DNA of 53,066 nucleotides from sequence record DRR723986_22395; one strand, given 5' to 3'. Shown in pieces: positions 1 to 53,066 of the stretch (its first letter is position 1; the number at the start of each line of letters is the position of its first letter). Below the pieces are notes generated by a model, which made no database searches, was not told the origin of the DNA, and saw only the letters and a program-made list of their open reading frames with translations. The translations under genes and the position numbers were made by a program.

Positions 1-734
1 TATTAGGAGTTATAGGTGTATTATTCACTGCTTTGCTTCTGAAAAACATCCTGAAAACTGAGGAGAAAAGCTTCCTTATGGTAGAGCTTCCTACTTATCG
101 CGCCCCTCGTTGGTTAGACGTACTGATGACCATGTACAATAAGTCCAAAACTTTTGTGTTTGAGGCTGGTAAAGTTATCCTTGCGATTTCAGTAATACTT
201 TGGGTATTGGCTTCCTATGGCCCGCCTGAGAGAATGGATTCTATTCGAGCTGAAAGCGAAGTGAAATTAGCGCAGGCAACTCCCGAGGAAATTCCTGAAA
301 TCGAAAATGAGACTTCTTCCCTCCTACTTGAGAACTCTTTCATTGGGATTATGGGAAGAGCAATTGAGCCGGTAATCCGACCATTAGGATACGATTGGAA
401 AATTGGAATCGCATTGATTGCATCATTTGCAGCACGTGAAGTGTTTGTATCAACAATTGCTACTATATATAGCATAGGGGCAGATACAGAAGATGAGCTT
501 ACTATCCGACAAAAATTGAATCAGCAAATCAATCCTACAACTGGAGATAAAGTTTATAATAAAGCCACCGCATTTTCACTGATGGTATTCTACGCATTCG
601 CCATGCAGTGTATGAGTACGCTTGCCGTGGTGTATAGGGAAACCAAAGGCTGGAAATGGCCGTTGATTCAGACAGTATATATGACTGCACTGGCCTATTT
701 ATCGGCCTTGCTGGTCTATCAAATTTTATCCTAA
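1..734 (+). CDS. feoB: Ferrous iron transport protein B, C-terminal part (5' truncated by window edge)
   Basis: Frame is open from base 3. FeoB gate/C-terminal motifs: MVELPTYRAP, PLGYDWKIGIALIASFAAREVFVST, FYAFAMQCMSTLAV. Confidence 0.95.
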   Translation, partial: LGVIGVLFTALLLKNILKTEEKSFLMVELPTYRAPRWLDVLMTMYNKSKTFVFEAGKVILAISVILWVLASYGPPERMDSIRAESEVKLAQATPEEIPEIENETSSLLLENSFIGIMGRAIEPVIRPLGYDWKIGIALIASFAAREVFVSTIATIYSIGADTEDELTIRQKLNQQINPTTGDKVYNKATAFSLMVFYAFAMQCMSTLAVVYRETKGWKWPLIQTVYMTALAYLSALLVYQILS

Positions 735-735
735 T

Positions 736-852
736 ATGTGGCAGGAAATCATCGTTGGAGTAGTAGTTATAGCAGCTTTGGCTTTTTTGGTAAAGAAGTA
801 TTTCTTCAAATCAAAAACTGAAGCTGGATGTGATAAATGTGCCAAACCTTGA
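736..852 (+). CDS. FeoB-associated Cys-rich small membrane protein (38 aa, not in ORF track)
   Basis: ATG 1 nt after the feoB stop. MWQEIIVGVVVIAALAFLVKKYFFKSKTEAGCDKCAKP has one TM helix followed by CxxC, the usual form of the small protein downstream of feoB. Confidence 0.85.
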   Translation: MWQEIIVGVVVIAALAFLVKKYFFKSKTEAGCDKCAKP

Positions 853-903
853 TTTTTACACTAAATAATCTCTTAATGCTAGTTTTTTGATACTTTTAGG
901 CTC

Positions 904-2379
904 ATGGGCAAAGTAGCCAAGCAGAGTATTCAAACCGCCTTTTTTTCTTACCTGGGAGTAGTGATAGGGTATGTCAATGTACTTTGGCTCTATCCTTATG
1001 CCTTAGATGCTTCTGAGTTAGGTGCCTTTCGCACAATCCAGGACTTAGGATTACTATTCGTTCCTTTTGCCCAGCTTGGAGTTGGACATGGGATAACTCG
1101 ATTTTTCCCTCAGCTCAAATCAAATCAATCAGCTTTCCTAAGTTATGGCTTAGTCTTTTCCATGGCTGGTTTCGCATTGGTAAGCGCTATTTTTTTAGGT
1201 TTTAGGACTGAAATCATCAATCTTTTTGCGGTAAATTCCCCTGAAGTAATTGACTTTTTCGGAGTGGTTCTTTTGATCACACTTTTTGCGCTATTGAGTA
1301 GTATCCTAGACGCTTATAGTCGGTCTTATGTAAAAGTCGCAGTACCTACACTAGTTAGAGAAGTATTTCTTCGTTTACTCACAGGAATTCTCGTAGGCGC
1401 TTACCTTCTTAAATGGATCAGTTTCCAACAGGTAATGCAAGGCCTGGTGCTAGTGTATGGATTAGCTTTTTTAGGCGTATTAGTCTATTTACTTTGGCTT
1501 AGAGTACTAAAATTAGATTTCCATTGGAATACTTTTCCGAAAGGTTTTCGAACCTCTTTCATTGGCTTTAGTCTGATCACTTTTCTTGCTACCGCAGCCT
1601 CCACCTTAATCATGAAGATAGACAGCATCATGGTGAGTTCTATGATCAGTCTTGAAGCAAATGCCATTTACACCATAGCTTTTAGTATGGCTTTGGTGAT
1701 AGAATTACCTCGTAGAGCCATCTCTCAGGTGGTAATGCCAGTCATTGCAGATCATTTTGCAACTGGAAACTTAGGAGAAATCAACAAGCTGTATAAGCAG
1801 ATTTCAAATCGCCAACTTTATATCTGCTTACTTCTTTTCATTGGGTTATGGGCCAACTTGGATGCATTGTATTTTTTTATTCCAAACCGGGAAATCTATG
1901 AGGCAGGAAAGCATGTGGTAGTTCTGATTGGCTTTGGAAAACTGCTTGATGTTGTATTCTCCGTCAATGGTGAAATCTTAGTTTTCTCAAAGCATTATCG
2001 GTTTAATCTGATAGCTACTATTGGAATGAGTGTTTTAATTATCGGGTTAAATTATCTCTTAATCCCTATCTATGGAATCGACGGGGCAGCAATGGCATCA
2101 GTGGCAGTAATGTTTCTCTTTAATCTGGTAAAATTCCTGTTCTTAAAAATCAAGTTAGGTTTTGACCCTTTCTCAAAAGAAACTTTAAAAATAATTTTTG
2201 TTGGTTTTATTGCTTACAGCCCAAGTTTGGCAGGTTCATTTACCCAATCTCCTATTACAAATATTATTATAACCAGTATGGTTGTTGTTGGTTTTTATTG
2301 GTTTTGGTCAAGGATAATTGGTGTAGGAAATGATGAGTGGGAATGGATAAAAAATAAAATAAAAAAGTCCGGATCTTAG
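904..2379 (+). CDS. Polysaccharide/oligosaccharide flippase (Wzx/MOP superfamily)
   Basis: 491 aa, many TM helices, IDSIMV...AIYTIA and LIPIYGIDGAAMAS motifs typical of MATE-like flippases. Confidence 0.8.
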   Translation: MGKVAKQSIQTAFFSYLGVVIGYVNVLWLYPYALDASELGAFRTIQDLGLLFVPFAQLGVGHGITRFFPQLKSNQSAFLSYGLVFSMAGFALVSAIFLGFRTEIINLFAVNSPEVIDFFGVVLLITLFALLSSILDAYSRSYVKVAVPTLVREVFLRLLTGILVGAYLLKWISFQQVMQGLVLVYGLAFLGVLVYLLWLRVLKLDFHWNTFPKGFRTSFIGFSLITFLATAASTLIMKIDSIMVSSMISLEANAIYTIAFSMALVIELPRRAISQVVMPVIADHFATGNLGEINKLYKQISNRQLYICLLLFIGLWANLDALYFFIPNREIYEAGKHVVVLIGFGKLLDVVFSVNGEILVFSKHYRFNLIATIGMSVLIIGLNYLLIPIYGIDGAAMASVAVMFLFNLVKFLFLKIKLGFDPFSKETLKIIFVGFIAYSPSLAGSFTQSPITNIIITSMVVVGFYWFWSRIIGVGNDEWEWIKNKIKKSGS

Positions 2380-2557
2380 AGTGTTGCAAACCTCCTACTT
2401 GACAAGATTTGAGCTGCCTGTTAACCGCAAACTTCCACTGTTATCCTGATTCTTACGAATCGAGGTCCCGCAGATGCGGGATGAGGCCTGCTTTTGGGAA
2501 GGGCTTCACTCGGTAAATTTGTAATTTGTGAAGTTTGAACATGTCGGCGACCCGGAC
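2367..2557 (-). ncRNA. Structured ~190-nt ncRNA, probable 6S RNA (SsrS-like)
   Basis: Minus-strand TATATTTG promoter lies just upstream. 5' GTCCGGGTC pairs with 3' GATCCGGAC, and TGTT-CAAACTTC pairs with GAGGTTTG-C-AACA. There is an A/U-rich central bubble, a GAG..GCC/GGC..CTC stem, apical hairpins and a U-tract after the 3' end. Confidence 0.7.
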
Positions 2558-2561
2558 AGTA

Positions 2562-2569
2562 CAAATATA
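2562..2569 (-). promoter_or_regulatory. Bacteroidota housekeeping -7 element (TATATTTG) for the ncRNA
   Basis: Exact TAnnTTTG match 4 nt upstream of the RNA closing stem. A TTTG lies at 2593-2596 on the same strand. Confidence 0.7.
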
Positions 2570-2782
2570 CGATTTATTACACGGCAGGTTGGCAAATCTG
2601 GAGTTTGATTCCGAATATGTATTTAGATCATTTTCGAAAACTCTGGATCTCAACCCATTAGTTCAGAATATTATTTAAGTTTTTCAACAAACCAATTCCC
2701 CACATAGTAGCAATAAGATGAATATCAGGATAATTCGAAATTATATTTCAACAATTACCTAAAGATATACTCTCAATACTGT

Positions 2783-2790
2783 TAAATTTG
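2783..2790 (+). promoter_or_regulatory. -7 promoter element (TAAATTTG) for usp
   Basis: TAnnTTTG match 24 nt before the ATG. Confidence 0.6.
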
Positions 2791-2814
2791 CATCTCTAAA
2801 ACCATTGGCGCATT

Positions 2815-3735
2815 ATGTATTTGATTAAAAAAATGGTCGTTTGCCTAGATCAAACTTCACTAGACCAAACCTTGATTCAGCATGCAGCTTTTATTGCTCA
2901 GGTGAATCAAACCAAAAAAATCTACTTCGTAAATGTGATAAAAAACCTAAGCATTCCGAAAGAGGTGCTTGAGGAATTTCCGAATTTGGTGGAAAACATG
3001 GTCAATGAAAGACAGGAAGCCATGGAATCAATGGTGAAGGAGCATTTCAATCATCCCAAAGGAATTTCTCTAAACTTTATTGTCAAAGAAGGTTCCCTGT
3101 CTAAGAAAATCTTAAAACTCGCTGAAGAAAAATCAGCCGATATGATTCTGATTGGCAGAAAGGTGCATTTGCCGGGAACAGGAGTTGCATCCACAAGATT
3201 GGCAAGAAGGGCAAGCTGCTCACTGTTAATTGTCCCTGAAGGATCCGTCACTAAAATGAAGCGCTTGCTCGTTCCAAGTGATTTCTCAGATTACTCAAAA
3301 GATGCTTTGGAAGAAGCAATCATGATAGCAGAAAAACACGGTGGACTTGAGATTGTATGTCAGAACGTCTTTACTGTACCTTCTGGATATCATTATACTG
3401 GCAAAAGCTACGAGGAATTCACGCAAATCATGCGATTGCATGCCGAAATTAATTACAAGAAATTTATTCGTAAAATAGACACCAAGGGAAACAAAATCAT
3501 TCCTGTTTATACTCAGGACGTCAACGATGACCCTGTAGAGGAAATCGTAGCAAAAGCTAAGGAAATAGATGCGGATGGGATTATTATTGGTGCCAAAGGT
3601 AGAACTGCTGCCACAGCCCTTTTCATTGGAAGTATGGCAGAAAGACTGATTCAGTACAATGACAGCATACCACTACTGGTAACACGACCAAAAGGTAAAA
3701 ATGCCGGAATTTTAGACTACATACTAGAGATTTAA
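2815..3735 (+). CDS. Universal stress protein (tandem Usp domains)
   Basis: Two Usp repeats: ADMILIGRK...ASCSLLIVP and LLVPSDFSDYS...IIIGAKGRT...FIGSMAERLI...PLLV. Confidence 0.9.
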   Translation: MYLIKKMVVCLDQTSLDQTLIQHAAFIAQVNQTKKIYFVNVIKNLSIPKEVLEEFPNLVENMVNERQEAMESMVKEHFNHPKGISLNFIVKEGSLSKKILKLAEEKSADMILIGRKVHLPGTGVASTRLARRASCSLLIVPEGSVTKMKRLLVPSDFSDYSKDALEEAIMIAEKHGGLEIVCQNVFTVPSGYHYTGKSYEEFTQIMRLHAEINYKKFIRKIDTKGNKIIPVYTQDVNDDPVEEIVAKAKEIDADGIIIGAKGRTAATALFIGSMAERLIQYNDSIPLLVTRPKGKNAGILDYILEI

Positions 3736-3802
3736 TTACATCTAATAAATGATTTTTTCTCGCTGAAAACCAAGCCTTAAACCTCAACTTTTACTGGCTT
3801 AC

Positions 3803-3830
3803 TAAACCCTTTCATGTAAATTTGGTCTAA
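3803..3830 (+). promoter_or_regulatory. Putative ECF promoter TAAAC-N17-GTCTAA upstream of the sigma gene (overlaps TAAATTTG at 3817-3824)
   Basis: The same bipartite motif and spacing recur at 4384-4411. The AAC / GTC cores are ECF-like. Confidence 0.6.
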
Positions 3831-3837
3831 CAGGCGA

Positions 3838-4386
3838 ATGAATATAAACGGTGACCAGGAAATCCTTCAGCTCATACAAGATCCCATAACTAGGGACCTG
3901 GGGTTCAGGCAGCTAATCCAGGCTTACCAAAAACGAGTATATCATGTGATCAGAAGAATGGTTTTGATTCATGAAGATGCAGATGATATCACCCAAAACA
4001 CCTTCATTAAGGCACATCAACACATAGACAAGTTTCAAGGACAATCAAGCCTGTTTACTTGGCTGTATAGAATTGCTACTAATGAATCGTTGACCTTCTT
4101 AGAAAAGAAGAAAAAAAGATATTTCTTCTCTATTGATGATCATCAGGAAAAAATGGAATCTTACATAGATCAACCTGGTAATATCGACGGAGATGAAATA
4201 CAACGCCTACTCCAGAAAGCGTTGCTAACCCTTCCCGACAAGCAAAGACTAGTATTTCATTTGAAATACCAAGACGAACTTACCTATGAAGAAATGTCTG
4301 AAATTACAGGCACCAGTATAGGAGCGCTAAAGGCCAGCTATCATCATGCTGTGAAAAAAATCGAACATTCCTTAACATTAGAATAA
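3838..4386 (+). CDS. RNA polymerase ECF-type sigma-70 factor
   Basis: Region 2 DADDITQNTFIKA...FTWLYRIATN and region 4 LPDKQRLVFHLKY..LTYEEMSEITG. Confidence 0.95.
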   Translation: MNINGDQEILQLIQDPITRDLGFRQLIQAYQKRVYHVIRRMVLIHEDADDITQNTFIKAHQHIDKFQGQSSLFTWLYRIATNESLTFLEKKKKRYFFSIDDHQEKMESYIDQPGNIDGDEIQRLLQKALLTLPDKQRLVFHLKYQDELTYEEMSEITGTSIGALKASYHHAVKKIEHSLTLE

Positions 4387-4411
4387 ACTATTGACACTCT
4401 ACCCAGTCTAA
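4384..4411 (+). promoter_or_regulatory. Second TAAAC-N17-GTCTAA copy, overlapping the sigma stop codon, upstream of the anti-sigma gene
   Basis: Identical elements and 17-nt spacer to 3803-3830. Confidence 0.6.
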
Positions 4412-4420
4412 ATATATACC

Positions 4421-4780
4421 ATGCAAAAAATTCCAAAAATAAAGGATTTTAAGGCACCCGATAATTACTTCGATAGCCTCCCGGATAATATAATGGATAG
4501 AATCAAACCTAATCGATCTATCAATTGGATGAAATACGCGGCTGTGGCCGCAGTCCTTGTCGTGAGCTTAGGAGTTTGGCAATTCAATTCCTCGAATTCC
4601 CAGTTAGAAACTTTTTCTATGGATGAAGAAGTTAATCTATATATAGAAAGTCAATTTTGGACAGCAGAAGATGTGCTCAGTATGGTCGACAATCCCGAAG
4701 AAATTTTAGATCAGATCATTGCGGAGGAGATGTTATATGAAGTGGATAACATAGACGAAACTGATCAAAACTGGTATTAA
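4421..4780 (+). CDS. Putative single-TM anti-sigma factor
   Basis: Directly after the ECF gene. FKAPDNYFDSL N-terminal motif, WMKYAAVAAVLVV TM helix, acidic C-terminus. Confidence 0.75.
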   Translation: MQKIPKIKDFKAPDNYFDSLPDNIMDRIKPNRSINWMKYAAVAAVLVVSLGVWQFNSSNSQLETFSMDEEVNLYIESQFWTAEDVLSMVDNPEEILDQIIAEEMLYEVDNIDETDQNWY

Positions 4781-4888
4781 GCTTATAAAACTACGGACTT
4801 ACAAATGATTGTAAGTGTTCCGAAAACCATACTAAGAGGGATGATTAATCACCCTGAGAATCTTCCTCTGAAAATAAAAAATAAACAC

Positions 4889-5329
4889 ATGAAAAATTTT
4901 ATAATAATAGTACTCATGTTTTTCCTAGCTGTAGGATCTACCTATGGCCAGCGTCAAGGAGAAAGATATGATCGTGAAAAATTAGAAGCTGCAAGAGTTG
5001 CTTTTATCACTACTAGATTGGACCTAAAGCCAGAACAGGCTCAGAAATTTTGGCCTATCTACAATGTCTTCAATGAATCCCGTGAAAAAAGTCTCAGAGA
5101 AATGTCAGAATTAGGTAAAACAAGAGATATTGACCTGTCAGAAGCAGATGCCAAAGCAAGACTAGCCAGAAAATTCGAGATTGAGCGAAAAATGATTGTT
5201 GACGAAGAGAAGTTCGTAAAAGACTTATCCAACGTAATCACATACAATCAAATTATTCAACTAAACGGATTGTCCAGAGAATTTGCCAGACACATTTATC
5301 AACGGCAAAAGAATGATGATAAAAAATAA
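4889..5329 (+). CDS. Secreted Spy/CpxP-like helical protein (ECF-associated sensor)
   Basis: Start moved to ATG 4889, which gives the signal peptide MKNFIIIVLMFFLAVGSTYG. KLEAARVAFITTRLDLKPEQAQKFWPIY is LTxxQ-like. Confidence 0.7.
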   Translation: MKNFIIIVLMFFLAVGSTYGQRQGERYDREKLEAARVAFITTRLDLKPEQAQKFWPIYNVFNESREKSLREMSELGKTRDIDLSEADAKARLARKFEIERKMIVDEEKFVKDLSNVITYNQIIQLNGLSREFARHIYQRQKNDDKK

Positions 5330-5353
5330 AAAAGCGGCATAAGCCGCTTTTTT
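5328..5353. terminator. Bidirectional intrinsic terminator
   Basis: AAAAAAGCGGC-ataa-GCCGCTTTTTT between convergent genes. Confidence 0.85.
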
Positions 5354-5357
5354 ATTT

Positions 5358-5774
5358 TTATTTTTTCAAGAGATCTCTAATTTCTTCTAGTAAAACCTCA
5401 GACTTAGGTGGTGCTGGTGGTGGAGGTGCCGGTGCAGCTTCTTCCTTCTTTTTCATACTATTAATTGCCTTTACAGCCATAAATATCACAAATGCAACGA
5501 TTATAAAATCTACCACATTTTGGATAAAGATACCATACGTCAATAAAACCGGGCCTAGCTCTTCTCCAGCTGGGCCTACGCTACTTTCCTTGAGCACGAT
5601 GGCCAAGTCAGTAAATTCTACTCCTCCCAGCAATACTCCGATTGGAGGCATTACGATGTCCTTGACAAAAGACGCTACGATCTTGCCAAACGCACCGCCT
5701 ATAATCACGGCAACTGCCAGATCGACCACATTGCCTTTGACAGCAAATTCTTTAAACTCTTTAAGAAATCCCAT
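5358..5774 (-). CDS. mscL: Large-conductance mechanosensitive channel
   Basis: [27 protein letters not shown] and C-terminal [10 protein letters not shown]. Confidence 0.98.
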
Positions 5775-5961
5775 ACGATTTTGGTTAATGGTTATATTAT
5801 TTATTGAATATTTTAAAAAATATTTACCAATCCAAGGAATGAACGGTTACTAAGTCATTTTAATTAGTAAAAAGTGCAGTTCATAGCTCATATTCCAACT
5901 AGAAAGCGAACTCTGGCGCCGTTTTTTTCCTTAACATTGCAAGCTTAATTACTCAATAAAA

Positions 5962-8016
5962 ATGCAGGCACCTAAAGCCAAAAAAATAGCCCATTTATTA
6001 GAAACACATGGGCATCAACGCATCGATAATTATTATTGGATGCGAGATAGAGAAAACCCAGAGGTAATAGAATATTTAAATGCTGAGAATGATTACCTGA
6101 AATCAAGTTTAAAATCTACAGAAAAATTTCAGGAAGAGCTTTTTCAGGAAATGAAAAGTAGAATAAAGGAAGATGACGAAAGTGTTCCTTACTTCAAATC
6201 CGGCTATTACTGGTACATCAAATATGAGACTGGAGGAGAATATCCACTGTATTGCCGCAAAAAAGGGAATTTGGATGCGCCGGAAGAGGTATTCTTAAAT
6301 GTTAATTTACTTGCAGAAGGCAAGGCATACTACCTTGTTGGGGGAACTGCAGCCACTCCAGATCTTAAAACTCTGGCTTTTGCTAGTGATCAAGTGGGCA
6401 GAAGAATCTATGAGATTCACTTCAAAAACCTTGAAACTGGAGAGATCCTCCCAGATAATATCCCAGCTATCACGGGTAATTTTGCCTGGGCAGCAGATAA
6501 TCAAACGCTGTTTTACTCCAAACAAGACCCTGACACACTTCGCTCCTATCAGATCTATTCACATAGACTTGGAACTCCTACAGCTGAGGACAGACTTATT
6601 TATGAAGAAAAAGATGAGGAATTTTCATGCGTAGTTCATAAGACTAAGTCTGAAAAATATATCCTTATCCATTCTGAAAGCACGATTTCTTCAGAAATAA
6701 GATTTTTGGATTCTGCTGATCCAACAAGCGAATTCAGATTACTTCAAGCCAGAATTCCATATGTGGAATATGCTGCTGATCACTATCAGGACCACTTCTG
6801 GATTAGAACAAATCATAAAGCACAGAACTTCAAGTTAGTCAAAACGCCAATAGCAAGCCCTGAGATTGAAAATTGGGAGGACGTAATTGAACATCGAGAA
6901 ACCGTTTTATTAGAAGACTTTGATATTTTCTCTCACTTCCTGGTTGTACAAGAAAGAACTAAAGGACTTTGTAAAATCAATATTAAACCTTGGGATGGAA
7001 CGCCTGGTCATTCCTTAGAGTTTGACGATGAAACTTACACTGCCTGGATAAGTACTAACCCGGAGTTTGAGACTTCAATTCTCCGATTCAGTTACAATTC
7101 CCTTGTAACTCCAGCCAGTACCTTTGATTACCACATGGTGACTAAAGAGAAAACTTTGCTGAAGCAACAAGAAATCATTGGTGGCTATGATAGCACACAA
7201 TACACCTCAGCTCGAATCTGGGCAAAAGCTGAAGATGGCGTAATGGTGCCCATTTCCTTGGTGTATAAAATTGACAAATTCTCTCCTGATGGTAACAATC
7301 CACTTTTGCTGTATTCCTATGGCTCCTACGGTTATAGCATGGATGCATATTTTTCCAGCAGTAGGCTAAGTCTGCTGGATAGAGGCTTTGTATTCGCAAT
7401 CGCACATATACGTGGCGGAGAAGACCTTGGCCGTATGTGGTATGAAGATGGAAAAATGCTGAAAAAGCGAAATACATTCACCGATTACATCACATGTGCC
7501 GAACACCTTATCTCCCAGAAATACACTTCAGCATCCCATTTATACGGTATGGGAGGAAGTGCTGGAGGATTGTTAATGGGAGCTGTAATGAATATGAGGC
7601 CTGATTTATTCAATGGACTAATCGCAGCAGTTCCTTTTGTGGATGTAGTAACTACCATGCTGGATGAAAGTATCCCTTTGACCACGGGAGAATTTCAAGA
7701 ATGGGGTAACCCAAAGAACAAAGATTATTACGAATATATGCTTTCTTATTCTCCATACGATAATGTAGAGGCTAAAGAATATCCGAATTTATTGATTACC
7801 TCTGGTCTTCATGATAGTCAGGTGCAATATTGGGAACCTACTAAGTGGGTGGCAAAATTAAGGGATATGAAAACAGACTCTAAGTTGCTTTTCTTACATA
7901 CTAATATGGATGCAGGACATGGGGGCGCTTCAGGAAGATTTAATTCCCTCAAAGAAATGGCACTGGAATACACTTTCCTACTATACCTTGAGAATAGAAT
8001 CCCAAGTAAATATTAA
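5962..8016 (+). CDS. ptrB: Oligopeptidase B (protease II, S9A)
   Basis: HGHQRIDNYYWMRD start, GGSAGGLL nucleophile, HDSQVQYWEP, DAGHGGASGRF. TAACATTG promoter-like element upstream. Confidence 0.93.
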   Translation: MQAPKAKKIAHLLETHGHQRIDNYYWMRDRENPEVIEYLNAENDYLKSSLKSTEKFQEELFQEMKSRIKEDDESVPYFKSGYYWYIKYETGGEYPLYCRKKGNLDAPEEVFLNVNLLAEGKAYYLVGGTAATPDLKTLAFASDQVGRRIYEIHFKNLETGEILPDNIPAITGNFAWAADNQTLFYSKQDPDTLRSYQIYSHRLGTPTAEDRLIYEEKDEEFSCVVHKTKSEKYILIHSESTISSEIRFLDSADPTSEFRLLQARIPYVEYAADHYQDHFWIRTNHKAQNFKLVKTPIASPEIENWEDVIEHRETVLLEDFDIFSHFLVVQERTKGLCKINIKPWDGTPGHSLEFDDETYTAWISTNPEFETSILRFSYNSLVTPASTFDYHMVTKEKTLLKQQEIIGGYDSTQYTSARIWAKAEDGVMVPISLVYKIDKFSPDGNNPLLLYSYGSYGYSMDAYFSSSRLSLLDRGFVFAIAHIRGGEDLGRMWYEDGKMLKKRNTFTDYITCAEHLISQKYTSASHLYGMGGSAGGLLMGAVMNMRPDLFNGLIAAVPFVDVVTTMLDESIPLTTGEFQEWGNPKNKDYYEYMLSYSPYDNVEAKEYPNLLITSGLHDSQVQYWEPTKWVAKLRDMKTDSKLLFLHTNMDAGHGGASGRFNSLKEMALEYTFLLYLENRIPSKY

Positions 8017-8064
8017 GTCACCTTTAAATAATTTCCACCAGTCAAGTAGGGAAATATTTTTTCC

Positions 8065-8072
8065 TAACTTTG
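8065..8072 (+). promoter_or_regulatory. -7 promoter element (TAACTTTG) for mgsA-pfkA
   Basis: Exact TAnnTTTG match 26 nt before mgsA. Confidence 0.65.
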
Positions 8073-8098
8073 ACACGAACCTATTATACTAACACTCT

Positions 8099-8470
8099 AT
8101 GAAAATAGCACTCATAGCCCATGACGGTAAAAAAGCCGACATGGTACATTTTTTAAGTGGATTCCGCGAAAGACTGCAGAAGGCAGATGTGGATTTAGTA
8201 GCTACAGGCACTACCGGCTCTCATATTGAAAAAGCTGGTTTTGAAGTTGAAAAATTACTTTCCGGACCCTACGGAGGTGATGCTCAAATTGCCGCTTTGG
8301 CTGCTCAAAAAGAGTTAGCAATGGTTGTTTTCTTCAGAGATCCACTTGACAAACATCCGCACGAACCAGATGTGCAAATGCTAATGAGGATATGTGACGT
8401 ACATAATATCCCTTTGGCAACCAACCCGGCTTCGGCCGACCTAATGTTTAAGGCCTTCACTCAAACCTAA
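8099..8470 (+). CDS. mgsA: Methylglyoxal synthase
   Basis: IALIAHDGKK, ATGTTG, SGPYGGDAQI, PHEPDVQMLMRICDVHNIPLATN. Confidence 0.97.
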   Translation: MKIALIAHDGKKADMVHFLSGFRERLQKADVDLVATGTTGSHIEKAGFEVEKLLSGPYGGDAQIAALAAQKELAMVVFFRDPLDKHPHEPDVQMLMRICDVHNIPLATNPASADLMFKAFTQT

Positions 8471-8473
8471 AAA

Positions 8474-9460
8474 ATGGAACCTAAAACGATTAAAAAAATT
8501 GGCGTATTAACTTCTGGAGGCGATTCTCCTGGAATGAATGCTGCAATCCGAGCTGTAGTAAGAGCAGGATTTTACTACGATATAGAAATGTATGGAATCT
8601 ACCGCGGTTACGAAGGGATGATTTCTAATGACATTAAAAAATTAGAGTCAAAGCACATTACTCATGTACTTGAGCGAGGTGGAACTTTCCTGAAGTCTGC
8701 AAGAAGTGCTGAATTCCGCACACCAGAAGGAAGACAAAAAGCCTATAATAATCTAAAAAGCCATGGCATTGATGCTTTGGTAGTTATTGGCGGGGATGGC
8801 TCTCTGACTGGAGCCCATTTATTCTATAAAGAATTTGGGATACCAGCTATTGGGCTTCCAGGAACGATAGACAATGACCTTTCCGGCACAGATTCCACCA
8901 TTGGATTTGACACAGCTTGTAACACGGCTATTGAGGCCATTGACAAGATCCGCGACACTGCAACTTCACATGACAGGCTTTTCTTCGTGGAGGTAATGGG
9001 AAGAGACGCAGGATTTATTGCTATCAATGCTGGTATTGGAAGTGCGGCAGCCGCTATCTTGATCCCAGAGAAGAAAATGCCTATTGAGCATTTGGTAGAC
9101 AAATTAAGGATAAGAACCAAAGCCAAAAAAGCATCCAACATTGTGATCGTAGCTGAAGGCGGAAAAAGCGGTGGTGCAACAGAAATTGCTGCACTAGTTT
9201 CAAAACACCTTCCTTACTATGACATCAAGGTGACTATTCTAGGGCATTTGCAAAGAGGTGGCTCTCCGAGTTCCTATGATCGTCTCCTAGCTTCCAAACT
9301 TGGTGTATCCGCAATTGAAGGATTGTTGCAAGGGAAATATGATGTGATGGCAGGGCTGATCAATAATAAGGTTGTTTACACGCCTATCAAAAAAGCAATC
9401 GTAGATGACAAATCAGTAGACGAAGATGATTTCCGAGTAGCTAAAATTTTATCTACTTAA
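8474..9460 (+). CDS. pfkA: ATP-dependent 6-phosphofructokinase
   Basis: LTSGGDSPGMNAAIR, GGDGS, PGTIDND, EVMGR, LGHLQRGG. Confidence 0.97.
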   Translation: MEPKTIKKIGVLTSGGDSPGMNAAIRAVVRAGFYYDIEMYGIYRGYEGMISNDIKKLESKHITHVLERGGTFLKSARSAEFRTPEGRQKAYNNLKSHGIDALVVIGGDGSLTGAHLFYKEFGIPAIGLPGTIDNDLSGTDSTIGFDTACNTAIEAIDKIRDTATSHDRLFFVEVMGRDAGFIAINAGIGSAAAAILIPEKKMPIEHLVDKLRIRTKAKKASNIVIVAEGGKSGGATEIAALVSKHLPYYDIKVTILGHLQRGGSPSSYDRLLASKLGVSAIEGLLQGKYDVMAGLINNKVVYTPIKKAIVDDKSVDEDDFRVAKILST

Positions 9461-9486
9461 TTATTCTTAAATATCTTAAAATTCAT

Positions 9487-9515
9487 AAGTCCAAGGTTGA
9501 GTCCTTGGACTTTTT
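9487..9515 (+). terminator. Intrinsic terminator after pfkA
   Basis: AAGTCCAAGG-ttgagt-CCTTGGACTT followed by T run. Confidence 0.8.
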
Positions 9516-9561
9516 GCTTTAGCTTAATCTCAATTTTAATCTACTCTTTAATAGCAGTTCA

Positions 9562-10464
9562 ATGAAGCGACATTTTCTAATTGCTCTTATTCTTTTAATC
9601 TCAAATAAGATTCTAGCCCAAACTCCACTAACCTATTTAAATTCTCAAGGCGAAAAGCACCTGGCAGGTGAATTTGATCTGAATATTATAAGAACTGATA
9701 CTGCATTCCAAAGCTGGTATGCGGAGAGCGAAAAATTATTTCAACTATCGGGGAAAAATACAGATTGGAAAAAGAATTTGGAAGATACTGAAGTGGAGAT
9801 TTTTATTGGCACATGGTGTGGTGACAGCAAACGCTGGGTTCCACAGTTCGTGAAACTTTGGAATGAGCTAGGGTTAAGTGAAGACCAACTCAAATTCACT
9901 GCCTTATATGACGGAGAAGAGCAGTATAAGCAAGGTCCAAATGGAGAGGAAAAAGGAATGCTAATCCATCGAGTACCGACTTTTATCTTCAAGGAAAATG
10001 ATCAGGAGTATTCCCGGATTGTTGAATTCCCCGTGAATGATTTGGAAACGGATTTAGCCCAAATCGCACTTGGTTATGCCTCAGAGCCTAATTACCGTGC
10101 TGCGACTTACCTTCTCGAATTATTTGATTCGGAACCTCTAGATTCTATTTACAGAAATGTCCAATCTCATTTCAACCAAGTGTATCAACGGGTTGGCAAA
10201 GAGAAGGAGCTGAATACCCTTGGTTATTTATTCGAGACTTCGGATCGATTGCCTCAGGCATTACTCACCTATGAAATCAACTCGGTGATCTTCCCTTACT
10301 CTCCACGCGTATTAAATAGTTATGCAGAAGCATTAACAAAAAATGGTCAAAAGGATCGCGCTATTGAGGTTTTCAAAAGAGTAGTTGCATTAGAACCAAC
10401 CCTCGAAAGTGCTGTAGCAAAATTGAAAGAATTAGAAGAAGAAGTAAAAGAAAACGATAACTAG
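9562..10464 (+). CDS. Secreted thioredoxin-fold (WCGDS) protein with C-terminal TPR
   Basis: Signal peptide, GTWCGDS (CxxS), RVPTFIF cis-Pro loop, LNTLGY...NSYAEAL TPR-like helices. Confidence 0.75.
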   Translation: MKRHFLIALILLISNKILAQTPLTYLNSQGEKHLAGEFDLNIIRTDTAFQSWYAESEKLFQLSGKNTDWKKNLEDTEVEIFIGTWCGDSKRWVPQFVKLWNELGLSEDQLKFTALYDGEEQYKQGPNGEEKGMLIHRVPTFIFKENDQEYSRIVEFPVNDLETDLAQIALGYASEPNYRAATYLLELFDSEPLDSIYRNVQSHFNQVYQRVGKEKELNTLGYLFETSDRLPQALLTYEINSVIFPYSPRVLNSYAEALTKNGQKDRAIEVFKRVVALEPTLESAVAKLKELEEEVKENDN

Positions 10465-10504
10465 CAAGAAAGTCTGATCAATAGAAAAGGCTTTCTTGCT
10501 AGTT
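10459..10504. terminator. Inverted repeat between convergent genes (probable terminator)
   Basis: AACTAGCAAGAAAGTCT ... AGGCTTTCTTGCTAGTT. Confidence 0.65.
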
Positions 10505-10511
10505 GAATAGC

Positions 10512-12062
10512 CTACTTCATCAAAACGACACTGGAGTTTTTACCCAATTTAATTTGGTCTCCTGCTTTTTCAACAACTCCAAGAGAAAAAATTTCTTGCT
10601 CAAAACCTTCAGGAGAATTAATGGAGATTTCTTTTTCACCAAGATTATGCAATACAAAAACTTCTTGCTCACCAAGATTTCTCAAGTAAGCCATTACTGA
10701 TTTCGGGTAAGTATTTATTGGCAACTCAAGTGATCCAACTGCCAACGCGGGGTTGGTATTTCTAAGGTAAATCAACTCTTTGTAATGATTGAAGTAGCTA
10801 GTTGGATCATCTTTTTGCAAAGCCAATGGAGTAACCGTTTTGTCTGTTGAATACATTGGCTCTATCCAGGTAGCACGCCCATTATCTTTTTCTCTCACAT
10901 CCCAAAGGAAAGGCTCACGAATTTGCTCATCGGGCTTTAACCCTAACATGCCGATTTCTTCTCCATAATATAGGTAAGGGGCTCCCGGCATGGTCATAAG
11001 AATAGCTATTGCTTGTTTATATTTTTCCGGATCAGAACCAAGTTCATTGAGTAATCTTGGTTGGTCATGATTTGAAGATATTGTCGCATCAATAAAATCT
11101 GAAGTAATGCTCTGATAGAAATCCAGCACCTCCTTTTCTTTATTGACCAATAACATCCCATCCATTTTATTCAATGATTCAATCAAGGTGTAATGAAAAT
11201 CAAAATTGAATAAAGCTGGTAATCCTGGTAAAAATGGTGCTACAACTTCCTTCTTATCATAAACTTCGCCCACTAAATAGACATCCGGGTTGATTTTGGT
11301 CATTTCAGCTCTAAATTCTTTCCAAAATTCATGGTTATCGCCCGCCCTGTCATCAGGGTAAATATGCTTTGCAGCATCTAACCTAAAGCCATCGACTCCT
11401 ATTTCTTCAAGCCAAAATTTCCCTATATCAAAAATTTCCTGCCTAACCTTTGGGTTGTCAAAATTCAAATCTGGCATCCCTCCAATAAAAAAACCGTAAT
11501 AATAATCCTCCCCAATACCTGGGTCATGCCATTGAGTGATATTATCTGAATCTAGGGTGATGACTTTTTTCTCAATAAAATCCGCAATTGTGTCCTTTTG
11601 AGCCCATACGTAATAATCTCTGTAGGGATTGTCTCTTCCCTTCTTGGATTCCTGAAACCATGGATGATCGCTACTGCTATGGTTTATGATTAAATCAATT
11701 ACAATTTTAATATCCCTTTGATGTGCCTCAACTAAAAGCTTTTTAAAATCATCCATAGTTCCATAGTCTGGATGTATTGCTTTATAATCTGTTACATCAT
11801 ATTTGTGATAGCTCGGAGAAGGCATTATCGGCATAAACCAAATAGCATTGGCACCCAATTCCGATACATAGTCAAGTTTTTCAGTCACTCCATTTATATC
11901 CCCTATCCCATCTCCATCAGAATCATTGAAAGACTGTACAAATATCTCGTAGGTCACACCCGCTTTCGGCCAGTAATTTTCGACAGAAGTGGAGGTCTTT
12001 GGATTACAGGCAGACATTAAGGCTAATCCCATAAGAACTGAGGCTATTTTGGATTTTTTCAT
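10512..12062 (-). CDS. GH13 alpha-amylase-family lipoprotein
   Basis: Lipobox LMSAC, DSDGDGIGD, DGFRLDAAKH, VGEV, SNHD, YYGEEIGM. Confidence 0.92.
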   Translation of the reverse strand: MKKSKIASVLMGLALMSACNPKTSTSVENYWPKAGVTYEIFVQSFNDSDGDGIGDINGVTEKLDYVSELGANAIWFMPIMPSPSYHKYDVTDYKAIHPDYGTMDDFKKLLVEAHQRDIKIVIDLIINHSSSDHPWFQESKKGRDNPYRDYYVWAQKDTIADFIEKKVITLDSDNITQWHDPGIGEDYYYGFFIGGMPDLNFDNPKVRQEIFDIGKFWLEEIGVDGFRLDAAKHIYPDDRAGDNHEFWKEFRAEMTKINPDVYLVGEVYDKKEVVAPFLPGLPALFNFDFHYTLIESLNKMDGMLLVNKEKEVLDFYQSITSDFIDATISSNHDQPRLLNELGSDPEKYKQAIAILMTMPGAPYLYYGEEIGMLGLKPDEQIREPFLWDVREKDNGRATWIEPMYSTDKTVTPLALQKDDPTSYFNHYKELIYLRNTNPALAVGSLELPINTYPKSVMAYLRNLGEQEVFVLHNLGEKEISINSPEGFEQEIFSLGVVEKAGDQIKLGKNSSVVLMK

Positions 12063-12073
12063 AGGAATTGGAG

Positions 12074-12108
12074 AAAAAAAAAGTCACTTTATTTAAAAGT
12101 GACTTTTT
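12074..12108 (-). terminator. Intrinsic terminator after fbaA
   Basis: AAAAAGTCACTTT/AAAGTGACTTTTT stem with a long T run on the minus strand. Confidence 0.75.
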
Positions 12109-12123
12109 CGTTGATTGTTTGTA

Positions 12124-13185
12124 TTAATTTCTATTTACTGCATTCAGCATATCGAAAGCTAATTCAAGTCTTTTTACGAAATTCTCTTCGCCTTTACGCA
12201 ACCAATTTCTTGGATCGTAATATTTCTTGTTAGGACTATCAGCTCCATCAGGATTACCTAATTGAGTCTGAAGATATGCCTCATTCTTTTTGTAATTATT
12301 CAATATACCTTCCCAGAATGCCCATTGCATATCTGTATCGATATTCATTTTGATAGAGCCATAGCTATTTGCTTCCCTAATTTCTTCAACTGTAGATCCA
12401 GATCCACCGTGGAATACGAAGTTCAATGGCTTACCTGTCAAACCGTGCTTCTCTTTGATGAAATCCTGAGAATTCTTCAAGATGATTGGCTTCAAACTTA
12501 CGTTTCCTGGCTTGTACACACCATGTACGTTACCGAAAGCCGCAGCGATTGTGAAAAGATCTCCTATTTCTTTTAGGTGCTCATAAGCATAAGCTACTTC
12601 TTCAGGCTGGGTGTAAAGCTTAGATGAATCAATATCCGTATTATCTACACCATCTTCTTCTCCACCAGTAACTCCCAATTCGATTTCAATTGCCATTTCA
12701 AGCTTTTCGAACTCCTTGAAATAGTTACAGGAAATCTCAACATTTTCTTCTAAAGGCTCTTCAGAAAGATCTAGCATATGTGAGCTATACAAAGGTCTTT
12801 TATGTGTCGCGTAGTAAGCTTTACCAGCATCCAAAAGTCCGTCTATCCATGGCAATAATTTCTTTGCAGCATGATCTGTATGCAAAATAACAGGAACACC
12901 GTATGCCTCTGCCATCAAGTGTACGTGATGTGCTCCGGAGATACCACCAGCGATACTAGCTTGTTGCTTATCATTCGCCAAGGATTTTCCAGCAAAAAAT
13001 TGGGCTCCCCCATTTGAAAATTGAATGATTACTGGCGAGTTCAATTTCTTTGCAGTCTCTAGAACAGCGTTTACCGAGTTGGTATTGATTACGTTCACTG
13101 CGGGCATAGCAAACTCATTCTCTTTAGCATATGCATAAAGATCTCTAAGCTCTTCACCGTATTTTACTCCAGGTTTGAATTTCAT
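12124..13185 (-). CDS. fbaA: Fructose-bisphosphate aldolase class II
   Basis: LHTDHAAKKLLPW, SSHMLDLSE, ELGVTGGEEDG, FGNVHGVYK, FHGGSGS, NKKYYDPR. Confidence 0.98.
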   Translation of the reverse strand: MKFKPGVKYGEELRDLYAYAKENEFAMPAVNVINTNSVNAVLETAKKLNSPVIIQFSNGGAQFFAGKSLANDKQQASIAGGISGAHHVHLMAEAYGVPVILHTDHAAKKLLPWIDGLLDAGKAYYATHKRPLYSSHMLDLSEEPLEENVEISCNYFKEFEKLEMAIEIELGVTGGEEDGVDNTDIDSSKLYTQPEEVAYAYEHLKEIGDLFTIAAAFGNVHGVYKPGNVSLKPIILKNSQDFIKEKHGLTGKPLNFVFHGGSGSTVEEIREANSYGSIKMNIDTDMQWAFWEGILNNYKKNEAYLQTQLGNPDGADSPNKKYYDPRNWLRKGEENFVKRLELAFDMLNAVNRN

Positions 13186-13200
13186 AGGTATTAGATTTGA

Positions 13201-16002
13201 TTAATTCTTAATAAAGCGCTTAAACAGCACTCTTTTCGTGTCGAATGCTTCAAAGATATAAATCCCTGCCTGAATATTCGTAACATCTATTTCTAAAATT
13301 TCATCACCTGCAGGTGTCATACCATCAAACAAAACCCTTCCAGTCATATCAATAACACGATAATTTGATCCGGTCATGTCAATAGGGAGCTGAATCATTA
13401 ATCGCCCATTAGTAGGGACAGGATAGATTTTGAATGCAGAATCAGGAATAGATTTTTCAGGGATAGCCGTCACAAAATCTTCCTGTAAAATTCCTGCAGT
13501 AGGCTTTTCAAGTTTTTTATCTGTGAATAGATAAAATTCACTAGGTCTTAACGTGAATTTCATAGTTGTGCTACTCACAGTTAACTCCTCTCCTGTAAAG
13601 TAATTATACCAAGTTCCTGTTTTAGGGAAACTTAGATTCACGTTTCCAGCACTACTCAATCCAAAATTACCAAACAGTACCACATCCATGGCTTCGCTTT
13701 CTAAGATGATAGATTTGAGACTGCCGTTTAAATTAAGGGTGGTTTTGTCAGGGTTATTAAAGACTTGATGTTCCGATTTGAGCTTGATCATTGCCTGATA
13801 AAGCTGAAATAATCGCTCCCGCTGAGGATTAGTCAGGTATTGCCATTTGGTAGGTTTAATGCCTAGACGATCGTCATTAAGTTCCTGATCATATCCAAAT
13901 TCCCCAAATTGCCAGATCATCTTGGGCCCGGGAATACTAAAGTAAAAAGCAGTTAATAATTGGTTTCTATTAACGGCATTTTCCAATTGTTTTAGATTTA
14001 TAGGAGAAGTGGCTCCATAATTTAAGCTTTCCCACATTACTCTTTCTTCATCGTGACTTTCTTGATAGGCAACCAAATTGGGTTCATTCCAACCTCGAGA
14101 TTTATAGTATGCCCAATTGAAATCTTTCTCCTGACCTTTGGCCATTTCACGGAAATCAAAATTCATATTTCCCCAAAACATCATTCCATAGTCAGCCAAT
14201 TCCTTTTCCTCAGTATTATCAGCCAAATGTTCCAAAATCACATAAGCATCAGGATGATTTGCTTTGATTTTGTCATAAATATGCTTCCAAATCTTGATGC
14301 GCGAAGCGTCGTATTGAGACCATTTACCCACATCCGTACCAGAAACTACCTGTGTAAACCCCTTACTTAAATCGAACCGAAAACCATCAATTTTATATTC
14401 ACTCAGCCAATAATTATTTACAGAATCGACAAATGCTCGGGTATAGCTGCTTTCATGGTTGAAATCATATCCCACATTGAAGGGATGTGTTGCGTTCCTA
14501 TTAAACCATGGATTTTCAGGAGTCGGTGATCCAAATTCTCCGTCATTATATAGTCTGACCAATGGGTTTTGCCCAAAAGCATGATTCAAAACCATATCCA
14601 TGATGATCACCATACCTTTTCCATGGGCCGCATCAATAAGGCTTTTCAGGTCATTTTTAGTACCGTAATATTTATCCGGAGCAAAGAAAAAAGAAGGATT
14701 GTAACCCCATGAGAGGTTACCTTCAAACTCCCCTATTGGCATTAACTCGATTGCATTTACACCAAGTTCTTGTAGATAATCCAGCCTTTCCTCTACCGCA
14801 GCATAGGACCTCCTATCGTCAAAATCCCTCACCAATAGCTCATAGATTACTAGCTCTTCAGGATCAGGTTTTTCATAGGTTAAATTTTTCCAATTGTACT
14901 TGTCTTGCCCAGTTTGAAAGTAAGTCGCTTGATATTGGGTTTTCCCTGTAGGGTATGCTTTCAAACCTGGATACCTTCCCTGACTTATTATTTCCTGATC
15001 ATGATCTGGGTCTGAAGTTTTATCTGCATAGGGATCACCAATTCTTATTTCATCATCTACCAAGTATTGAAAAATATATTCCTTCTTTGGCGTTAGACCA
15101 GTAATAATTAACCAAAAGATCTCACCATCAGGAGTTCGATTCATTTGGTAATCTGAAGACCTTGCCCAGTCATTAAAATCTCCAATCACATTGACCATCT
15201 TCTTTCCCGGCGCGTTCAAAGCCAAAAGAACTTCTGTATCCGATAGGTAATTAATGCCTAATCTGTTTCCAGGAGGTAATGGAGCAATAGGTGTAGCTGC
15301 GAAAACCTCAATATCCACCGTTTCGGAATCTTGATTTGACCCATTGCTTGCTTCTGCTACTAATTTGTATAAACCTGCCTGAGTAGCTGCGTAATTATAG
15401 GATAGTGATTGAACCCCAGTTGCATTTGCTACCTGCACGCCATCGAGCTGAAGTGATATATCAGCTAAGCCCTCAGTGGTTGCTACTTTGAATGTATAGG
15501 TATCTCCCTCTTCTAATGCTATAGCAGAACTAACTGGTGATGTGAAAACTACCTGAAATCCTTGAGAAAGGTCAACGAAAATATCTCCACCGCTACTGCT
15601 TTTCCCTTCTCTACTGCCATCTCCATTTCTAAAAACCAATCCCAAACGGTAAATAGTTAATCCATTTGGATTATCAAAAAATGTATTAGGCGTCAGGTCG
15701 AAAGTATAAAGGTTTGACTGCCCTTCAACTTTAGTCATTTTCGCATTTGCATCAGTAGTACCCCATTCAAAAGGAACTATTGACCAAGTTGTGGATTCTC
15801 CACTTTCAGTAACTGCTCCAATATGAATATAAACATCACACCCACAATCCTTAAGCCCAGCTGTACCTTTGCTGGCATCATAGATGATAGTCACCTTTTT
15901 ATCAGCATTTGGGAAAATAGGCTCAGTAGTAACCTGAGCAAAAGCTCCCGAATAGGAAAATAATAGAATGAAGAAGATAGATGATAAAAGGGCAGTTTTC
16001 AT
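13201..16002 (-). CDS. Secreted multidomain GH13 glycoside hydrolase with CBM48-like module and T9SS C-terminal domain
   Basis: Signal peptide, VIGDFNDW, IYELLVRDF, SWGYNP, DGFRFDLSKGF, ESHDEE, CTD YPVP...GIYI...KRFIKN. Confidence 0.9.
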   Translation of the reverse strand: MKTALLSSIFFILLFSYSGAFAQVTTEPIFPNADKKVTIIYDASKGTAGLKDCGCDVYIHIGAVTESGESTTWSIVPFEWGTTDANAKMTKVEGQSNLYTFDLTPNTFFDNPNGLTIYRLGLVFRNGDGSREGKSSSGGDIFVDLSQGFQVVFTSPVSSAIALEEGDTYTFKVATTEGLADISLQLDGVQVANATGVQSLSYNYAATQAGLYKLVAEASNGSNQDSETVDIEVFAATPIAPLPPGNRLGINYLSDTEVLLALNAPGKKMVNVIGDFNDWARSSDYQMNRTPDGEIFWLIITGLTPKKEYIFQYLVDDEIRIGDPYADKTSDPDHDQEIISQGRYPGLKAYPTGKTQYQATYFQTGQDKYNWKNLTYEKPDPEELVIYELLVRDFDDRRSYAAVEERLDYLQELGVNAIELMPIGEFEGNLSWGYNPSFFFAPDKYYGTKNDLKSLIDAAHGKGMVIIMDMVLNHAFGQNPLVRLYNDGEFGSPTPENPWFNRNATHPFNVGYDFNHESSYTRAFVDSVNNYWLSEYKIDGFRFDLSKGFTQVVSGTDVGKWSQYDASRIKIWKHIYDKIKANHPDAYVILEHLADNTEEKELADYGMMFWGNMNFDFREMAKGQEKDFNWAYYKSRGWNEPNLVAYQESHDEERVMWESLNYGATSPINLKQLENAVNRNQLLTAFYFSIPGPKMIWQFGEFGYDQELNDDRLGIKPTKWQYLTNPQRERLFQLYQAMIKLKSEHQVFNNPDKTTLNLNGSLKSIILESEAMDVVLFGNFGLSSAGNVNLSFPKTGTWYNYFTGEELTVSSTTMKFTLRPSEFYLFTDKKLEKPTAGILQEDFVTAIPEKSIPDSAFKIYPVPTNGRLMIQLPIDMTGSNYRVIDMTGRVLFDGMTPAGDEILEIDVTNIQAGIYIFEAFDTKRVLFKRFIKN

Positions 16003-16017
16003 GGGTTTTTGTTACTG

Positions 16018-16052
16018 AAAACCGACTTTGGCATAGATACACCAAAGTCGGT
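16018..16052 (-). terminator. Hairpin after susE-like gene (terminator/attenuator or mRNA stabiliser)
   Basis: Perfect 11-bp ACCGACTTTGG/CCAAAGTCGGT stem followed by TTT on the minus strand. Confidence 0.65.
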
Positions 16053-16086
16053 CTAATTAAGCTTTTAGCTTTTGCTGAAATCCTAG

Positions 16087-17130
16087 TTAATTCTTAGTCA
16101 TGGTATATGATACTTCTCCTGGAACATTGAAGTTCAACGTAACAGTATAGTTTCCAGCTTCAGCAACAATGATATTGTCGCCGTCTTTTACCATAGCTCC
16201 ATCTTTTGGTCCTAAGTTAAAATCCCAAGATTGGTTTGCTCTGAATTTGAATGCACCTTTCTTTAAATCAGTAGTGATAGTAAGGATATTTAGATCTTTG
16301 TTGAAATTCATTGGGGTCTCCACATCCCATCCACCTACGGTAGCATCGCCTATGATTCCCCAAAGTTTTGGATCGGAAAGAGTGTACGTTTTAGTAGCCA
16401 GATCCACTGTAACTTCAATTGTACCAAATTTGGTTACTTTAATATTTGCTGCATCAGCTTCTGCATCTAATTTACCGTCAGCACCTGTATCACCATAGTT
16501 TTTACCATCTACCCAGTCAGGTTCCTCGTTAAACTTGAACTCCCCACTTCCACCCAGAATATGGATAAATCCAGTAAACGTCTTATTAAATGCTACGGAT
16601 TTTAACGTGGTGTTTAAATTCCCTGGATTCCACCCCTGGTAGTCTCCAGGGACATATAGTAGCGGAAAGGCAACAAAAGTATCATACGGAGTGACAGACA
16701 AAACAACGGTTTCTCCATAAATCGGTGATAAAGGCTGGTTGATGGATGATTTTACTCTGAATTCTACCTCAGCGGCTTGATTTACAATGAGTCCTTTGGC
16801 AATTAATTCATCATTCAAAGCCTCTGTTTGAACCTCAATCAGATTAGTTTTTGAAGTTCCAAGTTCTACCGCATCCTCGAAATTTGCCCCAGCCAGATCC
16901 ATTTCCAAGGAATAGGTTACTTCTCCAACCTTAGCAAACTCAGCCATAGTAACTGAGAATACGATCAATTCCTCCGAGTTATCCGCACTTAGCACGAGGG
17001 CAGATCCATTTGCAGGATCTGCTACTTGAGATCCTGTCTGCTCAATAATAGGAGGCATTTCATACTTTTCGCAGGACCATAGTACCGGCAACAAAGCTAA
17101 AGCCCATGTGATTTGCTTAATTTTTTTCAT
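16087..17130 (-). CDS. SusE/SusF-like starch-binding outer-membrane lipoprotein
   Basis: Lipobox LWSC, SusE-type N-domain, LYVPGDYQGWNP, WGIIGDATVGGWD, FKFRANQSWD. Confidence 0.88.
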   Translation of the reverse strand: MKKIKQITWALALLPVLWSCEKYEMPPIIEQTGSQVADPANGSALVLSADNSEELIVFSVTMAEFAKVGEVTYSLEMDLAGANFEDAVELGTSKTNLIEVQTEALNDELIAKGLIVNQAAEVEFRVKSSINQPLSPIYGETVVLSVTPYDTFVAFPLLYVPGDYQGWNPGNLNTTLKSVAFNKTFTGFIHILGGSGEFKFNEEPDWVDGKNYGDTGADGKLDAEADAANIKVTKFGTIEVTVDLATKTYTLSDPKLWGIIGDATVGGWDVETPMNFNKDLNILTITTDLKKGAFKFRANQSWDFNLGPKDGAMVKDGDNIIVAEAGNYTVTLNFNVPGEVSYTMTKN

Positions 17131-17310
17131 TTTTTAGGTTTGTTAATTGACAGTATTCTTGAATTAATTAAAACACATGCAGAAATAATCTATTTTTAAT
17201 ATTCAGGTTTTTAAGTAGTCCTGAGAATTATTCTGTACTGTTTAGAAATTTTAAATGAAAGAAAATTAAGACACAAGAAGGCCATTGCTCATTAACTAAA
17301 ACTTTTTTGA

Positions 17311-17334
17311 GCAAACGTTTGCGGTTACGTTTGC
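17311..17334. promoter_or_regulatory. LacI-family operator: GCAAACGTTTGC plus tandem partial GTTACGTTTGC
   Basis: Perfect palindrome with the central AAACGTTT typical of LacI/GalR sites, between divergent susE and lacI. Repeated at 18531. Confidence 0.8.
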
Positions 17335-17467
17335 ATAAAAAAATAATTTTAAAAACTAAATAGATAAAGGCCTAAATCGGAAGTTTTAACTTCAAAATTC
17401 AATAGATTGCTTCTTCCAGAAATCAAAAATAATCGCGTACAATATAATCTTGGAATAGTTTAATTTT

Positions 17468-18499
17468 ATGAAATTAGGTCGAGCAACCATAAAGGACATA
17501 GCAAAGGCACTTAACCTTTCTGCTTCTACCATCTCTCGGGCACTAAAAGATTATCCAGGGATTAGCGATGAGACAAAACGGAAGGTTAAAGAAGTTGCTG
17601 AGGAAATGAATTACCGCCCGAATGCAATTGCACTTTCGTTGAGAAAAAGCAGATCATTTACAATCGGGGTGATTATTCCTGAGGTAGTTCATTTTTTCTT
17701 TTCTTCAGTGGTCAGTGGTATCGAGGAAGTCGCGCATTCTCGAGGCTATAATGTTATTCTAGTTCAATCCAATGAAAAATTGGACCGTGAGATTTCTAGT
17801 ATTGAGACTATGCTATCAAATCAAATTGATGGCGTATTAGTGAGTTTTTCTAAAGAGACTAAAACCTTCAACCACTTCACTAAAGTTTTGGATCAGGGGT
17901 TTCCCATTGTGTTTTTTGACCGAGCACCAGAAATACCGGGTGCCATCAATGTCACTGTAGATGATTACCAAGGAGCCTTCGATGCTACAACTCATTTAAT
18001 CAGTCAGGGATATAAAAACATCATCCATTTAGGAGGTCCTAAACTTTTGAAAATCAGCACAGAAAGGGAAAGAGGTTATAAAGATGCACTTACACATAAT
18101 GGATTAGATTTCAAGTCTGAGTATGTTATCCCATGTCCAATTGGCACTGTTGAGGAAAGTCAGCAAATAGTAGCAGAGCTATTTTCGAATATGACTGTCC
18201 GTCCTGACGCATTTTTTGCCTGCAATGATGTAGGTGCTGTGGGAGCGATGATGGCCTGTAGAGAAATCGGTTTAAAGATTCCTGTTGATGTGGGTGTTGT
18301 TGGTTTCAGTGATTGGCAATTTTGTTCCATGCTGGAGCCAAAACTATCTTCAGTTGCACAACCAGGAGCATTGATGGGAGCCAAAGCCACGGAGATTCTA
18401 ATAGACATTATTGAGAAAAAAATTGACCCGGAATCCATGGAAAACTCATTGATTTTGAAAACAAAGTTGATGGCAAGGGATTCTTCGAAAAGATTTTAA
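17468..18499 (+). CDS. LacI-family transcriptional regulator (maltose/alpha-glucan)
   Basis: ATIKDIAKALNLSASTISRAL HTH, YRPNAIALSL hinge, periplasmic-binding-fold C-domain. Confidence 0.95.
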   Translation: MKLGRATIKDIAKALNLSASTISRALKDYPGISDETKRKVKEVAEEMNYRPNAIALSLRKSRSFTIGVIIPEVVHFFFSSVVSGIEEVAHSRGYNVILVQSNEKLDREISSIETMLSNQIDGVLVSFSKETKTFNHFTKVLDQGFPIVFFDRAPEIPGAINVTVDDYQGAFDATTHLISQGYKNIIHLGGPKLLKISTERERGYKDALTHNGLDFKSEYVIPCPIGTVEESQQIVAELFSNMTVRPDAFFACNDVGAVGAMMACREIGLKIPVDVGVVGFSDWQFCSMLEPKLSSVAQPGALMGAKATEILIDIIEKKIDPESMENSLILKTKLMARDSSKRF

Positions 18500-18530
18500 G
18501 AAAAAAGATCAGATTTTTTAGTAAAAAAGT

Positions 18531-18541
18531 GCAAACGTTTG
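18531..18541. promoter_or_regulatory. LacI operator upstream of GH31-MFS operon
   Basis: GCAAACGTTTG(A), an 11/12 match to the 17311 palindrome. Confidence 0.7.
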
Positions 18542-18683
18542 AATAGGTCTAAATTTCATCCTAGGGCACAATAGTTTTTTACTCCTTGTTTGAATTGTTC
18601 ATTTTCAAGGACTTTCGATTTTTTTATGATTGAGTTTTGGTTCTAATTTAGATCCGCTTTTAAAGCTAAAGTGAAAAAAATTT

Positions 18684-21131
18684 ATGTCCCAAAATTTCCA
18701 ATCATCCTCCGCGACTTCTTCTAATTCCAGGTATAGACCTATCGGTCAAATAGAAAAATGGCAGCAAAATGATAATGGTATTACTGCAGAAAGTGCTAAT
18801 GCCCGTATCAAAATCAGTCTGGTAAAAGATGGAATAATAAGAGTTCAGTCTACACAAAACAAGTCCTTCGATTCAAATCCCTATACGGTGCTACCTGATG
18901 AAAATTCTGTGGAATTCTCAATTGAAGAAAAAGATGATAAAATCCATCTGAAATCAGCCTTGATACATTTTCAGATTGAACTCAACAATGGGATTTGTTC
19001 ATTTTTTGATTCAAACGGCACTTTATTAAACAAGGATGATTCCTTGGGAATCTCCTGGATTGGCACCGAAGTAACTTGCTATAAGGAAGTTCAGCCAAAC
19101 GAAAAATTCATAGGACTTGGGGAAAAAACAGGCAACCTAAACAGATTTGGAAATGCCTATGTCAACTGGAACACTGATTATTTTGCATACGGCATAAGCG
19201 ATGATCCATTATACATGAGTATCCCATTTTATATAGGAACGCATGAAAAGGGATCGTATGGGATATACTTTGACAATACGCACAAATCAGTTTTTAACTT
19301 CGGTGCTTCTTCGGACCGTTTCGCCTATTTCAATGCAGAGGATGGGGATATGGATTATTATTTCATTCATGCTCCTTCAGTAGCGGAAATAATATCAAAC
19401 TACACTTCTTTGACTGGGCGAATGAAAATGCCTCCCAAATGGGCTTTAGGTTTCCAACAATGCCGCTATTCCTATTATCCAGATAAGGAAGTTTACGCTG
19501 TCGCAAATACTTTTCGGGACAAAAACATGCCAGCTGATGTAATCTACCTAGACATTCACCACATGGAGAAATACAAGGTATTTACCTTTGATGGAGAAAA
19601 ATTCCCCGACCCAAAAAGTATGATTGCTAAATTGAAAGAGCGAGGGTTTAGAGTTGTTGTCATTATGGATCCAGGTATCAAAACAGAAAAAGGATACCTC
19701 CCATTTGATGAGGGAAAATCCAAAGGATTATTCGTCAAATATCCTGATAATAAAGATTACATAGCTCAGGTATGGCCTGGGTCGTGTGCATTCCCTGACT
19801 TCACTAAGGAGGAAACCAGAAAATGGTGGGGAGAAAAAATGGAGTTTTACACCGATGCGGGTGTGGATGGATTTTGGGCAGACATGAACGAACCTGCATC
19901 CTGGGGACAATTTACTCCCAACCTCATCGAATTTGATTTAGATGGAAACCCTGCTTCTCATCGCCAAGCAAGAAATGTCTATGGAATGCAAATGGCAAGA
20001 GCTGTCCAAGAAGGTGCTCTTTTGCAAAATCCTAATAAAAGGCCTTTTGTATTAACTCGATCAGGCTTTGCTGGAGTACAAAGATTTGCGGCTGCGTGGA
20101 CTGGCGACAATCAGTCCAGTGAAGATCATATGCTTGCTGGTGTACGGCTGATCAATAGCCTTGGATTAAGTGGGGTTTCATTTTCCGGCTTTGATATTGG
20201 TGGCTTTGCTGGAGAAGCGAGCAAGTCTCTTTTTGCCAGATGGATGAGCATCGGAGCATTTACTCCTTTATACAGGGCTCACTCCATGATCAATACAAAA
20301 GATGCTGAACCTTGGTCCTTTGGAGAAGAAGTAGAAGAGATTTCCAGGAATTACATGAAGCTGAGGTATAACTTGATTCCTACGATTTATAGTAAAATGT
20401 ACGAGTCCACACGAAATGGGCTACCAATTTCATCAAGTTTGGCAATTTCAAACGTACAAGACCCAAAAATATACGAGTCGGCATTCCAAAATCAATACTT
20501 ATTCTGCGATACTTTTCTGGTAGCTCCAGTAGAAAGCACCAAAGCAATCACAAAGGTTTACCTTCCAGAATCAGAGTGGTATTATTTATTTTCTGATGAT
20601 TTGCATAAAGGAAACACTACAATTTACCAGGATTGTCCTTTAGCATATTTACCAGTTTACGTCAAAGGAGGAAGTATTTTCACCTGTCAATCCGATTTGC
20701 AGTACACTGATGAAAGTCACAATGGAATTCTTTATGTTCATGTTTATGCTGGAAAAGAAAATGGGACATTTCTTCATTATGAGGACGATGGAGAAAGTTG
20801 GGATTTTGAGGATGGAAGATATCATTCCAGGAGTTTTGCTTATAATTCTTCCCAAGGCTCATTGGCTATGGGGGAAACTAGTGGAGAATTCCAAACTGCC
20901 TATACTATGATGAAAATCTATTTCCATGGCTTCAATAATGAGGAAGTAGAAATAAATGGTTGCTCTGAAAAGTTAAATTTTGAAGATTTTTCCTTTGTGG
21001 GAAAATTATCTGAATTTGATCCTCTTCCAGATCATGAAAATAGATTTTTCGAAATAAAGAACCTTGCCCACCTGACAATTCCATATCCTGAAAATGAATT
21101 GATAATCAAAGGATTAAAAATTAAAAAGTAA
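18684..21131 (+). CDS. GH31 alpha-glucosidase
   Basis: GLGEKTG, PPKWALGFQQCRYSY, GFWADMNEP nucleophile, WTGDN, FDIGGF. No signal peptide. Confidence 0.93.
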   Translation: MSQNFQSSSATSSNSRYRPIGQIEKWQQNDNGITAESANARIKISLVKDGIIRVQSTQNKSFDSNPYTVLPDENSVEFSIEEKDDKIHLKSALIHFQIELNNGICSFFDSNGTLLNKDDSLGISWIGTEVTCYKEVQPNEKFIGLGEKTGNLNRFGNAYVNWNTDYFAYGISDDPLYMSIPFYIGTHEKGSYGIYFDNTHKSVFNFGASSDRFAYFNAEDGDMDYYFIHAPSVAEIISNYTSLTGRMKMPPKWALGFQQCRYSYYPDKEVYAVANTFRDKNMPADVIYLDIHHMEKYKVFTFDGEKFPDPKSMIAKLKERGFRVVVIMDPGIKTEKGYLPFDEGKSKGLFVKYPDNKDYIAQVWPGSCAFPDFTKEETRKWWGEKMEFYTDAGVDGFWADMNEPASWGQFTPNLIEFDLDGNPASHRQARNVYGMQMARAVQEGALLQNPNKRPFVLTRSGFAGVQRFAAAWTGDNQSSEDHMLAGVRLINSLGLSGVSFSGFDIGGFAGEASKSLFARWMSIGAFTPLYRAHSMINTKDAEPWSFGEEVEEISRNYMKLRYNLIPTIYSKMYESTRNGLPISSSLAISNVQDPKIYESAFQNQYLFCDTFLVAPVESTKAITKVYLPESEWYYLFSDDLHKGNTTIYQDCPLAYLPVYVKGGSIFTCQSDLQYTDESHNGILYVHVYAGKENGTFLHYEDDGESWDFEDGRYHSRSFAYNSSQGSLAMGETSGEFQTAYTMMKIYFHGFNNEEVEINGCSEKLNFEDFSFVGKLSEFDPLPDHENRFFEIKNLAHLTIPYPENELIIKGLKIKK

Positions 21132-21150
21132 GGTTTTACATTAACCCAAA

Positions 21151-22470
21151 ATGACCCTAACAAAAAAGAAATTAAGCTTCTGGCAAATCTGGAACATGAG
21201 TTTTGGATTTCTGGGAATACAATTTGGTTTCGCCCTGCAGGGCGGTTTCATGTCACGTATTTTTCAAACCTTAGGGGCCGACAAAGATGCCATTCCATTT
21301 CTATGGATAGCAGCACCACTGACTGGTCTATTGGTTCAGCCCATCGTAGGATACTTAAGTGATCACACGTGGCATCCTAAGTTTGGCAGACGGAAACCGT
21401 TTTTCTTTGTAGGTGCTGTGCTCAGCACAGTGGCACTATTCTTCGCTCCTTATTCATCTGCACTCTGGATGGCTGCTGGAGCACTATGGATTTTAGATGC
21501 CTCTATCAATATTAGCATGGAGCCATTCAGAGCCTTGGTAGCTGATAAACTTCCCGAATCTCAGCGATCCTATGGATTTGTAGTGCAAACTTTGATTATA
21601 GGCATTGGAACATGGATTGCATCCAACCTGCCCTGGTTTATGACTCAATTGGGAGTTCCTAATACTGCAGCATCTGGGGTAGTTCCTGATTCAGTAAAAT
21701 ACGCTTTTGCTGTGGGTGCATTGGTGTTATTTTCTTCTATCCTTTATACCATATTAAAAACTGAAGAATATCCGCCTGAAGACATGGATGAATTCGAAGC
21801 TGAGAAAAACCAAGGGTTCTTTAAAGGCTTATCAGAAATCATTCAAAATATATCGTCCATGCCCACGGTGATGAAGCAGCTCGGCTTGGTACAGTTTTTC
21901 TCCTGGTTCGCTTTTTTTACAATGTGGAGTTTTGCTACTCCAGCCATCACCGAGCATATCTTTGGAGCTACAGATACTACCAGTGTGGCCTACAATAATG
22001 CCGCAGATAAAGTAGGAAATTACTTAGGTACATATGGGTTAGTCTCCATGATGTATGCTTTGGTACTCGCCTTTTTTACTAGTAAGTATAAAATCAACAG
22101 GAAACTTCTTCATTTGGGAAGTTTGATTGCAGGAGGTTTAGGATTCATTTTGATATATTTCATTCAAGAGTCCTGGATGCTTCATATTTGCTTTTCTTTG
22201 GTCGGGATAGCTTGGGCAAGTATTTTATCTATGCCTTATGCGATGCTCTCTAGCTCTGTTGACCCTAAAAAAATGGGGGTTTTCATGGGGATTTTTAACA
22301 TGTTTATAGTCATTCCTCAAATTGTTGCAGCCCTAGGAGGAGTTAATTTCCTTTACAAATTGATCTTTGGGGAAGCCGTAATTAACACCATGCTATTAGC
22401 TGGAACTTTATTAATTCTGGCCGGACTAAGCAACTTACTTATTACTGATAAGCAGGCTACACATGATTAA
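21151..22470 (+). CDS. MFS sugar transporter (MalT/SLC45-like maltose transporter)
   Basis: WNMSFGFLGIQFGFALQ, GRRKPF, DASINISMEPFRA, MGIFNMFIVIPQI. Confidence 0.9.
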   Translation: MTLTKKKLSFWQIWNMSFGFLGIQFGFALQGGFMSRIFQTLGADKDAIPFLWIAAPLTGLLVQPIVGYLSDHTWHPKFGRRKPFFFVGAVLSTVALFFAPYSSALWMAAGALWILDASINISMEPFRALVADKLPESQRSYGFVVQTLIIGIGTWIASNLPWFMTQLGVPNTAASGVVPDSVKYAFAVGALVLFSSILYTILKTEEYPPEDMDEFEAEKNQGFFKGLSEIIQNISSMPTVMKQLGLVQFFSWFAFFTMWSFATPAITEHIFGATDTTSVAYNNAADKVGNYLGTYGLVSMMYALVLAFFTSKYKINRKLLHLGSLIAGGLGFILIYFIQESWMLHICFSLVGIAWASILSMPYAMLSSSVDPKKMGVFMGIFNMFIVIPQIVAALGGVNFLYKLIFGEAVINTMLLAGTLLILAGLSNLLITDKQATHD

Positions 22471-22546
22471 TTTTCTTAATATTTGACAAGCAGTTGTTGA
22501 GTAAAAAATTGGTTTTCTATTTTTGTCAAATCACTTTACCTGATTT

Positions 22547-23419
22547 ATGAAAACCCTTAGAATCACCGGAGTTCCAGAGCATTTTAATTTCCCTTGGAAA
22601 AAAGTAGTTGCCAAACAGCCTTTTGAGAAGGAAGGTGTTAGGCTTGAGTGGAACGACGAATCAAGAGGTTCCGGACAGATGAATAAAGATCTAAGAGAGG
22701 ATAAGTGTGATATTGCCATTGTGTTGACAGAGAGCTTTCTCAAAGATTTCGAAGCAGGAAACCCATCTAAAATGATAGGCTTCCATGTCCAATCACCATT
22801 GAATTGGGGCATTCATATTTCAGGTGGTTCTTCTGTAACTTCTTTGGAAGAGATCAAAGAACACGATTTTCTCATCAGCCGAATCGGTTCGGGATCGCAA
22901 TTGATGAGCTATGTATTGGCAAAACGTGAAGCTTGGGATCCTAATCAGCTAAATTTCAAAATAGTTAACAATCTACCTGGAGCGCTGGAAGAGATGACTC
23001 CAGAGAAACCAGAAATGTTTCTCTGGGAAAAATACACGACTAAACCTTGGGTCGAATCAAAACAAATGAAGCGAATTGGAGAAGTACCTAGCCCTTGGCC
23101 TTGTTTCGCAATCATTGCAACTAATAAAGCCTTAGCAGAATTTGGGGAGTTAATAGTTAACTTAAGAGACATTGTTTATGCGGAATCCAAAAGCCTCCAG
23201 ACCAGTTCCTCAGCCATTGCGGATATCGCAAAAAACTATGAACTAAATCCTAATGATGTGAAGGAATGGTTTGCTCAAACATCCTGGGCTACTAATCCTG
23301 AAATCTCAAAAAGTAAGCTAATCGATGCGATGAAAATAATGAAAGAATTAGGGATTATTACCGAAGAACCCCGACTTGAGGATTTTCTTACTAGTGAACA
23401 CCTTTTAATTGTTGATTAA
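22547..23419 (+). CDS. Type-2 periplasmic-binding-fold protein (NMT1/THI5-like), no signal peptide
   Basis: GVPEHFNFPW, SPLNWGIH, SRIGSGSQLM, FLWEKYTTKP, PWPCF. TATTTTTG promoter at 22518-22525. Confidence 0.75.
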   Translation: MKTLRITGVPEHFNFPWKKVVAKQPFEKEGVRLEWNDESRGSGQMNKDLREDKCDIAIVLTESFLKDFEAGNPSKMIGFHVQSPLNWGIHISGGSSVTSLEEIKEHDFLISRIGSGSQLMSYVLAKREAWDPNQLNFKIVNNLPGALEEMTPEKPEMFLWEKYTTKPWVESKQMKRIGEVPSPWPCFAIIATNKALAEFGELIVNLRDIVYAESKSLQTSSSAIADIAKNYELNPNDVKEWFAQTSWATNPEISKSKLIDAMKIMKELGIITEEPRLEDFLTSEHLLIVD

Positions 23420-25348
23420 AACGTTACTGGCAGGTAGTTTCACACCTACCTGTGTTCCTTCACCAGGTTGGCTAATAATAAATAATTCACCATCATTCAT
23501 ACGAGTAAATTCCTTGCAAATCTGCAACCCTAAACCAGATCCTTTTTCCATTTTGGTACCTAATTTAGAATCCGAAATCACATAATCGGTAGAGAGCAAT
23601 TCATTTATCTGAGCTTCGTCCATACCTATTCCTTGATCTTTTACATACCAAGTAATCAAGCCATTATTTGCTTCCCCTGAAAGCTGAATAGTATCCCCTG
23701 GCTTAGAATACTTTACTGCATTATTTAGGATATTCCTGATCACAATTTCGATCAAATCCCGATCCGCATAAACCTGTATATCTTTGAATGAAGAGGTGAA
23801 TTCCACCTCCAGAGACTTCTCCCTTAGTTTAGGGCTGATTAGTTTAATGTTATCACTAACAAGCTGATACAAGTCAAAATCCACCTTTTGAAGTTTAAAA
23901 CCTTCCATTTGAGCTAGAGACCATTTTAGGGTATTATTGAGGGTAAAATACACCGTATCCACATCCACTTTTAAATGTTGAATAAGTTCATCAAATTCCT
24001 CTTGACTCAAATGGCCCAATATCAATGAGTCAACAATAGACTTCACTTGACCAACCGGCCCTCTTAGGTCATGCCCAATTATAGAAAAGAGTTTGTTTTT
24101 AGTCTGATTGATTTCTTGGAGTTGAATAGATTTAGTTTCCAAATCTTCATTCTGCTTTCGTATTTGCTGCTTTTGAAGAAGCAAGCTTGTATTGTATTTC
24201 TTGATATTTCTGTTTAGATAAAACAGCCAAACCATCAGTGCCAAAATCAAAACAGAACCTCCACTAACTAAGAAGATTATTTTTCGGTTTAAAGCCAATC
24301 TAGTGGCTTGATTCTCATTCTGCGCTACTAATAGTTCTAGTTCAGATTGCTCCAAGTCATCCTGAAACATCCCCTGCATTAAGGCCAGCCTATCCCTGCT
24401 TGACTTATTTACTATGGAATCATTCAAGGTGATAAACTTGGATTGTTGCTCATAGGCATTTTTATAATCCCCAATTTGCCGATAGTAGTTTGCTAATGAT
24501 TTATGACTTTTTGATAACTCGTCAATTAGGCCATTCTGCCCAGACACCTCAATTCCTCTAAGTAATACTTCTCTGGCCTTTTCATACTTTCCATTCAAAA
24601 GATACGTGTCTCCAAGCCTGTAAAACAAGCTTGCTTGTAGAGTGAAGATGCCTTGGGATATTCCATTTTGTAGCGCCTTCTCGTATATCTTCTCAGCTGA
24701 ATCCAACTGATTTCTAGAAAAGTAAACATCCCCTAAGACACGATTTGAAAAAGAAAGCAAATATGGCGACCCTGCACTTCTATTTGCCTCAATTGCGATA
24801 TTTGTATAAGCTAAAGCTGAGTCCAGTTCATTGATTCTTAAAAAGTTGAGAGCAACATTATTAAGACTTCGAATCATAGTATAGAGATCTCCTACTGTAT
24901 CACTGATTTCATAGGCCTTCTTAAATTGAACTATAGCCATAGAATAGTTTTGCTGTTCATAATAAAGCGCTCCCATACTATTCAATACTCTAGCTGCTTC
25001 TGCCAAATTATTTGCATCTACAGCTAATTTATAAGCTTCCTTGGAGTAATTGAATGATTTCTGCCACTGTCCTCTACGGTAAAATATCCAGCCTAAATTC
25101 TCTTTGGCTTTAGCTTCTTCAGATGGGTTATTGAAGGATTTTGCTAGTTTCTCAGCTTCGGTAGCATAGGTAAAAGCTTCTTCTTGCTTTATTTCTCGCA
25201 GGTAAAATGACAATTCATTCAAAATAGTCAACCTTTCCTCTCCTTTTGTGGTAGGAAGTATCTGCTTCAGGCTGTCAATAGCCTGACTTTGGGCCGCAGC
25301 ATTAAAGGATATGCTGAGTAGAAAAAGAAAGAATAAAATTCGCTTCAA
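23405..25348 (-). CDS. TPR-containing sensor histidine kinase
   Basis: Signal peptide (TTG start), TPR helices, TM, H-box FSIIGHDLRGP, N-box NILNNAVKY, DQGIG, GSGLGL. Confidence 0.93.
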   Translation of the reverse strand: MKRILFFLFLLSISFNAAAQSQAIDSLKQILPTTKGEERLTILNELSFYLREIKQEEAFTYATEAEKLAKSFNNPSEEAKAKENLGWIFYRRGQWQKSFNYSKEAYKLAVDANNLAEAARVLNSMGALYYEQQNYSMAIVQFKKAYEISDTVGDLYTMIRSLNNVALNFLRINELDSALAYTNIAIEANRSAGSPYLLSFSNRVLGDVYFSRNQLDSAEKIYEKALQNGISQGIFTLQASLFYRLGDTYLLNGKYEKAREVLLRGIEVSGQNGLIDELSKSHKSLANYYRQIGDYKNAYEQQSKFITLNDSIVNKSSRDRLALMQGMFQDDLEQSELELLVAQNENQATRLALNRKIIFLVSGGSVLILALMVWLFYLNRNIKKYNTSLLLQKQQIRKQNEDLETKSIQLQEINQTKNKLFSIIGHDLRGPVGQVKSIVDSLILGHLSQEEFDELIQHLKVDVDTVYFTLNNTLKWSLAQMEGFKLQKVDFDLYQLVSDNIKLISPKLREKSLEVEFTSSFKDIQVYADRDLIEIVIRNILNNAVKYSKPGDTIQLSGEANNGLITWYVKDQGIGMDEAQINELLSTDYVISDSKLGTKMEKGSGLGLQICKEFTRMNDGELFIISQPGEGTQVGVKLPASNVLINN

Positions 25349-25370
25349 GAAGTCAGTTCTATTTTAAAAA

Positions 25371-25425
25371 TTAAAAAAACAAAAACAACTAGTTAAAAAA
25401 CAAAAATAACCAGTTAAAAAACAAA
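25371..25425. repeat. Imperfect tandem repeat, about 2.5 copies of TTAAAAAACAAAAATAACCAG (period 21-22)
   Basis: Units start at 25371, 25393 and 25414. Confidence 0.6.
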
Positions 25426-25455
25426 GAGACAGGAATTTAAAAAATCATTCTTGGA

Positions 25456-26241
25456 TTACTTTTTTAAATCATCCCAATCCCAATCTTTATTTAGTTGTGT
25501 AATTGCATGATGGGCTGTCAAATCATATTGGCATGGAACTATGGAAACGAAATTATTGGCAATGGCCCATTCGTCATTATCCTCGCCTTTGTCAAAATTC
25601 ACAAAATTTCCAGCTAACCATAAATACTTTCTACCATTCGGATCAAAACGTTCGTCAAACTCCTCCTGCCATTTAGCATCAGCTTGACGACAAATTTTCA
25701 CCCCTTTGATAGCTTCATTTTGCTTCGGCGGAAAGTTTACATTAAGTGCAATCCCTTTTGTCATTCCTTTTTTAAGTACCTGACGGGTTATTTTCTCCAC
25801 CCATTCTTCTATATGAGAGAATTCAGCCTTTGAGGAAAAATCACATAAACTAAAACCAATCGAAGGATAACCTTCCATTGCCCCTTCAATTGCCGCAGAC
25901 ATAGTGCCAGAGTAAAGAACAGATATCGAGGTATTTGAGCCATGATTTATCCCACTCACGATTAAATCTGGACTTCTATCCTTCATCACATAATGCTTCG
26001 CCAATTTCACGCAATCTGCAGGAGTACCACTTGACTTGTAAGCTTTTACTCCATCGAAAATATCTACCTCTTCTAATCGTAAAGTTTCTCCTATGGTAAT
26101 GGCGTGCCCCATACCTGATTGGGGGCTATCGGGTGCTACTACCACCACATCTCCCAATTTCTTCATTACAGATACGAGAACACGTATCCCTTTCGAGGTG
26201 ATTCCATCATCATTCGAGACGAGAATTAATGGTTTGGACAT
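25456..26241 (-). CDS. surE: 5'/3'-nucleotidase SurE
   Basis: ILVSNDDG, QSGMGHAIT, GTPADCVK, SGINHGSN, YSGTMSAA. Confidence 0.97.
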   Translation of the reverse strand: MSKPLILVSNDDGITSKGIRVLVSVMKKLGDVVVVAPDSPQSGMGHAITIGETLRLEEVDIFDGVKAYKSSGTPADCVKLAKHYVMKDRSPDLIVSGINHGSNTSISVLYSGTMSAAIEGAMEGYPSIGFSLCDFSSKAEFSHIEEWVEKITRQVLKKGMTKGIALNVNFPPKQNEAIKGVKICRQADAKWQEEFDERFDPNGRKYLWLAGNFVNFDKGEDNDEWAIANNFVSIVPCQYDLTAHHAITQLNKDWDWDDLKK

Positions 26242-26904
26242 TTAATTTTGATTCAATTCGTTGTAATAGGCTGTGATACGCAGTAAATCTCCTCTTTTAT
26301 CATAATCTAAGCGATTTTTGCGCATAAAAAGAGATATTTGGTCATCATGACCTGGCAGCATTTCAAACAGATCTTTCTTTTTCAAGCTGTACTGTTCAAT
26401 CTTACCATTTTTCAAAAAATAGTAATTAAAAGCTAACTTTTGACCCACCATCATTGACGGGGGACCATAATAAGGGTTCATGCCATATCCCCCCATCATT
26501 CCATAGTTCCCCATTCCTCTAGAATCAGTAGCTACGTACTCTCTGCATAGTAAGGCAAGTTCTTCCCCTTGTGTCAGCACTTCAAAGAATATAGGAGTGG
26601 CATAATCGTTCTCAAAAGCATAAGGCAAGCTGTAGAATTTACGTACACCACCATACACTTCATCAAAAAACTCAAAATAGGTGACATTCGTCGATGTAAA
26701 TGTCTCAATAGTTTGGTCTTGCAACTGAACTACGTTGTTATCCAAATCATACTTGATTTTTCCTCCATATACCTGTCCATCTGTGGTATAGATATTCCCT
26801 TTGTGCCATAATTGTGAAGGGAATTGGTTCTGTGCAAAAGCAGCAGCTATACTCAAAAATAGTATGCTAAGGGAGAATATTACTTTTTTCGCGGTTTCCA
26901 TCAT
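26242..26904 (-). CDS. Secreted hypothetical protein
   Basis: 220-aa ORF with signal peptide (AAAFAQ), abutting surE. Confidence 0.75.
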   Translation of the reverse strand: MMETAKKVIFSLSILFLSIAAAFAQNQFPSQLWHKGNIYTTDGQVYGGKIKYDLDNNVVQLQDQTIETFTSTNVTYFEFFDEVYGGVRKFYSLPYAFENDYATPIFFEVLTQGEELALLCREYVATDSRGMGNYGMMGGYGMNPYYGPPSMMVGQKLAFNYYFLKNGKIEQYSLKKKDLFEMLPGHDDQISLFMRKNRLDYDKRGDLLRITAYYNELNQN

Positions 26905-26983
26905 GTCTGAGTTTACGGAATATTACGTGGCAGGTTAATTCTCAATACCAGATATTGACAAATATCAATACAAGAACATCAAT

Positions 26984-28195
26984 TTACTTTAAAATATTGT
27001 GCCCCATTTTATCCCGCTTAGTCTGAAGATATTTTTCATTATGCACATTTGGACTTATTTCTATAGGAACTTGCTCCACGATTTGCAGACCATAGCCTAG
27101 GAGACCCACTCTCTTTTGAGGGTTGTTGGATATCAGACGTAATTTACTCACATCCAGATCACGTAATATCTGAGCTCCTACCCCATAGTCTCTGCTATCT
27201 GAAGGAAGACCAAGCGCTAGATTCGCCTGAACGGTGTCCATGCCTTCTTCCTGTAATTTATATGCTTTCAACTTATTAATTAAACCAATCCCTCTTCCTT
27301 CCTGATTCATATAAAGAATAACACCTTTCCCTTCTTTCTGAACCATCTGCATGGCAGCATGCAATTGGGGACCACAATCACATCTGCAGGAACCGAAAAT
27401 ATCACCCGTCATACAAGAAGAATGCACTCGAACCAATACTGGCTCATCCTTATCCCATTTGCCCTTTACCAACGCTAGATGTAGCTCTTGAGTATTGGTT
27501 TGACGAAATGCAATTAATTCAAAATCTCCAAAATCTGTAGGAAGCTCTACCCCAATCTCACGCTTGATGAGAGACTCATGCTTCAATCTATAGGCAATTA
27601 AATCTTTGATAGAAATTAGCTTTAGATTAAATTTCTTAGCTACCTCTACCAAATCTGGGAGTCGGGCCATAGTCCCGTCCTCATTCATTATTTCCACCAA
27701 AACACCTGCTGGGGAAAATCCAGCCAAACGCGCTAAATCAATTGCTGCTTCAGTATGTCCTGCCCTTCTTAATACCCCACCTCTTTTAGCTTTGAGGGGA
27801 AAAATATGACCAGGCTTTCCTAATTCGCTCGGGTCTATAGAATCATCTACGAGGGCTTTGATTGTATTGGCTCTATCCGCCGCAGAAATACCTGTAGTAC
27901 ACCCATGACCGATCAGGTCAACGGAGACCGTAAAAGGAGTTTCATAAGCAGCGGTATTATTCCCTACCATTAACTCGAGACCAAGCTTTTCACAACGATC
28001 TTCTATAAGAGGAGCACATATAAGCCCACGCCCATGAGTCGCCATGAAATTGATGATTTCTGGAGTTACTGTGTCCGCAGCACATACGAAATCACCCTCA
28101 TTTTCTCTATCCTCATCATCTACTACGACAATTACTTCTCCGTTTTTGATAGCTACTATAGCATCTTCAATCGGGTCCAGAATATATTTTTCCAC
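26984..28195 (-). CDS. ribBA: Bifunctional DHBP synthase / GTP cyclohydrolase II
   Basis: [50 protein letters not shown] start, TAAATTTG promoter at 28228-28235. Confidence 0.97.
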
Positions 28196-28280
28196 GAAAT
28201 TTGTGTTTGAATTAGTATTAAGAAAAGCAAATTTACACGCTTTCCAATCTTAAACAGGAAGAAGCCAAATAAAGTTTGGT

Positions 28281-30218
28281 TTACCCAATTACTATTCCCA
28301 GCTCTTTGTCAATTTCAAGCTGTACTTTTTTGAGCTCAAAATAAATCACCTGAAACTCATGAACTTTATCGTCATCTAGCTGCTCAGATTCCGCATTTTT
28401 TATTTTCTCCTTAGCCTCTTCCATTAGCTTTTGCACCATCTTGCGCTTCAACCTCAGGATGGATTTAAACCCGGTGATTGTCAGATCATCGGACTCAGTA
28501 TTGATTATAATCTGATGCGTATCTGCCCAATGATGCGAAACTTCATGGCGAACTGTAATTAAATCAATCACCTCTAGTTGTATTTCCTTATCACCCAAGC
28601 CTATAAAATATTCTGAGGTGGGAATTTCTCCCTGAAGTAGGCTATTTCTATACAGGTCTAGAATCCGATTATAAATAGGAGTAGTAAAATCGAGATCTTC
28701 AGTCTCAGAAAGTAGGTATTGACACAAGTGCATTTCTTCATCTCCTAATTTCTGCCAACCATAATTCACTAGAATGCGAATCATCTCACGTTCCTGAATT
28801 CTTAGAATTTCTGAGAAAGTCGTGGCAGTTTCGTCAGGAATTAATTCATTAACTGCCTGCTCGGCAAAAGCCTCGTCCTTCTGACTGTAATAATTATCCT
28901 TCTGGCTCTTTAACAGTGTTTTGTTTAGCTCCGCATGAATAATATCCTCCTCTATACCTAATAGGCCGGACGCTTCTTTTGCATATACAGATCGAATAAT
29001 TGGGTCAGGAATTTTCCCGATACTTAGTACAACTTCCCGGATTACCTCAGCTTTACGGATAGGATTTTTGGTAAATTCTTCCTTGTATAGACCTATTTTA
29101 AACCCAATAAAATCACGGCTATTGTTCTCGAGATAATCTTGAAACGCCTGGGAACCGACTTTTCTGGAATAACTGTCTGGATCTTCTCCATCAGGAAAAA
29201 CTACTGCTTTCACATTCAACCCACCTTCCAGCAATAGATCTATACCTCGAAGTGAAGCTTTGATCCCGGCAGCATCACCATCGTAGAGCACAGTCACCTG
29301 ATCGGTAAATCTCTTGATCAATTTGATCTGACCATCGGTCAGTGAAGTTCCCGAAGAAGCCACTACATTCTCTATCCCCGAAAGATGGAGGCTCACTACA
29401 TCCGTATAGCCTTCCACCAGATAGCAATTGTCTTTTTCTCGTATTGCTTTTTTCGCCTGAAACATCCCATAGAGCACATCGCTCTTATGATAAACTGGTG
29501 TCTCTGGAGAGTTGATGTATTTGGGTTGATTTTTGTCTTTGGTAAGGATTCGTGCACCGAAGCCAAGGGGTTTACCGCTAATGTTGTGAATTGCGAAAAT
29601 CACACGATTCCTAAATCGATCGTAAACTCGGGATGCATCTCCTTCTTTCTGCAGAATCAAACCTGCTTTTAGCAGAATTTCCTCCTTAAAACCAGCTGAC
29701 TTGGCAGCATTAAGCAAATTATCCCAACCGTCAAGTGCATAACCTAGGTCAAACTTCTCTATGATAGCTGGAGTAAATCCCCTCTCCTTGAAATAACTTA
29801 AGCCAATGGATTTCCCTTCTGCTGTTTGTAAGTTTTTCACAAAAAAGTCTCTAGCAAAACCTAAAGCTATGAGCAAGCTTTCCCGCTCATTTTGAGCTTC
29901 ATTCTGCTCAGGAGTACGGGTTTCATCTTCCTCTACCTCGATTCCATACCGCCCGGCTATGTGTTTAATTGCCTCTTGAAAACCAATGCCTTCAATATCC
30001 ATTATGAACTGGATTGGATCGCCGGCTTTGCCACACCCAAAGCACTTATAGATTTGCTTTGCAGGAGAAATAGAAAATGAAGGTGTCTTTTCTCCATGGA
30101 ACGGACAGTTGGCCCAGAGATTCTGACCTTTCTTTTTCATAGGTAAATAGTCACCGATCACCTCTTCGATGTCCATGCGTTCTTTGACCTTGTCCGTTGT
30201 AAGTTTACTTATGCCCAT
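28281..30218 (-). CDS. dnaG: DNA primase
   Basis: CPFHGEKTPSF...CFGC zinc finger, KYINSPET, VEGYTDV, YDGDAAG, DPD. TAACTTTG promoter at 30235-30242. Confidence 0.98.
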   Translation of the reverse strand: MGISKLTTDKVKERMDIEEVIGDYLPMKKKGQNLWANCPFHGEKTPSFSISPAKQIYKCFGCGKAGDPIQFIMDIEGIGFQEAIKHIAGRYGIEVEEDETRTPEQNEAQNERESLLIALGFARDFFVKNLQTAEGKSIGLSYFKERGFTPAIIEKFDLGYALDGWDNLLNAAKSAGFKEEILLKAGLILQKEGDASRVYDRFRNRVIFAIHNISGKPLGFGARILTKDKNQPKYINSPETPVYHKSDVLYGMFQAKKAIREKDNCYLVEGYTDVVSLHLSGIENVVASSGTSLTDGQIKLIKRFTDQVTVLYDGDAAGIKASLRGIDLLLEGGLNVKAVVFPDGEDPDSYSRKVGSQAFQDYLENNSRDFIGFKIGLYKEEFTKNPIRKAEVIREVVLSIGKIPDPIIRSVYAKEASGLLGIEEDIIHAELNKTLLKSQKDNYYSQKDEAFAEQAVNELIPDETATTFSEILRIQEREMIRILVNYGWQKLGDEEMHLCQYLLSETEDLDFTTPIYNRILDLYRNSLLQGEIPTSEYFIGLGDKEIQLEVIDLITVRHEVSHHWADTHQIIINTESDDLTITGFKSILRLKRKMVQKLMEEAKEKIKNAESEQLDDDKVHEFQVIYFELKKVQLEIDKELGIVIG

Positions 30219-30368
30219 AGGAAAATGAATGAAGCAAAGTTAATTGCTGAATCTAAAAAATGAGAACTTTCTAAGGTTTCATCTAGTTCAGAAGTAATAT
30301 AGATTTAATTCATACTTTATTTAGAAGCCATTAAGCTCTAAATTGCGCAAAATTACAATATTCAATTC

Positions 30369-31463
30369 ATGGAGTTAACTAAGGATAATATCCTGAAAAC
30401 GCTTTCCCGGGTACAAGATCCAGATCTGAAGAAGGATTTGGTCACGTTGGGGATGATACAAAAGATAGTAATCAACGGTAAAAACGTCAGCTTTAATGTA
30501 GTTCTCACTACGCCAGCCTGCCCTCTCAAAGAAGTAATCAAAAATAATTGCTTGGAAGTACTGAAAGAGGACTTTGGTTCTGAGCCTAAGTGGGACTTAT
30601 TTATGACTTCTCAGGTAACTACCATCAGAGATGCTGCACCCGTTTTACCTCAAGTTAAAAACATCATAGCCATTGCCTCTGGTAAAGGAGGAGTTGGCAA
30701 ATCCACCACAGCTGTAAATTTAGCGGTATCCCTAGCTAAAACCGGAGCAAAAGTTGGATTGATAGATGCAGATATATCGGGTCCTTCGATTCCTACTATG
30801 TTTAATGTGGAAGCGGAGCAACCAGCAGTAAAAAAAGTAGGTGAAAAGAATATTATCGTTCCTATAGAGCAATATGGAGTCAAATTGATGTCTATTGGTT
30901 TTCTAACACCTGTGGACAGTGCCGTGGTATGGAGAGGCCCTATGGCGAGTTCTGCGTTAAAGCAATTTATTTCAGACGTAGAATGGGGAGAATTGGATTA
31001 TTTATTGATTGACCTACCTCCAGGAACTTCGGATATTCACCTCACCATGGTACAAACAGTACCGGTTACCGGTGCGGTAATAGTAACAACGCCCCAAAAG
31101 GTCGCTTTGGCAGATGCTAACAAGGGATTGTCGATGTTTAGACAGCCACAAATTAACGTACCCATCTTAGGTGTTATTGAAAATATGGCTTATTTTACAC
31201 CCGAAGAATTACCTGATAATAAGTATTACTTATTTGGTAAAGAGGGAGGAAAAAGATTAGCTGAGAAATACGATGTGCCGTTTTTGGGAGAAATACCAAT
31301 CGTACAAAGTATTAGGGAAAGTGGTGATTCAGGATATCCAGCTGTTTTGAAAAAAGGAATCACCCAAGAATCATATATGACATTAGCTGAAGAAATAGCT
31401 AGACAAATTGCCATAAGAAATGCATCTCAGGATAAAACTGCAGTGGTAGAAATTAAAGCTTAA
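30369..31463 (+). CDS. mrp: Mrp/ApbC (NBP35-family) Fe-S cluster carrier ATPase
   Basis: N-terminal DUF59-like DPDL...TTPACP, SGKGGVGKST, WRGPM, DLPPGTSD. Confidence 0.93.
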   Translation: MELTKDNILKTLSRVQDPDLKKDLVTLGMIQKIVINGKNVSFNVVLTTPACPLKEVIKNNCLEVLKEDFGSEPKWDLFMTSQVTTIRDAAPVLPQVKNIIAIASGKGGVGKSTTAVNLAVSLAKTGAKVGLIDADISGPSIPTMFNVEAEQPAVKKVGEKNIIVPIEQYGVKLMSIGFLTPVDSAVVWRGPMASSALKQFISDVEWGELDYLLIDLPPGTSDIHLTMVQTVPVTGAVIVTTPQKVALADANKGLSMFRQPQINVPILGVIENMAYFTPEELPDNKYYLFGKEGGKRLAEKYDVPFLGEIPIVQSIRESGDSGYPAVLKKGITQESYMTLAEEIARQIAIRNASQDKTAVVEIKA

Positions 31464-31717
31464 TGAACATGCAACCAGAACTTAAAGAACAAATAGAATT
31501 TGCATTAGATACAATTCGACCATATCTGGAGGCAGATGGCGGAAATGTGAGGATAGTGGAACTGACCGACGACATGGTTTTAAAATTAGAGTTGTTAGGT
31601 TCATGTGGCTCATGCCCCATGTCTACTATGACCCTTAAGGCCGGAGTAGAAGAAGCTATCAAACGTGCAATCCCAGAAATCATTCGAGTAGAAGCCGTAA
31701 ACCTAACAGTTGCTTAA
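31463..31717 (+). CDS. NifU C-terminal (Nfu) domain Fe-S scaffold protein
   Basis: IRPYLEADGG, LGSCGSCPMSTMTLKAG. Start may be ATG 31469. Confidence 0.92.
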   Translation: MNMQPELKEQIEFALDTIRPYLEADGGNVRIVELTDDMVLKLELLGSCGSCPMSTMTLKAGVEEAIKRAIPEIIRVEAVNLTVA

Positions 31718-31728
31718 TTATTATAGTA

Positions 31729-34700
31729 ATGAAAAAAGGTTTTCGGGTTATTGACAAAGCCAGTATGCTCCTACTCGGAGCGTTTTTTGTGTTTTCATCA
31801 GGCTTTGCGCAGCAATTCAAAACCTTTGACATCACTGATCAACTAAACCAGTCGAATTCTCATACCCACAGAGAAAAGTGCGGTCATACGATTTTAGAAC
31901 AAAAAATGGAAAAGGAATTGGGCTATTTCGGCTCAAAACCATTTTTTGAAAGCTGGATAAATGACAGGATAGAAGACTATAAAAGTAGACCTCAAACCCT
32001 ATCCAGAATAAGCGATGATCCTATTCTTATCCCAGTGGTGGTTCATGTAATCCACAATGGTGAGAGTATGGGACAAGGGACCAATGTTCCTCTTTCTCAG
32101 ATTGAGGAGCAAATAAGGATATTGAATGAGGATTTTCAAAGATTAAATGCTGATGCAGTAAATACACCAGCTATTTTCGCCCCTGTCGCTGGCCAAATCA
32201 ATATTGAATTCATATTAGCCAAGCAAGACCCATCAGGATTACCTACAAGTGGAATCACCCGTACGGTAGGCTCAAAATCTTCCTATGATCCGAATACTGA
32301 CGCCACCACCATAGGCCAGTTGATCCAATGGAATCCAGCTGAATATATGAATATGTATGTGATTCCCTTGGTTAGTCCATACATCGGTTATTCTTCATTT
32401 CCAATTTCTGATCTACCTGGTATCAATGGCACACCAAATTCTGCGATTACTGACGGCGTAGTCATAGATTATAGATATTTTGGTATCGGTGGAAGTGCAG
32501 TATCCTCGTCAAGAGGCCGAACTGCCACTCACGAAGTAGGTCATTTTTTTGGCCTGCGTCATATCTGGGGTGATGGTGGATGTGGAGTAGATGATTTCGT
32601 GGATGATACGCCTCCTCAGGACAATTCAAATTCCGCCTGCAGTGCCAACGCTTCGCGATTCAGCTGCGATACACAGGACATGATCCAAAATTACATGGAT
32701 TATACCCCTGATGCTTGCATGAATCTATTCACTCAAGGCCAAGTGGAAAGATTTGAAGTTGTACTTGCAAATAGCCCTAGAAGAGTAACGCTACTGAATA
32801 ACCGAGCCACTCAGGATCCACAACTCGCTGAAAATGATTTAGCAATAGCAAGTGTTTTGGAACCAGGCGAATTTGAGTGTGACCCACTTATCAATCCTTC
32901 TATAGAGGTTCTAAATGCAGGGAAAAACATCTTGACTTCAGGAAGAATTGAGCTTCGAAGAAATGGGACGATTCTGGAATCCAAAAGAGTTACTTTCAAT
33001 CTAGCTACCGGAGAGAAATTTTTAGTGAATTTTAATCAATTCACACTTCTCCCAAATTCAAACACGATTGAATTTAGAATTACCCAGACCAATGATGTCC
33101 CTGATATCATCACTGAAAATAACAGCAGAATTATTACCCCTGAACTGGAGCAACCTGTCAATCTCCCTTACACTAATAATTTAAGTACCTTTCCTTCCCC
33201 TTGGTCTGTTTCCAATCCTGATGAACTCACGACTTGGGAAAAAAGAACCTTAACAATTTCGGGTGAGACACAAGATTTGGTTTACATTAGGCATTACGAA
33301 TATGAAGCTCCAGGGCAATTAGATTACTATATCTCTCCGATTATTAATCTAACTCAATTTCCAAATGCACAACTTGTATTTGAACTAGCTTATGCACCTT
33401 ACGACCAGGCTGGATTTACCGATGGATTAATAGTAGCTGTATCCCAAGATTGTGGTAATACATTTGATATTGCAAATGCCCCTTACGATAAAAATGATGC
33501 GCAATTACAAACCGCTCCAGCCACTCTAGATGAATTTATCCCGAACAATAACACGCAATTCAGAACTGAAATAGTCAATCTATCAGGCTATGCAGATCTA
33601 GGCTCAATCAGGCTAGCTTTTATCTCAGAGAATGCGTACGGAAACAACATCTACATTAAAAACATCAGGATACTTCCTAGCGAAGAATTTAAGTATAAAT
33701 TAAATATCTCAGATATTAAATCCCCGACGCCTATTTCAGATGGTACTAGTGAATCTGATACTGTTACTTTGATTAACAGCGGGACTGTTCCTGTTTCTAC
33801 CTTCTTATTTTCAAGTTCAGTAAACGATGCTCCTGCACAAACTTATTTGGCCAGTGGCAGCACATTTTCACCATCTGAGTCCATCGATATTTCTATTCCA
33901 AATAGGACTACTGAGGGAAAAAGTAAAGTTAAGTTTGTAGTATCACAACCAAACTTTGATCAAAATGGAAATAACTCTGACAGCACGGAGTTGTACGTGA
34001 TAGAAGATGATTCCACCATACCAGTGCCCTGGAGACAAAACTTCAATAGCTCAGCAGCGTTAACTCCGTGGCAGACAATTAACCCTGAATCAAATGATGA
34101 AGGGTGGATTATTGCTTCGGCTTCATCTACCGAAGGGCCAAATAATGTAGTACGCGCTACTACCAAAAAACAAGGTAACTCCTACTGGCTAGGAACACCA
34201 ATTTTTGACTTATCGGCAAGTAGACAAGCAAGTATATTCTTTGATCTTGCGGCGGGTGTAAATGGTGCCAATACAAGGCTGAAACTATTGGCTAGTTCCA
34301 ATGGTGGAAATACCTATATGGAAGTCTGGTCTGCAAGTGGATCTTCACTTTCTACAGTTTCATCTGGAGAAGCAAATCCTAACAGTCCAGGCGATTACGT
34401 TCGTAAATTTGTCAATTTGAGTGATTTTGCGGGGTCAGGGAAAACCCAAACAAGGCTTGCGTTTGTATTAGAAAATGGATTGGAGACTGATCCACCTATC
34501 TACTTAGATAATATAGAATTATTCTTGAATGCTAATCCTGAGCCGGTAGTGCCTGCGATAGGAATGTCCGTTCTGTACCCAAATCCAGCACGAGATGTAT
34601 TCAATATTTCTTTTAATTTGAATGATTTGGAAGATGTAACCATTCAAGTCATCTCAAGTACAGGTGCATTGGTTCAAGAAATTGTCTACCCAGGCACACT

Positions 34701-34806
34701 TAATCAGACTTATTCTTTTAGCACTCAACTTTTTTCTAAGGGTGTGTTTATTGTCAATATATCGAGTAATACGATTAGAGAAACACGAAGATTAATCATT
34801 AATTAA
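31729..34806 (+). CDS. M43 (pappalysin/ulilysin-like) zinc metalloprotease with T9SS C-terminal domain
   Basis: Signal peptide, KCG Cys-switch, IPVVVHVIH, HEVGHFFGLRH, NYMDY Met-turn, CTD YPNPA. Confidence 0.92.
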   Translation: MKKGFRVIDKASMLLLGAFFVFSSGFAQQFKTFDITDQLNQSNSHTHREKCGHTILEQKMEKELGYFGSKPFFESWINDRIEDYKSRPQTLSRISDDPILIPVVVHVIHNGESMGQGTNVPLSQIEEQIRILNEDFQRLNADAVNTPAIFAPVAGQINIEFILAKQDPSGLPTSGITRTVGSKSSYDPNTDATTIGQLIQWNPAEYMNMYVIPLVSPYIGYSSFPISDLPGINGTPNSAITDGVVIDYRYFGIGGSAVSSSRGRTATHEVGHFFGLRHIWGDGGCGVDDFVDDTPPQDNSNSACSANASRFSCDTQDMIQNYMDYTPDACMNLFTQGQVERFEVVLANSPRRVTLLNNRATQDPQLAENDLAIASVLEPGEFECDPLINPSIEVLNAGKNILTSGRIELRRNGTILESKRVTFNLATGEKFLVNFNQFTLLPNSNTIEFRITQTNDVPDIITENNSRIITPELEQPVNLPYTNNLSTFPSPWSVSNPDELTTWEKRTLTISGETQDLVYIRHYEYEAPGQLDYYISPIINLTQFPNAQLVFELAYAPYDQAGFTDGLIVAVSQDCGNTFDIANAPYDKNDAQLQTAPATLDEFIPNNNTQFRTEIVNLSGYADLGSIRLAFISENAYGNNIYIKNIRILPSEEFKYKLNISDIKSPTPISDGTSESDTVTLINSGTVPVSTFLFSSSVNDAPAQTYLASGSTFSPSESIDISIPNRTTEGKSKVKFVVSQPNFDQNGNNSDSTELYVIEDDSTIPVPWRQNFNSSAALTPWQTINPESNDEGWIIASASSTEGPNNVVRATTKKQGNSYWLGTPIFDLSASRQASIFFDLAAGVNGANTRLKLLASSNGGNTYMEVWSASGSSLSTVSSGEANPNSPGDYVRKFVNLSDFAGSGKTQTRLAFVLENGLETDPPIYLDNIELFLNANPEPVVPAIGMSVLYPNPARDVFNISFNLNDLEDVTIQVISSTGALVQEIVYPGTLNQTYSFSTQLFSKGVFIVNISSNTIRETRRLIIN

Positions 34807-34848
34807 GCAAAAATAAGCTGAAGAAATCCTCTTCGGCTTATTTTTTGC
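34807..34848 (+). terminator. Intrinsic terminator
   Basis: AAAAATAAGCTGAAGA/TCTTCGGCTTATTTTT stem. Confidence 0.75.
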
Positions 34849-34952
34849 CTGAGGGATAAAACAGTTTTAGAATAATTCTTCGTTGTGAGGATTGAATTTC
34901 CCGCTTATCTTTAACTATTAAAATTTCTCAAGTATTACATTCCACTTTCCTT

Positions 34953-35693
34953 TTGAAAAAGATATTAATTAACCTCCTAGTGATCATAGGGATTTCAGTA
35001 TTACTGGGTTTCCTTTTTTTGAAAGTTTATCTACCCATGTACACCAACCATGGTGAATCAGTCTCTGTCCCGGATTTGTCCGGCTATACATTCGATGAAG
35101 GAGTAGATATTCTCGATAGAGCTGGTCTTCAATATGAAGTGTCGCTAGACTCAGGATTCAACACAGATCTCAAGACTTTTGCAATTTTGAAGCAAATCCC
35201 AGAGCCAAACGCTCAGGTAAAAAGTGGTAAAACCGTTTACCTGACGCTGAACGCCCGAAATGCTCCTATGCTAAAAATGCCAAACTTAGTAAATACTCAG
35301 CTAAAAAACGTACAGGAGATATTGGCAAACATGGGATTGGAAAGAGGAGATATCAGGTATGTACCAGATATCGGTATCAATGTGGTTTTGGAGCAAAAAT
35401 ACCGTGGAGTAAATGTGCCTGAAGGATTCGAAATCCCTAAAGGCGCAAAAATTGACTTGGTTGTTGGAGATGGAATGGGTAATCAAATCCTGGCTGTTCC
35501 TGATCTAAAAGGAATGGACGAAGTAGATGCTGAGTTCTTAATATTGGGTTCTAGCCTAAGGGTAGGTAATAAGTATTACCTTGATACCGACTCCGTGGGG
35601 GCAGGCAAAGTATTGCGGCAAAATCCTGAAGCAACTAGGCAGGTGAAAACTGGAGAATTGATTGATCTTTGGATTGCGAAAGATAACTTGTAG
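34953..35693 (+). CDS. PASTA-domain membrane protein
   Basis: N-terminal TM, three VPDL/MPNL...Q.P repeats. TTG start. Confidence 0.88.
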   Translation: MKKILINLLVIIGISVLLGFLFLKVYLPMYTNHGESVSVPDLSGYTFDEGVDILDRAGLQYEVSLDSGFNTDLKTFAILKQIPEPNAQVKSGKTVYLTLNARNAPMLKMPNLVNTQLKNVQEILANMGLERGDIRYVPDIGINVVLEQKYRGVNVPEGFEIPKGAKIDLVVGDGMGNQILAVPDLKGMDEVDAEFLILGSSLRVGNKYYLDTDSVGAGKVLRQNPEATRQVKTGELIDLWIAKDNL

Positions 35694-35698
35694 GCTAC

Positions 35699-37534
35699 AT
35701 GCTAAAAATCCACCACATTTTTCGGATGACAGGGCTTCTTGTAGGCTTTTTCATATCGACTTTGGCTTTTGGCCAATTGGTGGAGATTGCACCTATCCAG
35801 CATTCTAAAATAAAATCCCAAGAATTTTCTGACCTTAACTGGAGAACCACAGCAGGTAATACCCTCCCTTTTTGGGATGATTTTTCCCAAGGGATAGACA
35901 CACTGAAATGGACAGTTTCAGGCGCATCATATACTCAAACTATAGGCTTAAATCCACCATCTATTGGGATGATTCTTTTTGATGGGGTAGATGCAAACGG
36001 CAATCCTTACTCCTTAGCACAACGTGATCAGGGAGAAACGGACTACCTAACCTCAAAATCATTTGACCTTAGTACGCTAAGTGCACCAGATAGTGAAAGT
36101 CTGTATTTAAGTTTTTTTTGGCAAGCTGCAGGCAGAGCAGAACTTCCAGATGAAAGTGATCAGCTAATCTTGCAAATTCTTGACCCAGCAGGAAGCTGGA
36201 TCACCATCTGGAGTCAACTTGGTGGAGTATCACTGGATACTGAAGTCTTCACACAAGAGATAGTCAAAATTCTACCTTCTTGGCAACACGCCAATTTTCA
36301 GTTTAGATTTTTCTCAGAGGGCAGGCAATCAGGCCCCTTTGATAGTTGGATAATAGATTACATCTACCTCAATGATGGGAGAACAAGTTCTGATCTCGAC
36401 TATAAGGACAGAAGCTTGACCAAGACAAATGAACTTAGAATTGGTGACTTCGGCGCCTACCCATTTGTGCTCTTAGAAAGCAATCAAAACGATCTTTGGA
36501 GTACAGTGAAAAACACATTCTACAATCTGGAAAATCGCTTTCGTGCCATGGAGTATTCTATCGTGATCAGAGATTCTTCCACTAAGAGTAGTACGCCCAT
36601 AAATCTAAATACTCCTTTCAACCCGGTACCGAATGCTCTAGAGAGAAGAGATTTTGAAAGTAGGAACTTTGATGAAATTCCAATTCCAGAGAATAAAACG
36701 ACTTTGGAAATTATCTCTGCCATTACCTCTGGCGATGAATTACTTTATGAAGTTTCGGCTGGAGATACCACTTATTTCCCCACTGTAAATTATGAGCTAA
36801 ACGATACTGTAAAGACATTTTTCCCACTCTTAGACTACTTTGCCTATGACAATGGTTCTGCTGATTACGCAGCTGGAATTAATCAGAGATCCGGTCAATT
36901 AGCTGTGAAATACTTTACGCCTCAAGAGGTTTATCTGAAAGGAATATCTATAAATTTCAGTAACCCAAAACAAGCAAATCAAGCCGTAGATATAAATGTA
37001 TGGACAGATCTCGATAAAGATCCAATCCTCACAAAGGAGGATTTAATTGCGGTAAAGGAAGCTGGTCAAGAGTTTTTATATTATTCTCTTGACACGAATA
37101 TCACGGTTGATGGAGACTTTTACATTGGCTTTACGCAATTCACCAACGACTTTATCCATGTAGGTCTAGATAAGGTTAATGACAACGGCGATAAGCTTTA
37201 TTACAACGTTGTGGGGGCTTGGGTTCAAAATGAGGAAGTGCAGGGTTCGCTGATGATCAGGCCACATATTAGTCTGGAAGCACCATTTGAAGAGGTAGTC
37301 GCACCTGAGGGTAATATTAGGATTTATCCTAATCCGGTAGAGACCCTACTCAATTTGGAAGGGGAATTTAGTGAAGCTAGAGTCTTTGATTCCTATGGGA
37401 GAGAAATTTTTCTTGAGCGTCAATTTTCACCCAAAGGAGAAATCGTTAATTTTAACGGACAGCGTCCGGGAATTTATGTACTAAACTTGGTAACCGGAGC
37501 TGGAATGCAATCATATAGAATTTTAGTCAAATAA
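35699..37534 (+). CDS. T9SS type-A sorting domain protein of unknown function
   Basis: Signal peptide, LPFWDDFS, YFAYDNGSA, CTD IYPNPV...GIYVL. Confidence 0.85.
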   Translation: MLKIHHIFRMTGLLVGFFISTLAFGQLVEIAPIQHSKIKSQEFSDLNWRTTAGNTLPFWDDFSQGIDTLKWTVSGASYTQTIGLNPPSIGMILFDGVDANGNPYSLAQRDQGETDYLTSKSFDLSTLSAPDSESLYLSFFWQAAGRAELPDESDQLILQILDPAGSWITIWSQLGGVSLDTEVFTQEIVKILPSWQHANFQFRFFSEGRQSGPFDSWIIDYIYLNDGRTSSDLDYKDRSLTKTNELRIGDFGAYPFVLLESNQNDLWSTVKNTFYNLENRFRAMEYSIVIRDSSTKSSTPINLNTPFNPVPNALERRDFESRNFDEIPIPENKTTLEIISAITSGDELLYEVSAGDTTYFPTVNYELNDTVKTFFPLLDYFAYDNGSADYAAGINQRSGQLAVKYFTPQEVYLKGISINFSNPKQANQAVDINVWTDLDKDPILTKEDLIAVKEAGQEFLYYSLDTNITVDGDFYIGFTQFTNDFIHVGLDKVNDNGDKLYYNVVGAWVQNEEVQGSLMIRPHISLEAPFEEVVAPEGNIRIYPNPVETLLNLEGEFSEARVFDSYGREIFLERQFSPKGEIVNFNGQRPGIYVLNLVTGAGMQSYRILVK

Positions 37535-37538
37535 TAAT

Positions 37539-37835
37539 ATGGAAGATATAACAGTAGAAGACCTCAAATCCAGATTGGATAACAACGAAAAATTCATGTT
37601 TCTTGATGTTCGCGAAGAATGGGAATACGAGGATGATAATTTGGGTGCAAAAAATATCCCATTAGCGGATTTACCCTCTAGACTTGACGAATTGGAAGCA
37701 TACAAAGACTCTGAAATAGTAGTTCACTGTAGATCAGGAGCCAGAAGTATGAATGCTAAGAAATTTTTGGAGTCCAAAGGTTTTTCAAAAGTTCGAAACA
37801 CTACAGGAGGAATTTTAGCTTACAGAAATCTTTAA
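37539..37835 (+). CDS. Rhodanese-like single-domain protein
   Basis: LDVREEWEY, VHCRSGARS, GGILAY. Confidence 0.92.
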   Translation: MEDITVEDLKSRLDNNEKFMFLDVREEWEYEDDNLGAKNIPLADLPSRLDELEAYKDSEIVVHCRSGARSMNAKKFLESKGFSKVRNTTGGILAYRNL

Positions 37836-37839
37836 AACC

Positions 37840-37863
37840 AACTCCCTTCGGGGAGTTTTTTTT
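37840..37863 (+). terminator. Intrinsic terminator with UUCG tetraloop
   Basis: AACTCCC-TTCG-GGGAGTT followed by T run. Confidence 0.8.
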
Positions 37864-38972
37864 TATTTGAAAATAAATGGCTCGGGAGAAAAACATAAGA
37901 TGAATACCACTATGGCTACCACACCTACTATTTTTCTGTTGGTATCTAACTCGCGGAAACCCGATACTTCTGGATGACGCAAACCCATAATTCTCCCCAG
38001 TAAAAAGCCATAAAATAACCATCCCTGATATCCATGAAGCTCAGGATTGATGAAGGCCAATGCATACTGAAACGCACCTATTCCCAAAGCAAGAGTGACC
38101 CTATTCTTTAAACTTAAGCCTGACTTGGTGAAACAAATAAAGAGGAATCCCAAGTAAAGAGGAATCCATAGCATCAAATCCTCAATAGGAGAATAAGGAC
38201 TAATAATGCCGATTCCTGCGTATCCTATAAATAAAATATAGGCGACTAAAGAAATCTCTTTGTGGCGTCTCGGAAAAAGACCAAATATCACATGCCCACC
38301 ATCCAACTGCCCTATAGGCAGTAAATTTAAAGCTGTGAAAAACAAAGCAAGAAATCCAGCAAATAAATAAGGGTAATGTATCACCTCCGCCATAGGTGGC
38401 ATACGATCTGGATCTGCAAATACCTCTCCCAATCCCCAGAAAAGCAGGTTATTGCCCAACTCAAAATCTAATACTCCTTCTTCATAACCTTGAAAATTAG
38501 GATCAGAATATTCTGGATGTATGGAATAAATAAAATCAGGTTCAGGAAGTGTAGCAAAACCATAAATAAGCACGATAAGCGCAATCAAAAAACCTGCAAG
38601 AGGTCCAGCAACGCCTATATCGAAAAACTTTTTTCGACTATTTACAAAGCCCTTCATCTGGATTACTGCTCCAAAGGTACCAATAGTGGGTATTCCAATA
38701 AATCCTAACCATCCAGGTATAAAATAAGGCAGGGTGCATTTCACTTTGTGGTATATAGCAATAAAAAAATGTCCTAACTCGTGAATTAGTAAAATTCCAA
38801 TAAAGGGAATGGAGAAAGCCATGGATTTCCAAAAATACTCCCAGGTCAGGAAGCTATCATCCAAACCAAGCACCGATTTACCATAAACCCATTCTGCTCC
38901 TGCGAGTGTAGTAGCAATCAGAGTAACTAGAAATAGAATTCCGTGACGGAGGTATTCTTTTTTGCTATACAT
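37863..38972 (-). CDS. Site-2 protease (M50 family)
   Basis: HELGH, IGVAGP, NLLPIGQLDGGH, multi-TM. Confidence 0.93.
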   Translation of the reverse strand: MYSKKEYLRHGILFLVTLIATTLAGAEWVYGKSVLGLDDSFLTWEYFWKSMAFSIPFIGILLIHELGHFFIAIYHKVKCTLPYFIPGWLGFIGIPTIGTFGAVIQMKGFVNSRKKFFDIGVAGPLAGFLIALIVLIYGFATLPEPDFIYSIHPEYSDPNFQGYEEGVLDFELGNNLLFWGLGEVFADPDRMPPMAEVIHYPYLFAGFLALFFTALNLLPIGQLDGGHVIFGLFPRRHKEISLVAYILFIGYAGIGIISPYSPIEDLMLWIPLYLGFLFICFTKSGLSLKNRVTLALGIGAFQYALAFINPELHGYQGWLFYGFLLGRIMGLRHPEVSGFRELDTNRKIVGVVAIVVFILCFSPEPFIFK

Positions 38973-39594
38973 TCTTAAAATAATCGAAAATTACTTCAGG
39001 GCCTGTCACATGTACAGCCTGAATACCTACTTTTTTAGCACCTTCCACGTTGGCAATTAAATCATCAAAAAACACCACACGGTCTCCCGATGTTCCTAAG
39101 TCCACCAGCATCTTTTCATAGATTTCTGCAGAAGGTTTAGCTAGTCCCATTTCATGACTTAAAAACACCCAATCAAAAATTGGATCAAAATTTTGTAGGC
39201 TATGATCATTCTGTAAAATTCTATTTACAGCATTAATATGGATCAAATTTGTATTGCTTAATACACCAACCTGAAATTTTTCTCTCAATTTTAAAATTAA
39301 TTCAAGCCTTTCTGAAGGAATTTTTAGCAGTAAACTGTTCCACAATTCATCTACTTTTTCATCCTTCCACGCCTGATTAAAATACGCTTTTACAGCTTGC
39401 CGAAACTCAGCCGAATTGATTCTACCTACCTCATAATCCTTGTGAAAATCAGTTAGATAAAACCCCTCTACTTTGTGATGGAACTCAGAAGAAACTTCCT
39501 CTTTGATACGATTTATTGCCTTCTGATAATCTATATCTATGATGACATTTCCTAAATCAAAAATCAAAAAGTCTGCATCAGGTGCATTTTTCAT
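38965..39594 (-). CDS. HAD-superfamily phosphatase (YihX-like)
   Basis: Start moved to ATG 39594. IFDLGNV, LSNTN, KP, FFDD..NVEGA. Confidence 0.88.
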   Translation of the reverse strand: MKNAPDADFLIFDLGNVIIDIDYQKAINRIKEEVSSEFHHKVEGFYLTDFHKDYEVGRINSAEFRQAVKAYFNQAWKDEKVDELWNSLLLKIPSERLELILKLREKFQVGVLSNTNLIHINAVNRILQNDHSLQNFDPIFDWVFLSHEMGLAKPSAEIYEKMLVDLGTSGDRVVFFDDLIANVEGAKKVGIQAVHVTGPEVIFDYFKNV

Positions 39595-39691
39595 TCTAAA
39601 TATGGGTTGTGTATTTGCATTCAAATATGTAACATTGCACACCCAAAACCAAGGTTTAAGGCGAATACGAGCCAAAACTGAAGTTAATTTC

Positions 39692-39765
39692 GGGCCTATA
39701 GCTCATTCGGTTAGAGCAACTGACTCATAATCAGTAGGTGCCTGGTTCGATCCCAGGTGGGCCCA
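39692..39765 (+). tRNA. tRNA with CAT anticodon, most likely tRNA-Ile2 (lysidine-modified)
   Basis: GGGCCTA/TGGGCCC acceptor stem, CTGA-CTCATAA-TCAG anticodon arm, GGTTCGA T-loop. C4/C5 acceptor pairs favour Ile2 over Met. CCA is not encoded. Confidence 0.92.
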
Positions 39766-39766
39766 C

Positions 39767-39798
39767 AAGCCATTCGTTAATTCGGATGGCTTTTTTTT
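39767..39798 (+). terminator. tRNA terminator
   Basis: AAGCCATTCG/CGGATGGCTT stem with a T8 run. Confidence 0.8.
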
Positions 39799-40166
39799 AT
39801 CTATAGCCATAAGTTGCTGCTAGATACTTTTAGCACTACACTTCATAATTTCTATACTGGGATTAATCAAGATATACCTGGATCAGGGATTCTTACTCAT
39901 AATCAACTCTTCGGTGCCAGCCATCGTTTTACAGCTAAAATTTCAGATTTGGAGCTATTTCTATTACTAGGCGCTGGTTTATCTGCTCATGCAAGCAGAA
40001 TGTTTTTGAGCACCAAAAAAAATCTAAAGCACGAAGTTTATTAAAGAGCTAAAGGAAAAAATGAATTAGACAATGTTCTTTTCGAATGATCCAATCAATC
40101 GATAATTTCATTTCTATAAAGGATCTTGGACCAATCGATTTTGAATTTACAAGTGTTCAAAACAAC

Positions 40167-40226
40167 TACAGACTTGGAACCAAAATCCTGAAGTCCTTTT
40201 CAGGTGATTACAATCCCAAGTCTGTA
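40167..40226. repeat. Branched inverted repeat downstream of cotH-like gene
   Basis: Perfect 11-bp TACAGACTTGG/CCAAGTCTGTA arms enclosing CCTGAA/TTCAGG and GATTACAATC. Confidence 0.6.
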
Positions 40227-40262
40227 CTAATAAATTTTTAAGTTAGTTTACAACCAACAAGA

Positions 40263-41660
40263 TTAATTCCCTAAATAGGCTTTTACTGCTGCTGCACGTT
40301 GAGCAGCATGTGATTTTAGTGTGCTTACTGCTGATTGAAAATCAGCACTGCTATTTAAGAAAGTATATCCGCGTGTTTCCGTGGTCGCATAGGGTTCAAT
40401 CAGCGTAGCATATTCGGTGTAAACAGCCTGTATTTCACTCGTGCTAAACACGCCATTGATTACCTCTTCCACATAGGTATCATACTTCCCTTTATAGACA
40501 GGATCGGCATACAAATACCCTATAAGTGGCCACTGAGTGGAAGAAAGACCTGAAAAATTCAAAGGTAAAGATCCTCCCATGTTTCCAGTTTGTAAGGCCT
40601 CGTTATTGTCCCAAGGAATCCAGTTCAGAAGTTTTGTGTCTGGATTATTATACAAGAAGTAATTGTGAGTCATCCTTCCATAGGTATCCCAGTTTTGGAT
40701 GACCGTATTCGCTGCTAGGTACTTTAAGAATACATCTGTATCCAAAACAGTCTCCAAATTGGCTCTCCACGCAGCAGGGTCACTAGTCCGGTTGCTGGCA
40801 TGCAAAGCAGAGAATAGATTCTGAATATCGGACCAATCAGCATCATCCTCATTGGTTTCTTTCACAAAAACAGATTCAGTAAATGAGCCTTCAGCAAAAC
40901 TTGCCCCAATACCATCCGGCTGATACAGATTCCCATCATTATCCGAAAACTGCGTGTCAATCAGCGTATCATCCACTTCTTCGACCATGGTGTATAATCC
41001 AAAATAAACTGGACCACTACCATTATCTACATAAACTCTATAAAATGCAGTATGCGAACTAGCTAATCCTGCATTTCTAAAAATATCCGCAGCCACCTTT
41101 TCACGAAGCATGGATTTATCATTGAAGTTATTTTTAAGACTTAGTTTTTTGAATCCGAAAAAGCGCTGATTTTTAATCTGCGGGTAGTTGTCTTCAAATT
41201 CATCAAAATCAAGTTTGAAAGACAGTTTCATATTCCCAGACTTCCAAGTTGAGGATAGACTGGAATTGCCTTTAAATCGAAGGCCTACTCGATACCATTC
41301 CTGCCCTTCGTAAAAAACCTCTGCTGGAACAAAAACAGGATTCTCCTCCGCAAATGAAGCTCCTCCGCCAGATCCTCCTCCTACTCCAAAGTTCCCATAT
41401 AGACTAGTCATATCGTCCAGCATTGCTTGCCAGCGGGCGGATGTAACTACAATGTCTATTCGCTTTACGACATTATCCTCAAAGACCTCTGCAAAATTTG
41501 GATCCGCATCGTTGCTGTGGGTTGCCACTCCCCAGTCTGTCGGCTCAAAATCTCCATCTGAATAATCTTCTTCAATAATTTCCTCCGGGGTAATGCTATC
41601 TACTTCACTGCAGGCTATGAAGAGGGAAAGTAAAATGATGGATAAGAGTAATTTTTTCAT
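40263..41660 (-). CDS. CotH kinase-family lipoprotein
   Basis: Lipobox FIAC, VGLRFKGNSS, KLSFKLDFD, LREKVA, GLYTMVEEVD, NWDTY...HNYFLY, WIPWDNN. Confidence 0.9.
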   Translation of the reverse strand: MKKLLLSIILLSLFIACSEVDSITPEEIIEEDYSDGDFEPTDWGVATHSNDADPNFAEVFEDNVVKRIDIVVTSARWQAMLDDMTSLYGNFGVGGGSGGGASFAEENPVFVPAEVFYEGQEWYRVGLRFKGNSSLSSTWKSGNMKLSFKLDFDEFEDNYPQIKNQRFFGFKKLSLKNNFNDKSMLREKVAADIFRNAGLASSHTAFYRVYVDNGSGPVYFGLYTMVEEVDDTLIDTQFSDNDGNLYQPDGIGASFAEGSFTESVFVKETNEDDADWSDIQNLFSALHASNRTSDPAAWRANLETVLDTDVFLKYLAANTVIQNWDTYGRMTHNYFLYNNPDTKLLNWIPWDNNEALQTGNMGGSLPLNFSGLSSTQWPLIGYLYADPVYKGKYDTYVEEVINGVFSTSEIQAVYTEYATLIEPYATTETRGYTFLNSSADFQSAVSTLKSHAAQRAAAVKAYLGN

Positions 41661-41798
41661 AAGTGATAGTTTTTAATGGTGATTTGAAGTTGGTTCAATT
41701 ATATACCTGTGATTTTTTGAAAACGTCCTAGGATGTATGACCTTACTTAAAACTCAGGCTTGACTATTCACCTTTTGGAGTTTCTATGAATGTGGAAA

Positions 41799-41936
41799 TT
41801 AGGATTGAGACAGGATAGATGCCTTTTGAAAATTAGGTTTACCTATATTCTTATGGTAAATAAACCCTCCCATCACGGCGGTGATTATTACCATTGCGAC
41901 CAAAAAAGGGACAACTAGTAACTTAAACTTTTTCAT
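41799..41936 (-). CDS. Small 45-aa single-TM peptide (not in ORF track)
   Basis: MKKFKLLVVPFLVAMVIITAVMGGFIYHKNIGKPNFQKASILSQS. The ATG lies 20 nt after an ECF motif copy. Confidence 0.5.
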   Translation of the reverse strand: MKKFKLLVVPFLVAMVIITAVMGGFIYHKNIGKPNFQKASILSQS

Positions 41937-41956
41937 ATCTCGGGGTTTAGAGATAT

Positions 41957-41983
41957 AGACGCGGCTTCTGAGTGAATCCCTCG
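41957..41983 (-). promoter_or_regulatory. ECF promoter motif CGAGGGA-N15-CGTCT, copy A
   Basis: CGAGGGA TTCACTCAGAAGCCG CGTCT, one of three exact copies. Confidence 0.8.
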
Positions 41984-42302
41984 GGTTGGTTACTTTTTTT
42001 CTTGTTTAAGTGAAAAAATTGAGGGGAAGGAATTTATTGTAAGATTATCCGCAATGAGGCCAGAAACCTTAGACTAATTTCTTATCTAAATGAAAAACAG
42101 ATACTTAGGCTACACTTAGTACGAGTGACCGGCGATCGAAATGTCCTCAATTCTTAAGTTTGACAAATCTCACATTGCTTTTGCCTCCTTACTAGTAGAA
42201 AGCGTATATACCTATTTATCTTAGTTCTGATCTCAATGAATAGTTTGCTACAAAAAACTGATGCCGCCTCATCAGTGAATGGACTCTCATCGTCTGTAAT
42301 AG

Positions 42303-42333
42303 AAAAGAGGCTGTCTCTCTATGAAACAGCCTC
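42303..42333 (-). terminator. Terminator of sigma/anti-sigma/Spy operon
   Basis: GAGGCTGTTTC...GAGACAGCCTC followed by TTTT on the minus strand. Confidence 0.7.
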
Positions 42334-42367
42334 CTATCGCTTTATAATATCTAAAAATACCGATTAC

Positions 42368-42838
42368 TTATCTATTCCTAGGCGGCATATTAGGTTGTTT
42401 TTGATCTGAGACCAAAACCCTCAACACATCTGCTATAATCTCATCAAAGTGTGCAAGCTGACTTTCATTACAAAGCGATTTCAAATCTTTAAAATGTTGG
42501 TATGTAACCGTGATTTTGTCTCCTTCAAGGCTTTCTATTTGTGCTAAAACCTCCTTCTCACCAGCTGAATCATTTGTTTTCAGATTATCGAAATAGTCCT
42601 TCACCATTTTCTTTTGCTCAGCTTCCAGCTTTGCCACCTTCTTGCTATGATCTAGTGCTAATTCAAAATATTTCTTCTTTTGTTCCTCATTCAGGTCTAG
42701 CTTTTCTGAGATTTTCTTCATCAATCCGCCCTCATTTGGAGGAGGCATTTTCGGTCCTCGCAACATCATGAAGATCAATACTCCATTAATCACCAGCATC
42801 AGGATCAATCCTATCTTATAAAGGTTTGTATTATTCAT
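42368..42838 (-). CDS. Membrane-anchored Spy/CpxP-like (periplasmic heavy-metal-sensor-like) protein
   Basis: N-terminal TM (LVING), PPP linker, LDLNEEQ and LCNESQ LTxxQ-like repeats. Confidence 0.75.
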   Translation of the reverse strand: MNNTNLYKIGLILMLVINGVLIFMMLRGPKMPPPNEGGLMKKISEKLDLNEEQKKKYFELALDHSKKVAKLEAEQKKMVKDYFDNLKTNDSAGEKEVLAQIESLEGDKITVTYQHFKDLKSLCNESQLAHFDEIIADVLRVLVSDQKQPNMPPRNR

Positions 42839-43109
42839 TGCTGTAAATATTAAAATCAGAAATTAAAACCGAATAAGAATCGTTAGAAATTGAAGTTGCA
42901 GTAGTTTGATCATAGTTCAAGATAAAAAACAGATTACCTCCTACAATCGCAGTGACGCAAGCCGCCACAGCAAGCCACCTCAGAGGAGTTACCTGCTTTT
43001 GCTTTTGTAACTTAATCTGTTGCTCGATTTTACGAAATGCACCAGCAGGAACTTCAGAGCGATCTGCTCCCTTCATGCTTGACAATATTTCATCTTTCCA
43101 GTTTTCCAT
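42831..43109 (-). CDS. Putative single-TM anti-sigma factor
   Basis: Directly after the ECF gene. Short N-terminal domain followed by WLAVAACVTAIVGGN TM. Confidence 0.7.
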   Translation of the reverse strand: MENWKDEILSSMKGADRSEVPAGAFRKIEQQIKLQKQKQVTPLRWLAVAACVTAIVGGNLFFILNYDQTTATSISNDSYSVLISDFNIYSNE

Positions 43110-43115
43110 TTAGTA

Positions 43116-43718
43116 TTAAGACGGATTTTTTGGTGAATTCCCTCGCTCGGGAAAATGTTTTTCTAAAGCAACTTTTAAATTAGCCTTTGCCCGCTGCAAC
43201 AGAGACTCCACGGCTTTGCGTGTAGTCTGCAAAATATCGGCTACCTCCTGCTGTGAAAGATCTTCAATTTGGGTAAGGATAAATACCGTTTTCTGCTTCT
43301 CCGACAATTCGTCTATGACGCGAAAAAGTATCCTGGCGTTCTCTTGGTTTTCCAATTTGACGCCAGGATGTATAAAGTCAACAGACTCGTACTTGATCTC
43401 AGCAGAATCTTTCTTATAGAGGGAAGAAAATATACCGAATCGCTTTGTGCTGTTCTTTTTCCTAAGAAAATCCAAGGCCTTGTTTACAGAAATCCTATAA
43501 ATCCAAGTACTCACAGAAGAGTCAGCTCGAAATGTCTTTGCTGTATTATAAACTGTCATAAAAACATCCTGAAGCAATTCTTCAGCATCCTCTGCATTTT
43601 TCGTATAGCTGAGAAGCGTATTATAAACTTTGGGAGAATAGTGGTCATAAAGCATTTTGAAAGCCAAATCATTGCCTTCAATTAGTTGCCGGATCCACAA
43701 ACTATCCTCTCGTGTCAT
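43116..43718 (-). CDS. RNA polymerase ECF-type sigma-70 factor
   Basis: DAEELLQDVF, STWIYRISVN, LSEKQKTVFIL..IEDLSQQEVADIL...AVESLLQRAK. Confidence 0.95.
   Translation of the reverse strand: MTREDSLWIRQLIEGNDLAFKMLYDHYSPKVYNTLLSYTKNAEDAEELLQDVFMTVYNTAKTFRADSSVSTWIYRISVNKALDFLRKKNSTKRFGIFSSLYKKDSAEIKYESVDFIHPGVKLENQENARILFRVIDELSEKQKTVFILTQIEDLSQQEVADILQTTRKAVESLLQRAKANLKVALEKHFPERGNSPKNPS
43119..43145 (-). promoter_or_regulatory. ECF promoter motif, copy B, inside last codons of sigma gene
   Basis: CGAGGGA ATTCACCAAAAAATC CGTCT, 9 nt before the anti-sigma ATG. Confidence 0.8.
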
Positions 43719-43757
43719 TCTTTTGATTTACTTGAAAACAAAGTGTTCAAAATCTGA

Positions 43758-44552
43758 TCACTTATAATTGACCAATATATCAGCAATTTTTTGAAGATCT
43801 GGCTCTGAGATCTCTGTAACCGGAGCCAACGGGAAAATTTGTTGACCAGGACGGGAGATAAATGCAGCTCTCCAATTCGCCCACATCGCACCGGCAACAT
43901 CCCAACCATGTGCGGCTATGAGCATACATTCTTCAGGTTTTACACCCACTTTTTCAGCAGCCCAAGTGTAGGTCTCTGAAAAGGGCTTGAATTTCCCTAC
44001 ATCTTCCACACTCAGTCTTTCGTCGAAGAATTCCAACAAACCGGCATATTCAAATTGCTTTTTTACGCCTTCATTGGAAGAATTAGTAAAGGACACCAAC
44101 TTGTATCCAGCGGCTTTTAATTGACCCAAAGCAGCTTTGACCTCTGGATGTGCAGGCAAAGAACTGATAGATTTGCCAATGGTCTCTCTTGCATCAGCTT
44201 CAGAAATAGCTATTCCGTTGTTTGCGGCAACCATTTGCAAGGCAGCAGCTCCCACATAACCAAAATGCTCGTATTGCCCGCCTGCAGAAACTACAAGAGA
44301 ATACTGAAGCATGGTAGTAAACCAAAGCGGCATCAAATCCTCTCTCCCACCAAGTGCTGCACTCACCTGCTTTTTCATCGCAGTAAGATCAAGGAGTGTT
44401 TCGTTTACATCAAAAAACAAAACCTTTGGTCGAGTGGCATAGGTTAATATGGTATTTTCGGTTGAGTTTGTCATAGCAAAATTTGGTAAAATCATTCCTC
44501 CAGCCCCTACTATTCCTATATTTTTAATAAAAGCCCTTCTTGTGTCAAACAT
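43758..44552 (-). CDS. L-2-haloacid dehalogenase (HAD type II) with twin-arginine signal
   Basis: TRRAFIK Tat motif, FFDVNETLLD, TNS, FKP, AAHGWDVAGA. Confidence 0.88.
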   Translation of the reverse strand: MFDTRRAFIKNIGIVGAGGMILPNFAMTNSTENTILTYATRPKVLFFDVNETLLDLTAMKKQVSAALGGREDLMPLWFTTMLQYSLVVSAGGQYEHFGYVGAAALQMVAANNGIAISEADARETIGKSISSLPAHPEVKAALGQLKAAGYKLVSFTNSSNEGVKKQFEYAGLLEFFDERLSVEDVGKFKPFSETYTWAAEKVGVKPEECMLIAAHGWDVAGAMWANWRAAFISRPGQQIFPLAPVTEISEPDLQKIADILVNYK

Positions 44553-44979
44553 GTGTTGATTTTTTTGTTGGTGATGATTTGTATAAGTATAGGTTAAAGA
44601 AAACTAGAATTAAGTAAGCAATTGGTATTAAGGGAGGCTTAATCCCCAAAGGCAAAACTGCAGCAGGAACATTTGGATGAAGGTGCACATAACTAGCCAC
44701 CAACATCATGAGAATGACTGTCATATTTGCCAGGTAAAAGGTAGTTTCTCTCATCCTTAATTTTAATTCATTGCCATAAAATGCCAGATAAATTAAAACC
44801 AATCCTACTGTAAGTTGGCTAAATTTGACCAAAAACTGCATCTGATCTGGAAAAGGGATAGCACTTAAAACCAATTGCTGATTGACCAAAGTTTTGAAAG
44901 GCTCCATAAACTTACCCACTCCTGGCAATAGCACAATTACCCCCAAAATACCACTTAAAATTCTAACTGATTTCTTCAT
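44545..44979 (-). CDS. DoxX-like membrane protein
   Basis: Four hydrophobic segments, GKF...P...Q/E...G pattern, ASYVH. Confidence 0.65.
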   Translation of the reverse strand: MKKSVRILSGILGVIVLLPGVGKFMEPFKTLVNQQLVLSAIPFPDQMQFLVKFSQLTVGLVLIYLAFYGNELKLRMRETTFYLANMTVILMMLVASYVHLHPNVPAAVLPLGIKPPLIPIAYLILVFFNLYLYKSSPTKKSTHV

Positions 44980-44996
44980 TGATAGGTCTTAATGAA

Positions 44997-45026
44997 ACAA
45001 GAACAAATCCGAAAATTTGCTCTTGT
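44997..45026 (-). other. 12-bp intercistronic hairpin (attenuator or mRNA stabiliser)
   Basis: Minus strand ACAAGAGCAAAT-TTTCGG-ATTTGTTCTTGT (one G-U pair) with a weak T tail. Confidence 0.55.
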
Positions 45027-45036
45027 CCTAATGTGA

Positions 45037-45597
45037 TTAATTAGCTGTTTCAGGGTTCCAAGCGTACTTTTCAAATGGTTTATCCACAGGTGTTTCAGCA
45101 AGGTGATTTGTATAATTACTGATTATTTTCTGAGATAAGCCAAGTATTATCTCAAGCAAGTGGCGCTCGCCATAACCTGCAGCGTAGAATGCTGCAACCT
45201 CCTCATCTAATAGATTACCTCGCTTGCGAACCATCGCCAAAGTTGTTTCGTGCAGCACCTGAAGCTTCGAGTTTGGCAAAGCCGTCCCTTCTCTTAGAGC
45301 TTCGGTAATTGCGTCATCCACTTTCATCATTTTCGCTATTCCCGTATGTGCCGGAACACAATAATGACACTCATGCTCCACATTAATTGTTTGCCACACT
45401 ACGGTTAATTCCTCGTTATTAAATGAGGAATTGACGAAAAGTTCATGAATTTTTTGATAGGCTTCCAATAGGCCCGGAGCTCCTGCTAGTACCCCGTAAA
45501 GACCTGGAATGTATCCATTCTTTTTTTGGGAATTTTCTAAAAACACCTTGCTCTCTTGAGGTGCTGAAACTAAATCGTGAATCGTTAATTTACTCAT
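45037..45597 (-). CDS. Carboxymuconolactone decarboxylase / AhpD-like protein
   Basis: HECHYCVPAH CxxC..H motif, SNYTNH. Confidence 0.88.
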   Translation of the reverse strand: MSKLTIHDLVSAPQESKVFLENSQKKNGYIPGLYGVLAGAPGLLEAYQKIHELFVNSSFNNEELTVVWQTINVEHECHYCVPAHTGIAKMMKVDDAITEALREGTALPNSKLQVLHETTLAMVRKRGNLLDEEVAAFYAAGYGERHLLEIILGLSQKIISNYTNHLAETPVDKPFEKYAWNPETAN

Positions 45598-45616
45598 AGT
45601 AAGTTGGTTTAGTTAA

Positions 45617-45642
45617 AATATCTAAACGAATGTTTAGATATT
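45617..45642. promoter_or_regulatory. TetR operator 1 (palindrome)
   Basis: AATATCTAAAC-GAAT-GTTTAGATATT with perfect 11-bp arms, 19 nt upstream of the AhpD-like gene. Confidence 0.8.
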
Positions 45643-45659
45643 AGGCAAATAAATTATTG

Positions 45660-46223
45660 CTATAGAATTTTAAATATGTTTTCAATAAAAACTGACAATT
45701 GATCTTTCCTAAAGACCCTTGAAGCTGACCCTAGCCCATATAGAGAGATAATTAGATAATCAGCATACTCCTCAATTTTACTCCTATTCAAGCCTGCTTC
45801 CTGACCAAGGTTATTCACAAACAACTCTTTGATCTCTACAATAAAATGTTGAAGCTGCATTAAGATCTCCGGATCTGCATCCTTTCCCAGTTCATTGGAA
45901 GTATTGGTAACTAGGCAACCTTTGCAAGACTCATTTTCTTTGGAAAACTCGAGAAAAGCATAGAAATATTCCTTTATACCCTGTATCCCATTATTGGAAG
46001 ATTGAAGCACCGTAGTAATGACCGAAAGCTTCTTTTTATAGCATTTAATACTTTCCAGAAACAGGCCATTTTTACTTCCAAAACTCGAGTAAATGGAAAA
46101 CTTATTGATCCCCATTTCCTTTTCAAGCATCTGCATAGAAGTAGTCTCATAGCCATTTCTCCAGAAAAGGCTCATCGCTTTTTCAATTACTTCCTCTTCG
46201 CTATAATTCTTACTTCTTGCCAT
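45660..46223 (-). CDS. TetR/AcrR regulator (NemR/ComR-like)
   Basis: Start moved to ATG 46223 (MARSKNY). FWRNGYETTSM..L..MGI...SIYSSFGSK HTH, CKGCLVTN. Confidence 0.92.
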   Translation of the reverse strand: MARSKNYSEEEVIEKAMSLFWRNGYETTSMQMLEKEMGINKFSIYSSFGSKNGLFLESIKCYKKKLSVITTVLQSSNNGIQGIKEYFYAFLEFSKENESCKGCLVTNTSNELGKDADPEILMQLQHFIVEIKELFVNNLGQEAGLNRSKIEEYADYLIISLYGLGSASRVFRKDQLSVFIENIFKIL

Positions 46224-46240
46224 TTTAATGAATAAGTACA

Positions 46241-46261
46241 CAAACCTAACCAATCGTTTAG
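46241..46261 (-). promoter_or_regulatory. TetR operator 2 overlapping -7 promoter TAGGTTTG
   Basis: Minus strand CTAAACGATTGGTTAG (14/16 match to the operator-1 core CTAAACGAATGTTTAG) overlaps an exact TAnnTTTG. Confidence 0.75.
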
Positions 46262-46397
46262 ATTAAAGCAATTAATCCCGGAATATTTAAACGGTATTGT
46301 TCAATCTTGCAAGGACACTGTATTGAAAAATTGAGTCTCACCTTTATGAAAACTAGCGTAGTCATCGATGATATCATACTCCTACAGTAATGGTAAG

Positions 46398-46429
46398 AAA
46401 AAAGCTGCCTCTTAAATGAGGCAGCTTTT
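46398..46429 (-). terminator. Terminator of YHYH operon
   Basis: AAAAGCTGCCTC/GAGGCAGCTTTT stem with T run. Confidence 0.8.
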
Positions 46430-46450
46430 CAATAAACCCACAGCCAATTA

Positions 46451-46780
46451 TTAGTCCTTTCTTGGAGGGCCTTGTCTTTCCTGCATTTTCTTAAACTTTG
46501 CAGCTTGATCTTCAGTGAGCGTCTTAAGGAGGGCATCATTCATCTCTTTGCGAGTCTCTCCTGCTTTCTTTCTATCCTTCTCTACGGAACTGTATTTCTT
46601 CATTATGGTCTCCCACTCTTTCACTTGCTCCTCACTCAACTTAAGTTCAGTTGTAGCTTTTTTAAGCATTTCCTCCTGAGAAGGTGGGCCCTGACGCTCC
46701 TGACCTTGACGAGGTTGACCTTGGGCAAAGCCAAAAATGGTGAATCCCATCATACAAATTCCTAATACTAACTTTTTCAT
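46451..46780 (-). CDS. Small secreted Spy/LTxxQ-like protein
   Basis: Signal peptide (FGFAQ), QGPP ends, LKLSEEQ and LTEDQ repeats. Confidence 0.75.
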   Translation of the reverse strand: MKKLVLGICMMGFTIFGFAQGQPRQGQERQGPPSQEEMLKKATTELKLSEEQVKEWETIMKKYSSVEKDRKKAGETRKEMNDALLKTLTEDQAAKFKKMQERQGPPRKD

Positions 46781-46804
46781 TTTTTTTTGGTTTAATTTGA
46801 AATT

Positions 46805-47482
46805 CTACGTGTTTTTAAGTGTTTTAATATCTGATATGAGCTGAAGTACAGATGTTTTATTTAGCCCATTATAAATCCCTCGGATATGACGATCCCTATC
46901 GATTAGGAGAAAATTTTCCGTATGAAGAAATTCATCTGGATCCTTTAACAAACCGAGATCCTCCTCCACGAAATATTGATTTCTGGCGAGTTCGTAGATC
47001 TGCTCTCTTGCTCCCGTAAGCAAATGCCATTTTCCTGATTCTACTCCATGCTCATCAGCATATTCTTTCAAAATAGGCACCTGATCAAACTCAGGTGTAA
47101 CGGAATGTGAAAGTAAAGTCACCTGATCGTCATGTTTAAAAGCTTCCTGTACCAAGGCCATATTTGCAGTCATTTTAGGGCAGATTCCCGGACAAGTCGT
47201 GAAAAAGAAATCCACCACGAATATCTTTCCTTTCAAATCTTGATCTGAGATAGTATCCCCAAGCTGGTTCTGAAAATTAAATGCTGGTATCTGATGAAAA
47301 TCACTTGGTAAATCATCTTCACTTTCGTACCACACTGGTGTGAATGTGGCATCCTGATAATATGGGAGTTGCTCTACACTAGTAGTTTCAGCAAACGCTG
47401 TGATTCCTGCTTGATTTTCACTGGTCTTTTCTGCACAGGCAGCTAGGAGTATAACCAGAAATAGGTTAAGATATCTAGTCAT
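46805..47482 (-). CDS. SCO1/SenC-family copper chaperone lipoprotein
   Basis: Start moved to ATG 47482. Lipobox LAAC, FFFTTCPGICP (CxxxC), WHLLTG, FLHTENF His ligand. Confidence 0.92.
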   Translation of the reverse strand: MTRYLNLFLVILLAACAEKTSENQAGITAFAETTSVEQLPYYQDATFTPVWYESEDDLPSDFHQIPAFNFQNQLGDTISDQDLKGKIFVVDFFFTTCPGICPKMTANMALVQEAFKHDDQVTLLSHSVTPEFDQVPILKEYADEHGVESGKWHLLTGAREQIYELARNQYFVEEDLGLLKDPDEFLHTENFLLIDRDRHIRGIYNGLNKTSVLQLISDIKTLKNT

Positions 47483-48077
47483 TGTAAACCACCGTTTCAT
47501 CGTCTAATTCGAAGCAAAGATTGGCACGTTTTAGACCATAAATACGTCCATTCTTCGCCTGATAATTCACGTAGATTTTACCATTTTCTCTCCAGGCTCG
47601 TTGCATACCCACCTCTTTTCCATCCACTAAATTCATTTCTTTAAACTTGACCCCCGAACTATACCACTGCTGTTGAAGTCCATGAGATTTTCCTGCGAGA
47701 AAGTTACCTGAGGAGCGCAGGTTTTTATTGCTCCACCATGATTTTACAGAACCATTTAATTTATTGTCATTGTAATGAGCTTCAAATGCTATACTGCCGT
47801 CTTCAAACCATTTCTGAAGTAATCCATTTCTCTTTCCATTGACATATTCTGTACGCTTAGCCAATACCCCATTAGCATAATAGCTCATTCCAGCTCCAGA
47901 GAAAGGTATCTTACCTAGATACATCAAACCTTCATTAGGGTGAAGAATTAGCTTTTTCTCGTGAACTTCCAGCGCTTCAACTTCAGCAAAATCTTGATCC
48001 AAACTACCGTCTTTGCTCATAAATTGCTGGTAGGTAAGTAGCATCGTCAAGAATAAGAATAGATTAATTAATTGCAT
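47475..48077 (-). CDS. MORN-variant repeat protein (YwqK-like)
   Basis: N-terminal hydrophobic segment, repeated Y/W..NG...Y..GK.NG units. Confidence 0.85.
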   Translation of the reverse strand: MQLINLFLFLTMLLTYQQFMSKDGSLDQDFAEVEALEVHEKKLILHPNEGLMYLGKIPFSGAGMSYYANGVLAKRTEYVNGKRNGLLQKWFEDGSIAFEAHYNDNKLNGSVKSWWSNKNLRSSGNFLAGKSHGLQQQWYSSGVKFKEMNLVDGKEVGMQRAWRENGKIYVNYQAKNGRIYGLKRANLCFELDDETVVYND

Positions 48078-48873
48078 TGGGAGAACCTTGATAATCGCCT
48101 GGGAATAAGATATAATACTTATTTAGGTACAATTCATTTTGAACATGGTAGTGATATTCTTCCTGGGTGTTATACTTAGTGATAGAAGTATGTCCACCTG
48201 ACGCATCTAGATCGGCTGGGTAGCTATCCGTAGACGTACATTTCCTCCCATAAAGAAGAAAGCCATCTGAGATAATTCCTATCAAATTATCATCATCATC
48301 TGAGAATGAAACTGGTTCTAAATGATAATGGTAACTCTGAGGTCCTGTGTGAGCACCATTGAAATCAAGGGAACCGGCAGCTCCGTCTAATGGGACATTT
48401 GGACCTTCTTTATCATTATAAATCACAGACCCACTCACTGCAATACCTATCGCTCCTAATCCAGTGGATGTACTAGAGAACGATTTGGTAGGTATTGCTG
48501 GCACTCTTAAAGTATAGCTTCCATTAAAGTCATCTATGTTGCCTGGAGCCATAAAGAAAAAAGAAGTCACTGTAGGCTCGACAAAAAGTGGATGATCAGT
48601 AGCCGCTGCTGGGGTAATGTGACCGTTATTGTTCCTTTCATTTGTACTTGACCAATAAGGAGAAGTGTGATTTGGCAATCCATTGGTTTCGATGATTACC
48701 TCATTTCCATCCAGCATGATTGTAGTATTACTTGAATCAAATGCGGAGAAAGCTAGGGGTAATTCAGTCAGTGTCGCCTCTGGCTCTAAATCACTGTCAT
48801 CATCGTTGGCACAGGAGATCCAAGTGACCGCCACAAGCAATAAAGGGAAAAAGCTAAGTTTGAATAGTCGCAT
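48064..48873 (-). CDS. YHYH-domain lipoprotein
   Basis: Lipobox WISC, NGLPNH, GAIGIAVSG, GAHTGPQSYHYH, DGFLLYG, LDASGGH...EYHYH. Confidence 0.9.
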   Translation of the reverse strand: MRLFKLSFFPLLLVAVTWISCANDDDSDLEPEATLTELPLAFSAFDSSNTTIMLDGNEVIIETNGLPNHTSPYWSSTNERNNNGHITPAAATDHPLFVEPTVTSFFFMAPGNIDDFNGSYTLRVPAIPTKSFSSTSTGLGAIGIAVSGSVIYNDKEGPNVPLDGAAGSLDFNGAHTGPQSYHYHLEPVSFSDDDDNLIGIISDGFLLYGRKCTSTDSYPADLDASGGHTSITKYNTQEEYHYHVQNELYLNKYYILFPGDYQGSPNAIN

Positions 48874-48899
48874 TGCTATAGTTGTTTTGTTATCACTAT

Positions 48900-48926
48900 A
48901 GACGCGGATTCCTTATCGATCCCTCG
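48900..48926 (-). promoter_or_regulatory. ECF promoter motif, copy C
   Basis: CGAGGGA TCGATAAGGAATCCG CGTCT, 26 nt before the YHYH ATG. Confidence 0.8.
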
Positions 48927-49642
48927 TTGTCCTAATAGATTTTTTTTTATGACAAAAGTCCCCCCACTCATTTTCAGCAGCTCGCGCTAAATCAATTAGT
49001 TGATTCTCAATACAAAAATCTATAATGACCTATCACTTACCCGTCAACTATACATCAGCAATTCTTTTTTGAGGCTCTCCTCATGGGTAAAAAAATAGCG
49101 CTTTAGAACGTATAAAATCCAGCAATTGATCATTAACATCCACATTTGCTATCCCAACCAGTTTTTTTAAATTATTTATCTATTTCTAAAATCTAAACTC
49201 ATGTTTCAACTCGTAAATACTTGAGTTATCCCAAGCAAATTCCCTTTAGCAGAAAGAGGGAATCAGCTATCTATGCCCAAAAGAAATCGTAAATAAATTC
49301 CCCGAATTGAGACATTTACAAGAACAAAATACTGATTATTCAATCCGACTAAATCCGATTAATATTTTAACCACTGATTTACAGATACTTATATTAATTT
49401 CAAATTCCCTAGAACACAGGCCTGAAGTTTGAGCGTAGAACACACTGTAGATCGAATAAACAAAGTCGTTAGCATATTGGCCTATTAATTCTTAAAAATA
49501 CGTCACAAGCATTGACAGCAAATTCATACTAAAAGACAATTTAAACCTAACCTAAAAAGGGGTGTTGGACTTTTCAACATCTCATTATGAAGAGTAAAAG
49601 CTTAATCACCCAAATTTTGCAATTGCTCGCAAATTTTAACTA

Positions 49643-50113
49643 ATGAAATACCCTCAAGATTTTCAACTATCCTATCCCAAATTGGGATCTGGAGTGGACT
49701 TTATTGACAGTTACGAACAGTTAATCTCCATTTTACGCGATTTAGAAAAATACGAATTAGAATTTTCGCTCGACAATTCATTGCCTTTGATTGAAGGAGA
49801 TTTGAACAATGTTCTGAAAGTTTTAAAAAAATTTATTTCTGAAACAATTTCCCAATTCAAAAGTAAACGAGGTACGGCTTTCGTAGTTTTTAAGAAGGAT
49901 TGTGATTCCTCATTTATCTCCTATCTAGTAGAAAACAAATTCTTTGGTGACAATGGAAATGTAGAATCTAATCTCGTTGATACGATCACCAAATTTCATT
50001 ATGCCATCTGTAAAGAACCACTTATGGACAATGAGAGCATAAAAACTGTTTCCCTTCAGACTCAAAACGAAGGATGGTTTGAAAATGATTCTAGAAAGAA
50101 TCTTTTAAACTAG
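49643..50113 (+). CDS. Hypothetical protein
   Basis: 156-aa ATG ORF followed by a terminator. No clear family. Confidence 0.6.
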   Translation: MKYPQDFQLSYPKLGSGVDFIDSYEQLISILRDLEKYELEFSLDNSLPLIEGDLNNVLKVLKKFISETISQFKSKRGTAFVVFKKDCDSSFISYLVENKFFGDNGNVESNLVDTITKFHYAICKEPLMDNESIKTVSLQTQNEGWFENDSRKNLLN

Positions 50114-50172
50114 GGTCCAGGTTCTTATCTGAATGCCTTTCCAGCGAATTGGATCTCAGCATTTTCGAAAAC

Positions 50173-50208
50173 AAAAAAAAGGTCAGCTAATACTAACTGA
50201 CTTTTTTT
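50173..50208. terminator. Bidirectional terminator
   Basis: A8-GGTCAG...CTGACT-T run between convergent genes. Confidence 0.65.
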
Positions 50209-50279
50209 GGTAATAAAATCATTCTATTTACAACTACCCAATAAGTACTTTTACTAAACCAGCCTATAATTCTTCCTCA

Positions 50280-52235
50280 TCAATATTCAATTATTTTAAA
50301 CTCAGTCCTTCTGTTTTCTTGATGCTGCTCATCTGTACATGTTACATTGTCACTACAAGAATTAAGGAGTTTTTCCTCGCCAAATCCAATAGCTGTAAGC
50401 CTGCTCGAATCAATTCCTGATTCTATCAAGTACGCTATAGCAGCCTTAGCTCTATTGTCTGATAGCTTAAGATTATAAGCGTTTGTTCCTCGAGAATCTG
50501 TGTGCGAATACAATTCAATCTTTATAGTTGGGTTTTCTTTGAGAATTTTTATCAGCTTGTTCAGCTCTGGCTTCGCGTCCTCACGGATATTCCATTTGTC
50601 AAAATCATAATAAATATTTTCAAGTGTATATGTCTTCCCAACTTGAATTTGCTCTAGATAGATATTTCTTACGAGGACGGAATCTTGGATTTCAGTAGCC
50701 TCCGGAATCATCACATCTCCTGTGCTTCCAGTAAGATAGCCTGTCTTTTTCCCTTCCAAATGAACTGTCTGATCGAACTTGACTTTAAACCTAAAGGACC
50801 CATCTTCCTCAGACACATACGTATTCTCTAAATGATCTTGCTCATTATAAAGTGAGACCACAGCATCGGGAAGATTCATCCCGCTCTCTTTATCGATCAC
50901 CTGTCCTTTGATTACTAAATCCTTTTTCACAATCAAATCAGCGAAATAAAGATCATCCAAGCCTCTTCCTCCTGCCCTATCAGATGAAAAAACAGCCTTA
51001 TTATCATTCCCTAGCACCAGCGATAATCCAAAATCATCCCGGTTTGAATTAATAGGACTTCCTAGATTCTCGGGCTCAGCGTAATCACCATTTACAAAGG
51101 CAGCTTTAAAAACATCTAATCCACCGAGCCCTGCATGTCCAGAGCTAGAAAAGTATAACACCCCATTCTGATCAACAAAAGGGGTTCTCTCATCTCCATT
51201 GGTATTGATTACAGAACCAAGGTTCACTGGTCTGAGCCATACTCCATTATCCCACTCAGTGTAATACAAATCAGCTTTTCCTCTGCCTCCAGGCATATCA
51301 GAGGAAAAATACAATCTGGACTGAGACGGATCATAAAAAGGATCAGAGACAGAATATGAGAAAGGATCATTAAATGAAAACGGAGTAAAGGAATCCAAAG
51401 TCACATCTCCCGTATCCAGGGCGAAATATAACTCAGGAAATAAGGTGTAGTTCCTAGCAGTTCCGGAATCCGATTTTTTGAATTTTTGTGCTTGGGTTAA
51501 CGTCAGAAATAAATTTTCTCCTACCTCATACATAGGCCCCACATGCAAATCACTTTCAAGGTTCTCGGTCTGCTTTGGATCTCCTAGAGCTGAATTCTCC
51601 TCATCATCCCAGTCCAACTCATACATTTTCAAAAAGCCATTTCCAGTCCAACCATACACATCGCTTTTCAACGCATTATTTGGATCAACTCTGGCTTTCT
51701 TTGAAATCAATCTATCAGAAGTAAAATGAAGTACTGAGTTTCCAGTAATCATGGGGCCAAACTCTGAAAAGGGTGAATTTGCATTAGAAATTGGCACAAC
51801 TGCAGCCTCGGAGGACTTATTTAGGAAGGATTTACCTCCTAGTGCAGTTTTCCAAATCAACTCCAAGTCTGACCTACTTTTAGATGGGTCAAGTTTCGCC
51901 AATACATCTGCAGCCTCAGTATACTTGGAATTTGCAATTAATGACTCGGCATAAGGCTTTAAATCCTCTGTTTCAAGTTCATCATCCCTGTCTAGTCTAG
52001 TGTACCACTCTTCAGCTTGTTCGAAATCCCTAGTTTTAAAATAAGCCTGAGCCAACCCCCGGGCTGTCTCAGGCAAGGGTGATCTATTCCAACTTTCCAA
52101 ATACTTATCAATTCCCACGGAATAGTTTAGATTTTCCGCCTGCTTTTTCCCCTCCAGATAACTTTTATAAGCAGCTGGTTTACAACTCACAAAACATAAA
52201 ATCAGGAAACAGAATATGTAAATGACTTTGTTCAT
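50280..52235 (-). CDS. PorE-like OmpA-family lipoprotein (TPR, PD40 beta-propeller, CRD, OmpA_C)
   Basis: Lipobox FVSC, LYFSSD/NLGS.IN repeats, NIYYDFDK, HTDSRG..YN..LS..RA, NRRTEF. Confidence 0.9.
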   Translation of the reverse strand: MNKVIYIFCFLILCFVSCKPAAYKSYLEGKKQAENLNYSVGIDKYLESWNRSPLPETARGLAQAYFKTRDFEQAEEWYTRLDRDDELETEDLKPYAESLIANSKYTEAADVLAKLDPSKSRSDLELIWKTALGGKSFLNKSSEAAVVPISNANSPFSEFGPMITGNSVLHFTSDRLISKKARVDPNNALKSDVYGWTGNGFLKMYELDWDDEENSALGDPKQTENLESDLHVGPMYEVGENLFLTLTQAQKFKKSDSGTARNYTLFPELYFALDTGDVTLDSFTPFSFNDPFSYSVSDPFYDPSQSRLYFSSDMPGGRGKADLYYTEWDNGVWLRPVNLGSVINTNGDERTPFVDQNGVLYFSSSGHAGLGGLDVFKAAFVNGDYAEPENLGSPINSNRDDFGLSLVLGNDNKAVFSSDRAGGRGLDDLYFADLIVKKDLVIKGQVIDKESGMNLPDAVVSLYNEQDHLENTYVSEEDGSFRFKVKFDQTVHLEGKKTGYLTGSTGDVMIPEATEIQDSVLVRNIYLEQIQVGKTYTLENIYYDFDKWNIREDAKPELNKLIKILKENPTIKIELYSHTDSRGTNAYNLKLSDNRAKAAIAYLIESGIDSSRLTAIGFGEEKLLNSCSDNVTCTDEQHQENRRTEFKIIEY

Positions 52236-52249
52236 CAGAATAGGGTTAA

Positions 52250-53066
52250 TTAAAAGAATCTTGGAGAAACCAAGCGTACACGCTTAGGAGGGAATAAGAA
52301 AGCAATTGAAATATCGTGGGTAGAAAAACTACCTACAGAAAATCCGGAAATCGTATGGTCATAAGCATACCCCAAGCGTAAACTTTCCCGGATCTGCACC
52401 TGTACCATACCAATCAAAGCAGTGGACTTTTGCAGACCTTCCTGAATTTCTCTTCCAGGCATATCAATCCCGAACCTATAGCCAGCCCCCAGCCATACCG
52501 CATCATTTATAATCAAGGCAGCATTGGCATCCAATCGAGCAGGTGCCTTAAAATCATCCATGTACATAATCGAAGGCACTAATGATAAGTTATAATTTAT
52601 ATCAAAATGATAACCTCCGGTCAAGTACAAGTGTGGCTTAGGCTGAACCATCACATCACCTTTGTCAAAATCCACAACTGATGAAAGCATCTGGTCGGCA
52701 GCTACACCTATATAATATGACTCGTCATAGAGGAATAGGCCGAGTTTTAGATCTGGATACGTAATTCTTTCCTTGCTCAATGGAATAGATGGGTCATTAT
52801 CCATATCAGGATTCAAAATCGAACCATCCAATTGGGAATTGACTACTCCAGCTCCTACACCAAAACTCAGAAACTTAGTATCACTCAGCCGCAGATGGTA
52901 AGCCAAATTACCGTAGGCTGATACTGTCCTTTGAGCTCCCAACTTATCGGTGAGGAATTGGCCACCAACCCCTAATTGAGAATCTGCTAAGTAAGTATCC
53001 CCGGCAACGGCGAAGGTTTCGGGACTTCCCGTGACACCTGTCCATTGCTTTCTATAATAAGATTGC
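52250..53066 (-). CDS. PorP/SprF-family T9SS membrane protein (5' truncated by window edge)
   Basis: The frame stays open to the window end (YRKQWTGVTGSPET). W.GAGYR, GYAYD and THDI motifs; adjacent to the PorE-like gene. Confidence 0.9.
   Translation of the reverse strand, partial: QSYYRKQWTGVTGSPETFAVAGDTYLADSQLGVGGQFLTDKLGAQRTVSAYGNLAYHLRLSDTKFLSFGVGAGVVNSQLDGSILNPDMDNDPSIPLSKERITYPDLKLGLFLYDESYYIGVAADQMLSSVVDFDKGDVMVQPKPHLYLTGGYHFDINYNLSLVPSIMYMDDFKAPARLDANAALIINDAVWLGAGYRFGIDMPGREIQEGLQKSTALIGMVQVQIRESLRLGYAYDHTISGFSVGSFSTHDISIAFLFPPKRVRLVSPRFF

What the first reader, a model, noticed from the sequence alone, without database searches (positions are those of the whole stretch)
40167..48926. 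Self-contained ECF regulon defined by three exact CGAGGGA-N15-CGTCT promoters
Seen: the 27-nt motif, with identical 7-nt and 5-nt boxes and a 15-nt spacer, occurs three times on the minus strand (48900-48926, 43119-43145, 41957-41983), each 9-26 nt before an ATG. Each heads a unit that ends in a hairpin: YHYH-MORN-SCO-Spy (46398), anti-sigma plus Spy-like (42303), and 45-aa peptide plus CotH (40167). Established: ECF sigmas use bipartite promoters with CGTC-type -10 boxes and often drive nearby genes. Inference: the sigma at 43116-43718 controls this set of almost entirely uncharacterised envelope proteins, forming an undescribed envelope/metal stress system. I know of no description of it but cannot search the literature.
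Basis: partly seen in the sequence, partly recalled or inferred. Interest (0 to 1): 0.8.

Follow-up and report, generated by a model that had tools for sequence, protein, structure and literature searches.

The report
Conserved ECF sigma regulon in Bacteroidota
A small alternative sigma factor in a marine Algoriphagus appears to switch on three nearby gene sets for uncharacterised envelope proteins, probably metal-handling ones, through a promoter motif that is kept at the same genes across many related bacteria.

Summary
CGAGGGA-N15-CGTCT occurs three times on the minus strand (0.01 expected). In the nearest held 5-Mb genome, G001, the exact motif occurs only at these three places.

In 20 loci with a sigma 47-100% identical (Algoriphagus, Fulvivirga, Marinoscillum, Ekhidna, Roseivirgaceae, Saprospiraceae), GAGGG-N16-CGTC occurs 33 times, against 0 for a reversed control. 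All 33 sites sit before co-oriented genes. These genes are:
- the anti-sigma gene;
- YHYH-MORN-SCO1(-Spy);
- CotH;
- in some genomes, EF-hand lipoprotein genes.

- Promoter 2 lies inside the 3' end of the sigma ORF, and no motif lies upstream of sigma. The sigma therefore appears not to be autoregulated, while its anti-sigma is. The anti-sigma ATG sits 9-10 nt after CGTC in 14 of 14 orthologues.
- The gene at +2 folds like the membrane-anchored metal sensor CnrX, with two invariant His. The module thus resembles CnrH/CnrY/CnrX in architecture.
- The window keeps a decayed copy of the YHYH promoter where that operon used to lie.

The signal, a metal and most likely copper, is inferred. No transcription data exist. 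I rate it a new variant of a known kind, of moderate to high interest.

The parts
48900..48926 (-). Promoter P1 (CGAGGGA-N15-CGTCT), 26 nt before the YHYH ATG
   Evidence: Found. Its homologue in L085 has a near-identical spacer. A strict motif lies upstream of YHYH in 12 of the 15 related loci that hold YHYH.
48064..48873 (-). YHYH-family lipoprotein, 269 aa
   Evidence: Pfam PF14240, 41.3 bits. Invariant H182, H184, H228, H241 and H243 in 14 sequences. It is the only YHYH gene in G001.
47475..48077 (-). MORN_2-repeat protein, 200 aa, with a hydrophobic N-terminus
   Evidence: Pfam PF07661, 47 bits. It follows YHYH in related loci.
46805..47500 (-). SCO1/SenC lipoprotein, a copper chaperone or thiol-disulfide oxidoreductase
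   Evidence: Pfam PF02630, 91.7 bits. C103-x3-C107 and H193 are invariant in 12 orthologues. It is the third SCO1 paralogue of G001. The other two lie next to cytochrome oxidase and cytochrome c genes.
46451..46780 (-). Small secreted Spy/LTXXQ-like protein, 109 aa
   Evidence: Pfam LTXXQ E 1.5e-4 and Metal_resist E 1.2e-3, both below the cut-offs. Present after SCO1 in L068, L070, L071 and L072, and after MORN in L081, which shows no SCO1.
46397..46430 (-). Intrinsic terminator closing the YHYH operon
   Evidence: 13-bp stem plus U tract, -24.7 kcal/mol, z -6.3.
43116..43718 (-). ECF sigma factor, 200 aa (P0001)
   Evidence: Sigma70_r2 and r4_2. TIGR02937 at 108.5 bits, above its cut-off. No motif upstream.
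43119..43145 (-). Promoter P2, wholly inside the last 9 codons of the sigma ORF, 9 nt before the anti-sigma ATG
   Evidence: Found. The same site is present in 16 of 20 related loci: 12 strict and 4 with one change in the -35 box, one of these (L084) also with TGTC as -10. The spacing from CGTC to the ATG is 9 nt in 13 and 10 nt in 1 of 14 orthologues.
42831..43109 (-). Putative one-helix anti-sigma factor, 92 aa (P0002)
   Evidence: Position +1. About 42 cytoplasmic residues, one TM helix with invariant N59, and a conserved C-terminus DFN(I/L)YxNE. No Pfam family. A weak NCBIfam 'anti-sigma factor' match in 7 of 14 orthologues.
42368..42838 (-). Membrane-anchored CnrX/Spy-like periplasmic protein, 156 aa (P0003), the proposed sensor
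   Evidence: AF2 model with pLDDT 84. The top 10 Foldseek matches are all CnrX. VIA rank 1 is CnrX, Z 11.6 over 107 residues. Pfam Metal_resist in 11 of 19 orthologues. Invariant N18 (TM helix), H64 and H115.
42354..42382 (-). Decayed copy of the YHYH promoter at the 3' end of the P0003 gene
   Evidence: It aligns with P1 and with the intact Spy2-end promoter of L085. The -35 box has changed from GAGGGA to TAGGAA, and the -10 region from CGCGTC to GGTATT.
42302..42338 (-). Intrinsic terminator closing the anti-sigma/P0003 unit
   Evidence: 13-bp stem, listed. -22.7 kcal/mol, z -5.9.
41957..41983 (-). Promoter P3, 20 nt before a 45-aa ORF and 296 nt before CotH
   Evidence: Found. A strict motif lies upstream of CotH in 4 of the 4 related loci that have a CotH at 70% identity or more (L068, L074, L075, L078).
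41799..41936 (-). 45-aa ORF with a hydrophobic helix; it is doubtful whether this is a gene
   Evidence: No family. Found only in L068. In L074 and L075 the promoter lies directly before CotH.
40263..41660 (-). CotH-family lipoprotein, 465 aa
   Evidence: Pfam PF08757, 249 bits.
40165..40228 (-). Long hairpin after CotH
   Evidence: -28.8 kcal/mol, z -5.0.
43758..46223 (-). Intervening block with no motif, not part of the regulon: TetR, AhpD-like peroxidase-related protein, membrane protein and HAD type II hydrolase
   Evidence: Family matches. Homologues appear only in L068 among the 20 related loci.

Best explanation
The ECF sigma factor at 43718-43116 directs RNA polymerase to a bipartite promoter. 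Its consensus is C-GAGGGAT (-35), 13 variable bases, then R-CGTCTA (-10), with a conserved A about 10 nt further on as the likely start.

In this genome there are three such promoters:
- P1 drives YHYH-MORN-SCO1-Spy.
- P2 drives the one-helix anti-sigma and a membrane-anchored CnrX-like protein.
- P3 drives CotH.

P2 lies inside the sigma gene's own 3' end, and nothing comparable lies upstream of sigma. Sigma synthesis is therefore independent of the signal. Activation feeds back only negatively, through extra anti-sigma and sensor. These would come from an mRNA that starts at or within a few bases of the anti-sigma ATG.

Signal transduction most likely follows the CnrH/CnrY/CnrX logic. The short anti-sigma holds sigma at the membrane. 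The CnrX-like protein has two invariant His, a mostly conserved Cys, and an invariant Asn in its membrane helix that matches one in the anti-sigma's helix. It would sense a periplasmic metal, with copper the best guess, and release sigma.

The output is a set of lipoproteins and periplasmic proteins that handle the metal in the envelope: the His-rich YHYH protein, an accessory SCO1 with intact Cu ligands, a Spy-like chaperone, and CotH.

Shown here: the motif, its conservation, its co-occurrence with the sigma, the fold of P0003 and the conserved residues. Inferred: that this sigma reads the motif, the transcription start, the anti-sigma role, P0002-P0003 contact and the identity of the signal.
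For: In the window and its nearest genome:
- The motif occurs 3 times against 0.01 expected.
- The exact motif occurs in G001 only at this locus: 3 hits, against 0+1 for the reversed control.

In the 20 related loci (323,844 nt):
- There are 33 matches to GAGGG-N16-CGTC and 0 to the reversed control. 32 lie on the sigma strand, and 1 heads a divergent YHYH operon.
- Positions outside the search pattern are also conserved: C-1 in 31 of 32, A5 in 29 of 32, and an A 10 nt after CGTC in 30 of 32.
- The sites lie at the sigma 3' end (16 of 20 loci, 4 of them variants), before YHYH (12 of 15 strict, 2 more variant), and before CotH (4 of 4).

The conservation is at the DNA level:
- The -35 box is read as R-G-x in the sigma tail and as P-R-D in the Spy2 tail.
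- The sigma stop codon falls either inside the spacer or after the -10 box.
- In the window, the Spy2-tail copy has decayed where the YHYH operon has moved away.

Co-occurrence with the sigma:
- The sigma orthologue (E <= 1e-55) is present in 5 of 61 Algoriphagus species, plus one copy cut by a contig end (G122).
- These six are the genomes with clustered or homologous motif hits.
- The six other genomes with a single hit show no regulon genes near that hit.

Covariation:
- More divergent cassettes carry CGAAGGA-N15-CGTCT at both the sigma end and the Spy2 end (G123 and G160).
- L084 carries CGAAGGA...TGTCT and CAAAGGT...TGTCT.

Sensor and output proteins:
- P0003 matches CnrX by fold and Pfam Metal_resist in 11 of 19 orthologues.
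- H64 and H115 are invariant, and Cys123 is present in 15 of 19.
- Invariant Asn residues lie in both TM helices.
- SCO1 keeps CxxxC and His.
- YHYH has five invariant His. A preprint predicts a 3-His metal site in this otherwise uncharacterised family (10.64898/2026.10.18.759936, passage read).
Against: - There is no transcript, transcription-start or expression evidence.
- Recognition of the motif by this particular sigma rests on co-occurrence and position only.
- The anti-sigma role of P0002 rests on position, topology and sub-threshold matches. It has no Pfam family and no solved relative.
- The CnrX match is by fold only: Foldseek E 0.013-0.05, and Z 11.6 in a range where helical hairpins often score by arrangement alone. 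By sequence profile the nearest solved protein is the chaperone Spy (E 0.024). Spy is not a metal sensor.
- Of CnrX's four ligands (His42, His46, Glu63, His119; PMC6851896), at most two have plausible counterparts. I could not align them residue by residue.
- The regulon holds no efflux pump or metal transporter.
- EF-hand proteins and CotH do not point to copper.
- The YHYH model failed (pLDDT 37), so no metal site could be examined.
Confidence: 0.55

Rival explanations
1. The regulon and wiring are as above, but the signal is not a metal. P0003 and the small Spy-like protein act as CpxP/Spy-type chaperones that report unfolded or oxidised envelope proteins. SCO1 serves as a thiol-disulfide oxidoreductase, so this is a general envelope protein-folding or redox stress response.
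For: - The best sequence-profile match of the P0003 family in the PDB is Spy (E 0.024), with both LTXXQ-like motifs aligned.
- LTXXQ matches 6 of 19 orthologues.
- A second Spy-like gene is in the regulon.
- SCO1 also matches the AhpC-TSA and Redoxin families.
- Cys123 of P0003 is conserved in 15 of 19.
- PMC7826278 reads LTXXQ neighbours of ECF03 and ECF111 as envelope-stress markers (supplement passages).
Against: - P0003 is membrane-anchored like CnrX, unlike soluble Spy and CpxP.
- Its whole periplasmic domain (107 residues) superposes on CnrX, against about 75 for ZraP and generic hairpins.
- Two His are invariant in all 19 sequences, whereas the Cys is lost in 4.
- The output is dominated by His-rich and Cu-ligand proteins, not by proteases or foldases.
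Confidence: 0.3
2. The motif is a real regulatory site but is read by something else. This could be another of the many ECF sigmas of the genome or a DNA-binding regulator. The neighbouring sigma would then be merely one of its targets' neighbours.
For: - No direct sigma-promoter evidence exists.
- The first look of the sigma search in G001 gave 36 candidate stretches, so other ECF-like sigma genes may exist there.
- The sigma gene itself has no such site upstream.
Against: - In every lineage examined, the motif travels with this sigma's orthologue and sits at its 3' end.
- Within the 61 Algoriphagus species sampled, motif clusters and the orthologue coincide.
- The boxes drift together with sigma divergence.
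- The geometry, a 5-7 nt -35 box, a fixed spacer and a CGTC -10 box, is that of ECF promoters (PMC8103513, passage read; PMC7826278 supplement).
Confidence: 0.07
3. The three sites are remnants of local duplication or a small repeat, with no promoter function.
For: P1 and the decayed copy at the P0003 3' end are clearly homologous, which shows that the region has been duplicated or rearranged.
Against: - The three window sites share only the two boxes, and their spacers are unrelated.
- The boxes are conserved across families while the flanks are not.
- All 33 sites are co-oriented with a downstream gene.
- The one copy with no downstream operon has decayed.
Confidence: 0.02

Closest known systems
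CnrH/CnrY/CnrX (and NccH/Y/X) of Cupriavidus metallidurans: a Ni/Co-responsive ECF system
   Same: Both have three parts: an ECF sigma, a single-pass anti-sigma of about 95 aa with a short cytoplasmic part, and a sensor of about 150 aa, N-terminally anchored, with a periplasmic helical hairpin domain. The P0003 model's best solved matches are CnrX and NccX. The roles of CnrY and CnrX are taken from PMC6851896 (passages read); the lengths quoted for CnrY and CnrX are recalled, not from a call.
   Different: - The gene order is sigma, anti-sigma, sensor rather than cnrYXH.
- The sigma is not under its own promoter here, whereas cnrYp drives cnrYXH.
- There is no RND efflux operon among the targets.
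- Only two His are invariant, against CnrX's His42, His46, Glu63 and His119.
- There is no detectable sequence similarity between P0002 and any solved anti-sigma.
- The phylum is Bacteroidota, not Pseudomonadota.
ECF03 and related groups in the ECF classification 2.0 (PMC7826278)
   Same: ECF03 is mostly from Bacteroidetes. It has a putative anti-sigma at +1 with one TM helix, no Pfam domain and a conserved extracytoplasmic part. Subgroup ECF03s10 has an LTXXQ protein at +2. ECF111, ECF281 and ECF290 have a heavy-metal-resistance (PF13801) protein near the sigma.
   Different: - Their predicted ECF03 promoter is TTAAACC with a TC-containing -10 box, taken from regions upstream of the sigma.
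- No GAGGG, AGGGA or CGAGG string occurs in the held part of their supplement, which is marked as cut when stored.
- They mention no YHYH or CotH context.
- I could not run their group HMMs, so the group assignment stays open.
Spy/CpxP/ZraP periplasmic LTXXQ proteins
   Same: The helical hooked-hairpin fold and two LTXXQ-like motifs are shared. Spy is the best sequence-profile match (E 0.024), and ZraP is VIA rank 2 (Z 11.0).
   Different: P0003 has an N-terminal membrane helix and is encoded directly behind an anti-sigma gene. The matches are below the Pfam cut-offs for the window's own protein.
sigmaE-dependent promoter inside rpoE that drives rseABC in E. coli (recalled, not from any call)
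   Same: An ECF-dependent promoter sits within the sigma coding region and raises anti-sigma expression.
   Different: In E. coli, rpoE also has an autoregulated promoter of its own (rpoE P6; PMC8103513). Here no sigma-upstream site was found in the 19 of 20 related loci that hold sequence upstream of the sigma; the only nearby motif heads an EF-hand gene upstream of sigma in L080.

Membership tests
ECF (group IV) sigma-70 factors | Only the sigma2 and sigma4 domains, about 200 aa | tested here: met
   Sigma70_r2 at 67.6 bits and Sigma70_r4_2 at 53.1 bits. TIGR02937 at 108.5 bits, above its cut-off of 42.9.
ECF (group IV) sigma-70 factors | Bipartite target promoter with a CGT-type -10 box and fixed spacing | tested here: met
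   GAGGGA-N15-CGTC is conserved at target genes. The start sites are not mapped.
ECF (group IV) sigma-70 factors | Positive autoregulation from a promoter upstream of the sigma gene (typical, no longer defining; PMC8103513) | tested here: not met
   No motif lies upstream of sigma in the window or directly upstream of it in the related loci. The site lies at the sigma 3' end instead.
ECF (group IV) sigma-70 factors | Cognate anti-sigma encoded next to the sigma | tested here: inconclusive
   A 92-aa one-helix protein lies at +1 in 14 of 20 loci by tblastn. NCBIfam 'anti-sigma factor' matches 7 of 14, below its cut-off. Binding was not tested.
CnrYXH-type metal-sensing ECF systems | Membrane-anchored periplasmic sensor with the CnrX fold | tested here: met
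   The model has pLDDT 84. Foldseek ranks 1-10 are CnrX, with TM-score 0.69-0.76 normalised to the target. VIA gives Z 11.6 over 107 of 109 residues. The Z lies in the range where helical proteins can match by arrangement alone.
CnrYXH-type metal-sensing ECF systems | CnrX metal ligands His42, His46, Glu63 and His119 | tested here: inconclusive
   Only H64 and H115 are invariant. From the aligned ranges, H115 may correspond to His119. No residue-level alignment was available.
CnrYXH-type metal-sensing ECF systems | Class II (CnrY-type) short anti-sigma domain that binds the sigma | not testable with these tools
   The topology and the roughly 42-residue cytoplasmic part fit. No solved relative was found by sequence. 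No complex model could be obtained.
CnrYXH-type metal-sensing ECF systems | Targets include a metal efflux system (cnrCBA, cnrT) | tested here: not met
   The motif-bearing units encode YHYH, MORN, SCO1, Spy-like, CotH and EF-hand proteins. No pump was seen.
ECF03 (ECF classification 2.0) | Assignment by the group's HMM | not testable with these tools
   The ECF Hub models are not available here. The context features match the description.
ECF03 (ECF classification 2.0) | Predicted promoter TTAAACC (-35) with a TC-containing -10 box | tested here: not met
   The conserved motif is GAGGGA...CGTCTA.
SCO1/SenC | CxxxC plus a distal His (Cu ligands) in a thioredoxin fold | tested here: met
   PF02630 at 91.7 bits. 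C103, C107 and H193 are invariant in 12 orthologues.
YHYH (PF14240) | Pfam model over its cut-off, with YHYH motifs | tested here: met
   41.3 bits against a cut-off of 25. Y181-H-Y-H184 and Y240-H-Y-H243 are conserved.
CotH (PF08757) | Pfam model over its cut-off | tested here: met
   249.3 bits against a cut-off of 23.8, covering profile positions 1-320 of 322. The kinase catalytic residues were not examined.

The most novel reading that the evidence does not exclude
A cassette spread across Bacteroidota forms a previously unrecognised periplasmic copper (or other transition-metal) sensing and handling pathway. Its parts are a sigma, a minimal anti-sigma of a new family, a CnrX-like sensor, and YHYH-MORN-SCO1. 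In this reading the uncharacterised YHYH family is a new envelope metalloprotein or metallochaperone that works with SCO1. The circuit has negative feedback only: a sigma-dependent promoter embedded in the sigma ORF produces a leaderless anti-sigma mRNA.
Probability: 0.3. Interest if true: 0.7.

Novelty: new variant of a known kind. Interest (0 to 1): 0.58.

Why it matters
It gives a concrete and testable regulon for an ECF sigma of a phylum in which almost none has been studied. The regulon comes with a defined promoter, a cognate sigma, a candidate anti-sigma and a candidate sensor.

It links three families of unknown or unclear role in Bacteroidota (YHYH, MORN_2 proteins and secreted CotH) to an accessory SCO1 and a CnrX-like sensor. 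This gives the YHYH family its first functional context.

The wiring is an intragenic promoter at the sigma 3' end, no sigma autoregulation, and an anti-sigma ATG at a fixed 9 nt from the -10 box. Promoter-prediction pipelines that look only upstream of the sigma operon would miss it. It may be common in this clade, because more distant homologues carry a different conserved motif at the same place.

The promoter/sigma pair could also serve as an orthogonal switch for Bacteroidota.

Tried and rejected
- Own-genome search: the window's assembly is not held, so I used the nearest genome, G001.
- RNA evidence: no RNA holder was listed, and I laid no reads.
- Sigma/anti-sigma complex prediction: the job failed three times, so there is no verdict.
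- YHYH structure: the model has pLDDT 37, so no fold search was made with it. The Atlas returned only YHYH clusters.
- P0002: no Pfam family and no solved relative. The Atlas neighbours are unnamed Bacteroidota clusters. The nearest named one is DUF3619 at 0.87, which is a lead only.
- YHYH and P0003 against PDB sequences: nothing significant.
- Relaxed motif scans of G001: GAGGGA-N14-16-CGTC gave 9 hits against 15 for the control. The 15.5-base consensus with up to 2 mismatches gave 7 against 8. No further members were found.
- Rfam over 39000-50500: only a tRNA and a sub-threshold overlap.
- ECF group assignment from the supplement of PMC7826278: there is no Algoriphagus or Cyclobacteriaceae entry and no GAGGG-type motif in the held part, which is marked as cut when stored.
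- Literature searches for a description found none: 'YHYH'/'ECF'; 'ECF sigma'/'anti-sigma'/'copper'/'Bacteroidetes'/'SCO1'; 'CotH'/'ECF'/'Bacteroidetes'/'SenC'/'MORN'; and anti-sigma internal-promoter terms.
- I looked by eye for a Bacteroidota housekeeping promoter upstream of sigma and saw no clear match. This was not pursued.

Full report
**1. The observation**

One search finds exactly three matches to CGAGGGA-N15-CGTCT, all on the minus strand, at 48926-48900, 43145-43119 and 41983-41957. Shuffles give a mean of 0.01, and none gives three. The 15-nt spacers are unrelated, so the sites share only the two boxes.

Reading the minus strand puts the next ATG 26, 9 and 20 nt downstream.

The gene calls mostly hold up (Pfam, NCBIfam):
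- P1 (48926-48900) precedes a YHYH lipoprotein, a MORN_2 protein, a SCO1/SenC lipoprotein and a small LTXXQ-like protein, followed by a strong terminator.
- P2 (43145-43119) precedes a 92-aa one-helix protein and a 156-aa membrane-anchored helical protein, followed by a terminator.
- P3 (41983-41957) precedes a 45-aa ORF, then CotH 296 nt from P3, followed by a long hairpin.

The three hairpins fold at -24.7, -22.7 and -28.8 kcal/mol, with z-scores of -6.3, -5.9 and -5.0.

One correction matters. P2 is not intergenic. Its 27 nt are the last nine codons of the sigma ORF, and the stop codon follows directly.

**2. Is it more than chance at genome scale?**

The window's own assembly is not held. 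The nearest held genome, G001, shares 74% of the window's sampled 31-letter words and has an identical sigma.
- The exact motif occurs in G001 three times, all at this locus. The reversed control gives 0+1.
- GAGGGA-N14-16-CGTC gives 9 hits against 15 for the control.
- An extended 15.5-base consensus with up to two mismatches gives 7 hits against 8. Two of the 7 are P1 and P3. The other 5 are at background level.

**3. Organism and relatives**

The search for related loci returns a 100%-identical sigma in a record titled Algoriphagus winogradskyi DSM 15360 (L068). It also returns 19 further loci with a sigma of 47-87% identity. These come from Algoriphagus, Fulvivirga, Marinoscillum, Ekhidna, Roseivirgaceae, Cyclobacteriaceae, Lewinella, Saprospiraceae and a Flavobacterium MAG.

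**4. Phylogenetic footprinting**

In these 20 loci (323,844 nt), GAGGG-N16-CGTC occurs 33 times. 32 sites are on the sigma strand, and one heads a divergent YHYH operon. The reversed pattern occurs 0 times.

Positions not fixed by the search are also conserved:
- C before GAGGG in 31 of 32 sites;
- A after GAGGG in 29 of 32;
- T next in 23 of 32;
- a purine before CGTC in 30 of 32;
- T and A after CGTC;
- an A 10 nt after CGTC in 30 of 32, which I take as the probable start.

Every site precedes a co-oriented gene.
- **Sigma 3' end, before the anti-sigma gene:** a strict site in 12 of 20 loci. Four more carry one change in the -35 box: CGGGGGA in L074, CGAAGGA in L076 and L084 (L084 also has TGTC as -10), and CGAGTGA in L077. 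That makes 16 of 20. L080 is doubtful. L083, L086 and L087 show none.
- **Before YHYH-MORN-SCO1:** a strict site in 12 of the 15 loci that hold YHYH. L083 and L084 have variants, and L086 is cut.
- **Before CotH:** a strict site in 4 of 4 loci with a CotH at 70% identity or more.
- **Extra targets in some genomes:** a second YHYH paralogue followed by a 213-aa secreted protein and an EF-hand lipoprotein (L074, L075, L076), or the EF-hand lipoprotein alone (L078, L080).

**5. The conservation is in the DNA, not the protein**
- At the sigma 3' end the -35 box is read CGA-GGG-A (Arg-Gly-x).
- At the 3' end of the P0003 gene in L069-L071, L081 and L085, the same box is read CCG-AGG-GAT (Pro-Arg-Asp) before a stop.
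- The sigma ORF stops inside the spacer in some species (..RGI*..RGV*..RGNK*). In others it runs through the -10 box, which then reads Thr/Pro-Ser.

There is also a natural experiment. In L085 (sigma 87% identical) the YHYH operon follows P0003, and its promoter overlaps the P0003 stop codon. In the window the operon lies upstream of the sigma block instead.

P1 is plainly the same promoter as in L085, with a near-identical spacer and leader. The old position at the P0003 3' end retains a decayed copy. There GAGGGA has become TAGGAA and CGCGTC has become GGTATT, and a terminator follows. The copy that still drives genes kept its boxes, and the one that does not lost them.

**6. Link to this particular sigma**

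I examined 61 sampled Algoriphagus species.
- The sigma orthologue (E <= 1e-55) is present in 5 (G001, G131, G135, G166, G174).
- G122 has the cassette on a contig that begins at the sigma 3' end.
- CGAGGGR-N15-CGTCT hits 12 genomes (17 sites against 19 control sites overall).
- The six genomes with the cassette hold the clustered or homologous sites.
- The other six genomes hold one site each, with no regulon gene nearby.

YHYH homologues occur in 16 of the 61 species. In three of the extra genomes that I could examine (G163, G123, G160), a more divergent cassette is present. It comprises a sigma of 49-53% identity, Spy2, YHYH, MORN and SCO1. In two of them (G123 and G160) the boxes read CGAAGGA-N15-CGTCT at both the sigma end and the P0003 end.

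L084 has CGAAGGA...TGTCT and CAAAGGT...TGTCT. So the boxes drift together with the sigma.

At phylum scale, YHYH orthologues (E <= 1e-20) are present in 29 of 401 sampled species and in 23 of 179 genera. I examined 29 loci from these genomes.
- 23 show the YHYH-MORN-SCO1 trio.
- 12 show a sigma or a P0003 homologue within 1.5 kb.
- Several show motif variants such as CAAGGGA, CGAGGGA or CGAAGGG followed by CGTC or TGTC.

**7. Wiring**

No motif lies upstream of the sigma gene in the window. None lies directly upstream of it in the related loci either, and their upstream regions are unrelated to one another. The only nearby motif heads an EF-hand gene upstream of sigma in L080. In L086 the sigma follows SCO1 directly.

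In the window the sigma starts 39 nt after a HAD gene. That gene ends a TetR / AhpD-like / membrane-protein / HAD block seen only in L068 among the relatives. No hairpin lies between them, so sigma may be co-transcribed with that block.

The sigma-dependent promoter thus raises the anti-sigma and P0003 but not the sigma. That is negative feedback without the positive loop typical of ECFs (PMC8103513, passages).

The anti-sigma ATG lies exactly 9 nt after CGTC in 13 of 14 orthologues, and 10 nt after it in L068 and the window. ECF starts usually lie some 7-10 nt after the -10 core (recalled general knowledge), and the conserved A at that distance fits. I therefore infer that the induced transcript is leaderless, or nearly so.

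**8. The regulators**

P0002 (92 aa) has these features:
- a cytoplasmic part of about 42 residues with the conserved motif SLEG(I/M)ERAxxP...F.KIQQ;
- one TM helix with an invariant Asn;
- a short periplasmic tail ending in the conserved motif DFN(I/L)YxNE.

It has no Pfam family and no solved relative. Only unnamed Atlas neighbours were found. Seven of 14 orthologues weakly match NCBIfam 'anti-sigma factor'.

The P0003 family (19 sequences) has these features:
- an N-terminal TM helix with an invariant Asn;
- two LTXXQ-like motifs;
- invariant H64 and H115, and Cys123 in 15 of 19.

Its AF2 model (pLDDT 84) is a helical hooked hairpin.
- All ten best Foldseek matches are CnrX, and NccX follows (E 0.013-0.07, TM-score to target 0.60-0.76).
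- An independent all-against-representatives search ranks CnrX first, with Z 11.6 over 107 of 109 residues. ZraP is second, with Z 11.0 over 75 residues. Generic hairpins follow.
- That Z range is not decisive for helical proteins. The full-domain coverage and the agreement of two methods make CnrX the closest solved fold.
- By sequence profile the nearest solved protein is Spy (E 0.024).
- Pfam Metal_resist matches 11 of 19 orthologues, and LTXXQ matches 6 of 19.

The sizes, topologies and order of the three proteins parallel CnrH/CnrY/CnrX. In that system the sensor CnrX relays metal binding to the anti-sigma CnrY (PMC6851896, passages). Matching invariant Asn residues in the two TM helices suggest that P0002 and P0003 pair in the membrane. 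This is inference.

**9. The output**
- SCO1 keeps its CxxxC and His ligands.
- It is a third paralogue in G001. The other two lie next to cytochrome c oxidase subunits III/IV with DUF420, and next to a cytochrome c. This one is therefore an accessory copy under ECF control.
- YHYH is the only member of its family in G001. It has five invariant His in two YHYH motifs plus GGH.
- A 2026 preprint states that this family lacks any metal or enzymatic characterisation, and predicts a three-His site (passage).
- All output products carry signal or lipoprotein-type N-termini (read).

Taken together, I favour a periplasmic metal response, with copper the first candidate. I cannot say whether it answers excess or shortage. 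A chaperone or redox envelope-stress reading remains a serious rival.

**10. Comparison with what is known**

ECF classification 2.0 (PMC7826278; main-text passages, supplement passages) describes related modules:
- ECF03, mostly from Bacteroidetes, with a one-helix anti-sigma that has no Pfam domain, and in ECF03s10 an LTXXQ protein at +2.
- ECF111, ECF281 and ECF290, with PF13801 neighbours.
- ECF291, which is CnrH.

The module type is therefore catalogued. However, their ECF03 promoter (TTAAACC) differs from this motif. No GAGGG-type motif, YHYH or CotH appears in the held part of the supplement, which is marked as cut when stored. Their promoter search looked upstream of the sigma.

Four full-text searches found no description of this regulon.

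More distant sigma homologues in other Cyclobacteriaceae genera (35-49% identity) carry a different conserved string, GCGCAAGTTT followed by CATCTAA. It lies at the same place, between the sigma stop and a similar one-helix protein, and is often followed by a weak P0003 homologue. This hints that the 'promoter after sigma' layout is general in this clade.

**11. Verdict**

This is a real and conserved ECF regulon with an unusual promoter placement. It has a CnrYX-like sensing module built around an unannotated anti-sigma family, and an output of uncharacterised envelope proteins.

It is a new variant of a known kind. The evidence is strong for the regulon, moderate for the mechanism, and weak for the signal.

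Noticed in passing
window 39692-39765 (+): A tRNA gene (Rfam RF00005, 67.4 bits) lies about 400 nt beyond the hairpin that closes the CotH unit.
   Followed up: no
window 43758-46223 (-): A block of four genes (TetR, AhpD-like peroxidase-related protein, 144-aa membrane protein, HAD type II hydrolase) sits between the YHYH operon and the sigma gene. The HAD gene ends 39 nt before the sigma start, with no hairpin between. Among the 20 related loci the block is found only in L068. The sigma may therefore be co-transcribed with a TetR-controlled operon in this lineage.
   Followed up: partly
window 48927-49640: About 700 nt upstream of P1 hold no ORF of 60 aa or more on either strand and no Rfam match.
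   Followed up: no
L016, L018, L025, L033, L040 (just after the sigma stop codon): More distant sigma homologues (35-46% identity) in other genera of the family share a different string, (G)CGCAAGTTT followed about 14 nt later by CATCTAA or a similar sequence. It lies between the sigma stop and a one-helix protein of about 100 aa. This is possibly the cognate promoter of a sister group at the same position.
   Followed up: partly
L074:12889-14992, L075:11516-13782, L076:13456-15489, L078:7767-8129, L080:9351-9717: In relatives the same motif also heads other genes: a second YHYH paralogue of about 318 aa, an unannotated secreted protein of about 213 aa, and a small EF-hand lipoprotein. In L078 and L080 it heads the EF-hand gene alone. 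In L080 that gene lies just upstream of the sigma.
   Followed up: partly
L071: A record titled 'MAG: Planctomycetota bacterium' carries an Algoriphagus-like cassette (sigma 74% identical, same promoters). It also holds a second, motif-less YHYH-MORN-SCO1 paralogue set 2 kb downstream. The label may reflect mis-binning.
   Followed up: no
L170, L171, L173, L198: In another class of the phylum, two YHYH genes stand in tandem, each preceded by its own motif variant (CAAGGGA...CGTCT and CGAGGGA...CGTCA), ahead of MORN and SCO1.
   Followed up: no
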